Shown: in pieces, positions 1-64,000 of the stretch
Layout: each line of letters begins with the position of its first letter
Position numbering within the stretch: position 1 is the first letter of the stretch
Assembly (NCBI RefSeq): GCF_964188315.1
Contig: NC_135667.1
Span: 14,694,001-14,758,000 of the forward strand
Length of the DNA: 64,000 nucleotides
Reading direction: 5' to 3'
From: Podarcis muralis
Taxonomy: Eukaryota
Program-made: the position numbers and the translations under genes
The notes under the pieces: generated by a model
Told to the model about the DNA's origin: nothing
What the model saw: only the letters and a program-made list of their open reading frames with translations
The model's database searches: none

Positions 1-499
1 CACTGTTGGCCAGAATGGACAGTATTCACTCATTCTAGATGGACTAATGGCATGACTCAGTAGGACAGCTTACTATATTCCTTGTATTTGCCATATAGTA
101 TCCTTTTGGATTACAGTACCTACTTGCCACTATATTAACATCATTGAATGTGAATTTGCAATAATTTGTAGTTTGAAAAATGCCACACTTTAAAAAATCT
201 ACAAAAAGGGACATATGGACACTATCGAACATATGAGTGCACCAGGAAAATCTACTCAAGCGGCTTCCAAGTGTGACTACCTTGAGAAGATGATGCACCA
301 GGGTTCCTGGTTTATTCTATTTCACATGAGAAATTACTCTATAAGGGTGGGCATTGAAGATGGCCACATTCATACATGAAGACCTTCCCATGTGAATATC
401 CAAGTGGACTACAATTTGTATGGCGAGGTTAAGTAATGACTGTTTCTAAACTGCAGGAAGTTAAAGCTGTTTTCAAGCAGAAACAATACCATGTAAAAT

Positions 500-890
500 C
501 ATAGCATCATAGACTCTTAGAGTTGGAAGGAACCCAAGAGTCATTTAGTCTCCACTAAAGAATCCATAACAGAAGGCCATCCAACCTCTGTTTAAAAATA
601 TGCAATAAAGGAGAGTCCAGAACCTCCCAAGGAAGACTGTTCCACTGTCAAATAGCTCTTACTGTCAGGAAGTTTTTCTGTGTGTTTAGTTTGAATCTCC
701 TTTCTTGTAACTTTAAGCTACAGTATGGGGTCAAGGCCTACCCTCCAGAGCAAGAGAAAACAAACCTGCTCCATCTTCCATGTGGCAGCCTTTTAGATAT
801 TTGAAGATGGCTATCATATCTCCTACCATTTTCCTCTTTTCCAGGCTAAACATACCTAGTTCCTTCAACCTTTCCTCATACGGTTTGATT
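500..890 (-). mobile_element. Old CR1 LINE 3' end fragment
   Basis: Degenerate match to the younger CR1 3' ends at 17203 and 40250 (catag...agagttggaag..., cttactgtcaggaag, gaaaacaa..ctccatcttc); edges approximate. Confidence 0.65.
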
Positions 891-1634
891 CAAATAGTAA
901 AAGAAGAAAAGCAGAAGGGAGCATTGAAAAGAGGAGGACATACGAGGAGCCCATCATTAGTTTTTGAATTTGATACACTGGGGCTGTGTCAATACTGCAC
1001 AACCAAACATTTCAGATTTGAGATAAGTGAAGATCATGGTATAACATCCTGTCAAAATGGAAAGGTCGCTGCTCCTTTAGAGTATTGAAGAATTTTACAA
1101 AATCTCCAAATTATTAAAAATCCTTTTTCATACCATTCCCTGTTGAATATTCCTCAATGTATCAGTGAACTTAGTTTTGTTTTTGGATGCAGTAACAAAA
1201 AAATGCGGATGGAAAACTGCTGCAAAATGATGTTACAGGCCTTTGGCTATGGCACAAATTATTAGAAAGTCGCTGAATCCAACCTCATTTCATACTACGT
1301 CATTGCATTTTGAAAGTGCGAACTCAGTTTTGCTCCATTGATGTATTTACTGATTCATTCATTTTTGTTCAATTCCTCATATCAAAGTGAAGAAGATTCT
1401 TTTAAAAAACTATTTAAATATATGTTTTTCAGGCGTCAGAAATCTGTATATTATAATATACAAAGCATAAAGGAGCTGTATGTTTTGTGGATTGTATTTG
1501 AAATACTTCCCCAATTGCCTTCATCACTGAGGGAGTGGAGAGGCTCATACGCAGCTATTGGGTGGCATCTGAGTCCTAAAGCTCACACATAATTCATTGC
1601 ATTTGATTGGTAATAAACATAAGCCATATGTTAC

Positions 1635-4556
1635 CTGCCATGGTTGAACATTCAGAAGATCTCCTATAGCTTTGTGTTTAGTTTTTGATGAGTACATGGC
1701 ATGGAGAGCATGTGCTACAACGTGGACAGAGTTGTAGATACTGTAGCTCTGGCCAGACATTTCCATTTCAAACACAGCTCCAGGGAGGCCCCCCAACTTT
1801 TCCTTTCCAGTGCAGTTTGTCATATATACATAATACTTTGGGAGTGAGCAGGCAAACGCACTGCACCAGAATTCCTGGATGAAATAAATTGAAGACTCAT
1901 ATGGATTTATGTTCGCAATAAAATCATGAAACCCTGGAACTACGTTTTTGTGGAGTGCGAAGGACAAAGTACCATTGAGGGATTTTGCTGGAAATTTATT
2001 CCAAGTTAAAATAGCTGTGAAATCCCACTGAGATGTTATGAGCCAAACCTTCTCCATTGGTCGCAGATGAACAAATTCACTGTAATCTAAGACTATTTGT
2101 AAACCAGCCATAGAGTGAGCATCTCCGTAAACAACTATGACACTGATGTTATTTAACTGGAGCACAAAACTTATCCTTTCATTGTATTTTTTACGGTTTT
2201 CGGGTGTGTGACTTATCACTATTGGAACTGATTGTATTACAGCAACACAAATACCACTCTGAGAGAGCTTTGGTCTCATAGTCTGAATAAATGTTTCTCC
2301 GCTGTCATCATCTGAGGTGAGAAGGCCAATCCAGTTCCATTCAAAATAATTCAGTAGCTGGACAATCCCATCATATTGGGGGTTTTCATTTGGAGCCATC
2401 CGGAAGAAAGAAGGAAACTGGGTTTTATCACTCATCACAGGGTCAAAGGAGCCATAAGTTAGCTAATAACAATAAGAATATAGGTATGGTTAAAACTGCA
2501 AAACTATATGCTGTCTTTGAACAAACAAAAAGTACAGCTTGAATTTGCATGATTTTATATTCCAGCAAATATCATTGGTGCAATCTAGGTTCACACACAA
2601 AGTAGATTATGAGCAGGAAGCTGGAGAAACACAATAACTCAAGCCTAGAAAAAAGTGACTAGGGATAGCTAAGGTCCTCTTCTTCCAAGAAACCTATAGG
2701 AATTATGAGATGTGTTCTAGAGGACCCCACTCAGAGGATCCATTAGAGTTCTTGGCCCTTTAATTTCTGAGACGACCACAAGAGGGGTGTTGGATGGGAA
2801 CATGCACAGGTCAATTGCATCTATACTACAACTCTGCATAAAAAATTGAAGACATACCTGTGGAATTTTGTAGGTATTTAAGATGCTGGCTATCTGTATT
2901 GAGCTTTGGGAGGTGAGCCCACCAATAATAGCCATTAACTTCTTCTCCCTGCCACATTTGTAATTGTAGGGATCTCTATGTCCTGTGAAGAGAAGATCCA
3001 GAGTGGCCCAATAGGTAAACATGGAATGAAATGCGTTGTCATAGATATCTGATACCAGTGTGGTGTTTGGTAAGAGGCGATTATTCTTGTTGACCTCTTG
3101 AATGGCAAAAACACAGGCAAGGACATGCTGGTAGTTTTTTGGCATTAACCTGGAATGAGATTTCCACAGGTCATTAAATTTAAACTACTTACAGATACAA
3201 AAGAGAGAGGTGGCGTCTCCCTGCCTGATTTGAAATTGTATTATGAAGCTTCTTGCCCTTGTTGGTTAAGGGACTGGATTTTGTTGGAGAACACCAATCT
3301 ATTAGATCTGGAAGGATTTGGTAACAGATTCGGATGGCAAGCATATTTATGGTATGATAAGGTAAAAGTTCATAAAGGATTTGGGAACCATGTATTTCCA
3401 AAGTCATTGTATGAGGTGTGGGATAGATATAAGAATTTATCAGAACATAAGACACCATGGTGGCTATCGCCTCTCAAGGCAATGAGTGTGAAAAAATATG
3501 AGTAAAAAATGGGCCACCTATGAGCAATTAGTGAAGGAGATGGATAAGCAACGGAAATTAAAACCATACGAGGAGGTTAAAGGTTTTGTGAATGACTGGT
3601 TGCATTATCGTCAAATTAATGAAATGTTTAAAGATGGTAAAAAGAAAAATGGATTTGGATATATAAAATTGAGATTTGAATTAGAATTATGAAATAATAA
3701 AGTTAAAATATTACCTAAAATGTATAAATTATTATTGGAATGGCTTTTGAAAGATGAAGAAGTTAAATCAGTTATTGGGCAAAAGATATTGGCCAAAATA
3801 TACAGTTAGAAGATTGGGAAAAATTATGGAAAGTGGGAATAAATATTGTTAAGCAAAACATTATTGCTGATCTGATTTAAATAACTCAAGAGATTTACCA
3901 ATTGATCCTAATTTACCTTCTCCCTGCCTTACTCTACAGACCTGAGATTACTCAGTGTGTTTTGCCTGCTCCAGCAGAGTAAATAAGCTAGAAGCCTGCA
4001 GAATTAATGTATGTCCCTCCGTGTAGATGCAAGATTAGCCCTCCCATGATCTTTGATTGCTGTATTTTTTGTAGATGGTGGCTGAATGTGGGGAGAGATG
4101 CTACCCATGTGTGTGATGTGATATGAAATCTCAACTGTGATCTTTTAAAGGCCCATTCAGAAATGTAAATCATCAACTGATGCTGCAGGCAGTGAAAGAT
4201 GAAGAACATTGTCTGAATTCTACACTTGAAAGCTTTATACTCGAGGTTTAGTTCAGAGCAGGGCAGAATTTTTAAAAAAAAGACAGAACAACTTACCAAG
4301 ACATTGGGTTGGACTCTGGCTTAGCCTTATAGTTGAACAGAAACATTTCAGCAAGTCGCACAGAAACAAATTCCCCAATGACAATATTATCTCTGGAGTT
4401 AGAAAAACTGTTTTGAACTTTTTCTTGTGCACTGTAAGTAGAGTTCAAACTCTGGCTGCACGCAGGAGTCAAGAGGAGGAGAAGCAGAAGGAGCAGTAGC
4501 AAAACAATTCTGAATGCCAGCAAATGTCTTCCCCACTCCCAGCTGTGTACCTGCAT
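1635..4556 (-). CDS. Vomeronasal type-2 receptor V2R-A, partial (exons 1-3; exons 4-6 not found in window, presumably off the left edge)
   Basis: Exons 4297-4556 (MQV...poly-Leu signal peptide, GTAAGT donor, phase 2), 2858-3149 (292 bp, LMPKNYQH...YKIPQ) and 1635-2462 (LTYGSFDPVMSDK...QPWQ). AG/GT boundaries and phases agree (TG|G = Trp). Confidence 0.9.
3173..3850 (+). mobile_element. L1-clade LINE ORF2 fragment (post-RT region), degraded
   Basis: Translation KFKLLTDTKERGGVSLPDLKLYYEA...GWQAYLWYDK resembles the L1 GGLxLPDxxLYY motif; frameshifted; antisense in V2R-A intron 1. Confidence 0.8.
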
Positions 4557-6191
4557 TTTCCCCTACACATCGCTCTTGCAATCAACAACTGTCTTTATAG
4601 GAACTGCAGGAACCCATCCACAAAGGACTAAGATCCCTGTACCAATATACAGATGACACAGACCTTTGCTAGGAACTTCCTAGATCTGTGGAGGATTTTT
4701 CACCATCAAACCAATGAATAAACAAATTCCAACCTGGGCTTTGGGTCTAAGGGATGAAGTCACAAAGTTCTATTTAACATCACACTGCCTGCCTCAGATT
4801 AATTCCTCTTCCCTCTGTAGCATGCCCTGATCTGGCAAGACTCTTTATACAATGTGTAATGTATAGCAAAGTGTAAGCTACTGTGCTGAATCTTATGTTT
4901 TTCTTCTTAATTCTGACTAGCCATAAAGTGTTAATGAGAAGCAGAGTTCAGTTATAGTGATTTTGATTATTATAGGGCTCATAATCACCTTTCCCAAGGG
5001 TGTAAGTCCCTACACAACTAAAGAAAACACATTTCAGGGATCTGAACATACTAGTTAGGACCTGCTTTCCACTGAGGGAGTGACAGGTCTTAGTTAACTC
5101 TAATGCAACCATGATGCATGCTGGGTAAGGGGCCTAACTTTCTGAATAGATCATGAGTGGCCTATGCGTTGTGGGAAGAAAGATGCCAAAAAAGGAAAGG
5201 CCCATAGAAAACTAGTCTAGGACCTTACAAAGTAATCCTAATCCAAGTTAGGCAGCAGTGGGGTGTAACAGAGTAATTTATGCTTCTTCTTTCACCTTAA
5301 TATCCAGTCCAGTCACTTCCCCATTCTGCCTCTAGGAGTCCAAGTGCCCTGATGTTCCAGGGTCAGTCGCAGAATTACAAACGCCATCCTGGCTTCTGAG
5401 TTGATCCTGGAATGTCCCTATTTCCCCCACCAGAACCCCAGCTGAGGAGCTCAGGGAGAAGCGGGAGTCAGTGCTTATCCTGAGCAACAACAGCAGCTAT
5501 GGCTGCAAGGGAGCATCCCATGGCCTCTCCATGGCTGCTCCTTCCAGTCTCCTCCCTTGGCTAGCTGATAGCAGATTCTGGAGAGTGGGTGAGAAGGAGG
5601 AGAGCCTGCAGCCTCAGACACTCAGCCCCGTGTGATGTGCCGGCTCTGAGAAGCAGGCAAAGGGAGGGGCTCCAGGGGGGACCTGAGGCAGGGGACTTAA
5701 ACTGGATCCTAGCCCCATTCCTTGTGGTTGGGAAGTAATATAACTTTACCCTGACTTAGGTTACACCAGCTTACTTCACACCAGCTTCTTGTGCATAAAA
5801 TGGCTCCCTCAAATCTCCTTGGATGCAAATGCAAGATAAGCATTTTCAGTGGCTACACCAAGGTTTTGGAATTGCCTCCCTCAGGAGCCATACTTCCCCC
5901 CACACCTCTTCTGACATTCCTTTATCAGATGTGCCTTCCTTTCTCCATTTTTTATTAAAAGATTTCCAAAGGGAAAATGTGAGAAAAGAAAAAAGAAAAA
6001 GAACTCTCATTGTGTTGTTGGTGTTTTGATGTTTATTGCACACTTTCATTTATAACATCGTACTTTGTCTTTTGATGACATTTCTTGTCCTAAGCCATTT
6101 AGTTGCAAAGAGGAATGCAAATGTCCTTAACAAACAGAAGAACTACTCATAAATCATGAATGCAGATGTAAAGCTATAAAGGTCTCTAGAG

Positions 6192-6305
6192 CAGGCATAG
6201 GCAAACTCGGCCCTGGCTATGATCCCTGGCTAACAGGAACAGTGGTCAGGGATGATGGGAATTGTAGTCCCAAAACATCTGGAGGGCCGAGTTTGCCTAT
6301 GCCGG
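6192..6305. mobile_element. hAT (Charlie-type) MITE, internally deleted
   Basis: TIRs caggcataggcaaactcggccct / agggccgagtttgcctatgcc; perfect 8-bp TSD CTCTAGAG (6184-6191, 6306-6313). Confidence 0.8.
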
Positions 6306-6966
6306 CTCTAGAGTATTGAAGGTGTAACATAAATAAGGACTCCATGTTGACACTGGTCTTCTGCTTTCATTGCACATCAACTAAGCCAGCAACAACCTTG
6401 GGTGAAAGGAAAGGAGCCAGTTTAGGAAAACTTCTAACAGTTAGGAGCGTTCTACTCTCGTGTAGGACCCTGCAAGAGACACATGCCCGACTGGCATGTT
6501 CTCTCCCTCCTGGTCGGTTGTTCAGGAGCTTCAAAAGCTTTCTTCATCCCAAACACCACAGCGACTGATACAGGAAGGCATTAGCATGCTTAGGATCCGC
6601 AGAGTATTCACAGTTTGCATAACAGAACTCAGTAGCACAGCATTTTGGCTAATCTACCTTTATTTACATATAATACACTAGGAGCATTCTGACTTAGCTC
6701 CTTCTGTTTCTCATCAGACAGCAAAGAGAGAAAGAACAAAGGACAATAGTCCCACATCACGGAACACAGTAACACAAACATCCTGTCTCCATCACTTCCT
6801 ACACTGTGGAATGAAAACATACATTGTCATGTGATAGACAATGATCTCATGACTGCAGACATGGAGCGGGAATCTCAACATCTAACATGATTAGCCAGTA
6901 TCTCCTTACATTGGAACATCATGTTTCCCAATTCACTCCTTCTCAGGAGGAGGTCAAGTTCCCGCC

Positions 6967-9900
6967 TCAAGCACTGTTTGTCTTCCTTACTAAGTGCTCT
7001 CTGGTATTTAGGTCAGGCCTTAGGAAAAGTATATATAACTTAGGAGAAAAAATGAAGCCCAACAAACTAGCACTAGAAATCAAGATGGAGAAGACCTCCA
7101 CGGCCACCATGTATTTCCCTTTGGTGCTCAGGTAGGTGGGCACAAAGGACACCCAAACACTGCAAAACACCAACATGCTGAAGGTGATGAGCTTGGCTTC
7201 GTTAAAGGTATCAGGCAGCTTCCTTGCTACGAAGGCCACAGTGAAGCTGGTGATGGCTAGGAGACCCATGTAACCCAGAACAATATAGAACATGACATCG
7301 GAGCCTTCGCTGCATTTCACTATTATCTGACCAACCTGAGAATGTGTGTCCAGTTCTGGGAAAGGAGGAAAGGTGCTCAGCCACACTACACTAATGACCG
7401 TTTGAATGAGAGAACAGAGAATGACGACTGAAACGGCCAGCTTTTTCCCAACCCATTTCCTCATCTTGTTCCCTGGTTTTGTGGCCATGAAGGCCAGAAC
7501 CACAATGATTGTTTTGGCCAACACACAAGAAACAGCCATGGAAAAGACGATGCCAAACGTTGTTTGCCTCACAAGGCAGGTCACCTTCCCGGGCATGCCG
7601 ATAAATAAGAAGGAGCAGAGAAAACAGAGCAACAGGGAGATGAGGAGGGTGCAAGTGATGTTCCAGTTGTTGGATTTGACAATAGGAGTACTGCAGTGCA
7701 GAATGAAGGCTGCCATCACTGCAATTGTGAAAACCGAAAGGCAAAGAGCCAGGGAAACCAGAACTCTTCCCAAGGGCTCCTCATAGGATAGGTAGCTGAT
7801 GCTTTTGGGAATACATTTGTCCTGGCTGTTGTTTGGATACTGATCTTCTGGGCAGTCCTCACATTGGTCTGCATCTGAAAGTAATGGAATCCAGTTTGTT
7901 GAGTCTTCAGCATGTGCAACAGTTGTTCTCTCAGGGCGTTATATGTCAAAGAGGATTGACAAAAACCAATTCAATATTTGTCTTTGTCTTTAACATTATT
8001 TTATTTTTTCTTGTTTTTGCACAACACAGAACTAATAATAATAATAATAAATGTTATTAAAAGATTTTTAACTTGTAAATTTTATTAACTTACTTGTACC
8101 AAATTTTATTAACTTACTTGTACCAAACCCCATCCACAGTTTAAATGATTGAAAGAAAATACAAGTTCCATACTTCAATTGTCTTCTCTTTTCACAGCAA
8201 AGTGCAGAGACCAGCTCATTGGCTGGTTATGGAGATGATTTACATCAGGCATAGGCAAACTCCAGCCCTCCAGATGTTTGGGACTACAATTCCCATCATC
8301 CATAGCTAATAGGATCAGGGATTATCAGAATTGTAGTCCCAAGCAACTGGAAGGCCGGAGTTTGCCTATACATTGTGCTGTGCTATCAAACTTAATGGAC
8401 ATGTAACAGAATGATTGATGGCAACTCTTAAGCTTTGTGCTAATTTTTGAAGCAAAGCTTCAAAATCAAAAACATTTCTTTTCTTTTTTGCCACATAGCT
8501 CTATTTTTCTTCACTTACCCATCTGGATTGAAATCCTCCCACTTGGGCATGGTACACAGTCATAGCAACAGATTTGCTCCCCCTGCTTGGGAAACATGCT
8601 TTGTCCAGGATAGCAGTGCTCCACACATGAGGAACTGGGCGGGGTCTAATAGGAACCAGAAGAAAAGGCATTCAGAATGGAAATGGAACTTCTTTTTTAA
8701 CACTAGTCTAAGTCTTACTATCATCTTTATGGCACTCTAACAAAGCACATTCTCAGGAGTCAGCATTTGGGTGCATTGTGGGGTATATGCCAAGGTCTTA
8801 GTGTAGCGGTTGTCAGCCCATGTACTGCCTTTCCTCCAAAGCAACCTAGTTTCAACACACACCAACTTCTCTACCCTTTTTCAATATCCAAGGAAGCAAG
8901 AGACATTATCATAGAGCAAGGACACAAGGCAGGGCCAGTAGAAGGTGTGGCTGGGAGGGTGGTGACCTGGGAAGAGTCTCAAAGACCCAATAGAAATGCT
9001 TGAACTTCTGGTTTTAGGTGTGCTCACCACAGGGTGCAACCCCCTGGAAACCATGGGAGGCAGTGGGGTGCTGTGAAATATTTCGTAGCAAAAGTCTGAG
9101 CAAGCCAAGGAGCCTTTGAGAGAGCAGTGGATGTGCAGTGGGGAGCTGTTTGCATTCCAATGGTCCCACATTTAATATTGAGCATCTGCTGGTTGGGTCA
9201 TTTCTCCTGTGAGAGCACTGTTGAATCCTCCTGCTTCAGGGGTGAGGAAGAGGTCTGGATATGTTAATAAATTTACCTCCGCCATCTTGTGAGTCTCCAG
9301 GCTATTCTCACAAAATAGATATCAGTGGATGTAAAGAAGGAGAAGGTGGAGATCATTCTCACCTGATTTAACTTGTGATTCCACACAACAGCGCTGCCAT
9401 TCATGGTGAGCTCCTTCCCTGAAGGACTCAGGGGGTCCACCCATCCAACTTGGGCTCTCTGGAAAGACTCGTTGGGGAAAGTTACCAAGCTGATGAGATC
9501 ATATCCAGCTGCCAAGCCCCCATTCACATCAAAATAGATTTCTTCCCCAGCACTATTGTTAAAGTGGACGTTTCTCAGAAAAGGGTGAAGCTAGAATGGG
9601 AGAGAAATGTTGAGCAGACAATGGGAAATGGATTAATGTTTTTTTTTCTCTCAAATGAGCCCAAGTTGTGTCAAATAACTGCATTCCTCAGGTATGTGTT
9701 TCTGAAGCATTTCAAAGCAGTGTTATTGTTTTCTAAGAAAAGAAGAGGAGCCCTGCAGTATCAGACCAAAGGCATGTCTAGTCCAGTACCCAGGGAGAGT
9801 GAAAGCTCAGGCCTGAGGGTGCTAGTGGGGACAGAGAAACAACTTACTATCAGCATAGTCATCATTTGCAATCATCATTCTCTCACATGATTTATAACGC

Positions 9901-12900
9901 TCGGAAGTGTGTCTGATACATAGGCCCAAAAACACCCTTTTGGGCTCCAACATCTACAGCTCTGGTGTCAGCTGAACCAGGAGTTGTAGGTATCGCAAAG
10001 CCAATAGGAAGACCCTTTCAAAACCTCTTTAGCACAATACCAACAAACATGAATCTGAAATGGTCTGCCCTTGCCAGATATTCAAATCTCCTCCATCAAA
10101 AGAGATTTAGAAGATGAATAAAATAAGTAGTCCAAGAATGGCATATAGCCAATAATTCTTGTTGTTGTTTAGTCGTGTCCGACTCTTCGTGACCCCCATG
10201 GACCAGAGCACACCAGGCACTCCTGTCTTCCACTGCCTCCAAGAGTTTGATCAAACTCATGTTGGTAGCTTGAGAACACTGTCCAACCATGTCGTCCTCT
10301 GTTGTCCCCTTCTCCTTGTGCCCTCAATCTTTCCCAACATCAGGGTCTTTTCCAGGGAGTTTTCTCTTCTCATGAGGTGGCCAAAGTACCGAAGTCAATA
10401 CTAGAAGCTTCCAATTGGTCTCTGCAGCTCAGCAGCAGATCTCTGGACTTCAGGGTAGAACTATGTGCCAGGTCATGCTTCCAAAGACCCCTGCTTTCAC
10501 TAGAGAATACAGTAACAGGCTGGGATCCAAAGCATGTGAAGCATGTTATCCAGGGGTGACAATCCTAGGAACCCACCTCATTTGGGGGCCAAAATAATTT
10601 TGGGTGTGGGAGCCAAAATTGGGGGGCAGTGGATGCCAGCTCCTCCTCCTCCTTCTCGTCCTCCTCCTGCCCTGGATGGGAAGGCGGTGGAATGCAGCCC
10701 CTGACCAATGGTGGCAGCAGGAGAATGAAGAAGAGGAGGACAAGCTCCAGAGAGGAGATGCAAGCCAACCATTGAAGCCGCACTGTCACCACCTGGCTCC
10801 TCTCAACAACCTGACCTCATGCTGTGATGTCACACATGCATCATCCACACCCCACACCCATCTCCCTCACCAATTGGCACATCTGGTGTGATTTGTGTCT
10901 GAACTGTAGGTCTTCCTCTGCTCAGTGGCAGTACTAACATGGCTATTACCAACTACAAACCTAACCTTGGTGCTGTCGACGGTGACCCTTTGCTGGCGGA
11001 GGAGCTTAACCTCTTCTTTGCTCGCTTCGAGAAGGAGCCACCTGAGACGCCGGTATTACAGCCACCAGCCCATAGGGGCCCCTCATTCACGGTAGAGGAA
11101 CATGAGGTGAGACAGGTATTGAGGATGGCGAATCCGAGGAAGGCGGCTGGACCTGATGGCATCACTGGAAAGGTGTTGAAGGGCTGTGCGGATCAGCTGG
11201 CGAGGGTCTTTACTAAGATCTTCAATAAGTCCTTACACCAGTCTATTGTCCCACCCTGCCTGAAGTCGTCAACTATTGTCCCTCTGCCTAAAAAATCCAC
11301 AATCAGTAGTTTGAATGACTACAGACCAGTTGCACTGACTCCAATCATCATGAAGTGTTTTGAGAAACTGGTGCGCCGTCACATTATTTCCTGTCTTCCA
11401 TCAACTTTTGACAACTACCAGTTTGCATACAGGGCAAATAGATCCACAGAAGACGCTATCACCACCACTCTCCATGCTGCTCTGTCCCATCTGGAGCAGC
11501 CGGGGAGTTATGTGAGGCTGCTGTTTGTGGATTTTAGCTCTGCTTTTAACACTATCCTCCCCCATAGACTGGTGTCCAAGCTAGAGGCGATTGGACTCTC
11601 CAACTCCACCTGTCTCTGGGTTTTGGATTTTTTGTCAGAACGTTCTCAGAGGGTTAGAGTAGGGTCACATATGTCCACAGCCCTTAGCCTTAACACCGGC
11701 TCACCACAGGGTTGTGTGTTGAGTCCCCTGCTCTATGCTCTCTATACGTATGACTGTACAGCCATCTATTCCAGCAACAAAATCATCAAGTTTGCTGATG
11801 ACACTACGGTGGTAGGGCTCATTTCAGGAGGGGATGAGTCCGCCTATCGGGACGAGGTGGAGCGGCTCTGTGTTTGGTGTGGAGAGAACAATCTGGCTCT
11901 TAATACGGCTAAGACCAAGGAATTGGTGGTGGATTACAGGGGGAAAAAGGCGGACATTCAGCCCTTGTATATCAACGGGGAACGGGTGGAGAGGGTGGCG
12001 GAATTCAGGTTTTTGGGAGTAACTATCGATCAGGGCATGACTTGGAGCGCAAATACCACTGCTCTGGTGAAGAAGGCCCAGCAGAGAATTTATTTCCTCA
12101 GACTTTTAAAGAAGAACAATCTGAGTGAGAGACTGCTGGTGTCCTTCTACCGAGGCTCCATAGAGAGCATTCTTACATACTGTATTTGTGCTTGGTTCTC
12201 CAGTTGTACAGCTAGGGAGAGGAAGGTGCTCCAGAAGGTCATAACCACAGCCCAAAGGATTATTGGTCATCCTCTCCCATCTTTGGAAGAACTGTACGGT
12301 TCCCGTTGTCTTAGGAAAGCAAACAACATCCTGCAGGATTCATCTCACCCGGGACACAGTCTGTTTGCACTACTGCCTTCTGGCAGGAGATATAGAAACA
12401 TCAAGTCAAGGACAAATAGACTGAAAAACAGTTTCTATCCAAGAGCTGTGGCCTTTTTGAATGCTGTAACTCGATAGTGTGACCTGGGAGTTTGATGGGT
12501 GTTGGTGTGGGTGTGGCTGGAATGTGGTTTGTTTGGTTGTTGTTGTTGTTTTGCTTTTGTTGTTTTTAAGGGATGGCATCCAATTTCGTTGCACTTGTGC
12601 AATGTTGCACTTGTGTAATGACAATAAAGAATCTATTCTATTCTATTCTATTCTAAGCACCAGGAAATGTTGTGGAGGCCGTATGAAACAAGAAACAATA
12701 ATAACAGAAAACTGTGTTTCTGTGTTACTTTATTATGTCTTCTAATTTAATTGAGGAATCTGTAGCTACCTGCCAGGCCCCGACTTCAAGGATTCCCCTT
12801 GCTTTATGCTTGGCTCTTGAGGAATACATGGCATGAAGAGCATGGGCTACAGCATACACAGCATTGTAGATACTGTAGCTCTGGCCAGACATTTGCATTT

Positions 12901-15900
12901 CAAACACAGCTCTGGAGAGATTCTCCAGCCTCTCCTCCCCTGTGCAGTTCCCGCTGTTTGGATAATACAGGCTATATCTTGGGAATGAACAGAAAAAAGC
13001 AGTGCACCAGAACTCCTTTAGAAAATAAAATGTAGACTGGAGAGGATTGATGGTCTCAAGAAAGTCCTGAAATCCTGGCACCTCCATGGTGTGGAGGGCG
13101 AATGACAGTGAGCCGTTGAATGATTTTTTGATTATTTTCTCCCCAGTCTGAACAGCCATAAAATCCCACTGAGCCGTAGTGATCCACACCCTTTCTAGAG
13201 GGTGCATTAAAAAGATTTCATTGGAATATAAAATCAACCGCAAACCTTCCAGAGACTGATTGTCTCCATAGACCAAAATCACATTGATTCCTGGCAATAC
13301 AAGAGTTTTCAGAACTGGTATCAATCTTTGTTGGATTGTCTCATCTGGTAATAGCCGTGTCACTGGAGGGATCACTACTGTCCAAGCTGGGCAAAGATTG
13401 TTCTGCAAAAGCTTTGGTCTCAAGTATCGAAGGAAAGTTTCTCCACTGTCATCACTGGAAACAAGGAGGCCAATCCAGTTCCATCCAAAATACATGAGTA
13501 GCTGAACAATGCCATCATACTGAGGATCTTCATTTGGGGCCAAACGGTACATAGAAGAGAAGTGAGTTTTCTCACTCAGCACTGGATCAAAGGAGCTGTA
13601 GCTGAGCTAATAGGAAAGATAGAACACTTTTAGAGTTCCAGCAGCCAAGCTCTTAATAATGAGATAGTGGAAGATCTTAGAGGGCAAATAGTACTTATGT
13701 TGTTCATCTTCATCCTACATGCTGGCAATAGTTCTTCCCAATCAAGTGTTAAGCCACAATATTTTACTCCAGCAGGAGCATCAAGACAATTTGAAAGCCT
13801 AACTCCGCACAGAATGCATTGCAACAGTCAAATCTTGGGGTCAAGTCTTTGCAGTCAGGCTACCAGTGACCAAGAACTTCGGTAGCTAAGAAACCAGCCA
13901 CAGCTGGGAAAAGACACTCCCAAAGATAGATCAAGATGGATCAAGGAACGCCTTCAGGCTAGAACCCTGTTCTTTCAGAAGCAGAGGAACCCCAACCAGG
14001 CAGGCAAATGACCAGCCTCTCAGGCACAGCCACCCACAGTCTGTCCACTGTCCCAGGATTCAAACTCAGTTTCTTAACTCTCATCCAATCCATGACTGCA
14101 TCCAGACATCCTTCCAGACCATACTCTGCCTCTTCTGACTCAGATGTTATAGAGAAACAGAGCTACTTATCGTTTGCGTACTTATGATGCTTTGACCCAA
14201 CACTCTTAATGACTGCTCCCAATGGCTTCATGTAGATTAAGACAGCAATGCAGCCAGCGCAGATCAAAATAGACTTGGCAAAACCTGCTTTCAGAGTGGT
14301 GGATGAAGCATACATGAGAGGATGGGTTGCTCTTTATATCCCTCCTTCTTGCTGTATCTGCCTACTTATACACATACCTGTGGGATCTTGTAGATATTTA
14401 AGATGTTGGATGTCTGAATGGAGTTTTGGGATGTAAGACACCCAATGACAGCCAGCACTTTCTTTCTCCTGACACAGTTGTAATTGGGGTAGTGCACTTT
14501 TCCTATGAAGAGTAGATCCTGAGTAGCCCCAGAAGTTCTCACGGCACTGAAATAATTATCAAGAACCTTTGCTGTCAGCGAGGTGTTGGGTAACAATTCA
14601 GGATTTTTGTTGACCTCATTCATGGCAAAAACAAACGCAAGGACATGTTGGTAGTTTTTGGGAATAATGCTGTCAATGAGATGGTCATACAATCTTTTAT
14701 TCTCACAACAGAGAGGCAGCCTGGGTTATGATTTCTACGTCTAAGTAAATTGGATATTTTCTCACAAAGTATCATATTGTTCTCACTAATGGTACAAAGG
14801 CTATATTTTAAGACATGATGAGTAGAAAGATGGAAATAGCAGCACCAGGAATTCCTAGTGCTGAGCAATGGCTAAGGGGGAAGTCCTAACTAAATCCCTG
14901 CCCTTCCGTGAAGTCCAGTCAGGCTGCCATTATGTTCCTGCTTACCTATAACTAAAGAAAAGGTAAAGGGAAACCTAACCCCACTGAACAAAGAGGAACT
15001 TCTTTTCAGTAAATAGGACTTGGCTGTCAGTGTTCCTGTGTAAAACATCACCTCTTTTCCTATCCTATGGGATAGTTGTTAAGATGCAACACAATTTTGA
15101 GCTTTACACAGGCAGCATATGCATATGCAGAAAATGATCCCTGGATCACTCTGTCATTCACCCTCCGGCAGCAAAATGTATGGGGCCAGCAAAGCCCATA
15201 GGAATGATTTTCTAGCTGCTGCCGACAAATCATGTTCATGAAAAGATACTCGCAGAGACTTCAGGAATTTCTAGTGCTGAACAATGGCTCAAGAGAAGGT
15301 CATCATTTAATCCCTGCCCTTCTATAGGACTTGGCTATCAGGGTTCCCAGATACAGTGTGTTTTTTGCTTATCACAGACAGCATGGAATTTAAAGACAGT
15401 TACAATGACTAAGGCACCCAGTTAAGGCTGTGACAGCAGCAGCATTTTCTATATGTAGAAAATGATGATGATTGGATCACCTTACCCTTTACCCTCAGGC
15501 AGCAAAATGTATTGGGCCAGCACTGCCCAGAGGAACAATTTTCTAGCTGCTGCCCATATATCAGCTTAAAAAAATCAAAAGAGACTAGCAGAGACATCAC
15601 TGAGAATGTTCCCCTTAAGAGGAGAAGGGGGCAATGAAAGAAGAGTCAGTCCAAGCAGCTGATTGTAACTAGCAATCTTTGTGGTGAAGCAGAGGGTTTT
15701 CATGTGATCAATGACGGCATAAATATATAAAAATGATATTACTTACTACCCCAGAGGACGAGAATATGGATGTTTTCTAAAGTCGCTTAAAGGAAAATTA
15801 GCAAGGCCAATGGATACAAATTCAGCAATTAAGATCTCATCTGCAGAACCTTCTGAGCTCAGCTGGTGGCTTATAGAATATTGCAGATACAACAGCAGTA

Positions 15901-15958
15901 GCAAGATCACCTGAAGCACTGATAAATCCTGCTCCAAGCCACAGCCCCACACTTGCAT
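6967..15958 (-). CDS. Vomeronasal type-2 receptor V2R-B, complete 6-exon gene (~867 aa)
   Basis: Exons 15747-15958, 14378-14669, 12770-13606, 9363-9590, 8519-8645, 6967-7874 total 2604 bp and stay open. VFT (IPKNYQH, WNWIG), Cys-rich domain (CCYDCVPCP) and 7TM ([26 protein letters not shown]) present; all introns GT-AG. Confidence 0.92.
8246..8373. mobile_element. hAT-type MITE (same family as 6192)
   Basis: caggcataggcaaactc...gagtttgcctata TIRs with ggactacaattcccatc core; shared with the copy at 23278. Confidence 0.7.
10158..10390 (-). mobile_element. BovB/RTE LINE 3' end
   Basis: gtcgtgtccgactcttcgtgaccccatggac...tttcccaacatcagggtcttttcc...catgaggtggccaaagta with a (CAA)n tail is the BovB 3' terminus pattern. 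Confidence 0.8.
10943..12653 (+). mobile_element. Rex1/Babar non-LTR retrotransposon, 5'-truncated, open RT frame (ORF 10939-12477)
   Basis: 512-aa open frame with [33 protein letters not shown], and C-terminal [25 protein letters not shown]; AATAAA plus (TATTC)n tail; absent at the equivalent site 26015-26025. Confidence 0.88.
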
Positions 15959-16439
15959 GATGTCCTTCTCCACTCACTGTGACCCCCAGCAGCAATTTTC
16001 GACTTCTGAGACAAGTTACACAAAGCTTCACTCTAGAAGTTATTCACTAGTGCACCAATTCCACCATGGGGCGTTTGGGTGGAAGGACCTACAATCAAAG
16101 TCTGGGCTGACAGAGTTGTTCTTGTCTGTTGCCATGAGTCTAATACTACCTGGCTGAATTATACACACATCATGGTTACGCTGTTTTTGATATTGGTGTA
16201 AAAAGTGGAAATAAACGAGGCACTAGTTTAATGCAGCTTCCCAAAGTGACCTTGCTAATTACTGTCATTTCAGTAATTACAGGGTAATGCACCTTTTCCA
16301 CCAAAGTCCACAAGTATGAGCACAAGCAAAGAAAAATAATTTGTTTCCATGCCAGAGCTACAATTTGTGTCGTTCCTTTGCTTCATCCAAGCACATTCCT
16401 TCCTATAGGGTCCCAATGCTTCATCGTCTAACCACAGCC

Positions 16440-16705
16440 ACCCACCAACCAGACCCCTCTGGTTACTTCATAACAGCATTATGATATCACCCATTTTAGC
16501 TTCAATTCTTTTCCTAATGATCCCTATCATGGAATTTGCCTTTTCTACGGCTGCTTCACACTGACTCCATATCTTCATCGAGCAATCCATTATGACTCCA
16601 AGGTCACATACCTGGTCTGTCACCTCCAATTCACACCCCTGAGCATATATATGGAATTTATATTTTTTTGCCCCAATTTGCATCATGATACAATCAAGGA
16701 AAGTC
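16440..16705 (-). mobile_element. Old CR1 ORF2 fragment
   Basis: DLGVIMDCSMKIWSQCEAAVEKANSMIGIIRK matches the CR1 RT C-terminal motif; also at 29830-30096. Confidence 0.75.
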
Positions 16706-16711
16706 ATAGTA

Positions 16712-16937
16712 CAGTGGTACCTCGGGTTAAGAACTTAATTTGTTCTGGAGGTCCGCTCTTAACCTGAAACTGTTCTTAACCTGAGGTACCTCTTTAGCTA
16801 ATGGGACCTCCCGCTGCCACTATGCTGCCGCCATGCGATTTCTGTTTTCATCCTGAAGCAAAGTTCTTAACCCACGGTACTATATCTGAGTTAGCGGAGT
16901 CTGTAACCTGAAGCGTCTGTAACCGGAGGTACCACTG
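16712..16937. mobile_element. Tc1/mariner-type MITE
   Basis: TIRs CAGTGGTACCTC / GAGGTACCACTG, TA target duplication. Confidence 0.88.
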
Positions 16938-17202
16938 TACCACTCCACTGTGCCTTGGTCAGACCACAAATGGCAGGGTGACTCAAACCCATGCCACTGG
17001 AGTAGGGAATGTCTTTCAGTCCAAAGACTCTGCAAAGTATCGTGGTTAACATCTGAGTGAGGCCAAAGCTTAAAAAGTATACAGACAATAGAAACAGATT
17101 TAGTAAATGTATTTTAATGCTCTCTTGCCGAATTAACAGACACATATAAACAGATCATGAGCCTGCCTCATGTAGTGGACAAGGAATCATAGACTTAGAA
17201 TC

Positions 17203-17733
17203 ATAGAATCATAGAATCATAGAGTTGGAAGAGACCACAAGGGCCATCGAGTCCAACCCCCTGCCAAGCAGGAAACACCATCAGAGCACTCCTGACATAT
17301 GGTTGTCAAGCCTCTGCTTAAAGACCTCCAAAGAAGGAGACTCCACCACACTCCTTGGCAGCAAATTCCACTGTCGAACAGCTCTTACTGTCAGGAAGTT
17401 CTTCCTAATGTTTAGGTGGAATCTTCTTTCTTGTAGTTTGGATCCATTGCTCCGTGTCCGCTTCTCTGGAGCAGCAGAAAACAACCTTTCTCCCTCCTCT
17501 ATGTGACATCCTTTTATATATTTGAACATGGCTATCATATCACCCCTTAACCTCCTCTTCTCCAGGCTAAACATGCCCAGCTCCCTTAGCCGTTCCTCAT
17601 AAGGCATCATTTCCAGGCCTTTGACCATTTTGGTTGCCCTCCTCTGGACACGTTCCAGTTTGTCAGTGTCCTTCTTGAACTGTGGTGCCCAGAACTGGAC
17701 ACAGTACTCCAGGTGAGACACAGTACTCCAGGT
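17203..17733 (-). mobile_element. Young CR1 LINE 3' end
   Basis: [33 protein letters not shown]...[14 protein letters not shown]; (ATTCTATG)-type tail; 11-bp flanking repeat GACTTAGAATC; absent at ~31685. Confidence 0.92.
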
Positions 17734-18239
17734 GACTTAGAATCCTAGAGGTTTGGAGTTGGAAGGGATTCCATTTGTCATCTAGTTCAACCTGTTGCAA
17801 GGCAGGAATCTCAAATAAAGGAGCCATGACAGATGGCCATCCAATCTGTGCTTGAAGGAAGGAGAGTCCACCATCTTCCAAGCGAGTTTGATCTACCAGG
17901 CACAACGAGTTGGGCCCAACATGGGGGGGGGGGCATATTTTGAGGAATAATTCTGTGTGAGTGTATATTCCTTGGCAAAGGAAAAGTTAAGCACATGTTG
18001 AGAGTAGCATGCAATTGTCTCCATGCAAAAGATCTCACCTCTCCAAGAAACGATGTGTTAGAGGGTCATCTGTGGGGTAGCCACACATAGGGATTCCCAT
18101 TAAACATGTCACAGAATCCTACAAACATCTTATGATATTGTTTTGTTGCTTCCAACTTTAAAAAAAAACCACACAGTTTGAAAAACGTTGTGGGTTTTCA
18201 TATGAAAGCAAAACATCTGTGGGGTACCTTACTTTTAAG

Positions 18240-19178
18240 AAGTCCTATAGCATTTGCCCCTATTCATTAACAGAATTTGGAGCTTACTCGCAGTTTTTTC
18301 TCTGAGAAGATAAATGAGTGTCTTTTTCCTGGCTTTTATGGAGTTGGGTTGAAGGAACATATTGGAAGGGTCTGGAAAAGGTAGCTTAGCTTTTGGAGTA
18401 TTATCATTTCACTCACGGCTATTTCATCTGAGAGGGTGAAATTGGTTTTACTCCATCTCTTCAGTTCTTGGATGAATTTCTGCCAGAGGGGAGAGTACTT
18501 TTGAAGATATACCAGTAGTTTGTGGAGGTTTCTAGTTATTTGTACCCCTTGGTAAGCGACTGCATTAGCTTCTGTCTTTTCTTCTCCTTTAAGCCTTCTA
18601 GGTTACAGACACTGGAGAGACCTGTAAGTAGTAAACGTGAGCCAATGGTATCAAATTTTATGGGAAACGGCCTTGTTAGAAAAGCTAACCAATAAACTGA
18701 AACTGACACTGGGACAAATAGAAGAGGATGCCTTCACCCCAGTATGGCTCCCCTTTATCACATACACAGCCCAACAAGGCAATGACTAGAATCCACCGAC
18801 AGCATTCAAATCCATCTGGCTTCCCTGATACAAAGGCAAACAAACCGCACTGCAGCCAACCACAGACAAGGCACCACACCCTCTCCCCCATAATACATCT
18901 TACTACCAAGGAATTGTAATAAACAATTAGAAAGAGAACCTACCCAGTTGATGCTGACACAAAGCCCTGCAGGTACACTTGGCAAAGGAATATGTCTCCC
19001 CACCCCACCCCTGCTCTCCGCCCTCTTCTTCCCCAACCTTATACTGTACTCAACTCTAATGTCTCACAACAAATGTAACTGCTTTCTAAGAAAGACTGTA
19101 CAACCTGGGGGGAAAGACAAGGCATGTACTTTTGTAAACCAATAAAATCTTTATTATTATTTTTAAAAAAAAAGACAT
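18240..19178. mobile_element. L1-clade fragment with 5' inversion (minus RT piece ~18240-18630, plus 3' end ~18635-19178)
   Basis: Minus piece reads YQGVQITRNLHKL...LSYLFQTLP; plus piece reads WYQILWETALLEKLTNKLKL followed by a 3'UTR, AATAAA and an A-tail. Confidence 0.65.
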
Positions 19179-19300
19179 CTGAAGGCAGCCCTATATCAGG
19201 AGGTATTTAACGCTTGATGTTTTATGTTTTAAGATATGCTGAAATCCGCGCAGAGTGGCTGGGGAAACCCAGCCAGATGGGTAGGATATAAATAATTAAT

Positions 19301-19344
<44 letters not shown>
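19175..19344 (+). mobile_element. L2 LINE 3' end with (TTG)n tail
   Basis: catctgaaggcagccct...cagagtggctggggaaacccagccagatggg matches the 3' end of the L2 at 52114-54033. Confidence 0.8.
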
Positions 19345-19350
19345 ACTAGT

Positions 19351-19799
19351 TGAGGATATTTCACCCCTACCATTGCAAGAATCTGCTGATGTTTCAGAAA
19401 GGAGGGGGCGGATATTGCTCATTACTTATTCCGCTCCAGCCTGACTTCAAAGGGAGTCTGAGTGTTATCTGTGTATAGATAAGGTCGCTGCTCATGCAGC
19501 TGTAACACTCAGTGCAGTCCAGCGTCTCCATTTAGTCTGTAGTTAGTTTGTATAATAGCTGTAGAGAATAAAAGAAGTTATTCTACAGAAGCTGTCGTTC
19601 GTGTGGTTCATGCTCTGCTGTGCTCCGCTGACTACTGCAAGTGAGTTTGGTGCTCACAGCTCTGAGTTGTGAGTTCACAGCACTTAGACCTGCTTCCTGC
19701 ATGGAAGGTCTCTGGAAGTGCTTTCCAGCTCACCTGGCCCAGTCGGGGCTGAAGAGGTTGAGCCCAGTTGGTGGCACTGGCTCAAAGGCGAAGCTGACA
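19351..19799 (+). mobile_element. Solo LTR (449 bp)
   Basis: TG...CA termini, 5-bp TSD CTAGT (19346-19350, 19800-19804), internal AATAAA; empty site in copy 2 at ~33742. Confidence 0.8.
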
Positions 19800-21256
19800 C
19801 TAGTTTCAGTAGACAAAACTGAGCTGTTTGCACATTCAAGTACATAGAGATGCTGCGTCCAATGGAGTGCTCACTACAGCAGCAAGAGACTATCAGAATG
19901 AATAACACCAAGTATTTTCATATTATTTTACACTTCCCAATCATTTCAGTGCTTCCTGCAGAATGTTCTTGTTGACGGGACTTAGTATATGAGATCTGTG
20001 TGTCTCCTGTTCACTCATCCCTAGCGACATCTCAATCCACCATCTACAGTGACCATATGATGTCCCACCACCTCCCATTGGGCTGCCTCTGATGGCATTG
20101 GGCATCACACCTGTGTGTTAAGTTTGGAGTCATGAAATGAAAAGATGTAGATGACATAAAAATAGGTAGTGTGCATGGAATACATCACTCTTCTTCAACC
20201 TTGTGTCTCCAGAGGTTGTTGAACTACAACTACTTTCATTCTCAGCAAGCATGGGCAATAGCCAGAGATGATAGGAGCTGAAGTCCAATATTATCGAGAG
20301 ACCCAATGCAAAAGATGCTTTGACTTCTATGGGGAGAGACAAGAACCACATGTGTGAGGGTATCTGAGGGAAGCAGAAGGAGGGAAGGGTTGCCTGGCAT
20401 GCTCTTATTCTTATTCTTGTTCTTATTCTTATTCTTATTCATTATTCTATACCTCCCTTCATCTGAGAATCACAGGGCAGTTGACAATATAAACAATGAA
20501 GGAGTGCGTAAACATCTAGCTTACAATGAGGGGATATAGCTCAGTAGCAGAGCTCAGCTTTCCATGCATAAGGACACAATTTAATTGCTAACACCTCCAG
20601 TTCAAAGAGCCCCAGTTGAATGAGAGAAAAACACGTTGAAGGGCAAGAGAGAATTTTTGCTACTCAGGGTAGACTGTAGTTAGATAGAAGGGCTAATGGT
20701 TTGAATCAAAGGAAGGGATATGTACATCCACAATCCTCTTTCTACACCCTGCACAAGTTTCACATTATATCAATTCAGAACGTGGTTGGGAGGCAGTGTA
20801 ACTTTACCCTGACTTAACTTACACCGGCTTACTTCACACCAGCTTCTTGTGCATAGAATGGCTCCCTCAAATCTCCTTGGATGCAAATGCAAGATAAGCA
20901 TTTTCAGTGGCTACACCAAGGTTTTTGGAATTGCCTCCCTCAGGTGCCATACTTTCCCCCACACCTCTTCTGGCTTTCCTTTATCAGATGTGCCTTCCTT
21001 TCTCCATTTTTTAATTGATATTTTATTAAAAGATTTTCAAAGGGAAAATGTGGTAATAGAAAAAGAACTCTCATGGTATTGTTGGTGTTTTGATGTTTAT
21101 TGCACACTTTCATTTATCACATTATACTTTGCCTTTTGATGACATTTCTTGTCCTAAGTCATTTAGTTGCGAAAGAGGAATGCAAATTTCCTTAACAAAC
21201 AGATGAAGTAGTCATAAATCTTGAATGCAGATGTAAAGCTATAACGGTCTCTAGAA

Positions 21257-21392
21257 CAGGCATAGGCAAACTCAGCCCTCCAGATGTTTTGGGACTACAA
21301 CTCCCATGATCCCTGGCTAACAGAATCAGTGGTCCGGGATGATGAGAATTGTACTCCCAAAACATCTGGAGGGCCGAGTTTGCCTATGCCTG
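21257..21392. mobile_element. hAT (Charlie-type) MITE, full length
   Basis: TIRs caggcataggcaaactc / gagtttgcctatgcctg; TSD ctctagaa/ctctagag. Confidence 0.8.
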
Positions 21393-22046
21393 CTCTAGAG
21401 TATTGAAGATGTAACATAAATAAGGACTCCATGTTGACACTAGTCTTCTGCTTTCATTGCACATCAACTAAGCCACCAACAACCTTGGGTGAAAAAAAGG
21501 AGCCAGTTTAGGAAGGCTTCTCAATGTTAGGAGCGCCCTACTCTCATGTAGGACCCTGCCAGAGACACATGCCCGACTGACATGTTCTCTCCCTCCTAGT
21601 TGGTTATTCGGGAGCTTCAGAAGCTTTCTTCATCCCAAAGATCACAGCGACTGATACCAAAAGGCATTAGCACACTTAGGGATACGTAGAGTATTCACAG
21701 TTTGCGTAACAGTAGCACAGCATTTTGGCTAGTCTACTTTTTTTACATTTAATACACTAGGGACATTCTAACTTAGCTCCTTCCACTTTCTCATCAGACA
21801 GCAAAGAGAAAAAGAACAAAGGACAATAGTCCCACATCACGGAACACAGTAACACAAACATCCTGTCTCCATCACTTCCTACACTGTGGAATGAAAACAT
21901 ACATTGTCATGTGATAGAGAACGATCTCATGACTGCAGACATGGAGCGGGAATCTCAACATCTACCATGATTAGCCAGTATCTCCTTACATTGGGACATC
22001 ATGTTTCCCAATTCACTCCTTCTCAGGAGGAGGTCAAGTTCCTGCC

Positions 22047-25000
22047 TCAAGCACTGTTTGTCTTCCTTACTAAGTGCTCTCTGGTATTTAGGTCAGGCCT
22101 TAGGAAAAGTATGTATAACTTAGGAGAAAAAATGAAGCCCAACAAACTAGCACTAGAAATCAAGATGGAGAAGACCTCCACGGCCACCATGTATTTCCCT
22201 TTGGTGCTCAGGTAGGTGGGCACAAAGGACACCCAAACACTGCAAAACACCAACATGCTGAAGGTGATGAGCTTGGCTTCGTTGAAGGTATCAGGCAGCT
22301 TCCTTGCTAGGAAGGCCACAGTGAAGCTGGTGATGGCTAGGAGACCCATGTAACCCAGAACAATATAGAACATGACATCGGAGCCTTCGCTGCATTTCAC
22401 TATTATCTGACCAACCTGAGAATGTGTGTCCAGTTCTGGGAAAGGAGGAAAGGTGCTCAGCCACACTACACTAATGACCGTTTGAATGAGAGAACAGAGA
22501 ATGACGACTGAAACGGCTAGCTTCTTCCCAACCCATTTCCTCATCTTGTTCCCTGGTTTTGTGGCCATGAAGGCCAGAACCACAATGATTGTTTTGGCCA
22601 ACACACAAGAAACAGCCATGGAAAAGACGATGCCAAACGTTGTTTGCCTCACAAGGCAGGTCACCTTCCCGGGCATGCCGATAAATAAGAAGGAGCAGAG
22701 AAAACAGAGCAACAGGGAGATGAGGAGGGTGCAAGTGATGTTCCAGTTGTTGGATTTGACAATAGGAGTATTGCAGTGCAGAATGAAGGCTGCCATCACT
22801 GCAATTGTGAAAACCGAAAGGCAAAGAGCCAGGGAAACCAGAACTCTTCCCAAGGGCTCCTCATAGGATAGGTAGCTGATGCTTTTGGGAATACATTTGT
22901 CCTGGCTGTTGTTTGGATACTGATCTTCTGGGCAGTCCTCACATTGGTCTGCATCTGAAAGTAATGGAATCCAGTTTGTTGAGTCTTCAGCATGTGCAAC
23001 GGTTGTTCTCTCAGGGCGTTATATGTCAAAGAGGATTGGCAAAAACCAATTCAATATTTGTCTTTGTCTTTAACGTTTTTTATTTTTTCTTGTTTTTTGC
23101 ACAACACAGAACTAATAATAATAATAATAAATGTTATTAAAAGATTTTTAACTTGTAAATTTTATTAACTTACTTGTACCAAACCCAATCCCAATTCAAG
23201 TTCCATACTCCAGTCTTCTCTTTTCGCAGCAAAGTGCAGAGAACAGCTCATTGGCTGGTTATGGAGATCATTTACATCAGGCATAGGCAAACTCCGGCCC
23301 TTCAGATGTTTGGGACTACAATTCCCATCATCCCTAGCTAATAGGACCAGTGGTCAGGGATGATGGGAATTGTAGTCCCAAACATCTGGAGGGCTGGAGT
23401 TTGTCTATACATTCTGCTCTGCTAACAAACTTAATGGACATGTACCAGAATGATTCAAAGGTGTTTTTCTTTTTCTGCCCATGGCAACCCTTAAGCTTTG
23501 TGCTAATTTTTGAAGCAAAGCTTCAAAACCCAAAAAAGTTTCTTTTCTTTTTTGCCACATAGCTCTATTTTTCTTCACTTACCCATCTGGATTGAAATCC
23601 TCCCACTTGGGCATGGTACACAGTCATAGCAACAGATTTGCTCCCCCTGCTTGGGAAACATGCTTTGTCCAGGATAGCAGTGCTCCACACATGAGGAACT
23701 GGGCGGGGTCTAATAGGAACCAGAAGAAAAGGCATTCAGAATAGAATCGGAACTTCTTTTTTAACACTAGTCTAAGTCTTACTATCATCTTTATGGCACT
23801 CTAACAAAGCACATTCTCAGGAGTCAGCATTTGGGTGCATTGTGGGGTATATGCCAAGGTCTTAGCATAGCGGTTGTCAGCCCATGTACTGCCTTTCCTC
23901 CAAAGCAACCTAGTTTCAACACACACCAACTTCTCTACCCTTATCCAATATCCAAGGAAGCAAGAGGCATTATCATAGAGCAAGGACACAAGGCAGGGCC
24001 AGTAGAAGGTGTGGCTGGGAGGGTGGGGGCCTGGGAAGAGTCTCAAAGACCCAATAGAAATGCTTGAACTTCTGGTTTCAGGTGTGCTCACCACTGGGTG
24101 CAACCCCCTGGAAACCATGAGAGGCAGTGGGGTGCTGTGAAATATTTCGTAGCAAAAGTCTGAGCAAGCCAAGGAGCCTTTGAGAGAGCAGTGGATGCGT
24201 AGCAGGGAGCTGTTTGCATTCCAATGGTCCCACATTTAATATTGAGCATCTGCTGGTTGGGTCATTTCTCCTGTGAGAGCACTGTTGAATCCTCCTGCTT
24301 CAGGGGTGAGGAAGAGGTCTGGATATGTTAATAAATTTACCTCCGCCATCTTGTGAGTCTCCAGGCTATTCTCACAAAATGAATATCAGTGAATGTAAAG
24401 GAGGAGAAGGTGGAGATCATTCTCACCTGATGAAACTTGTGATTCCACACAACAGCGCTGCCATTCATGGTGAGCTCCTTCCCTGAAGGACTCAGGGGGT
24501 CCACCCATCCAACTTGGGCTCTCTGGAAAGACTCGTTGGGGAAAGTTACCAAGCTGATGAGATCATATCCAGCTGCCAAGCCCCCATTCACATCAAAATA
24601 GATTTCTTCCCCAGCACTATTGTTAAAGTGGACGTTTCTCAGAAAAGGGTGAAGCTAGAATCAAAGAGAAATATTGAGCAGACAATGGGAAATGGATTAA
24701 TGTTTTTTTCTCTCAAATGAGCCCAAGTTGTGTAAAATAACTGCATTCCTCAGGTGTGTGTTTCTGAAGTATTTGAAGGTAGTGCTATTGTTTCATAAGA
24801 AAAGAAAAGGATCCTTGCTGTATCAGACCAAAGGCATGTCTAGTTCCAGGGAGAGTGAAAGCTCAGGCCTGAGGGTGCTAGTGGGGACAGAGAAACAACT
24901 TACTAGCAGCATAGTCATCATTTGCAATCATCTTTCTCTCACATAATTTATAATGCTCGAAAGTGTGTCTGACACAAAGGCCCAAACACACCCTTTGGGG

Positions 25001-28000
25001 CTCCCACATCTTCAGCTCTGGTGTCAGCTGAACCAGGAGTTGTGGGTATCGCAAAGCCAATAGGAAGACCCTTTCAAAACCTCTTTACCACAATATCATT
25101 GCCACCAAACATGAACCTGCAATGGTCTGTTCTTGTCAGATATTCAAATCTCCTCCATCAAAAGAGATTTAGAAGATGAATAAAATAAGTAGTCCAAGAA
25201 AGGCATATAGCCAATATTTCTTGTTGTTGTTTAGTTGTTTAGTTGTGTCCGACTCTTTGTGACCCCATGGACCAGAGCACACCAGGCACTACTGGCTTCC
25301 ACTGCCTGCCGCAGTTTGGTCTAACTCATGTTGGTAGCTTCAAGAAGACTGTCCAAACATCTCGTCCTCTGTCATCTCCTTCTCCTTGTGCCCTCAATCT
25401 TCACGGTCTTTTCCAAGAACATCACGGTCTTTTCCAAGAAGTCTTCTCTTCTCATGAGGTGGCCAAAGTATTGGAGCCAATACTAGACGCTTCCAATTGG
25501 TCTCTGCAGCTCAGCAGCAGATCTCCGGACTTCAGGGCAGAACTATGTGCCAGGTCATGCTTCCAAAGACCCCTGCTTTCACTGGAGAATACAGTAACAG
25601 GCTGGGATCCAAAGCATGTGAAGCATGTTATCCAGGAGTGACAATCCTAGGGACCCACCTCGTTTGGGGGCCAAAATAATTTTGGGTGTGGGAGCCAAAA
25701 TTGGGCAGAAGTGGATGCCAGCTCTTCCTCCTCCTCCTCCTCCTTCTCCTGCCCTGGATGGGAAGGAGGTGGAAAGCAGCCCCTGACCAATGGGGGCAGA
25801 AGGAGAATGAAGAAGAGGAGGCAAAGCCCCAGAGAGGAGATGCATGTCAACCATTGAAGCCGCACTGTCACCATTGAAGCCGCACTGTCTCAACAACCTG
25901 ACCTCATGACGTGATGTCACACATGCATCATACACACCCCACACCCGTCTCCCTCACCAATTGGCACATCTGGTGTGATTTGTGTCTGGTCTTCCTCTGC
26001 TCAGTGGCAGTACTAACATGGGTAAGAACCAGGAAACGTTGTGGAGGCCATATGAAACATGAAACAATAATAACAGAAAACTGTGTTTCTGTGTTACTTT
26101 ATTATGTCTTCTAATTTAATTGAGGGATCTGTAGCTACCTGCCAGGCCCCGACTTCAAGGATTCCCCTTGCTTTATGCTTGGCTCTTGAGGAATACATGG
26201 CATGAAGAGCATGGGCTACAGCATACACAGCATTGTAGATACTGTAGCTCTGGCCAGACATTTGCATTTCAAACACAGCTCTGGGGAGACTCTCCAGCCT
26301 CTCCTCCCCTGTGCAGTTACCTCTGTTTGGATAATATAGGCTATATCTTGGGAATGAACAGAAAAAAGCAGTGCACCAGAACTCCTTTAGAAAATAAAAT
26401 GTAGACTGGAGAGGATTGATGGTCTCAAGAAAGTCCTGAAATCCTGGCACCTCCATGGTGTGGAGGGTGAATGACAGTGAGCTGTTGAATGATTTTTTAA
26501 TTATTTTCTCCTCAATCTTAACAGCCATAAAATCCCACTGAGCCGTAGTGATCCACACCCTTTCTAGAGGGTGCATTAAAAAGATTTCATTGGAATATAA
26601 AATCAACCGCAAACCTTCCAGAGACTGATTGTCTCCATAGACCAAAATCACATTGATTCCTGGCAATTCAAGAGTTTTCAGAACTGCTATCAATCTTTGT
26701 TGGCTTATCTCATCTGGTAATAGCTGCGTCACTGGTGGAATCACTACTGTCCAAGCTGGGCAAAGATTGTTCTGCAAAAGCTTTGGTCTCAAGTATCGAA
26801 GGAAAGTTTCTCCACTGTCATCATTGGAAACAAGGAAGCCAATCCAGTTCCATCCAAAATACATGAGTAGCTGAACAATGCCATCATATTGGGGACCTTC
26901 ATCTGGGGCCAAACGGTACATAGAAGAGAAGTGAGTTTTCTCACTCAGCACTGGATCAAAGGAGCTGTAGCTGAGCTAATGGGAAAGAGAGAACACTTTT
27001 AGAGTTCCAGCAGCCAAGATCTTAATAATGAGATACTGGAAGATCTTAGGGGGCAAATAGTACTTGCGGGAAAATTCAATAATAATAAAATAATGGCACA
27101 AGTCCCGCAACACAAAGACTCCTTTGGAATTGAATGGCCAGTGGATTATGCATATGGTGAAAAATGAGAATAGAAGATGCCCTTCACAATGCAAAACTTT
27201 TTGGTTAACGTAAACTGTGCCTCACCTTCAATGATAGTAGTCTGCAATAAACATTAAAATGAATTTGCTGTTCTCTTGTAAGTATTGATTAAACACCAGC
27301 TTCTGGGTTAGAGTGAACTATTTATCATGCTATCTGATTTATGTTGTCCATCATCATCCTACATGCCGGCAATAGTTCTTCCCAATCAAGTGTTAAGCCA
27401 CAATATTTTACTCCAGCAGGAACATCATGACAATTTGCATTGCAACAGTCAAATCTTGGGGTTACTAGAACATGAGTCTCTGCAGTCAGGCTACCTGTGG
27501 CCATGAACATCTGTAGCTAAGAAACCAGCCACAGCTGGGAAAAAGCACTCATAAAGATGGATCCAGATGGATCCAGGAACACCCTCAGGCTAGAACCCTG
27601 TTCTTTCAGAAGGAAGGCAAACCCAACCAGGCAGGCAAATGACCAGCCTCTCAGGCACAGCCACCCACAGTCTGTCCACTTTCCCATGATTCAAACTCAG
27701 TTTCTTAACTCTCATCCAATCCATTACTGCATCCAGACATCCTTCCAGACCCTACTCTGCCTCTTCTGACTCAGATGTTATAGAGCTACTTATCGTCTGC
27801 ATATTTATGACGCTTGGACCCAACACTCTTAATGACTGCTCCCAATAACTTCATGTAGATTAAGACAGCAATGCAGCCAGCGCAGAGCAAAATAGACTTG
27901 GCAAAACCTGCTTTCAGACTGGTGGATGAAGCATACAGGAGAGGATGGGTTGCTCTTTATATCCCTCCTCCTTGCTGTATCTGCCTACTTCTACACATAC

Positions 28001-29349
28001 CTGTGGAATCTTGTAGGTATTTAAGATGTTGGACGTCTGAATGGAGTTTTGGGATGTGAGACACCCAATGACAGCCAGCACTTTCTTTCTCCTGACACAG
28101 TTGTAATTGGGGTAGTGCACTTTTCCTAGGAATAGTAGGTCCAGAGTAGCCCCGGAAGTTCTCACGGCACTGAAATAATTATCAAGAACCTTTGCTGTCA
28201 GCGAGGTGTTGGGTAACAATTCAGGATTTTTGTTGACCTCATTCATGGCAAAAACAAACGCAAGGACATGTTGGTAGTTTTTAGGAATAATGCTGTCAAT
28301 GAGATGGTCATACAATCTTTTATTCTCACAACAGAGAGGCAGCCTGGGTTATGATTTCTACGTCTAAGTAAATCACCTCTTTTCCTATCCTATGGGATAG
28401 TTGTTACAATACAACACAATTTTGAGCTTTACGCAGGCATCATATGCATATGCAGAAAATGATCCCTGGATCACTCTGTCATTCACCCTTGGGCAGCAAA
28501 ATGTATTGGGCCAGCAAAGCCCATAGGAATGATTTTCTAGCTGCTGCCGACAAATCATGTTCATGAAAAGATACTCGCAGAGACTTCAGGAATTTCTAGT
28601 GCGGAACAATGGCTCAAGAGAAAATCATCATTTAATCCCTGCCCTTCTGTGAAGTCCACTCAGCCTGCAATTATATTCCTGCTTACTTACAACTAAACAA
28701 TTTATTTTCATTAAATAGGACTTGGCTATCAGGGGTCCCAGATACAATGCGTTTTTTGCTTAACACAGACAGCATGGAATTTAAAGACAGTTACAATGAC
28801 TAAGGCACCCAGTTAAGGCTGGGACAGCAGCAGCATTTTCTATATGTAGAAAATGATGATGATTGGATCACCTTACCCTTTACCCTCAGGCAGCAAAATG
28901 TATTGGGCCAGCACTGCCCAGAGGAACAATTTTCTAGCTGCTGCCCATATATCAGCTTAAAAAAATCAAAAGAGACTAGCAGAGACATCACTGAGAATGT
29001 TCCCCTTAAGAGGAGAAGGGGGCAATGAAAGAAGAGTCAGTCCAAGCAGCTGGTTGTAACTAGCAATCTTTGTGGTGAAGCAGAGGGTTTTCATGTGATC
29101 AATGACGGCATAAATATATAAAAATGATATTACTTACTACCCCAGAGGACGAGAATATGGATGTTTTCTAAAGTCGCTTAAAGGAAAATTAACAAGGCCA
29201 ATGGATACAAATTCAGCAATTAAGATCTCATCTGCAGAACCTTCTGAGCTCAGATGGTGGCTTATAGAATATTGCAGATACAACAGCAGTAGCAAGATCA
29301 CCTGAAGCACAGATAAATCCTGCTCCAAGCCACAGCCCCACACTTGCAT
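22047..29349 (-). CDS. Vomeronasal type-2 receptor V2R-C, complete 6-exon gene (~867 aa), recent paralog of V2R-B
   Basis: Exons 29138-29349, 28001-28292, 26139-26975, 24427-24654, 23583-23709, 22047-22954; same lengths and phases as V2R-B; open frame. Confidence 0.92.
23278..23412. mobile_element. hAT-type MITE (duplicate of 8246)
   Basis: Same TIR/core sequence at the equivalent intron 5 position. Confidence 0.7.
25220..25470 (-). mobile_element. BovB/RTE LINE 3' end (duplicate of 10158)
   Basis: Same sequence at the equivalent position, with small internal indels. Confidence 0.75.
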
Positions 29350-29829
29350 GGTGTCCTTCTCCACTCACGGTCACCACCACCAGCAATTTTCGTCTTCTGA
29401 CACAAGTTACACAAAGCTTCACTCTAGAAGTTCTTCACTAGTGCCCCAATTCCACCATGGGGCGTTTGGGTGGAAGGACCTACAATCAAAGTCTGGGCTG
29501 ACAGAGTTGTTCTTGTCTGTTGCCATGAGTCTAATACTCCCTGACTGAATTATAGGCACATCATGGTTACGCTGTTTTTGATATTTGTGTAAAAAGTGGA
29601 AATAAACGAGGCACTAGTTTAATGCAGCTGCCCAAAGTGACCTTGCTAATTACTGTCATTTCAGTAATTACAGGGCAATGCATCTTTTCCACCAAAGTCC
29701 ACAAGTATGAGCACAAGCAAAGAAAAATGATTTGTTTCCATGCCAGAGCTACAATTTGTGTGGGTCCTTTGCTTCATCCAAGCACATTCCTTCCTATAGG
29801 GTCCCAATGCTTCATCGTCTAACCACAGC

Positions 29830-30096
29830 CACCCACCAACCAGACCCCTCTGATTACTTCATAACAGCATTATGATATCACCCATTTTAGCTTCAATTCC
29901 TTTCCTAATGATCCCTAGCACGGAATTTGCCTTTTCTATGGCTGCTTCACACTGACTCCATATCTTCATCGAGCAATCCATTGTGACTCCAAGGTCACAT
30001 ACCTGGTCTGTCACCTCCAATTCACACCCCTGAGCATATATATGGAATTTATTTATTTTTGCCCCAATTTGCATCATGATACAATCAAGGGAAGTC
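29830..30096 (-). mobile_element. Old CR1 ORF2 fragment (duplicate of 16440)
   Basis: DLGVTMDCSMKIWSQCEAAIEKANSVLGIIRKGI. Confidence 0.75.
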
Positions 30097-30102
30097 ATAG
30101 TA

Positions 30103-31427
30103 CAGTGGTACCTCGGGTTAAGAACTTAATTCGTTCTGGAGGTCTGCTCTTTGTTTAAAAAAATAATAATAATTTTTATTAACCGGCCAATCAAATCAAA
30201 TCACATCACATAAATTCCGAATTACAAAGCCGAATTTTGAATTTTGTTGAGGGAACCCATATTTCAAGATCCGAAGGGGGATTCTGATCATCTTCTTGCC
30301 ACTGCGTTAATGTCCAAATCAGCCCAAACAAAGTTCATAATTCTATCCAGTCTTATCTTGCTGTTTCCACATCACATCTTGTTCATATATTTTCTCTTTT
30401 TTCTTTCTGATCTCTTCTGATAGTCTCCTTAAGTCGATAAACACCAATAATAATCCTGTGTGAATTTTTCCGTTCTTCCAATCCTCAAATCGAGATGGTT
30501 TCCATATATCATCGCCTTCATAGATAACAGCGCTCTTTCCATCATTAATTACAGAACTGTCGTTCTTAAGTCCCACTGAGGAGTTTCACCCACAATATAA
30601 AAACAGCTCTATTTCTCAATTTCTCCTCTCAGACTTAAGTCCTCCGACAGAACTTCCCAATATGGCGACGAAATTTTTAACTGCGTCATTCCAAAGCCCT
30701 TATACATTCCACGCTCTTCTTAAAACATGCTTTGGTTCAAAAGTTTATCTCCACACAGCCTTAAATCCACAGCTTAAGTCCTTAAAACGACATTTCTGAC
30801 TTATGGGGGGGGGTTCTTGTTTAATCACATAAAGGAAAGAAAGGAAAGTTTTTTTTTTCCCTCCCCCATCAGTCCCTTTGCCATACCGAGTCTTAGCGTA
30901 TCTTCTCATGATTAATACTTGTTCCTCCGACTCGTCTTGTTTTATCAGAGATCTCTTCTGTTAGCAATCTTTACTCCCCCTTCTTCCTTGAAATATGTGC
31001 ATTCGCTTCATCCAAATTGTTTCTTTTGAAGTTCTTGCAGCTGGTGGCGCGGATCAGAGACGGCGTCCAGGAGCGCCAAAATCCCACAGGAGGGCATTGT
31101 GCCTAGTGCCCCTATCCCCACAAATTCGGGGGTGGTATAGGGCACAGCAGGCAAGGGCAGTCCCCCACCACAATCCTGGGGGGTAGGGAGGCTATTTACT
31201 CCCATCACAGCCTCCAATTTACCTCGTGTGGGTCGGAGAGATGTTATTGTCAGCTGAAACAGTTCTTAACCTGAGGTACCACTTTAGCTAATGGGGCCTA
31301 CTGCTGCCGCCGCGCCACTACTGTGCGAATTCTGTTCTCATCCTGAAGCAAAGTTCTTAACCTGAGGTACTATTTCTGGGTTAGCGGAGTCTGTAACCTG
31401 AAGCGTCTGCAACCAGAGGTACCACTG
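30103..31427. mobile_element. Tc1/mariner MITE split by a 1.1 kb insertion (30103-30151 + 31254-31427)
   Basis: Both TIRs and TA TSDs present; the halves join to match the intact 16712-16937 copy. Confidence 0.85.
30152..31253 (-). mobile_element. Unclassified ~1.1 kb retroposon-like insertion with an L1-like 3' tail, no long ORF
   Basis: Present only in copy 2; minus strand ends AATAAAAATTATTATT...TTTAAAC like the L1 3' ends in this window; GC-rich 5' part. Confidence 0.55.
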
Positions 31428-32347
31428 TACCACTCCACTGTGCCTTGGTCAGACCACAACTGGCAGGGTGACTCAAACCCATGCCACTGGAGTGGGGAAT
31501 GTCCTTCAGTACAAAGACTCTGCAAATTATCACGGTTAACATCTGAGTGAGGCAAAAAGAGAATACGGACAATAGAAACAGATTTAGTAAATGTATTTTA
31601 ATCCTCTCTTGCCTAATTAACAGACAAATGCTTCATATAAACAGATCATGAGCCTGCCTCATGTAGTGGACAGGGAATCATAGACTTAGAATCCTAGAGG
31701 TTTGGAGTTGGAAGGGATTCCATGCGTCATCTAGTTCAACCTGCTACAAGGCAGGAATCTCAAATAAAGGAGCCATGACAGATCGCCATCCAATCTGTGC
31801 CTGAAGAAAGGAGAGTCCACCATATTCCAAGGGAGTTTGATCCACCAGGCACAACGAGTTGGGCCCAACATGGGGGGGGGGGCATCTTTTGAGGAATAAT
31901 TCTGTGTGAGTGTATATTCCTTGGCAAAGGAAAAGGTAAGCACATGTTGAGAGCAGCATGCCATTGTCTCCGTGCAAAGGTCTCACCACCTCTCAGGGAA
32001 ACTATGTGTTAGAGGGTCATCTGTGGGGTAGCCGCACATAGGGATTCCCATTAAACATGTCACAGAATCCTACAACCATCTTATGATATTGTTTTGTTGA
32101 TTCCAATTTTTAAAAAAACCACACAGTTTGAAAAAGGTTGTGGGTTTTCATATGAAAGCAAAACATCTGTGGGGTACCTTACTTTTAAGAAGTCCTATGG
32201 CATTTGTCCCTATTCATTAACAAAATTTGGAGCTTATTTGCAGCTTTTTCTGTGAGAAGATGAGTGTCTTTTTCTGCCATGTATGGAGTTGGGTTGAAGG
32301 AACACATATTGGAAGGGTCTGGAAAAGGTAGCTTAGCTTTTGGAGTA

Positions 32348-32589
32348 CAGTGGTACCTCAGGTTAAGAACTTAATTCATTCCGGAGGTCCATTCTTAACC
32401 TGAAACTGTTCTTAACCTGAAGCACCACTTTAGTTAATGGGGTCTCCCGTTGTTGCGCCGCCACCACCTTGCGATTTCTGTTCTCATCCTGAAGCAAAGT
32501 TCTTAACCTGAGGTACTATTTCTGGGTTAGCGGAGTCTGTAACCTGAAGCATCTGTAACCCGAAGTGTATGTAACCTGAGGTACCACTG
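32348..32589. mobile_element. Tc1/mariner-type MITE (copy-2 specific)
   Basis: CAGTGGTACCTC TIRs, TA TSD; empty site ggagTAttatc in copy 1. Confidence 0.88.
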
Positions 32590-32708
32590 TATTATCATTT
32601 TACTCATGACTATTTCATCTGAGAGGGTGAAATTGGTTTTACTCCATTTCTTCAGTTCTTGGATGAATTTCTGCCAGAGGGGAGAGTACTTTTGAAGATA
32701 TACCAGTA

Positions 32709-32949
32709 CAGTGGTACCTCGGGTTAAGTACTTAATTCGTTCCGGAGGTCCACTCTTAACCTGAAACTGTTCTTAACCTGAAGCACCACTTTAGCTAATG
32801 GGGCCTTCTGCTGCTGCTGCGCCGCTGGAGCACGATTTCTGTTCTCATCCTGAAGCAAAGTTCTTAACCTGAGGTGCTATTTCTGGGTTAGCAGAGTCTG
32901 TAACCTGAAGCGTATGTAACCTGAAGCGTCTGTAACCCAAGGTACCCTG
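32709..32949. mobile_element. Tc1/mariner-type MITE (copy-2 specific)
   Basis: CAGTGGTACC TIRs (right TIR missing 1 nt), TA TSD; empty site accagTAgtttg in copy 1. Confidence 0.85.
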
Positions 32950-33590
32950 TAGTTTGTGGAGGTTTCTAGTTCTTCTTGGATGAATTTCTGCCAGAGGGGA
33001 GAGTATTTTTGAAGATATACCGGTAGTTTGTGGTGGTTTCTAGTTATTTGTACCCCTTGGTAAGCGACTGCATTAGCTTCTGTCTTTTTTCTCTTTTAAG
33101 CCTTCTAGGATACAGACACTGGAGAGACCTGTAAGTAGTAAATGTGAGCCAATGATATCAAATTGTACGGGAAACGGCCTTGCTAGAAAAGCTAGAGACC
33201 TTGCTAGAATCCACCGACAGCATTCAAATCAATCTGGCTTCCCTGATACAAAGGCAAACAAACCGCACTGCAGCCAACCACAGACAAGCCACCACACCCT
33301 CTCCCCCATAATACATCTTACTACCAAGGAATTGTAATAAACAATTAGAAAGAGAACCTACCCAGTTGATGCTGACACAAAGCCCTGCAGGTACACTATA
33401 CAAAAGAATATCAGTCTCCCCACCCCACCCCTGCTCTCCCCCCTCTTCTTCCCCAACCTTATACCGTACTCAACACTAATGCCTCACAACAAATATAACT
33501 GCTTTGTAAGAAAGACTGTACATCCTGGGGGAAAAGACAAGGCATGTACTTTTGTAAACCAATAAAATCTTTATTATTATTATTTTTAAA

Positions 33591-33742
33591 AGACATCTGA
33601 AGGCAGCCCTATATCAGGAGGTAAACGCTTGATGTTTTATGTTTCAAGGTATGCTGAAAGCCGCACAGAGTGGCTGGGGAAACCCAGCCAGATGGGTAGG
33701 GTATAAATAATAAAATTCTTATTCTTATTCTTATTCTTATTA
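33591..33742 (+). mobile_element. L2 3' end with (TTCTTA)n tail (duplicate of 19175)
   Basis: Same L2 terminus, different microsatellite tail. Confidence 0.75.
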
Positions 33743-35094
33743 CTAGTTTCAGTAGAGAAAACTGAGCTGTTTGCACATTCAAGTACATAGAGATGCTGCG
33801 TCCAATGGAGTGCTCACTACAGCAGCAAGAGACTATCAGAATGAATAACACCAAGTATTTTCATATTATTTTACACTTCCCAATCATTTCAGTGCTTCCT
33901 GCAGAATGTTCTTGTTGACGGGACTTAGTATATGAGATCTGTGTGTCTCCTGTTCACTCATCCCTAGCGACATCTCAATCCACCATCTACAGTGACCATA
34001 TGATGTCCCACCACCTCCCATTGGGCTGCCTCTGATGGCATTGGGCATCACACCTGTATGTTTGGATTGGAGTCATGAAACGAAAAGATGTAGATGACAT
34101 AAAAATAGGTAGTGTACATGGAATAGATCACTCTTCTTCAACCATGTGTCTCCAGAGGTTGTTGAACTACAACTACTTTCATTCTCAGCAAGCATGGGCA
34201 ATAGCCAGAGATGATAGGAGCTGAAGTCCAATATTATCGAGAGACCCAATGCAAAAGATGCTTTGGCTTCTATGGGGAGAGACAAGAACCACATGTGTGA
34301 GGGTATCTGATGGAAGCAGAAGGAGGGAAGGGTTGCCTGGCATGCTCTTATTCTTATTCTTATTATTCTATACCGCACTTCATCTGAGAATCACAGGGCA
34401 GTTGACAATATAAACAACAAAGGAGTGCGTAACCATCTAGCTTACAATGAGGGGATATAGCTCAGTAGCAGAGCTCAGCTTTCCATGCATAAGGACACAA
34501 TTTAATTGCTAACACCTCCAGTTCAAAGAGCCCCAGTTGAATGAGAGAAAAACACTTTGAAGGGCAAGAGAGAATTTTTGCTACTCAGGGTAGACTGTAG
34601 TTAGATAGAAGGGCTAATGGTTTGAATCAAAGGAAGGGATATGTACATCCACAATCCTCTTTCTATACCCTGCACAAGTTTCACATCATATCAATTCAGA
34701 AACTTATACCAACTGTCCAAGGCACTGCTTCACAAGGGAGGAGATCTTGGGCTATAGTGGGATGACACTGATATAGCACTTTGCTTGTTCTGAGACTTGA
34801 GGACTCTAGCAAAACAGATCCCACACCCTGTAATTTTTTATAATTATCGATCAGCATCACTACTTCTAAATGTCACATGGGAAATCACACGCCAGGCACA
34901 ATAACAGCCACAGAAACAGCCCTTTCCAAAGGGCTGTGAGGACCCTGTGTTGTAGTCTATATAGGCACCTGTCCTATCAGCTTACATGAATCCAGTTAGG
35001 GAGGTGGATTTGGGGCTGGTGCATAGCTCCTTGCAGCCAAGTTTCCCTATAACTTTAGCCGAGACTGAAATGCTGTTGATAATTAAATGTAAAC

Positions 35095-38000
35095 ATGATG
35101 ACCTCCAGCTGCAGTTCAGCACAAAAATGGTTAGCGCTCCACCTGCTTTTCCTGCTGTTGATGCTGCATTGTTCTTCTAGCAAGTATTTGAACTCCTCCA
35201 CAAGCAGATTGAGACAACAAATTCAAACCAATTCACTCGGTCCTCCAGCAGACATGATCATTGGTGAATTTATATCCATTACGCAAGGAAACTTCAGAAT
35301 GCATGAATTTACGGAAAAACCCAAAATCTCTTCGTTTACTACTTAGTAAGTAGTCATTTATTTATTTATTGGAGAATTCTCTACTTGGCCCTCTGATCAT
35401 TCTTGATGAAATAAACGACTGCATCAGCTTCTCCTGTAATACTTCTAGGATACATTCAGGCTTATGTCCCACCAATTATGTCCCCGTCCCCCCACATAAC
35501 GGATCACATGACACAGTGCATGCACACCATTTGAATCGCAATGCTTTTGAGGGGAGAGGCTTTCTCCAATATTTGGGGATGTCCCTCAGTGGCGTAGCGT
35601 GGGGGGTGCAGGGGGGGCCGGCCGCACCGGGCGCAACATCTGGGGGTTAGGGTTAGGGGGCGCAAATCCACGGGTTAGGGGGCGCAAATCCACGGGTTAG
35701 GGGGCGCAAATTACTTGCCTTGCCCCGGGTGCTGACAACCCACGCTACGCCACTGGGGTCCCTTCAGCCCCTAGGAGTTGGATCCTATGCCTGTAATCCC
35801 ATTCATGCTTATTGGGGAAGCAAAATGCATTGAATAAAAAAAGAAAAGGAGGGATTTGCTCCCCAATAACTTTTTTAAAAGGCATGCAGCAGGGTAAGGA
35901 AAGATTGGAGTGAGCTGAGCTGGTTTGCAAAGAGACCCAGAGCAAATGGATCATCCTATCCCAACAAAATAAATGGAGCCTGGGTGAGACAGACCCTGCG
36001 TTCCCCAGAAACAATCTGCTCTGTCATTTGCTAATGGCTTGGAGTTGCATTAAATCAGCAATTTAGAAAACTCAGCATGCAGAAAGCAGGGAGGGGGGAA
36101 TACTGCAGATTTTGCTCATCTGCTGTTTCTCTGTCTATTCCTGGAGCTCACTACTGGCAGTCCAAATGTAGCAGGGAGAGAGAGGGAAAGAGAAAGAAAG
36201 ACCATCCCAGTCCTACCCTCCCATCTCTCTTCCTCTCTTACGCTGTGATTCAAGGACTGGTAAAAAGCCCTTGTGTTTTGGAGCACACTGGTATACTCAA
36301 TGGTTGTTCTACAGGTTGAATGGAGAACACATTCCCATGAATACTTCATGGTTCAGAAATGGAAGGGAGGTGGTGGACAAAGCAGCAGAACAAGAGGTAG
36401 GCATGGACATTGTGTTTAAGAGAGAGGCAAAAGGGGTTAACAGAAGAACTTCACAGCTTTTTATTTCTGGGTTTCCCATATCCAAACCCACCAATTCATC
36501 CACAGCACGACAATGAATCCCTTTGAATTCACCATTTACATAAATCTAATCAAAATATATAAGGAGACTGCTCTAGTTTCATTAGTTTGAATATAATGTT
36601 CCCTTCCTATGGGTTGCAACATTCAAGGTACATAGAACACAAATCAAAACTGAAACACAGTTGTTTCTCTTCCGCCAGTGTTGCAGTCATTCTTTGTCTC
36701 ATTGCAGTGCGATCCCGAAAAACTACCAGCATGTTCTTGCCTTCATCTTTGCCATGCAAGAGATCAACAAGAATGCCAAATTCTTACCCAACATCACACT
36801 GGGATCAACATTTTATGAGAATGCTTTTAATCCTTCGCTAACGTGTTGGAAAACTCTTGCTCTTCTTTCCATGGGACAACGAATTATCCCCAATTACCAC
36901 TGTAATGGGGAAGATAAATTAATTGCTGTCGTTGGAGGGCTCACCTCCCAAAACTCCCTTCAGATTGCCAATATATTAAACACCTACAAGATTCCACAGG
37001 TATGTGTGTAGATACATAGATACAACCACAAGGGCAGACATACACAGAAAACCCCAAAAAGCATCCAGGTTAGCTTTCAATACCATTACATCATGTTTTC
37101 TACACTTGTGTCCTACATTAGACTTGGTATGGGTACATGATTATGTTAAAGCCTCCTAGCTATGTGTTGCCAACACTGCCGTCTCAATTTGCATTGGGAT
37201 TTGGGAAGGGGGGATAAACCCATAATACTAATAATCCAAGCTCTGGTTCTTCCAAACCTGGCCATGCCACAAATCATGTAATCATAGGAGCATCCAGCTT
37301 CCTGCTTAGAAACTTCTCCTAGTTTGAGACTTAATAATGCCAGGGCTGTATACTTAGAAAAGTAAGACCAGATGGTTAACCACCACAATAACAAAGTCTT
37401 TTTAATATGAACAAATGGATGGTTTTCAGATTCCTAAAAATAGAATGCCTTTCCCTTTAGCTCAGCTATGGCTCCTTGGATCCAGGGCTGAGTGACCAAA
37501 GGCACTTCCCTTCCTTCTTCCAAATGGTCCCCAATGAAGAAGCTCAGTATGATGGCATTGTTTGGCTACTCAGGAGGTTTGGGTGGAACTGGATTGGCCT
37601 CCTTGTTTCAGATGATGACAGCGGAGAAACCTTCCTTCGTACTCTCAGACCAAGGCTTTCCCAGAATAATCTTTGCATTTCTTGGACACTAGTGATCCCA
37701 CTAGTGACATTTTTTTTACCTAAGGAGCTACTTCTAAAAAAATTGAATCCCCTTATGTTTGCTCTCACAAGGAGGGAAATGAATGTGATTCTTGTGTATG
37801 GAGACAATCAGTCTCTAGAGGCTTTGAGACTGGTTTTAATCTCCCTTGAGGTTTTCTCTATGTACCCAGTGGAGAGGGTGTGGATTACAACAACTCAATG
37901 GGATTTCACTGCAGTTCTGGTTGGAGGCAAATTCCCTTCCATATCCTTCAATGGCACCTTGTCATTTACACTCCATTCAAATCCAGTTCCAGGGTTTCAG

Positions 38001-41000
38001 GACTTTCTACAGACCATAAATCCATGGCAGCCAAATCTTTATTTCATCCAGCAATTCTGGGCCAGTGCATTTCTCTGTTCATTCCCAGTTCACAATCTAA
38101 TTGACACAACTCAGGAACCCTGCACTGGGAGGGAGAAGCTGGAGAAACTCACTGGACCCGTGTTTGAAATGGAAATGTCCAGCCAGAGCTACACCATCTA
38201 CAATGCGGTCCATGCAGTAGCACATGCTCTCCATAGCATGTATTCCTCAAGAACCAAACAGAAAGTACTGGGTGAGAAATGGAGACAGCAGAAAGTTCAG
38301 CCCTGGCAGGTACTGTCAACTACTCTCCTCAATGTTAGAAGCACAGGAGTTATTATTACTGTTCATATGTTTCACAGCTGAGCCCTGGCATGGAGGAGAG
38401 GCCTTGGGGATTTTCAGTGGTGAGCTCTATCATTGGGAGGGACTTTATCTCAGTGAAAGGCCACATGCTTTGCATGCTGCACATTCAAAGCTCTTTAATC
38501 CATCCCAGGATTCTCCTACTTGGGGATGCGCAAGGGGCAGGAGTGTCCTCTGGTATTAGAAATGGGTTGAAACCTCAGATGTATGCCGTATAGAACTATG
38601 GCAATTCAGAGTAGACAGTTCTGGGCTACAGAGAACAATGGTTTGACTCAGCACAAGACAGTTTCATATGGTAATGGGGAGGGTTTTTTGAAGTACCCAG
38701 TATATATGATAAAATGTAGTAAGTACCTGGTTCCTATGCCAAGTTAAAAACATACCAAGTCATGTCTCTTAATATTGAAACTGGAAAGGCTTACAGCTGA
38801 ATGGCAGAACATCTGCTTTCATTCAAAAAGTCCCATGTTCAACCCCCAGCATCTCAAGATCATACTGGGAAAGACTCTGAAACCCTAGAGAGCCAATAAC
38901 AATCAGTGACTGAGCTATTTAGGGCAATGATTTCACTCACTGTAAGGCAGCTTTCAGTGTCCTATAACATACTGATGAATGGTAGTAAAAAGCCAAAGGT
39001 CCACTTGTCAAATGGAAAAGAGAGAGTGTATTAGCCTACAAGGTCTGTGTCTTTTTCCTCTTGCAATCTAGCTTCATTTCTTCCTGAAGAACATCCACTT
39101 CAACAACAGTGCTGGGGAAGAAATCTCTTTGGATGAGAAGGGGCAGCAGGCAGGTGGCTATGATCTCCTCAACTTGGTCACATATCCCAATGAGTCCTTC
39201 CAGAGAGTCCGAGTGGGGAGGGTGGACCCTCAGGCCCCCCCAGGAAAAGAGTTCACAGTGGATGGAAGTGCCATCGCATGGAATCCCAAGTTCAAGAAGG
39301 TGGGTTTGGCCATTTCTTTGTTTTGATCATCATCCATCATCATCATCTTTTATGAGAAGATCAGGAGATCCAGGAAAACAGAGATGGCTACAAAGGAGAA
39401 GTGTGAGGAGGCAAGCTCTGGTACTCACTGATGAAATACTATCTTTGTTACTTTGTTCAAATTTGTTGATCCAGAGTTAGTCTGAAGCTAATTTGGAGCT
39501 CAGGGTTAAGAACAAGGTATTTCTGAGTAAGGAATCTGCAAGTGTTTAAAGCTCTTGAAAAGGGATTGTGGTGCTCCAAAATGCGTTGTTGGCAACAATC
39601 TCCGCCAGACGAACCCCAAGTACAAAAAGAAATCATCTACCACCTGAAATGTGTGGTCACTAATGTTGATGGATCGAGTGCTGGTGATATCCTCTCCCAG
39701 GATGCTGGTCTCCAGGCTGATGGTGAGGCCAAACTCCATGCAGGCTTGGCCATAATTTTGGGGATGAAAGCATCCAAAATGCTAAGGAAAGAGCTAATGC
39801 TCAGAAGGCTATTGAACGCTGTGCTGTCATATGCCTGATGCAATTGATGGATTGATCAAATTTATATAGCACCTGGATAGCTCAGTTGGTTAGACCATGG
39901 TGCTGATAACGCCAAGGTTGCAGGTTCGATCCCTGTATGGACCAGCTGCATATTCCTGCATTGCAGGGGGTTGGACTAGATGATCCTCAGGGTCCCTTCC
40001 AACTCTACAGTGCTATGATGAACCCTATACCCGGAGGTCTCAGGATGGTTCCCATAATAAGATCAACATATAAAACCACAAAATACATATTCAAAATAAA
40101 CCCAACAACCCAATAGCCCCCCCCAAAAAAACACACATCACATTTTGAAAGGGCATAGTCATGGCAGTTTGTACAGTTATGGCAGTCTAAACAACTAGAG
40201 CAGCAGGAATGTTCTGTTGTGCTGCTGTCAGTCTGTCACAGTATTTATCATAGATTAGAATAGAATCATAGAATCATAGAGTTGGAAGAGACCACAAGGG
40301 CCATCGAGTCCAACCCCCTGCCAAGCAGGAAACACCATCAGAGCACTCCTGACATATGGTTGTCAAGCCTCTGCTTAAAGACCTCCAAAGAAGGAGACTC
40401 CACCACACTCCTTGGCAGCAAATTCCACTGTCAAACAGCTCTTACTGTCAGGAAGTTCTACCTAATGTTTAGGTGGAATCTTCTTTCTTGTAGTTTGGAT
40501 CCATTGCTCCATGTCCGCTTCTCTGGAGCAGCAGAAAACAACCTTTCTCCCTCCTCTATAAGACATCCTTTTATATATTTGAACATGGCTATCATATCAC
40601 CCCTTAACCTCCTCTTCTCCAGGCGGTTAAAATCTATCTAAGATGTATTAGCAATGTGAGTAACACCTACCTGCATTGTATATTTTATTCTGCAAGTTCA
40701 AGTACACTTGGTAAAAAATAATTCTTATTTGAACTTTAAAAGAGAGTGTCTTGTGTAGTTTTTATAGGAGAAAAGGGGGAACTAAATAACGGGTCAAACA
40801 GCCAGGGCTATCTTCCGCAAAACTCCTTAAATGGGAATTAGAGTTTAATGCCCACCACATGGTTTATGAGAACTTCCTTGGAGACCACTCTCAAGGTTGT
40901 GTCGTCTGCAGATAACATGCAAAATATGTGTAGCAACCATATTAAATATCTTTCATCACCAACAACCAGAACTTGCCTTTCTTTGACTAACTCATAATTC

Positions 41001-43107
41001 CCTACTCCTGCACACCTAAGAAGGAGAAGAAGCATCTGCTGCTGGCTCCTTCTTTGAGCTCTTCTCTCCCTCCAGGAGGGAAGCAGCATTGGCTTATGAG
41101 GAATCAATTTATCAAGAAGGAGAAGGGTGGACATAGATGACAATATGATTTCAGTAGAGAAGCAAGCTAATTCCATTCAAAATCTCTTGCGTGTCATTAC
41201 CATTAGATGCTGCCCATTTCCACCTGTGTTGAGAGTTGCCACCCTGGACAGAGTATGTTTGCCCAGCAGGAAAAGCAAATCTGTTGCTATGACTGTGTTC
41301 AGTGCCCTAAAGGGATGATTTCAGTCCAGAAGGGTAAGTGAAGAAACCTGATAAAAAAATTCCTTCCAGTAGCACCTTAGAGACCAACTAAGTTAGTTAC
41401 AGTGGTACGTCGGGTTACATATGCTTCAGGTTACAGACTCCACTAACCCAGAAATAATAGCTCGGGTTAAGAATTTTGCTTCAGGATGAGAACAGAAATC
41501 ATGCTCCGGCGGTCCAGCAGCAGCAGGAGGCCCCAATAGCTAAAGTGGTGCTTCAGGTTAAGAACAGTTTCAGGTTAAGAACGGACCTCCGGAACAAATT
41601 AAGTACTTAACCCAAGGTACCACTGTATTGGTATGAGCTTTCGTGAAGAAACCCGACTCAACTGGAATTCCAATCTTCCTCTCCAATATTCATGTCTTAG
41701 TCTTATTGTGTCTGCTTATTTTCTGTCATGGATGCCACGCAAATGTGTTTATGTTACTGATACATATTCTTCTTTAATCTCCCCTCCCCTTTTGACAGCC
41801 ATTCTAGAGTATATTGTGTGAAATTACGTCCACATAGGAGTAACCACCATTGAAATCAGCATTAAATACATCTCGGTAGAAACTCTGTAGATTCCCTTTT
41901 GTCAGCATTGAACCTGCAGCAAAGAAATTTGCATCTTCTGTTACTTACAAGTAGAGTTAGACATGTTTAATAGGAAAAGACTGAAATCAATCAGTATACT
42001 CTAACCATGACAAATAAATATGAATGGATTGATTAGTACAGCTGAGATGCTCATGGAGGAACCATCACTTAGTTGTGAAAGTAGACTTTGCTTCATCAGC
42101 TCAGTAATATGTTTTGTGTACAGCATAACAGACGGTGTCAATAATATTAATAAGTATCGCTTCAAGAAATGCTAAAAGCATGCTTCTCACTTTCAGATGC
42201 AGATCAGTGTGAGAAATGCCCCAATGATCACTACCCAAATGCCTTTCACAACCAATGTATTCCCAAAAAAATAAGCTACCTATCCTATGAGGAGCCCTTG
42301 GGGGCAATTCTGGCCTCCTTGGCTCTCCTGCTTTCTCTGGTCACAATTGTTGTGATGGGGACCTTCGGTCTGCACTGGAACACTCCCATTGTCAAAGCCA
42401 ACAACTGGGGCATCACCTGCACCTTGCTCTCTTCTCTGCTTCTCTGCTTTCTCTGCTCCTTCTTATTCATTGGCAGGCCTACAAAGGTGACCTGTGTCTT
42501 GAGGCAAACCGTCTTTGGCATCGTCTTCTCCATTGCTGTGGCTTGTGTGTTAGCCAAAACCCTCACTGTGGTTTTGGCATTCATGGTGACCAAGCCTGGG
42601 AACAGCCTGAGGAAATGGCTTGGGAAGAGGCTGGCAGGATCCCTTATCACCTTCTGCTCTCTCATTCAAGCTGGCATCTGTCTTGGGTGGCTGGCATCCT
42701 CTCCCCCATTCCCAGAGTTTGACCTACACTCCCAGGATGGGCAGATCATAGTGCAGTGCAATGAAGGCTCCGACATCATGTTCCACCTTATTCTCGGCTA
42801 CATGGGTCTTTTGGCCATTGTGAGCTTCTCTGTGGCTTTCTTTGCCAGGAAGTTGCCTGATACTTTCAATGAAGCCAAGTTGATTACCTTCAGCATGCTG
42901 GTCTTCTGCAGTGTTTGGCTGTCCTTTGTCCCCACTTATCTGAGCACCAAAGGGAAATACATGGTGGCTGTGGAGATCTTCTCCATCTTGGCCTCTACTG
43001 CTGGCTTACTGGGTTGCATCTTCCTCCCCAAAATCTACATCATTATATTTAGACCTGAGATGAACAGTAGAGAGAGGTTAGTAAGGAAGAAGGATGACCA
43101 TAGTTGA
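35095..43107 (+). CDS. Vomeronasal type-2 receptor V2R-D, complete 6-exon gene (~885 aa)
   Basis: Exons 35095-35345, 36708-36999, 37461-38309, 39072-39299, 41207-41333, 42197-43107 total 2658 bp and stay open; TA|T junction gives Tyr before AIPKNYQH; Cys-rich and 7TM motifs intact. Confidence 0.92.
35587..35755. mobile_element. hAT-like MITE with internal 22-bp tandem repeat containing TTAGGG
   Basis: 16-bp TIRs cagtggcgtagcgtgg / ccacgctacgccactg; 8-bp TSD atgtccct/gggtccct; unit gggttagggggcgcaaatccac about 3 times. Confidence 0.75.
39510..39750 (-). mobile_element. Old RTE-clade LINE RT fragment (also ~50540-50835)
   Basis: FGLTISL..ILGEDI...[16 protein letters not shown] resembles the RTE RT motif; shared by V2R-D and V2R-E intron 4. 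Confidence 0.6.
39869..40020 (+). mobile_element. tRNA(Ile)-headed SINE with CR1-like 3' tail
   Basis: tagctcagttggttaga...gctGATaacgccaagg..ggttcgatccc head (A/B boxes), then ggttggactagatgatcctcagggtcccttccaactcta; absent from V2R-E. Confidence 0.8.
40250..40624 (-). mobile_element. Young CR1 3' end (same family as 17203)
   Basis: Near-identical to 17203-17565; absent from V2R-E intron 4. Confidence 0.9.
41349..41642 (-). mobile_element. Very short Penelope 3'-terminal fragment, interrupted by a MITE
   Basis: ccttccagtagcaccttagagaccaactaagttagt..ttggtatgagctttc matches the Penelope end at 51361-51413; 11-bp TSD GTGAAGAAACC (41338-41348, 41643-41653); empty site at ~57425. Confidence 0.8.
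41400..41625. mobile_element. Tc1/mariner-type MITE nested in the Penelope fragment
   Basis: CAGTGGTAC TIRs, TA TSD; opposite orientation to 16712. Confidence 0.85.
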
Positions 43108-44519
43108 GAGGGTAAAAGAGATGGCGTTAGCCAGGGACCTTATGTTCTGGCAAGGAGATGTTATTTCCTTTGCTTTTATTTTGATCATCATTTCTTTGTT
43201 TGTATGTTCCATCTTCTCTGCCCTCCAAGGAGTACATAACTCTCCCTCTCTTGCTATTTCTCAAAAACTCTCTGAAAAAGCTTAGATTGAGAGATGCCAT
43301 CCTCCCCATGGCTGAATGGGGATTTCAACCCTAGTTTCCCAGGGCCTTGAACAACACACTCATCGCTACACATTAAGCTGGGGGCATGGGGTAGTTATGC
43401 TTCTTTTGTAAACTTTGCTAAATATCTGCATTTTTGTCCTCGATTTCTATACCCTCAAAAGACACACACATGCCAAGTAAGGAAAATTAACCCTCTGCTC
43501 ACCTGCTGCTGAGCAGAATGTGCAATGCTGTCACTTACTGTGATCTACTTCTCCAGGGTGTTGTCTGTGTGGAGAAACATGAGAATTGATTCAGGCCCAA
43601 ATCCAGGTCAGGCCTTCCTCAGGTCAGGTTGTGGCTAATGTTTTCAATATCCGTTAATTTTTAAAAGCAATCCTTATTTTCCTTTTGGTTATATATTTTT
43701 TCATTAAATTCACGTTACAGTAATCACAACATTCAGATATTGTATGTGAGTTCCATGATTGTACCAATATTCTAGGTATACAGCACAGTTAAGAGGACAG
43801 TTGTGTGCTCTTAAGAGATCTCTGGCATATTAGAGAGGGAGGTTTGGAAGAGAAATTCTTACTCTCTCTTTGCAGAGTTGGAACAATGGGGATTGCTCCA
43901 AGCACCTTAACATTTGGTTTGATTTGCATCTGCCCTCATTCAGCTTTAAACAGATATTCCCCATAAAAATACTGAGGCTAGAATAAATCACAGACACTTA
44001 ACTTTGCAAATAAGTGACAATTTTACTCAACAAATGTCCATCCACTGGATAGTAAAAGTAAAAAAAAAACAACTTCCCAATGATTTAAAAAGAGGAAAAA
44101 ATAGCATTTCTTCACAAATGGAATCACACAATCCTTTTGCTAGGTTTTAGAGAGAAACTTCGTTCACATGGCTTTTCTTCAGCTGAGAGCAATAGCTCGG
44201 CTAACAGCTTCTTCCAGGAAGACAGAGGGAGGGAGGAACCAAATGGTTTGAAGCTTCAGGACCTGCAATACTTAGACTTAATGAAATCCATTAGTTTGAT
44301 CCCCCACCCACCCCTATGTTCCTTAACATCTACATGAAGCCATTGAGCAGGTTCTTCAGGACTATTGGAGTAAATTTGTCAACAATATACTGGTGAAACA
44401 CAGCTCTCTACTTTTCCTCTACATCTGCAGGTGTGGTTGTGGATGTCTTGCCTCACTAGTGGACTAGTTTGGAGCCAATAAACTGAAGCTCAATCCAAAT
44501 ATGACTGACAACTGTTAGT

Positions 44520-45480
44520 GAACAGTTGCCCAAACCAGATGGGTGAGAGGTGGCCTGCTCTTGATTGGGCTCCACTCCCTCTGAAGGAGCAGGGGTACTT
44601 CTCGATCCATTGCTGCCATTTGAGGCTCAGGTGGCCTTGATGGCATGGAGTGCCTTCCATCACCTTTGGCTGGGGGTCCAGCTGCAGCCCTAAATGGACA
44701 AGGTTATCCTAACTTTATCAGCCTGGATAAGTCAGTTGCTTAGACTGTGGTGCTGATAGCACCAAGGTTGCAGGTTTGATCCCCATGGTCACAGTCCGGG
44801 TTACAGGCAGTTGGAGTCCCGGCTTGGTACGCCGGGACTGGGGTAGAGGTCAGGAAGCAGGAAGCAGCAGTCCAGGGGTCAGGAAGCCAAGAGTCCAGGC
44901 CAAACTCAGGAAGTCCCCAGTCCTGTGAGGCCCTAGCAGTTACAGGACCTGGCTCCTGCATGCACTCCTGACACCCGTGTAGGATCCAGGTGGTTGGACT
45001 AGATGATCCTCAGGGTCCCTTCCAACTTCACAATTCTATGATTCTATTAAAGTTATTTTTCCTATGCTCCTGGAACCTCTAGGTTGGATTATGGCAATAT
45101 GTTATACCTAGGGCTTCCTCGAAAGACATTCAGAATCTTCAGCTAGTGCAGAATTTCATGACTAGGTTCTTTACTGGGGCAAGACTTTTTAAGCATATGC
45201 GGTAACACCAATCCTGGCCCAACTGCACTAGTTGCAGATTACTTCCCAGGTACAATTCAAAGTTCTGGTTTGGACCTGTAAAGCCATGAAGGGCTCAGGA
45301 CTACAGAACCTGAAGGACCTCTCTACTTCTTTAAACCAATTCAGAGGCTGTGATCATCACCACCCAAGGCCCTTTTTTTGTGCCTCAGAGAGTGGCAACA
45401 CAATAGTGGGCTTTTTCTGTGGTGGCTCCCCACTTGTGGAATTCTCTATCCAGGGAAGCTCACCTGGCAACTTCATTACA
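44520..45480 (+). mobile_element. Old L2 RT/3' fragments interrupted by a tRNA(Ile)-headed SINE (~44719-45045)
   Basis: GVLLDPLLPFEAQV..AFHHL and ..TPILAQLH.LQITSQVQFKVLV resemble the young L2 at 52114; SINE head and tail match 39869-40020. Confidence 0.65.
44787..44973. mobile_element. Possible short solo LTR nested in SINE
   Basis: ggtcaca...ctgaca termini (one mismatch from TGTCA..TGACA); flanks cccat/cccgt resemble a 5-bp TSD. Confidence 0.45.
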
Positions 45481-46853
45481 TATTGCTGCATGCCATCCCA
45501 TTCCCCTAGCATTGTGAGATTCCAAGGATTCCAAACGTGTTTCCTTTGGAATGAAGTACAGCAGAGACTGTGGTGTCTTTATTATATATGGTTTATTTAC
45601 ACATATAAACAACCTGGAGGGGTTCAGAGCATTAACACCCCAAGAAGGCCTTCTTTCTCTCATAGCCGCACACTTGGTTTCAAACAGAAATCAAGCACCG
45701 CTTTGCCTCTCTGCCTTCCCAGCATGCAACTTTGCTTCCAGTCTCCAGCTCACATAACTCTCAACTCTGTGTTTGTCTTTCTAACTACCCTAGAGTTGAA
45801 AGAGGGAGGCCCACACCTTTGCTGTCTCACACAGAGCCATTCCCTTTGTTTCCTTAATAACCCATTACCTAATCTGACTTTAGAAAATACGAATCCTTGC
45901 TTCAATTTTAACTCTTGCTGGACCTAGGAATTAGGAATGAGATGTGTCTTAGCTTACAGACTACCTGCTCAAACACATGAAATGTAAATAGGTGGAAGGT
46001 CCCAGGACAGTAGTATCCATGGAATAGATCTTTTCTTCACTACTCTTCATCCCAGCAAGCCATGGGCAGTGACAGAGATGATGGGAGTTACAGCCCAATA
46101 CTATCAGGGGACCCAATGCAAACTATGTTTATGCTTCTGTGGGGAGAGACAGGAATCACATGTAGGACAGCATCTGATGGAGGTTGAAGAATGACAGGGC
46201 TACCTGGGAAGCTGTTTTGAGGAAGACTTTAAACGTATGGCTTAGAGTGAATGGCTCTTGCTCACTAGCAGAGCTCAGCTGAGATACATAAGGGATAAAG
46301 TTTTCAAAAGCCCAAGTTGCATGGGGGAAACCTCCCTTTGATACACACGGAGCACGATTGACAGTAATTGGAGTGAAAGGGATGATGGTCTGGATCAGAA
46401 GAAGGGATATAGACCTTCACAACCCTCTTTCTATACCCTGGCCAAGACTCAAATTGAATCAATTCAGAAAGTTATACCATACATGAGAGGCACTGCTTCA
46501 CAAGGAGCAGATCTTGGGCTATAGTGGGATGACACTGACATAGCACTTTGCTTGTACTGTGACTTGAGGACTTTAGCAAACAGATCCCACACCCTGTAAT
46601 TTTTTATAATTATCGATCAGCATCACTACTTCTAAATGCCACATGGAAATCACACGCCAGGCACAATAACAGCACAGAACAGCCCCATTCCAAATGTGAG
46701 GACCTGTGTTGTAGTCTATATAGGCACCTGTCCTATCAACTTACATGAATCCACTTAGGGAGGTGGATTTGGGGCTGGTGCATAGCTCCTTGCAGCCAAG
46801 TTTCCCTATAACTTTAGCCAAGACTGAAATGCTGTTGATAACTAAATGTAAAC

Positions 46854-49800
46854 ATGATGACCTCCAGCTGCAGTTCAGCACAAAAATGGTTAGCGCTCCA
46901 CCTGCTTTTCTGCTGTTGGAGCTGCATTGTTCTTCTAGCAAGTATTTGAACTCCTCCACAAGCAGATTGCGACAACCAATTCAAACACCTTCATNNNNNN
47001 NNNNNNNNNNNNNNNNNNNNNNNNNNNNNNNNNNNNNNNNNNNNNNNNNNNNNNNNNNNNNNNNNNNNNNNNNNNNNNNNNNNNNNNNNNNNNNNNNNNN
47101 NNNNNNNNNNNNNNNNNNNNNNNNNNNNNNNNNNNNNNNNNNNNNNNNNNNNNNNNNNNNNNNNNNNNNNNNNNNNNNNNNNNNNNNNNNNNNNAAAGAG
47201 CTTAAGTTTGTTTCCTGGATAGCCCCTGCTTTTTGCCCATATGGGCTCCATCCACAACCTAGTTCAGGTTTTCAAGCTGCTTGAAACCCATAGATTTTGC
47301 AACCCATCCCTATGCCAAGTACGCCTCACTCCACCCCCACCCCCCAGCATGCATTGGCTTCTAATCAAAAAGGGCAAACCTATGCATATCTACTCTGAAG
47401 TAATCACCACTGACTTATAAGTGGCTGCAACCGGAATGCAGCTTAAATCATATTTCTGTGAGAGCCACTTTTATGAAAGCCAAGGGGATGCTTCCTCTCA
47501 AATATTTGGACATAACGGATCACATGACACAGTGCATGCACACCATTTGAATCGCAATGCTTTGGGGGGGGAGGCTTTTTGGGGGGAGGCTTTTTACACA
47601 AGGGTAAAAAGCCCTTGTGTTTTGGAGCACACTGGTATACTCAATGGTTGTTCTACAGGTTGAATTAAGAACACATTCCCATGAATACTTCATGGTTCGG
47701 AAATGGAAGGGAGGTGTGGTGGACAAAGCAGCAGAACAAGAGGTAGGCATGGACATTGTGTTTAAGAGAGAGGCAAAAGGGGTTAACAGAAGAACTTAAC
47801 AGCTTTTTATTTCTGGGTTTCCCATATCCAAACCCACAAATTCATCAACAGCACGACAATGAATCCCTTTGAATTCACCATTTACATAAATCTAATCAAA
47901 ATATATAAGGAGACTGCTCTAGTTTCATTAGTTTGAATATAATGTTCCCTTCCTATGGGTTGCAACATTCAAGGTACGTGGATTCTCAAATCAAAACTGA
48001 AACACAGTTGTTTCTCTTCCGCCAGTGTTGCAGTCATTCTTCGTCTCATTGCAGAATGATCCCAAAAAACTTCCAGCATGTTCTTGCCTTCATCTTTGCC
48101 ATGCAAGAGATCAACAAGCATGCCAAATTCTTCTCCAACATCACACTGGGATCAACATTTTATGAGAATGCTTTTAATCCTTTGCTAACTTGTTGGAACA
48201 CTCTTGCTCTTCTTTTCATGGGACAACGAAATCCCCCCAATTACCACTGTAATGGGGAAGATAGATTAATTGCCGTCGTTGGAGGGCTCACCTCCCAAAA
48301 CTCCATTGAGATGGCCAATATATTAAACACCTACAAGATTCCACAGGTATGTGTGTAGATACATAGATAAAACCACAAGGGCAGACATAGACAGAAAACC
48401 CCAAAAGAGCATCCATGTTAGCTTTCAATCCTAATACGGTATGTTTTCTACACTTGTTTCCTACATTAGACTTGGTATGGGTACATGATTATGTTAAAGC
48501 CTCCAAGCATTGGGATTTGGGGGGGGGGATAAACCCATAATACTAATAATCCAAGCTCTGGTTCTTCCAAACCTGGCCATTCCACAAATCATGTTATCAT
48601 AGGAGCATCCAGCTTCCTGCTTAGAAACTTCTCCTGGCCTGAAAACTAATGACACCAGGGCTATATACTTAGAAAAGTAAGACCAGGTGGATAACTACAA
48701 CAATACAGAAGTATTCTTTCTAGGAACAAATGGATGGTTTTCGGATTCCTAGAAAAAGATTGCCTTTTCCTTTAGCTCAGCTATGGCTCCTTGGATCCAG
48801 GGCTGAGTGACCAAAGGCGCTTCCCTTCCTTCTTCCAAATGGTCCCCAATGAAGAAGCTCAGTATGGTGGCATTGTCTGGCTACTCAGGAAGTTTGGGTG
48901 GAACTGGATTGGCCTCCTTGTTTCAGATGATGACAGTGGAGAAACCTTCCTTCGTACTCTCAGACCAAGGCTTTTCCAAAATAATCTTTGCATTTCTTGG
49001 ACACTGGTGATCCCACTAGTGACAGTATTTTTACCTTATGAGCTACTTCAAGAAAAATTGAGACCAATCATGTATGTTCTCACACGGCAGCAAATGAATG
49101 TGATTCTTGTCTATGGAGACAGTCAGTCTCTAGAGGGTTTGAGACTGATTTTAGTCTCCTTTGAGATTTTGTCTATGTACCCAGTGGAGAGGGTCTGGAT
49201 TACAACAGCTCAATGGGATTTCACTGCAGTGCTGGTTGGAGGCAATTTTCCTTCCATATCCTTCAATGGCACTTTGTCATTTACACTCCATTCAAATCCA
49301 GTTCCTGGGTTTCAGGACTTTCTACAGACCATAAATCCATGGCAGCCAAATCTTTATTTCATCCAGCAGTTCTGGGCCAGTGCATTTCTCTGTTCATTCC
49401 CAGTTCACAATCTAATTGACACAACTCAGGGACCCTGCACTGGGAGGGAGAAGCTGGAGAAACTCACTGGACCCGTGTTTGAAATGGAAATGTCCAGCCA
49501 GAGCTACACCATCTACAATGCCGTCCATGCAATAGCACATGCTCTCCATAGCATGTATTCCTCAAGAACCAAACTGAAAGTACTGGGTGAGAAATGGAGA
49601 CAGCAGAAAGTTCAGCCCTGGCAGGTACTGTCAACTACTCTCCTCAATGTTAGAAGCACAAGAGTTATTATTACTGATTCATATGTTGCACCTCTGAGCC
49701 CTGGCATGGAGGATGGGCCTTGGGGATTTTCCCTGGTGAGCTCTATCATTGGGAGGGACTTGATCTCAGCGAAAGACCAAATGCTTTGCATGCTGCACAT

Positions 49801-50386
49801 TCAAAGCTTGTTAAATTAATCTATCCCAGGATTCTCCTACTTGGAGCTGCACAAGGACCAGAAGTGTCCTCTGTTATAAGAACTGGGTTGAAACCTCTAA
49901 TGTATGCCATATAGCACTGTGGCAATTTAGAGTAGACAGTTCTGGGCTACAGAGACCAATGATTGCACTCAGCACATGGCAGTTTCACATGTTAATGGGG
50001 GAATTTTTATGAAGTATATATGATAAAATGTAGTAAGAATCCAAAGGTCCACCTGCCAAATGGGAGAGAGAGAGAGTGTGTATTAGCCTACAAGGTCTGT
50101 GTCTTTTTTCCTCTTGCAATCTAGCTCCACTCCTTTCTGAAGAACATCCACTTCAACAACAGTGCTGGGGAAGAAATCTCTTTGGATGAGAAGGGGCAGC
50201 AGGCAGGTGGCTATGATCTCCTCAACTTGGTCACATATCCCAATGAGTCCTTCCAGAGAGTCCGAGTGGGGAGGGTGGACCCTCAGGCCCCCCCAGGAAA
50301 AGAGTTCACAGTGGATGGAAGTGCCATCGCATGGAATCCCAAGTTCAAGCAGGTGCGTGTGACCATTTTTTATTTTTTTATCCTCT

Positions 50387-50425
<39 letters not shown>

Positions 50426-53400
50426 TTTTATGAGAAGATCAAGAGATCCAGGAAAACAGTGATGGCTACAAAGGAGAATTGTGAGGAGCGAAGCTCTGGT
50501 ACTCACTGATAAAATACTGTTTTTGTTTCTTTTGTTCAAATTTGTTGATCCAAAGCTAGTTTGAAGCTAATTTGGAGCTCAGTGTTCAGAACAAGGTATT
50601 TCTGAGTAAGGAATCTGCAAGTGTTTAAAGCTCTTGAAAAGGGACTGTTGTCCTCCAAAATGTGTTGTTGGCAACAATCTCTGCCAGGCAGAGCCCAAGT
50701 AGAAAGAAAATCATCCACCACCTGAAGTGTGGTGTCACTAATGTTGATGGATGGAGTGCCAGTGATATCCTGTCCCAGGATGTTGGTCTCCATCAGGCTG
50801 ATGGTGAGGCCAAACTCCATGCAGGCTTGGCCATAATTCTTGTTTTTGGTTTTTTGAATAAATCTTTATTAATTTAAAATACAATCATACAATAAAGGTA
50901 AGTATAACAAAATTAAGCACAAAAAAGAAAAAAGGAGAAAAAAGGAGAAAAAAGGGATTAGTCACCTCAAAAAGGGCGAAAAGGGGTTTAAAAGCAACAA
51001 GAAAAGAAAAAAGGACAATTAAAAGAACCAAATATTTATACAACATCATGTCTTTTCCACTAAAGTTTTCTGTAAAAGACTTCCAATCGTACTCATTATA
51101 CTTTTTCTAGTGTCTTGGTTTTGTCGCACAGTTTGTTTTATATCTTTTTCCATATATTCCTCTAAGATGTTTATTCCATTATTTATTGTACACAAATATC
51201 ATTCAGTTCTGCTATGATGGTATCATTTTTACAATATAGTCTTATATATTCCTTAAATATTTTCCATTCTCCGTATACTTTTTGATTTAAGGCTCCCCTG
51301 ATTTTTCCAGTTACAGATAGGTAGCCGTGTTGGTCTGCCATAGTCAAAACAAAACAAAATCCTTCCAGTAGCACCTTAAAGACCAACTAAGTTAGTTCTT
51401 GGTATGAGCTTTCGTGTGCATGCACACTTCTTCAGATACACTGAAACAGAAGTTGCCAGATCCTTCTATATAGTGAGAGGGTGGGGAGGGGTATTACTCA
51501 GAAGGGTGGTGGGAATGGGTGATTGGCAGATAGCTGTGATGAGCCTGTTGACGACTCTTAACTACTGCAATAGGTCTTACAGGAAAAAGCAAGGGGTGAG
51601 AAGGTGAAAAATGGCTTTGTCATGTATAATGAGATAAGAATCCAATGTCTTTGTTCAGACCAGGTTTCTCCATGGTTTTAAGTTTGGTAATGAGTTGCAA
51701 TTCAGCAGCTTCTCTTTCCAGTCTATTTCTGAAATTCCTTTGTAGTAAAACAGCTACTTTGAGATCTTGTATAGAATGTCCTGGGAGATTGAAGTGTTCT
51801 CCTACTGGTTTCTCTGTCTTGTGATTCTTGATGTCAGATTTATGTCCGTTTATTCTTTGGCGTAAGGTTTGGCCTGTTTGTCCAATATAGAGAGCTGAAG
51901 GACACTGTTGGCATTTGATGGCATACACAATGTTAGACAATGAGCAATTAAATAGTCCCGAGATGGTATGTGTGATGTTGTTGGGGCCAGTAATGGTGTT
52001 GTCCGGGTGTATGTGGCAGCAAAGTTGGCATCTGGGTTTATTGCAGGCTCTGGTGCCAGTGTCCGTATTAAGTCTGGTTGTAGTATTATTGTGGGTTAGG
52101 AGTTGTTTAAGATCTTCACCGCCTCCATTGCATCTGCAGAAAACAGCAGCAGGAGACTTTTTCAGGTAGTTCGCAATCTATCGGAACCACCTGCACCACC
52201 GGGGCCTGGTAGGGACCCCAAGATCTCCTGCAATGCTTTTGCAAAGTTTTTTGCAGATAAAGTCGCTCAGATTCAGAAGGAGGTAGACTCCACCGTGGGA
52301 GCAGGGCCAGGGTGGGAGAGTGCTAGAGTTCTGTCTGGTCCTGTTACATGGGATCAATTCCAATCTGTTACCTCCGAGGATGTGGACAGGCTGCTTGGAC
52401 AAGTGAAACCGACCACCTGTCTCCTGGATCCTTGCCCATCCTGGCTGATAAAAGCGAGCCGGGAAGGGCTGGGCGATGGGCTCTGCGGGGTGGTGAATGC
52501 TTCCCTCTATGAGGGAGCCTTCCCAGACCCGCTGAAAGAGGCGGTCATTAAACCGCTTCTTAAAAAAACATCTTTAGACCCAGCCAATTTGGCCAACTAT
52601 CGCCCAGTCTCAAATTTACCATTCTTGGGCAAGGTGATTGAGCGGGTGGTTGCCAGACAACTCCAAGCACGCCTGGAGGATGCGGACCATTTGGATCCCT
52701 TCCAATCGGGATTCAGGCCTCACCATGGGACTGAAACTGCCTTGGTCGCGCTGGTTGATGATCTCCGGCGGGCTAGGGACAAAGGTGAGAGCTGTTTCCT
52801 AGTTCTGCTGGATCTCTCAGCGGCTTTTGACACCATCGACCATAACATCCTTCTGGACCATCTAGAGGGGCTGGGAGCTGGGGGCACTGTTATACGGTGG
52901 TTCCGCTCCTTTCTCCTGGGCCGTGTCCAGAAAGTGGTGGTGGGGGATGAGTGTTCAGACCCCTGGGCTCTCACTTGTGAGGTGCCTCAGGGTTCCGTCC
53001 TCTCCCCCATGCTTTTTAATATCTATATGAAGCCGCTGGGAGAGATCATCAGGGGGTTTGGGCTGGGTGTTCATCAGTATGCAGATGACACCCAGCTCTA
53101 CCTCTCCTTTAAATCAGAACCAGTGAAGGCGGTGAAGGTCCTGTGTGAGTGCCTGGAGGCTGTTGGAGGATGGATGGCGGCTAACAGATTGAGGCTGAAT
53201 CCTGACAAGACAGAAGTACTGTTTTTGGGGGACAGGGGGCGGGCAGGTGTGGGGGATTCCCTGGTCCTGAATGGGGTAACTGTGCCCCTGAAGGACCAGG
53301 TGCGCAGCCTGGGAGTCATTTTGGACTCACAGCTGTCCATGGAGGCACAGGTTAATTCTGTGTCCAGGGCAGCTGTTTACCAGCTCCACCTGGTACGCAG

Positions 53401-56400
53401 GCTAAGACCCTACCTGCCCGCAGACTGTCTTGCCAGAGTGGTGCATGCTCTAGTTATCTCCCGCTTGGACTACTGCAACGCGCTCTACGTGGGGCTACCT
53501 TTGAAGGTGACCCGGAAACTGCAATTAATCCAGAATGCGGCCGCTAGACTGGTGACTGGGAGTGGCCGCTGGGACCACATAACACCAGTTCTGAGAGATC
53601 TGCATTGGCTCCCAGTACGTTTCCGAGCACAATTCAAAGTGTTGGTGCTGACCTTTAAAGCCCTAAACGGCCTCGGTCCAGTATACCTGAAGGAGCGTCT
53701 CCACCCCCATCGTTCAACCTGGGCACAGAGGTCCAGCGCCGAGGGCCTTCTGGCGGTTCCCTCATTGCGAGAAGTAAGGTTACAGGGAACCAGGCAGAGG
53801 GCCTTCTCGGTAGTGGCTCCTGCCCTGTGGAACGCCCTCCCAGCAGATGTCAAAGCAATAAACAACTATTTTACTTTTAAAAGTCATCTGAAGGCAGCCC
53901 TCTTTAGGGAAGTTTTTAATGTTTGATGCTGTACTGTTTTTAATATTCAGTTGGAAGCCGCCCAGAGTGGCTGGGGAAACCCAGCCAGATGGGCGGGGTA
54001 TAAATAATAAATTATTATTATTATTATTATTATTGGGTGGCTGTCTGTAGGCAATGAAAGGTCTTCCTCCCAGAGCTTGAGAAAGAGAACTGTCATTGTC
54101 CAGGAGAGGTTGTAGATCTCTGATGATGTGTTGTACTGTTTTAACTTGGGAGCTGTATGTGATGACTAGAGGTGTTCTGTTATTTTCTTTTTTGGGTCTG
54201 TCTTGCAGCAAGTTCTCTCTGGGTATCAGTCTGGCTCTGTTGATCTGTTGTCTAACTTCATCTGCTGGGTATTTTAGTTCTAAAAAGGTTTGCTGTAGAT
54301 CTCTTAGGTGAGAGTCTCAACATCTTCACGGCAGATTTAGAACAACGTTTCCTAAACTCCTACCCACTCAAACCTCTCTTGTACCTGCGATACATTGACG
54401 ATATTTTTATCATCTGGACACATGGTCAACAGACCCTGGACACCTTCCACCAGAAATTTAATGATTTTCACCCCACAATCAACCTAACAATGAATCAATC
54501 TATGCAAGAAATACATTTTTTGGACACTACTATAAAAATACAGGATGGGCGCATAGACACCACCTTATACCGTAAACCAACTGACCGACAGACATATCTA
54601 CATGCCTCTAGCTACCATCCCAAACATACCAAACAGTCCATTGTATATAGCCAGGCACTACGTTACAGCCGTATCTGTTCCAATTCTACAGACAGAGACT
54701 CTCACCTAAGAGATCTACAGCAAACCTTTTTAGAACTAAAATACCCAGCAGATGAAGTTAGACAACAGATCAACAGAGCCAGACTGATACCCAGAGAGAA
54801 CTTGCTGCAAGACAGACCCAAAAAAGAAAATAACAGAACACCTCTAGTCATCACATACAGCTCCCAAGTTAAAACAGTACAACGCATCATCAGAGATCTA
54901 CAACCTCTCCTGGACAATGACAGTTCTCTTTCTCAAGCTCTGGGAGGAAGACCTTTCATTGCCTACAGACAGCCACCCAATCTTAAACAACTCCTAACCC
55001 ACAATAATACTACAACCAGACTTAATACGGACACTGGCACCAGAGCCTGCAATAAACCCAGATGCCAACTTTGCTGCCACATACACCCGGACAACACCAT
55101 TACTGGCCCCAACAACATCACACATACCATCTCGGGACTATTTAATTGCTCATCGTCTAACATTGTGTATGCCATCAAATGCCAACAGTGTCCTTCAGCT
55201 CTCTATATTGGACAACAGGCCAAACCTTACGCCAAAGAATAAACGGACATAAATCTGACATCAAGAATCACAAGACAGAGAAACCAGTAGGAGAACACTT
55301 CAATCTCCCAGGACATTCTATACAAAATCTCAAAGTAGCTGTTTTACTACAAAGGAATTTCAGAAATAGACTGGAAAGAGAAGCTGCTGAATTGCAACTC
55401 ATTACCAAACTTAAAACCATGGAGAAACCTGGTCTGAACAAAGACATTGGATTCTTATCTCATTATACATGACAAAGCCATTTTTCACCTTCTCACCCCT
55501 TGCTTTTTCCTGTAAGACCTATTGCAGTCGTTAAGAGTCGTCAACAGGCTCATCACAGCTATCTGCCAATCACCCATTCCCACCACCCTTCTGAGTAATA
55601 CCCCTCCCCACCCTCTCACTATATAGAAGGATCTGGCAACTTCTGTTTCAGTGTATCTGAAGAAGTGTGCATGCACACGAAAGCTCATACCAAGAACTAA
55701 CTTAGTTGGTCTTTAAGGTGCTACTGGAAGGAATTTTTTTTTTGTTCTGATTTTTCCAGTCAGCTTTGCTAATTGGAAATACTCGGTTGTCGGGGAACTG
55801 CCATCAGTACTGGAGGGGGAGCGCAAAAGCCAGAGGGATTCCAGAGAGCGTCCAGGGATCGGTAGGAGCAGCCCATCTTCTGGGGAAGAGAATCAGCGTA
55901 GCACCAGTGGAGAAGGGGGGCAGGTGGGGGAAGTGGCGAGGCGGTCCCATGACTCCTTGCCTGGGACCAGCGGGGAGAGTAGGGGTCCTCCGGTGCCCAC
56001 GCCCTCCCTGCGCAGAAGGCTTTCGCGCAGAGAGGGTAGGCGGCGACTAGGCATCAAAGAACTTCTTTGCTGGAAGAAGTTTAAGAAACGCCCACTCACG
56101 GATTCTGCCAGCGATTGAGTCAGCCACGGGTGAGTGGCTGCCCGGACAGAAGAGGTTCACTTTGGCAGCCCAGCCAGGTGTTTGCACCCAGCCAGGGAGA
56201 TAGGCACCTGCTTACGCACGAGCAACCCCTAGAACCATTACATCAGTCATGAGTGTTTGCCAATCTGTTACTGTTGGTGTTGTTTCACATTTCCAACTTC
56301 TGGCTACAAGTATTCTTGCAGCCATGATTGCGTACATAAACAGTGGTCTTGTGTTTTGCTTGATTTCCATTGGCAATATTCCTAATAGGAAAATCTCCGG

Positions 56401-59105
56401 CCTTTTTTTGATTGTAAGTTTAAATAATTTCTTGAATTCGTCATATATGTTATTCCAAAATTCACTTATAATTATGCAGGTCCGCCACATGTGATAGTAA
56501 GACCCTATTTGGGGAATGAAAGTATCAATGCTAAGGAAAGGGCTAATGCTCAGAAGGCTATTGAATGCTGTGCTGTCATAGGCCTGAGGTAGTTGATGGA
56601 TGGATTGAATTTATATACCGCCCTATACCCAGAGGTCTCAGGACGGTTCCCAGAATAAGATCAACGTATAAAACCACAAAATACATAATGAATACATACA
56701 TAATGCATAATGAAAATAAAAAACCCAATAGCCGCCCACAAAAAACCCTGTACATTTTAAGAGGGAATAGTTATGTCAATTTCTACAGCTATGGCAGTTA
56801 TGAGCAGTCTAAACAGTTAGAGCAGCAGGAATGTTCTCTTGTGCTGCTGTCAGTCTGTAACAGTATTTATCTGAGATAAAAATATACCTAAGATGTATTA
56901 GCAATGTAAGTAACACCTACCTGCATTGTATAGTTTAATCTGAAAGTTCAAGTACATTTGGTAAGAAGGAGAAGCAGCATCTGCTGCCGGCTCCTTATTC
57001 CAGCTCTCGTCTCCCTCCAGGAGGGAATCAGCATTGGGTTATGAGGAATCAATCAATCAAGAGGGAGAAGGTTGGCACAAGCTTCTCTTTGCCATTCAGA
57101 CATGTGCTGGGCTGGCCAAATGGTTAAGTGACAGCACAAAGTATCTTTATCAGGGGGCCTGGTGCTTGCCCAGGGAGCATGTGCTTGACAGCCATCCTCT
57201 AATTTCAGTCCTGTGACCTTTCAGCTGCAAAGCGGACATAGACGACAATAAGATTTATTCCATTCAAAATCCCTTGCTTGTCATTCCCATTAGATGCTGC
57301 CCATTTCCACCTGTGTTGAGAGCTGCCACCCTGGACAGAGTATGTTTCCCCAGCAGGGAAAGCAAATCTGTTGCTATGATTGTGTTCAGTGCCCTAAAGG
57401 GAGGATTTCAGTCCAGAAGGGTAAGTGAAGGAACCCAAGTCAACTGGAATTCTTCCTATCCAACTTCGACATTGATTTCTTAGTCTTATTATGTCTGCTT
57501 ATTTTCTGTCATAGATCCCAAGCACATGTGTTTATATGTTACTGATACATATTGTCCTTTCCTCTCTCCTCCCCTTTGGATAGCCATTCAAGAGTATATT
57601 GTGTGAAATAACGTTCACATGGGAGTAACTACCATTGAAATCAAGATGACATACATCTGGGAAGAAATAATTAGGATTGCACCCCATAGATTCCCTTTTT
57701 GTCAACATTGAACCTGCAGCCAATCAATTTTCATCTTCTGTGATTAACAACTTGTGAACAATTTTCTCTATTGTATCCGTACAGTTTCAGTCCTTAGGCA
57801 CAGTTCTTTCTTGTCAAATATAGATTTTCCCAGTGAGCAAATGACAGGCTACCTAGCTGTTTCATCCACTCCCAAATTCAATTATGGAAAGTGCAAAAAA
57901 GAAACACTTGGGCCAGAAGCTTTGAAATGCAAAGACATGGGGCTGGATGCAGAGATAGACATGTTTAAGGGGGAAAGACTGAAATCAATCAGTATACACA
58001 AAGCCTGACAAATAAATATGAATGGATTGATTAGTACAGCTGAGGTGCTCATGGAGGAACCATCACTTAGTTGCGAAAGTAGACTTTGGTTCATCAGTTC
58101 AGTAATATGTTTTGTGTACCGCATAACAGACGGTATCAATAATATTAATAAGTATCGCTTCCAGAAATGCTAAAAGCATGCTTCTCATTTTCAGATGCAG
58201 ATCAATGTGAGAAATGCCCAGATGATCACTACCCAAATGCCTTTCAGGACCAATGTATTCCGAAAAAAATAAGCTACCTATCCTATGAGGAGCCCTTGGG
58301 GGCAATGCTGGCCTCCTTGGCTCTCCTGCTTTCTCTGGTCACAGTTGTTGTGATGGGGACCTTCGGTCTGCACTGGAACACTCCCATTGTCAAAGCCAAC
58401 AACTGGGACATCACCTGCACCTTGCTCTCTTCTCTGCTTCTCTGCTTTCTCTGCTCCTTCTTATTCATTGGCAGGCCTACAAAGGTGACCTGTGTCTTGA
58501 GGCAAACCGTCTTTGGCATCGTCTTCTCCATTGCTGTTGCTTGTGTGTTAGCCAAAACCCTCACTGTGGTTCTGGCATTCATGGTGACCAAGCCTGGGAA
58601 CAGCCTGAGGAAATGGCTTGGGAAGAGGCTGGCAGGATCCCTTATCGCCTTCTGTTCTCTCATTCAAGCTGGCATCTGTCTTGGGTGGCTGGCATCCTCT
58701 CCCCCATTCCCAGAGTTTGACCTGCACTCCCAGGATGGGCAGATCATAGTGCAGTGCAATGAAGGCTCCGACGTCATGTTCCACTTTATTCTCGGCTACA
58801 TGGGTCTTTTGGCCATTGTGAGCTTCTCTGTGGCTTTCTTTGCCAGGAAGTTGCCTGATACTTTCAATGAAGCCAAGTTGATTACCTTCAGCATGCTGGT
58901 CTTCTGCAGTGTTTGGCTGTCCTTTGTCCCCACTTATCTGAGCACCAAAGGGAAATACATGGTGGCTGTGGAGATCTTCTCCATCTTGGCCTCTACTGCT
59001 GGCTTACTGGGTTGCATCTTCCTCCCCAAAATCTACATCATTATACTTAGACCTGAGATGAACAGTAAAGAGAGATTAGTAAGGAAGAAGGATGACCATA
59101 GTTGA
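46854..59105 (+). CDS. Vomeronasal type-2 receptor V2R-E (paralog of V2R-D); exon 1 incomplete and apparently frameshifted next to an assembly gap
   Basis: Exon 1 runs from 46854 into the N gap; exons 48055-48346, 48776-49624, 50125-50352, 57294-57420, 58195-59105 are open with canonical splice sites; coding status unresolved. Confidence 0.75.
46995..47194. other. Assembly gap (200 N)
   Basis: Run of N; round length suggests a placeholder of unknown true size. Confidence 0.99.
50389..50424. repeat. (CAT)12 microsatellite in V2R-E intron 4
   Basis: Direct reading; shorter, interrupted version at ~39327-39347 in V2R-D. Confidence 0.95.
51402..51439 (-). ncRNA. Minimal type I hammerhead ribozyme motif (Penelope inverted arm)
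   Basis: Reverse complement is identical to 55653-55690. Confidence 0.75.
52114..54033 (+). mobile_element. L2 (CR1 superfamily) LINE, 5'-truncated, open RT frame (ORF 52103-53926)
   Basis: [66 protein letters not shown]; L2 3'UTR and (ATT)n tail; splits the Penelope arm at aagat|tgggtgg. Confidence 0.93.
55653..55690 (+). ncRNA. Minimal type I hammerhead ribozyme motif (Penelope sense arm)
   Basis: GTAT-CTGAAGA-A-GTGTGCATGCACAC-GAAA-GC-TC-ATAC: CUGANGA and GAAA core, palindromic stem II, AGCU palindromic stem III, GUAU/AUAC stem I; predicted cleavage 3' of C55686. Confidence 0.78.
55776..56235. mobile_element. Unclassified GC-rich 460-bp insertion inside the L1 fragment
   Basis: Interrupts the L1 reading DVM|LAKL; abrupt GC shift; no TSD or TG..CA termini identified. 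Confidence 0.5.
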
Positions 59106-59655
59106 GAGGTTGAAAGAGATGCCGTTAGCCAGGGAGCTTATGTTCTGGCAAGGAGATGTTGAATTTCTTTTTATTTCCCTTCTTGTCTTCCATCCAATGA
59201 GTTCATGGTAGGATAGACTGAGAGATGGTATCTGAGCCATAGTTGAATGGGAATTTGAACCCAGTTTTCCTAGCTCGTAGTACAACACACTAATCACCAC
59301 ACTTTATGTTGAGACCATTTTGTTAATAATAATCTCTGGAAACAATAACATCAGTTAGAAAGATATAGAATGCAAAGCCTAATGAAAATAGATTTGACCC
59401 CTTTTCCTATGAGAAACCCAACTTTAAAAAAATGAGGAAAAGATGGTGATATGCAAAAATTAGATGGAAGCGGGTATATTGACTTTGGATCAATCGATAG
59501 ATGATGAAGATGAATTTTTAGCATTCTGTGTGTTATGAGATAAATATCAGCTATTGGATGTAACCAAATAGTAACATCTACAGCTTCAACATTTGTTAGC
59601 AACTTTGCTTTGGCCAGCTGCATTTTCAGCTTCTGAGACACTTTTTTTAGAAACC

Positions 59656-59686
<31 letters not shown>

Positions 59687-60059
59687 TGTGTGTATACAAA
59701 TATACATACATACAAACGCACGCAAAATAAATCAATTTGATATGCAGATATGAATATATAAATGAAATAAAGGTGGCTCCTGTATTGCCTAAACAACTGG
59801 ACAGAGTTTTTAACTTCTATTACAGGGGTGTCAGTGCACCTTAAATGATAACCTATTCAACAAATAATGTTTGATTTGTATTAACTAAAACAGCATTTTG
59901 TTTGAGATGTAATAAGGATAATGCTTCTTTAAAACACATTTTTTAACAATGTCCTATACTTGGGAGAAAGCAGTGGATTGTATAAATATGACTGTACAGA
60001 AAAAGCTGAAGTTCTCAGAGGGTTATACTCTTTAGAACTACATACCTACCATGTGGAAT

Positions 60060-60260
60060 TTCCAGTTGGACAATGTGCTTGGATTCTCTGTGCCCTTACT
60101 ATGGTCAGGGTTCAAATCCCCACGCAGCCATGAAGCTCACTGGGTGACCTGGGGTCACTATCTTGCAGCAAAACCTACCTTACAGGGTTGTTGTGAGGAT
60201 AAAATGGAGAAGGTAAATAACCACATTTGCGCTCCTCAGAGGAAACGTTGGATATACATC
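60060..60260 (+). mobile_element. Degenerate tRNA-derived squamate-type SINE
   Basis: agggttcaaatccccacgcagccatgaagctcactgggtgacc...cctaccttacagggttgttgtgaggataaaatgg. Confidence 0.6.
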
Positions 60261-60814
60261 TGATACTAAATATATATATATATAGCCCACACCATCCTCC
60301 TTGGGCCCAGAGGTTCCCAGGCAATCAGAAGCAATGATCCTAATTCTCCACAATGGCAGCCTTACATCCTTAGACTCTTCCTAATTTGACTGCCTCTGAG
60401 GGTTTTGTCCCTATGGCACCAACACTGCACTTGAACCATTCACTCACTATTTATGTTTGCTGTTAGTGTCTCCATTTGATTCTTCCATTCTGCTCTGGCT
60501 TAGCAGAAAGGGGTGGGGATCATCATCAATGAGACAAGTTTCATTTTGCCTCACATCTTCAGGTATGTGGAGCATTTGGGTCCTGCTGCTGCTTCCAGGT
60601 GAGCTAATTTTAAACTTAGAGCAGAAGATTCTGGTGCAGATGTTTTCTTTATTATAAGGGGAAATGCTTTGTCTAAATGATCAGCATATGCAATTCAAAC
60701 TGGCATGTGTTTTTACACATAAGTAAGAGGAAGTAGGTGTCGAAGACCAGATACTGTTGACATGCTATAAAATAAGTTGATAGCCTTGGCCGTGGGTCAA
60801 TAGTAGTCCTAAAC

Positions 60815-60938
60815 CAGGGTTTCCCAAACTTGGGTCTCCAGCTGTTTATGGATTACAACTCCCACCATCACTAGCTAATCAGGGATAATGGGAACTGTAG
60901 TCCAAAAACAGCTGGAAATCCAAGTTTGGGAAACCCTG
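60815..60938. mobile_element. hAT-type MITE
   Basis: TIRs cagggtttcccaaacttgg / ccaagtttgggaaaccctg; 8-bp TSD tcctaaac/tcctagac. Confidence 0.8.
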
Positions 60939-61486
60939 TCCTAGACTGTTATTTTTGTGACACCCACCTCACCAGCTTACTATGAGACATGTCTGGAGTG
61001 TAGGTTTCCACAGAACTTTTGGCAGGAATGGGAAGGAAATATGTGGCCCTCCATGTGCTATTGGACTTCATCTCCCGTCATTCCCAGCCAGTGTAGCCAA
61101 TGATCAGCAATGATGGGAGCTGTAGTCCAGCAATACCTGGAGAGCCACAGGTTCCCCATCCCTGACTTACAGCCTAACAGGGTAAGGGCTGTGGAGTGGA
61201 GTGGCTGGAGGCTGCAAGAGACTGCTAAATTCACACCTCAAATGCTTCTATTTGTCTTTGTCAGCAGTTTTTGACTGCCTTGCAACAGTTGACAGCCATG
61301 TAATTTTGTGTTCTTATTTCCTACTGATCCCACTGAAGATGTGTGAATATACTGAAAAATGTTCTGTTTCTGAACATGGGGGTTCCAGATCATGGTTCAT
61401 CCTCTATGAATTTGTCTTCATGAATTTGACCTGAGGTTAAGTCCCAATAAATTTATTCATCTGGACAAGTCAGCACTATCAGACAC

Positions 61487-62434
61487 ATGGAACTGAAGAA
61501 CCAGTCAGCAGTTCAAGATTTTATTTTGCTCGGCTTATCCAGCTCCCCTGAACATCAGAAAATCATATTTTGGGGATTCACTTTAATCTATGCAACTGCT
61601 TTGTCAGCCAACTTCCTCTTCATCTTCACTTTAAGCACTTGCCGCAAACTCCACACCCCCATGTATTTCCTGCTCATCCATTTGTCCATAGCAAACATGT
61701 TTTGTATCTCGGTGACAATTCCCAAGATGCTCCAGACTACTTTGGCCTCCAGGAAGACCATCTCATTTTCCGGCTGCATAGCCCAGGTCTACTTTTTCTT
61801 GTGGGCTCTGGGAACAGAGATATTGCTGCTTTCCTTTATGGCCTTTGATCGCTTCATCGCCATCTGCCATCCTTTGCAGTACACAGTCATCATGAGGAGG
61901 GAAGTGTACATCGGGGTGGTGGCTGGAGTGTGGGTGGCGGGGATGATCAATTCTGCCGTTCACACGGGGCTTGTGCTTCGCCTTTCCTTCTGTGACTCCA
62001 ACATCATCAACCACTTCTTCTGTAACTTGCCTCCTTTGCTGATGTTGTCTTGCTCAGACATCAGCCTCAATGAAGCCATGGCTTATGTAGCTGATGCGGT
62101 CTTCTCCATGGGTAGCTGTTTGCTGACGCTAACATCGTATTTGTTGATTCTGAATACCATCTTTAGAATTCAATCTACTGAAGGGAAGAAGAAAGCCTTC
62201 TCCACTTGCTCTTCCCACCTCCTTGTTGTCAGCTTCTACTTTTCCACCATCATCTACACATACATCAGGCCTACCTCAACTGCATCCCAAGAAGAAGACA
62301 AGGTTATTGCTATCCTTTATTCAGTGGTGACTCCTGTGCTCAACCCTGTCATATATTCCTTGAGAAATAAAGAAGTTAAAGAAGCACTGAAGAAGCTCAC
62401 AAGTAGAACCCTGCTGAGAGTTAGTGTTGGGTAG
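61487..62434 (+). CDS. Olfactory receptor, class II, intronless (315 aa); overall family-13-like resemblance
   Basis: LHTPMYFLL, MAFDRFIAICHPLQY, HFFC, KAFSTCSSHL, PVLNPVIYSLRNKEVK; N-terminal NQS sequon. Confidence 0.95.
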   Translation: MELKNQSAVQDFILLGLSSSPEHQKIIFWGFTLIYATALSANFLFIFTLSTCRKLHTPMYFLLIHLSIANMFCISVTIPKMLQTTLASRKTISFSGCIAQVYFFLWALGTEILLLSFMAFDRFIAICHPLQYTVIMRREVYIGVVAGVWVAGMINSAVHTGLVLRLSFCDSNIINHFFCNLPPLLMLSCSDISLNEAMAYVADAVFSMGSCLLTLTSYLLILNTIFRIQSTEGKKKAFSTCSSHLLVVSFYFSTIIYTYIRPTSTASQEEDKVIAILYSVVTPVLNPVIYSLRNKEVKEALKKLTSRTLLRVSVG

Positions 62435-62560
62435 TGGTTTGAGTGCTGGACTTTGAGTGAGAGAGACTTGGCTTTAAAGTCTCACTCAGCTTCTGAGTGT
62501 TTTCTCTCATCTAAACCTATCACATTGGATAAGGTTGTGAGAGCCATGTACATTGCCTGA
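62422..62560 (+). mobile_element. Degenerate tRNA-derived SINE overlapping the OR stop codon
   Basis: gtgttgggTAGtggtttgagtgctggact resembles a tRNA A-box head; downstream ctcactcagc..aaacctatcaca..ggttgtgag resembles the SINE body at 60060. Confidence 0.5.
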
Positions 62561-63339
62561 AGCAGCTTGTAGTTAAAAAAACGTAATATCTAAATAGATG
62601 GAATCATAGAATTGTAAAGTTGGACCTGAGATCTTTTGTATGAGCCACAGCCCTTCCCGATACTAATTGGGAAAGTATCAAAACTAGAGTTGGGGGGTTG
62701 CTGTAGGAATATCCCTAAGTGTGCAGTATAAATAATACTATGATTGGTCATACTACATAACCAAGTGATATAAAACGCAGACACAGCAGTGTATTCCTGA
62801 GGGAGATCCATTTGGCCAATGTGACTGATGCCTAGGGAAAGGCCCAACTGGTTACAATAGAGAGCAGCTCCCTGTAAATTTGTATCCGTAAACTAAGCTT
62901 CAATGTTTATTAGAACATGGCTGTGCAATTTACTTAGTAGGCAGGGTGCGATTTCCCTACATCCCTGCTTACTAAGTAACCTTCAACACAGCTCAACACA
63001 GAGCTGGCTCATTTACTGTTATGTATGTATTCAGTTAATTAGGTAGGCAGGCAGATAACTTTATATACCGTTCTATATTTCAAAGAAACCTCTGGATGAT
63101 TTGCATGATCATAAAAGCATCATCGAAAAATACAAAAAAATATTATTATTCCACGTTTTATAGAAGTGCAAAACACTTGGATAAAACAATCTCTTAAAAC
63201 AATAGCATAAATGAAAACAACTAATATATGTGGACCATAATAAGTACTAGTAGTTCCAAAATGTAGTAATACAAGAAAGATAACAGTCCCTACCAACCAG
63301 ATATGCAAGAGTGTAGCTTTTAATGTTTGGTGTTCTTGT

Positions 63340-63465
63340 TGTTGTTGAGTGGTTTCCTGTGTTTTTGTTGGAAGCTGCCCAGAGTGGCTGGGGCAACCCA
63401 GTCAGATGGGTGGGGTATAAGAAACAAAAAGTTGTTGCTGTTGCTGTTGCTGTTGCTGTTGTATG
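63340..63465 (+). mobile_element. L2 3' end with (TGTTGC)n tail
   Basis: gttggaagctgcccagagtggctggggcaacccagtcagatgggtggggtataa matches the L2 terminus at 53950-54005. Confidence 0.75.
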
Positions 63466-64000
63466 TTTAAAGGGAGCAGTAGCAGTCAAACCTGCTGTCA
63501 TCTCCCCAACTTAAGCTCACACTACATGGTGAGGCAAAATTACACACACTCTTCCCTTAGAGCTCCCTGCTCTCACCATGGAGCACCCAGAGGCACCTTT
63601 GCTGCCTCCAGTGACCATCCTTATTAAATGCATATATTTACGTGATTCATTAAAAACATAAATAAACAGCGATGCATGGTGATGTGGCAGTTGTAGAACT
63701 CCAGAAGATAAAAGTATATGGTGGAGAGAGAGACCTTGACAGAGAGATAAAGGTGGCCAGAGGATTGTTGAAGCTGGGTGGATGAGAAAGAAACAGGAAA
63801 ACCACACTAATGACTCTCCCCATATCACCCCTTGCCCTTTTATAACCCCTTTTATGCAAGCACCTTTCTTTCACTACATCTGCTATTTTTCTCATTTAGA
63901 TAGTGCTTTAATGTGCAAATGCAGCACACATCACATCAACAAAGAACAGAATACATGTCATTAGCACCACTTCAAGAATTTTAACCAGAACACTAGATCC

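What the first reader, a model, noticed from the sequence alone, without database searches (positions are those of the whole stretch)
55653..55690. Hammerhead ribozyme motif lying sense within a vomeronasal receptor pre-mRNA
Seen: a complete minimal type I hammerhead core (stem I GUAU/AUAC, CUGAAGA, one extra A, palindromic stem II GUGUGCAUGCACAC, GAAA, then AGCU-C) about 180 nt after the Penelope ORF stop. It lies on the same strand as V2R-E, inside intron 4. Established: Penelope-like elements carry minimal hammerheads in their terminal repeats; a palindromic stem III implies dimer-dependent cleavage; an extra A after A9 is tolerated in a known viroid hammerhead. Inference: if active, it could cut the receptor pre-mRNA co-transcriptionally and alter V2R-E splicing or output.
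Basis: partly seen in the sequence, partly recalled or inferred. Interest (0 to 1): 0.8.

Follow-up and report, generated by a model that had tools for sequence, protein, structure and literature searches.

The report
Ordinary Penelope retrotransposon hammerhead in intron
The 38-base hammerhead ribozyme motif is real, but it is the standard small ribozyme found at the end of every Penelope-like retrotransposon, here a lone copy that landed in an intron of a vomeronasal receptor gene and is very unlikely to cut that gene's RNA.

Summary
Window 55653-55690 (+) reads helix I GUAU/AUAC, CUGAAGA, one bulged A, helix II GUGUG-CAUG-CACAC, GAA, palindromic AGCU, then C17. The predicted cut is at 55686/55687. 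A structural descriptor finds it twice in the window and never in 300 shuffles.

It lies 181 nt after the GIY-YIG ORF stop of a Penelope-like element (PLE) at 51312-55746, which is bracketed by a 14-bp target-site duplication. The element sits in intron 4 (50353-57293) of a + strand V2R gene.

All four hallmarks of the published metazoan PLE "min-HHR" are present. The extra A is one of those hallmarks, not an oddity.

It is part of 768-bp arms that are 99% complementary.

The inference that the motif cuts the V2R pre-mRNA is disfavoured for five reasons:
- There is only one sense copy.
- Published min-HHR monomers are inactive.
- A perfect complement lies upstream in the same transcript.
- The paralogous gene lacks the insertion.
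- Two raw RNA runs show no pile-up of read ends at 55686/7.

No V2R-E intron reads were available, so the inference is not directly refuted.

This scan already holds 93 hammerhead/Penelope notes on other DNA of this genome. The finding is ordinary.

The parts
55653..55690 (+). Minimal type I hammerhead motif, sense to the V2R gene. Parts: helix I 55653-56 / 55687-90; core CUGAAGA 55657-63; bulged A 55664; helix II 55665-78; GAA 55679-81; palindromic helix III strand AGCU 55682-85; C17 55686. Predicted cut at 55686/55687.
51402..51439 (-). Identical twin hammerhead motif in the inverted arm. It is antisense to the V2R gene, so in the pre-mRNA this stretch is the exact complement of 55653-55690.
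51312..55746 (+). Fold-back Penelope-like element insertion. It consists of an inverted 3'-end copy, then the body, then the 3' end.
51298..51311 (.). Left copy of the 14-bp target-site duplication CTGATTTTTCCAGT.
55747..55760 (.). Right copy of the 14-bp target-site duplication.
51346..52113 (-). Upstream inverted arm, about 768 nt and 99% complementary to 54980-55746. It carries a GIY-YIG ORF (51620-51940) and the twin hammerhead. Its tail runs on to 51312.
54980..55746 (+). Downstream arm: the end of the PLE ORF, the 3' untranslated part with the hammerhead, and the tail.
52103..53926 (+). PLE ORF piece with the reverse transcriptase domain (RVT_1, E 7.7e-36).
54379..55472 (+). C-terminal PLE ORF pieces, 54379-55242 and 55179-55472. 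They overlap in different frames, so the frame is broken around 55179-55242. This is the GIY-YIG region, and the stop is at 55472.
54027..54318 (-). Internal inverted duplicate of 54695-54986. It interrupts the PLE ORF between its two pieces.
55691..55746 (+). PLE 'tail' downstream of the cut site, ending in a T run. The same tail closes an independent truncated copy at 41353-41398 (-).
50125..50352 (+). V2R exon 4 (open frame, GT donor at 50353).
57294..57420 (+). V2R exon 5 (cysteine-rich linker; AG acceptor at 57292-93, GT donor at 57421).
58195..59105 (+). V2R exon 6 (7tm_3 domain, E 2.6e-84).
48791..49819 (+). ORF containing V2R exon 3 (ANF_receptor ligand-binding domain).

Best explanation
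This is the standard minimal hammerhead ('min-HHR') that Penelope-like retrotransposons carry in their terminal repeat. Here it is the single sense copy at the 3' end of a young, rearranged, non-autonomous fold-back PLE insertion in intron 4 of a V2R gene.

How such a motif works is inferred from the anatomy and the literature. It has no helix III hairpin. The four bases A15.1-G-C-U16.1 are self-complementary, so two copies pair with each other, in a tandem transcript or in trans. They form a 'double hammerhead' in which helix I and helix III are intermolecular. Each unit cuts the other after C17. The reaction probably needs the element's own protein or another chaperone. Its role belongs to the retrotransposon's RNA processing, not to the host gene.

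In the V2R pre-mRNA the motif is a passenger. It has no sense partner. It is a poor folder on its own. It faces a perfectly complementary upstream arm that would lock it into a long duplex. The expected effect on the receptor transcript through ribozyme cleavage is nil or negligible.
For: Shown here:
- The full motif is present and is non-random: 2 hits in the window against 0 in 300 shuffles.
- RVT_1 and GIY-YIG domains are in the same element.
- A 14-bp target-site duplication brackets 51312-55746.
- The inverted arms are 768 bp and 99% complementary.
- The twin motif lies on the opposite strand.
- There is no further sense copy in 64 kb.
- The insertion is absent at the homologous place of paralog gene D.
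- The hammerhead-plus-tail stretch (about 55651-55741) is covered far more deeply than the PLE body in DNA contigs and in raw RNA. Head-to-tail joints (55741 to 55653, 55715 to 55653) and head-to-head joints are also seen, so it is a mass-produced repeat unit.
- No begin/end pile-up occurs at 55686/7.
- Fold energies: monomer hammerhead fold -6 to -10 kcal/mol with z = 0.25; double-hammerhead dimer -11.1 against a competing dimer at -30.6; duplex with the upstream arm -117.

From papers:
- PMC4209133 lists the min-HHR hallmarks (a nucleotide between 9 and 10.1, the G10.1-C11.1 pair, palindromic 15.2-16.2, short helix I, long helix II, location in PLTRs). It reports thousands of copies per genome, including reptiles, an inactive single motif and weakly active dimers.
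- PMC11167929 reports that the Anolis Poseidon_Ac hammerhead cuts only with PLE protein, that no RNA-seq ends occur at its site, and that the PLE protein cleaves and extends both DNA strands.
- The Poseidon_Ac consensus shows the same build across its unit junction: CUGAGGA, a bulged U, helix II, GAA, ACGU, C.
Against: - No cleavage assay exists for this sequence family, and its exact sequence was not found in the searchable literature.
- Rfam's hammerhead models give no match, so the assignment rests on a descriptor and published hallmarks, not on a scored model.
- The RNA runs were bulk libraries of unknown tissue, not designed to capture 5'-OH or cyclic-phosphate ends. They held no reads from unique V2R-E intron sequence. 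Absence of cleavage in this transcript is therefore inferred, not shown.
- Hammerhead-bearing RNAs of the family are present in both orientations, so a trans partner is not strictly excluded.
Confidence: 0.85

Rival explanations
1. The intronic hammerhead is active in the V2R-E pre-mRNA, either alone or by pairing in trans with other hammerhead-bearing PLE transcripts. It cuts co-transcriptionally and lowers or alters receptor mRNA output, as the intronic CPEB3 ribozyme does.
For: - The motif is sense, complete and in an intron, 1,607 nt upstream of exon 5.
- Family transcripts carrying the same motif are present in RNA runs.
- The 14-nt palindromic helix II could bring two copies together, at -28 kcal/mol.
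- There is precedent for an intronic ribozyme competing with splicing: the CPEB3 ribozyme (PMC10919898, abstract).
Against: - There is a single sense copy in 64 kb.
- Published min-HHR monomers are inactive and dimers are weak, mostly at non-physiological Mg2+.
- The PLE hammerhead tested in Anolis needs PLE protein, and this copy's own ORF is broken.
- An upstream perfect complement lies in the same transcript.
- The helix II trans duplex puts the two AGCU strands at opposite ends of a 14-bp helix, so it competes with the active fold rather than helping it (inference).
- No end pile-up occurs at 55686/7.
- The insertion is not conserved in the paralog.
Confidence: 0.04
2. The relevant host effect, if there is one, comes from the 768-bp inverted repeat and not from the ribozyme. 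The long intronic double-stranded RNA would influence editing, splicing or silencing of V2R-E, and the hammerhead would be irrelevant and masked.
For: - The arms 51346-52113 and 54980-55746 are 99% complementary.
- Both arms lie inside intron 4 of the same transcript.
- The duplex energy dwarfs that of local folds.
Against: - There are no reads from this intron to show editing or altered splicing.
- Fold-back PLE insertions are common in this genome and are not known to matter for host genes.
- The substitution classes were not analysed and, pooled across family copies, could not show editing of this locus.
Confidence: 0.08
3. The motif is kept in the family for a reason other than cleavage. 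The hammerhead-plus-tail segment would be the RNA handle that the PLE protein recognises to start reverse transcription. The motif's abundance would then reflect template recognition, not catalysis.
For: - The roughly 90-nt hammerhead-plus-tail unit has sharp boundaries, with many unrelated upstream sequences meeting at 55651/55653 and 55740-42. It is far more abundant than the ORF.
- In Anolis, hammerhead core mutants did not affect in vitro insertion, reverse transcription starts internally near the tail, and cleavage needed bound protein.
Against: - The catalytic boxes, the G10.1-C11.1 pair and the palindromic helix III are conserved across very different PLE families. This is hard to explain without catalysis.
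- C3/G8 compensatory rescue shows real ribozyme chemistry in Anolis.
Confidence: 0.1
4. It is a chance match to the hammerhead consensus with no biological meaning.
For: - The bare pattern CTGANGA...GAAA...TH occurs at chance frequency in the window: 8 observed against 7.5 expected.
- There is no Rfam hit.
Against: - The full structural descriptor gives 0 hits in 300 shuffles.
- The motif sits exactly where PLE hammerheads sit and has four hallmarks that the search did not strictly demand.
- It is the core of a highly repeated unit.
Confidence: 0.01

Closest known systems
Metazoan PLE minimal hammerheads (min-HHR; Cervera and De la Pena 2014, PMC4209133; dimer cleavage in Lunse, Weinberg and Breaker, RNA Biol, cited in PMC6765202 but not readable here)
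   Same: Type I topology. CUGANGA / GAAA / UH boxes. One unpaired nucleotide between A9 and G10.1. G10.1-C11.1 pair. No loop 3, and a palindromic 15.2-16.2 (AGCU). Helix I of 4 bp. Located in the non-coding end of a RT + GIY-YIG element. Mostly found as single, truncated or opposite-strand copies.
   Different: Helix II is 5 bp plus a palindromic CAUG loop, which makes a perfect 14-nt palindrome. The S. mansoni families have a helix II of 7-8 bp. The exact sequence was not found in the searchable literature. No activity data exist for this family.
Poseidon_Ac hammerhead of Anolis carolinensis (PMC11167929)
   Same: Same build: core, one bulged base, helix II, GAA, a four-base palindrome, then C. 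It lies in the repeat between ORF copies, and elements are arranged in tandem or inverted. Its biochemistry (protein-assisted cleavage, no RNA-seq ends at the cut site) is the best available guide to how this motif behaves.
   Different: In Poseidon_Ac the hammerhead overlaps the ORF start. Here it lies 181 nt after the ORF stop, and the ATG in its helix II loop opens only a 9-codon frame. The helix II and helix III sequences differ (ACGU there, AGCU here). The relation between the two elements' proteins was not compared.
Non-LTR retrozymes: short tandem hammerhead repeats of animals (PMC7229834; bioRxiv 10.64898/2026.07.22.740005)
   Same: Reads show head-to-tail joints of about 45-92-nt units carrying this motif. 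This fits the report that retrozymes derive from PLE terminal repeats and are present in reptiles.
   Different: The copy in the finding is solitary and is attached to a PLE body, not to a tandem array. Circular RNAs were not looked for.
Conserved intronic self-cleaving ribozymes of host genes (CPEB3 HDV-like ribozyme, PMC10919898; human intronic hammerheads HH9/HH10, Rfam RF02275/RF02277)
   Same: A self-cleaving motif lying sense inside an intron of a protein-coding gene.
   Different: Those ribozymes are monomer-active and conserved at orthologous positions, and for CPEB3 the ribozyme is kinetically matched to splicing. This one is dimer-type and a recent transposon insertion that is absent from the paralog. 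It is masked by a complementary arm, and the Rfam models do not match it.

Membership tests
PLE minimal hammerhead (min-HHR) | Catalytic boxes C3-U-G-A-N-G-A9, G12-A-A14, A15.1/U16.1 and a non-G at position 17, in type I order | tested here: met
   55657-63 CUGAAGA, 55679-81 GAA, 55682 A, 55685 U, 55686 C
PLE minimal hammerhead (min-HHR) | [quoted passage not shown] | tested here: met
   A at 55664. The hallmark is stated in PMC4209133.
PLE minimal hammerhead (min-HHR) | G10.1-C11.1 closing pair of helix II | tested here: met
   G55665 pairs with C55678
PLE minimal hammerhead (min-HHR) | Palindromic 15.2-16.2 with no stable helix III hairpin (dimer design) | tested here: met
   AGCU at 55682-85. 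The self-duplex scores -3.9 kcal/mol, and the nested double-hammerhead structure can be written and scores -11.1 kcal/mol.
PLE minimal hammerhead (min-HHR) | Short helix I (4-5 bp) and a helix II longer than the canonical 4 bp | tested here: met
   Helix I is 4 bp and helix II is 5 bp plus a 4-nt loop
PLE minimal hammerhead (min-HHR) | Located in the terminal repeat or non-coding end of an element encoding RT and GIY-YIG endonuclease | tested here: met
   RVT_1 E 7.7e-36, GIY-YIG E 1.3e-06. The motif is 181 nt after the ORF stop and 56 nt before the element's end.
PLE minimal hammerhead (min-HHR) | Self-cleavage after position 17, as a dimer | not testable with these tools
   There is only indirect negative evidence: no read-end pile-up at 55686/7 in two raw RNA runs.
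PLE minimal hammerhead (min-HHR) | Family-wide covariation in helices I and II | tested here: inconclusive
   The window's copies are one insertion event plus a fragment lacking the helices. The variant table is truncated and lists no position within 55653-55690.
Rfam hammerhead families (Hammerhead_1 RF00163, HH9 RF02275, HH10 RF02277, and others) | Score at or above the gathering threshold of the covariance model | tested here: not met
   No hammerhead match at gathering threshold on the window, nor at E up to 10 on 55300-56000. Presumably (my reading, not tested here) these models expect a helix III hairpin, which min-HHRs lack by design.
Penelope-like element | A single ORF with a reverse transcriptase followed by a GIY-YIG endonuclease | tested here: met
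   In this copy the ORF is in pieces.
Penelope-like element | Tandem or inverted partial-copy architecture, bracketed by a target-site duplication | tested here: met
   Inverted arms and a 14-bp duplication at 51298-51311 / 55747-55760
Host-gene regulatory intronic ribozyme (CPEB3 / HH9 / HH10 type) | Conservation of the ribozyme at the homologous intron position in related genes or species | tested here: not met
   Paralog gene D lacks the 50843-56507 segment. The arms are 99% identical, so the insertion is young. Orthologs in other species were not examined.
Host-gene regulatory intronic ribozyme (CPEB3 / HH9 / HH10 type) | Active as a single copy within the host transcript | not testable with these tools
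   The literature on min-HHR monomers says they are inactive. The fold z-score is 0.25.

The most novel reading that the evidence does not exclude
The lone intronic hammerhead is nevertheless cut in vivo. It would pair in trans with the abundant hammerhead-bearing PLE transcripts of the same family, nucleated by the 14-nt palindromic helix II or the AGCU palindrome and helped by PLE protein from active copies. Transposon expression would then cleave host pre-mRNAs wherever a sense copy sits in an intron. That would be a genome-wide, transposon-driven layer of transcript attenuation that includes V2R genes.
Probability: 0.03. Interest if true: 0.65.

Novelty: new member of a known kind. Interest (0 to 1): 0.13.

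Why it matters
The finding matters little as it stands. It is one more copy of a ribozyme motif known since 2014 to sit in the ends of Penelope-like elements, with thousands of copies per genome in fishes, amphibians and reptiles.

It is useful as a clean, fully delimited example: a target-site duplication, fold-back arms, twin motifs on opposite strands and a truncated sibling nearby. It is also a reminder that the 'extra A' is part of the family signature.

It would matter only if lone intronic copies were shown to be cut in trans, because that would link transposon activity to host transcript levels. Nothing here supports that.

Tried and rejected
- **Rfam scans.** A scan at gathering threshold on the whole window and a scan at E up to 10 on 55300-56000 gave no hammerhead family. 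I did not take this as evidence against the motif, presumably because these models expect a helix III hairpin that min-HHRs lack (my reading, not tested).
- **Bare consensus pattern.** It occurs at chance frequency, so I replaced it with a structural descriptor.
- **Independent copies for covariation.** The window's only other relative is a 5'-truncated fragment at 41353-41645 (-) that starts inside the motif, so it is uninformative.
- **Literature search for the exact sequence or its tail.** There were no hits. The supplements of PMC4209133 are not held, and Lunse et al. (PMC5785218) is not held.
- **RNA evidence for V2R-E itself.** No RNA run holds the 7TM exon at high identity. The one RNA-like run with a spliced exon 5/6 contig shows a 96.5% paralog. 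No reads lie on unique intron stretches.
- **Helix II palindrome as a dimerisation aid.** I considered this and rejected it on geometry. The 14-bp trans duplex separates the two AGCU strands, and it is the thermodynamic competitor of the double-hammerhead fold (-30.6 against -11.1 kcal/mol).
- **Steps not run.** Protein-database searches and structure prediction were not run, because Pfam already settles the element's class. The clade of the element (Poseidon, Neptune or other) was not determined.
Full report
**1. The observation**

- GUAU, helix I 5' strand
- CUGAAGA, positions C3 to A9
- one extra A
- GUGUG-CAUG-CACAC, helix II
- GAA, positions G12 to A14
- AGCU, positions A15.1, 15.2, 16.2 and U16.1
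- C17
- AUAC, helix I 3' strand

The predicted scissile bond is 55686/55687. The bare consensus pattern occurs at chance frequency in the window, 8 matches against 7.5 expected. A structural descriptor behaves very differently. It demands helix I closure, a helix II, GAA, a palindromic A-NN-U and a non-G at position 17. It finds only this site and an identical one at 51402-51439 on the minus strand, and nothing in 300 dinucleotide-preserving shuffles of the window on both strands. A looser descriptor allows the U3-A8 core variant, 0-2 bulged bases and helix III hairpins, and it adds no further site. The motif is therefore real and not a chance match.

Rfam gives no hammerhead match at gathering threshold or at E up to 10. 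Presumably (my reading, not tested) the Rfam hammerhead models expect a helix III hairpin, which this motif lacks by design. As a monomer the 61-nt region does not fold better than shuffled sequence (z = 0.25).

**2. The surroundings**

*The element.* The motif lies 181 nt after the stop (55472) of an ORF piece. The equivalent ORF in the inverted arm matches the GIY-YIG endonuclease domain. A 607-aa ORF at 52103-53926 carries a reverse transcriptase domain with E 7.7e-36. A reverse transcriptase followed by GIY-YIG is the signature of Penelope-like elements (PLEs).

The element is a fold-back. Arms 51346-52113 and 54980-55746 are about 768 nt long and 99% complementary, with 4 mismatches and 3 gaps. 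The whole structure, 51312-55746, is bracketed by a perfect 14-bp direct repeat, CTGATTTTTCCAGT, at 51298-51311 and 55747-55760. It is therefore one integration event with a target-site duplication. This fits the report that a PLE protein cleaves and extends both DNA strands (PMC11167929).

The copy is defective. Its ORF is interrupted between 53926 and 54379 by a segment that includes an inverted duplicate of 54695-54986. Its last two ORF pieces overlap in different frames around 55179-55242.

*The host gene.* The host gene is a V2R on the + strand:
- ANF_receptor exon inside 48791-49819
- exon 4, about 50125-50352, with a GT donor
- exon 5, 57294-57420, the cysteine-rich linker
- 7tm_3 exon, 58195-59105

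These rest. A contig in one RNA-like run joins 57419 to 58194 across a GT..AG intron. It is 96.5% identical to the window, so it comes from a paralog. The motif is thus sense, in intron 4 (50353-57293), 1,607 nt upstream of exon 5.

The neighbouring paralog, gene D (36259-43171), aligns with this gene at 80-97% identity but lacks 50843-56507. The insertion postdates the gene duplication. The 99% identity of the arms also says it is young.

**3. What it is**

Cervera and De la Pena (PMC4209133) described 'min-HHRs' in the terminal repeats of all PLEs they examined. They found thousands per genome in coelacanth and Xenopus, and similar motifs in reptiles. The motifs occurred mostly as single copies, or as two copies on opposite strands 100-700 bp apart. 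They list features that emerged beyond their search descriptor:
- the G10.1-C11.1 pair
- a palindromic 15.2-16.2
- a short helix I (4-5 bp) with a longer helix II

Every one of these is present here.

The Poseidon_Ac consensus of Anolis carolinensis, read across its unit junction, has the same build: CUGAGGA, a bulged U, helix II, GAA, ACGU, C. The exact sequence of the present motif and tail was not found in the searchable literature. I therefore file it as a new member of a known kind.

**4. Evidence from public reads**

I laid two raw RNA runs, one RNA-like contig set and one DNA contig set of the same organism on 54990-59200 at 90% likeness.

The bins holding the hammerhead and tail (55554-55835) are covered 5- to 25-fold more deeply than the bins over the PLE ORF end, in DNA and in RNA, and in both read orientations. 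Many unrelated upstream sequences meet the stretch at 55651/55653, which is the first base of helix I. Downstream sequences leave it at 55740-55742, mostly continuing as the sequence that also follows the tail of the minus-strand arm in the window.

Head-to-tail joints are seen (55741 to 55653, 55715 to 55653, 55693 to 55649), as are head-to-head joints (55580 with 55710). The hammerhead-plus-tail segment is therefore a mass-produced unit of about 90 nt. It occurs solo, in short tandems and in inverted pairs. This matches the description of PLE-derived non-LTR retrozymes (bioRxiv 10.64898/2026.07.22.740005).

The scan's own index holds 93 notes with hammerhead and Penelope on other DNA of this genome. 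One followed-up case was judged an ordinary PLE product.

The table of places where many molecules begin or end lists nothing at 55686/55687, at a depth of roughly 280-350 reads per run. This agrees with the failure to find such ends for Poseidon_Ac. It is weak evidence, because the libraries are ordinary bulk RNA-seq of unknown tissue.

No reads lie on the unique intron stretches 56259-56540, 56823-57245 or 57528-58091. V2R-E pre-mRNA was therefore not sampled.

**5. How it most likely works**

*Mechanism.* Because AGCU is self-complementary and there is no loop 3, two copies can form a nested 'double hammerhead'. GUAU of unit 1 pairs with AUAC of unit 2, and the reverse. The two AGCU strands form a 4-bp helix III with a catalytic core at each end, and each unit keeps its own helix II hairpin. 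This structure can be written without pseudoknots and evaluates to -11.1 kcal/mol for two 38-mers.

It has strong competitors:
- The perfect 14-nt palindrome of helix II prefers a trans duplex (-28 kcal/mol against -5.5 for the hairpin; MFE dimer -30.6). That duplex would place the two AGCU strands at opposite ends.
- UUUCAG at 55646-51 can pair with CUGAAG at 55657-62 and hide the core.

These numbers ignore tertiary contacts. They do agree with published behaviour. A single min-HHR was inactive, and dimers were weakly active, mostly at non-physiological Mg2+. The Anolis PLE hammerhead cut only in the presence of its protein. The mechanism is inferred, not shown: dimer-dependent, chaperone-assisted self-cleavage that serves PLE RNA processing.

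*In the V2R pre-mRNA.* Four points weigh against any effect on the receptor transcript:
1. There is no second sense copy in the window.
2. The upstream arm, transcribed first, is the exact complement of the motif. The 63-nt duplex around it scores -117 kcal/mol.
3. The element's own protein is broken.
4. Exon 5 follows only 1.6 kb downstream, so a slow ribozyme has little time to compete with splicing. The CPEB3 intronic ribozyme, which does affect its host mRNA, is kinetically matched to the transit time to the next exon (PMC10919898 abstract).

I put the chance of meaningful ribozyme cleavage of the V2R-E transcript at about 4%.

**6. Comparison, novelty, verdict**

It works like, and passes every sequence-level membership test of, the metazoan PLE min-HHR. 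The catalytic test cannot be run here. It fails the Rfam hammerhead models. It also fails the conservation criterion of host-gene regulatory intronic ribozymes.

The finding is ordinary and scores low in interest.

Noticed in passing
window 41353-41645 (-): An independent 5'-truncated PLE end in the intron of paralog gene D. It starts inside the hammerhead (GAAAGCTCATACC...) and is split by a nested insertion of about 230 nt. It ends with the same tail and T run and is flanked by the direct repeat GGTTTCTTCAC. It lacks the catalytic core.
   Followed up: partly
window 55651-55741, seen through public reads: The hammerhead-plus-tail unit is covered 5-25 times more deeply than the PLE body in DNA and RNA runs. 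It has sharp boundaries at 55651/55653 and 55740-42. Rare head-to-tail joints (unit about 45-92 nt) and head-to-head joints are seen. This looks like a retrozyme-type non-autonomous derivative.
   Followed up: partly
window 55665-55678: Helix II plus its loop is a perfect 14-nt palindrome (GUGUGCAUGCACAC). A trans duplex (-28 kcal/mol) is far more stable than the hairpin (-5.5) and would compete with the active double-hammerhead fold.
   Followed up: partly
window 55646-55662: UUUCAG just upstream can pair with CUGAAG of the catalytic box. This alternative hairpin is part of the minimum-energy fold of the 53-nt region.
   Followed up: partly
window 54027-54318 and 54695-54986: A second, internal inverted duplication (292 nt, 99%) inside the PLE. 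It interrupts the ORF between the RT piece and the C-terminal piece. It is either a rearrangement or an assembly artefact.
   Followed up: no
window 50843-51311 and 55761-56507: Relative to paralog gene D, the inserted segment (50843-56507) is about 1.2 kb larger than the PLE itself. The extra flanks are an A/K-rich stretch on the left and a GC-rich stretch on the right that is moderately covered by reads. They were not identified.
   Followed up: no
window 39878-39936 (+): A tRNA-like match (Rfam tRNA, 33.7 bits, model positions 8-63 only) inside the intron of gene D. It is probably the head of a tRNA-derived SINE and not a tRNA gene.
   Followed up: no
window 10939-12477 (+): A 512-aa ORF with RVT_1 plus the ALKBH8_N-like segment. 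This is a non-PLE retrotransposon reverse transcriptase.
   Followed up: no
window 61487-62434 (+): An intact-looking olfactory receptor ORF (7tm_4, E 4.3e-50) immediately downstream of the V2R gene. More V2R exons lie on the minus strand in the first half of the window (22047-22853, 26094-26951).
   Followed up: no
window 57292-59158, run X18: One RNA-like run holds a spliced exon 5 to exon 6 V2R contig that is 96.5% identical to this gene. This is the same identity as paralog gene D, so a close paralog is transcribed while this copy was not seen.
   Followed up: partly
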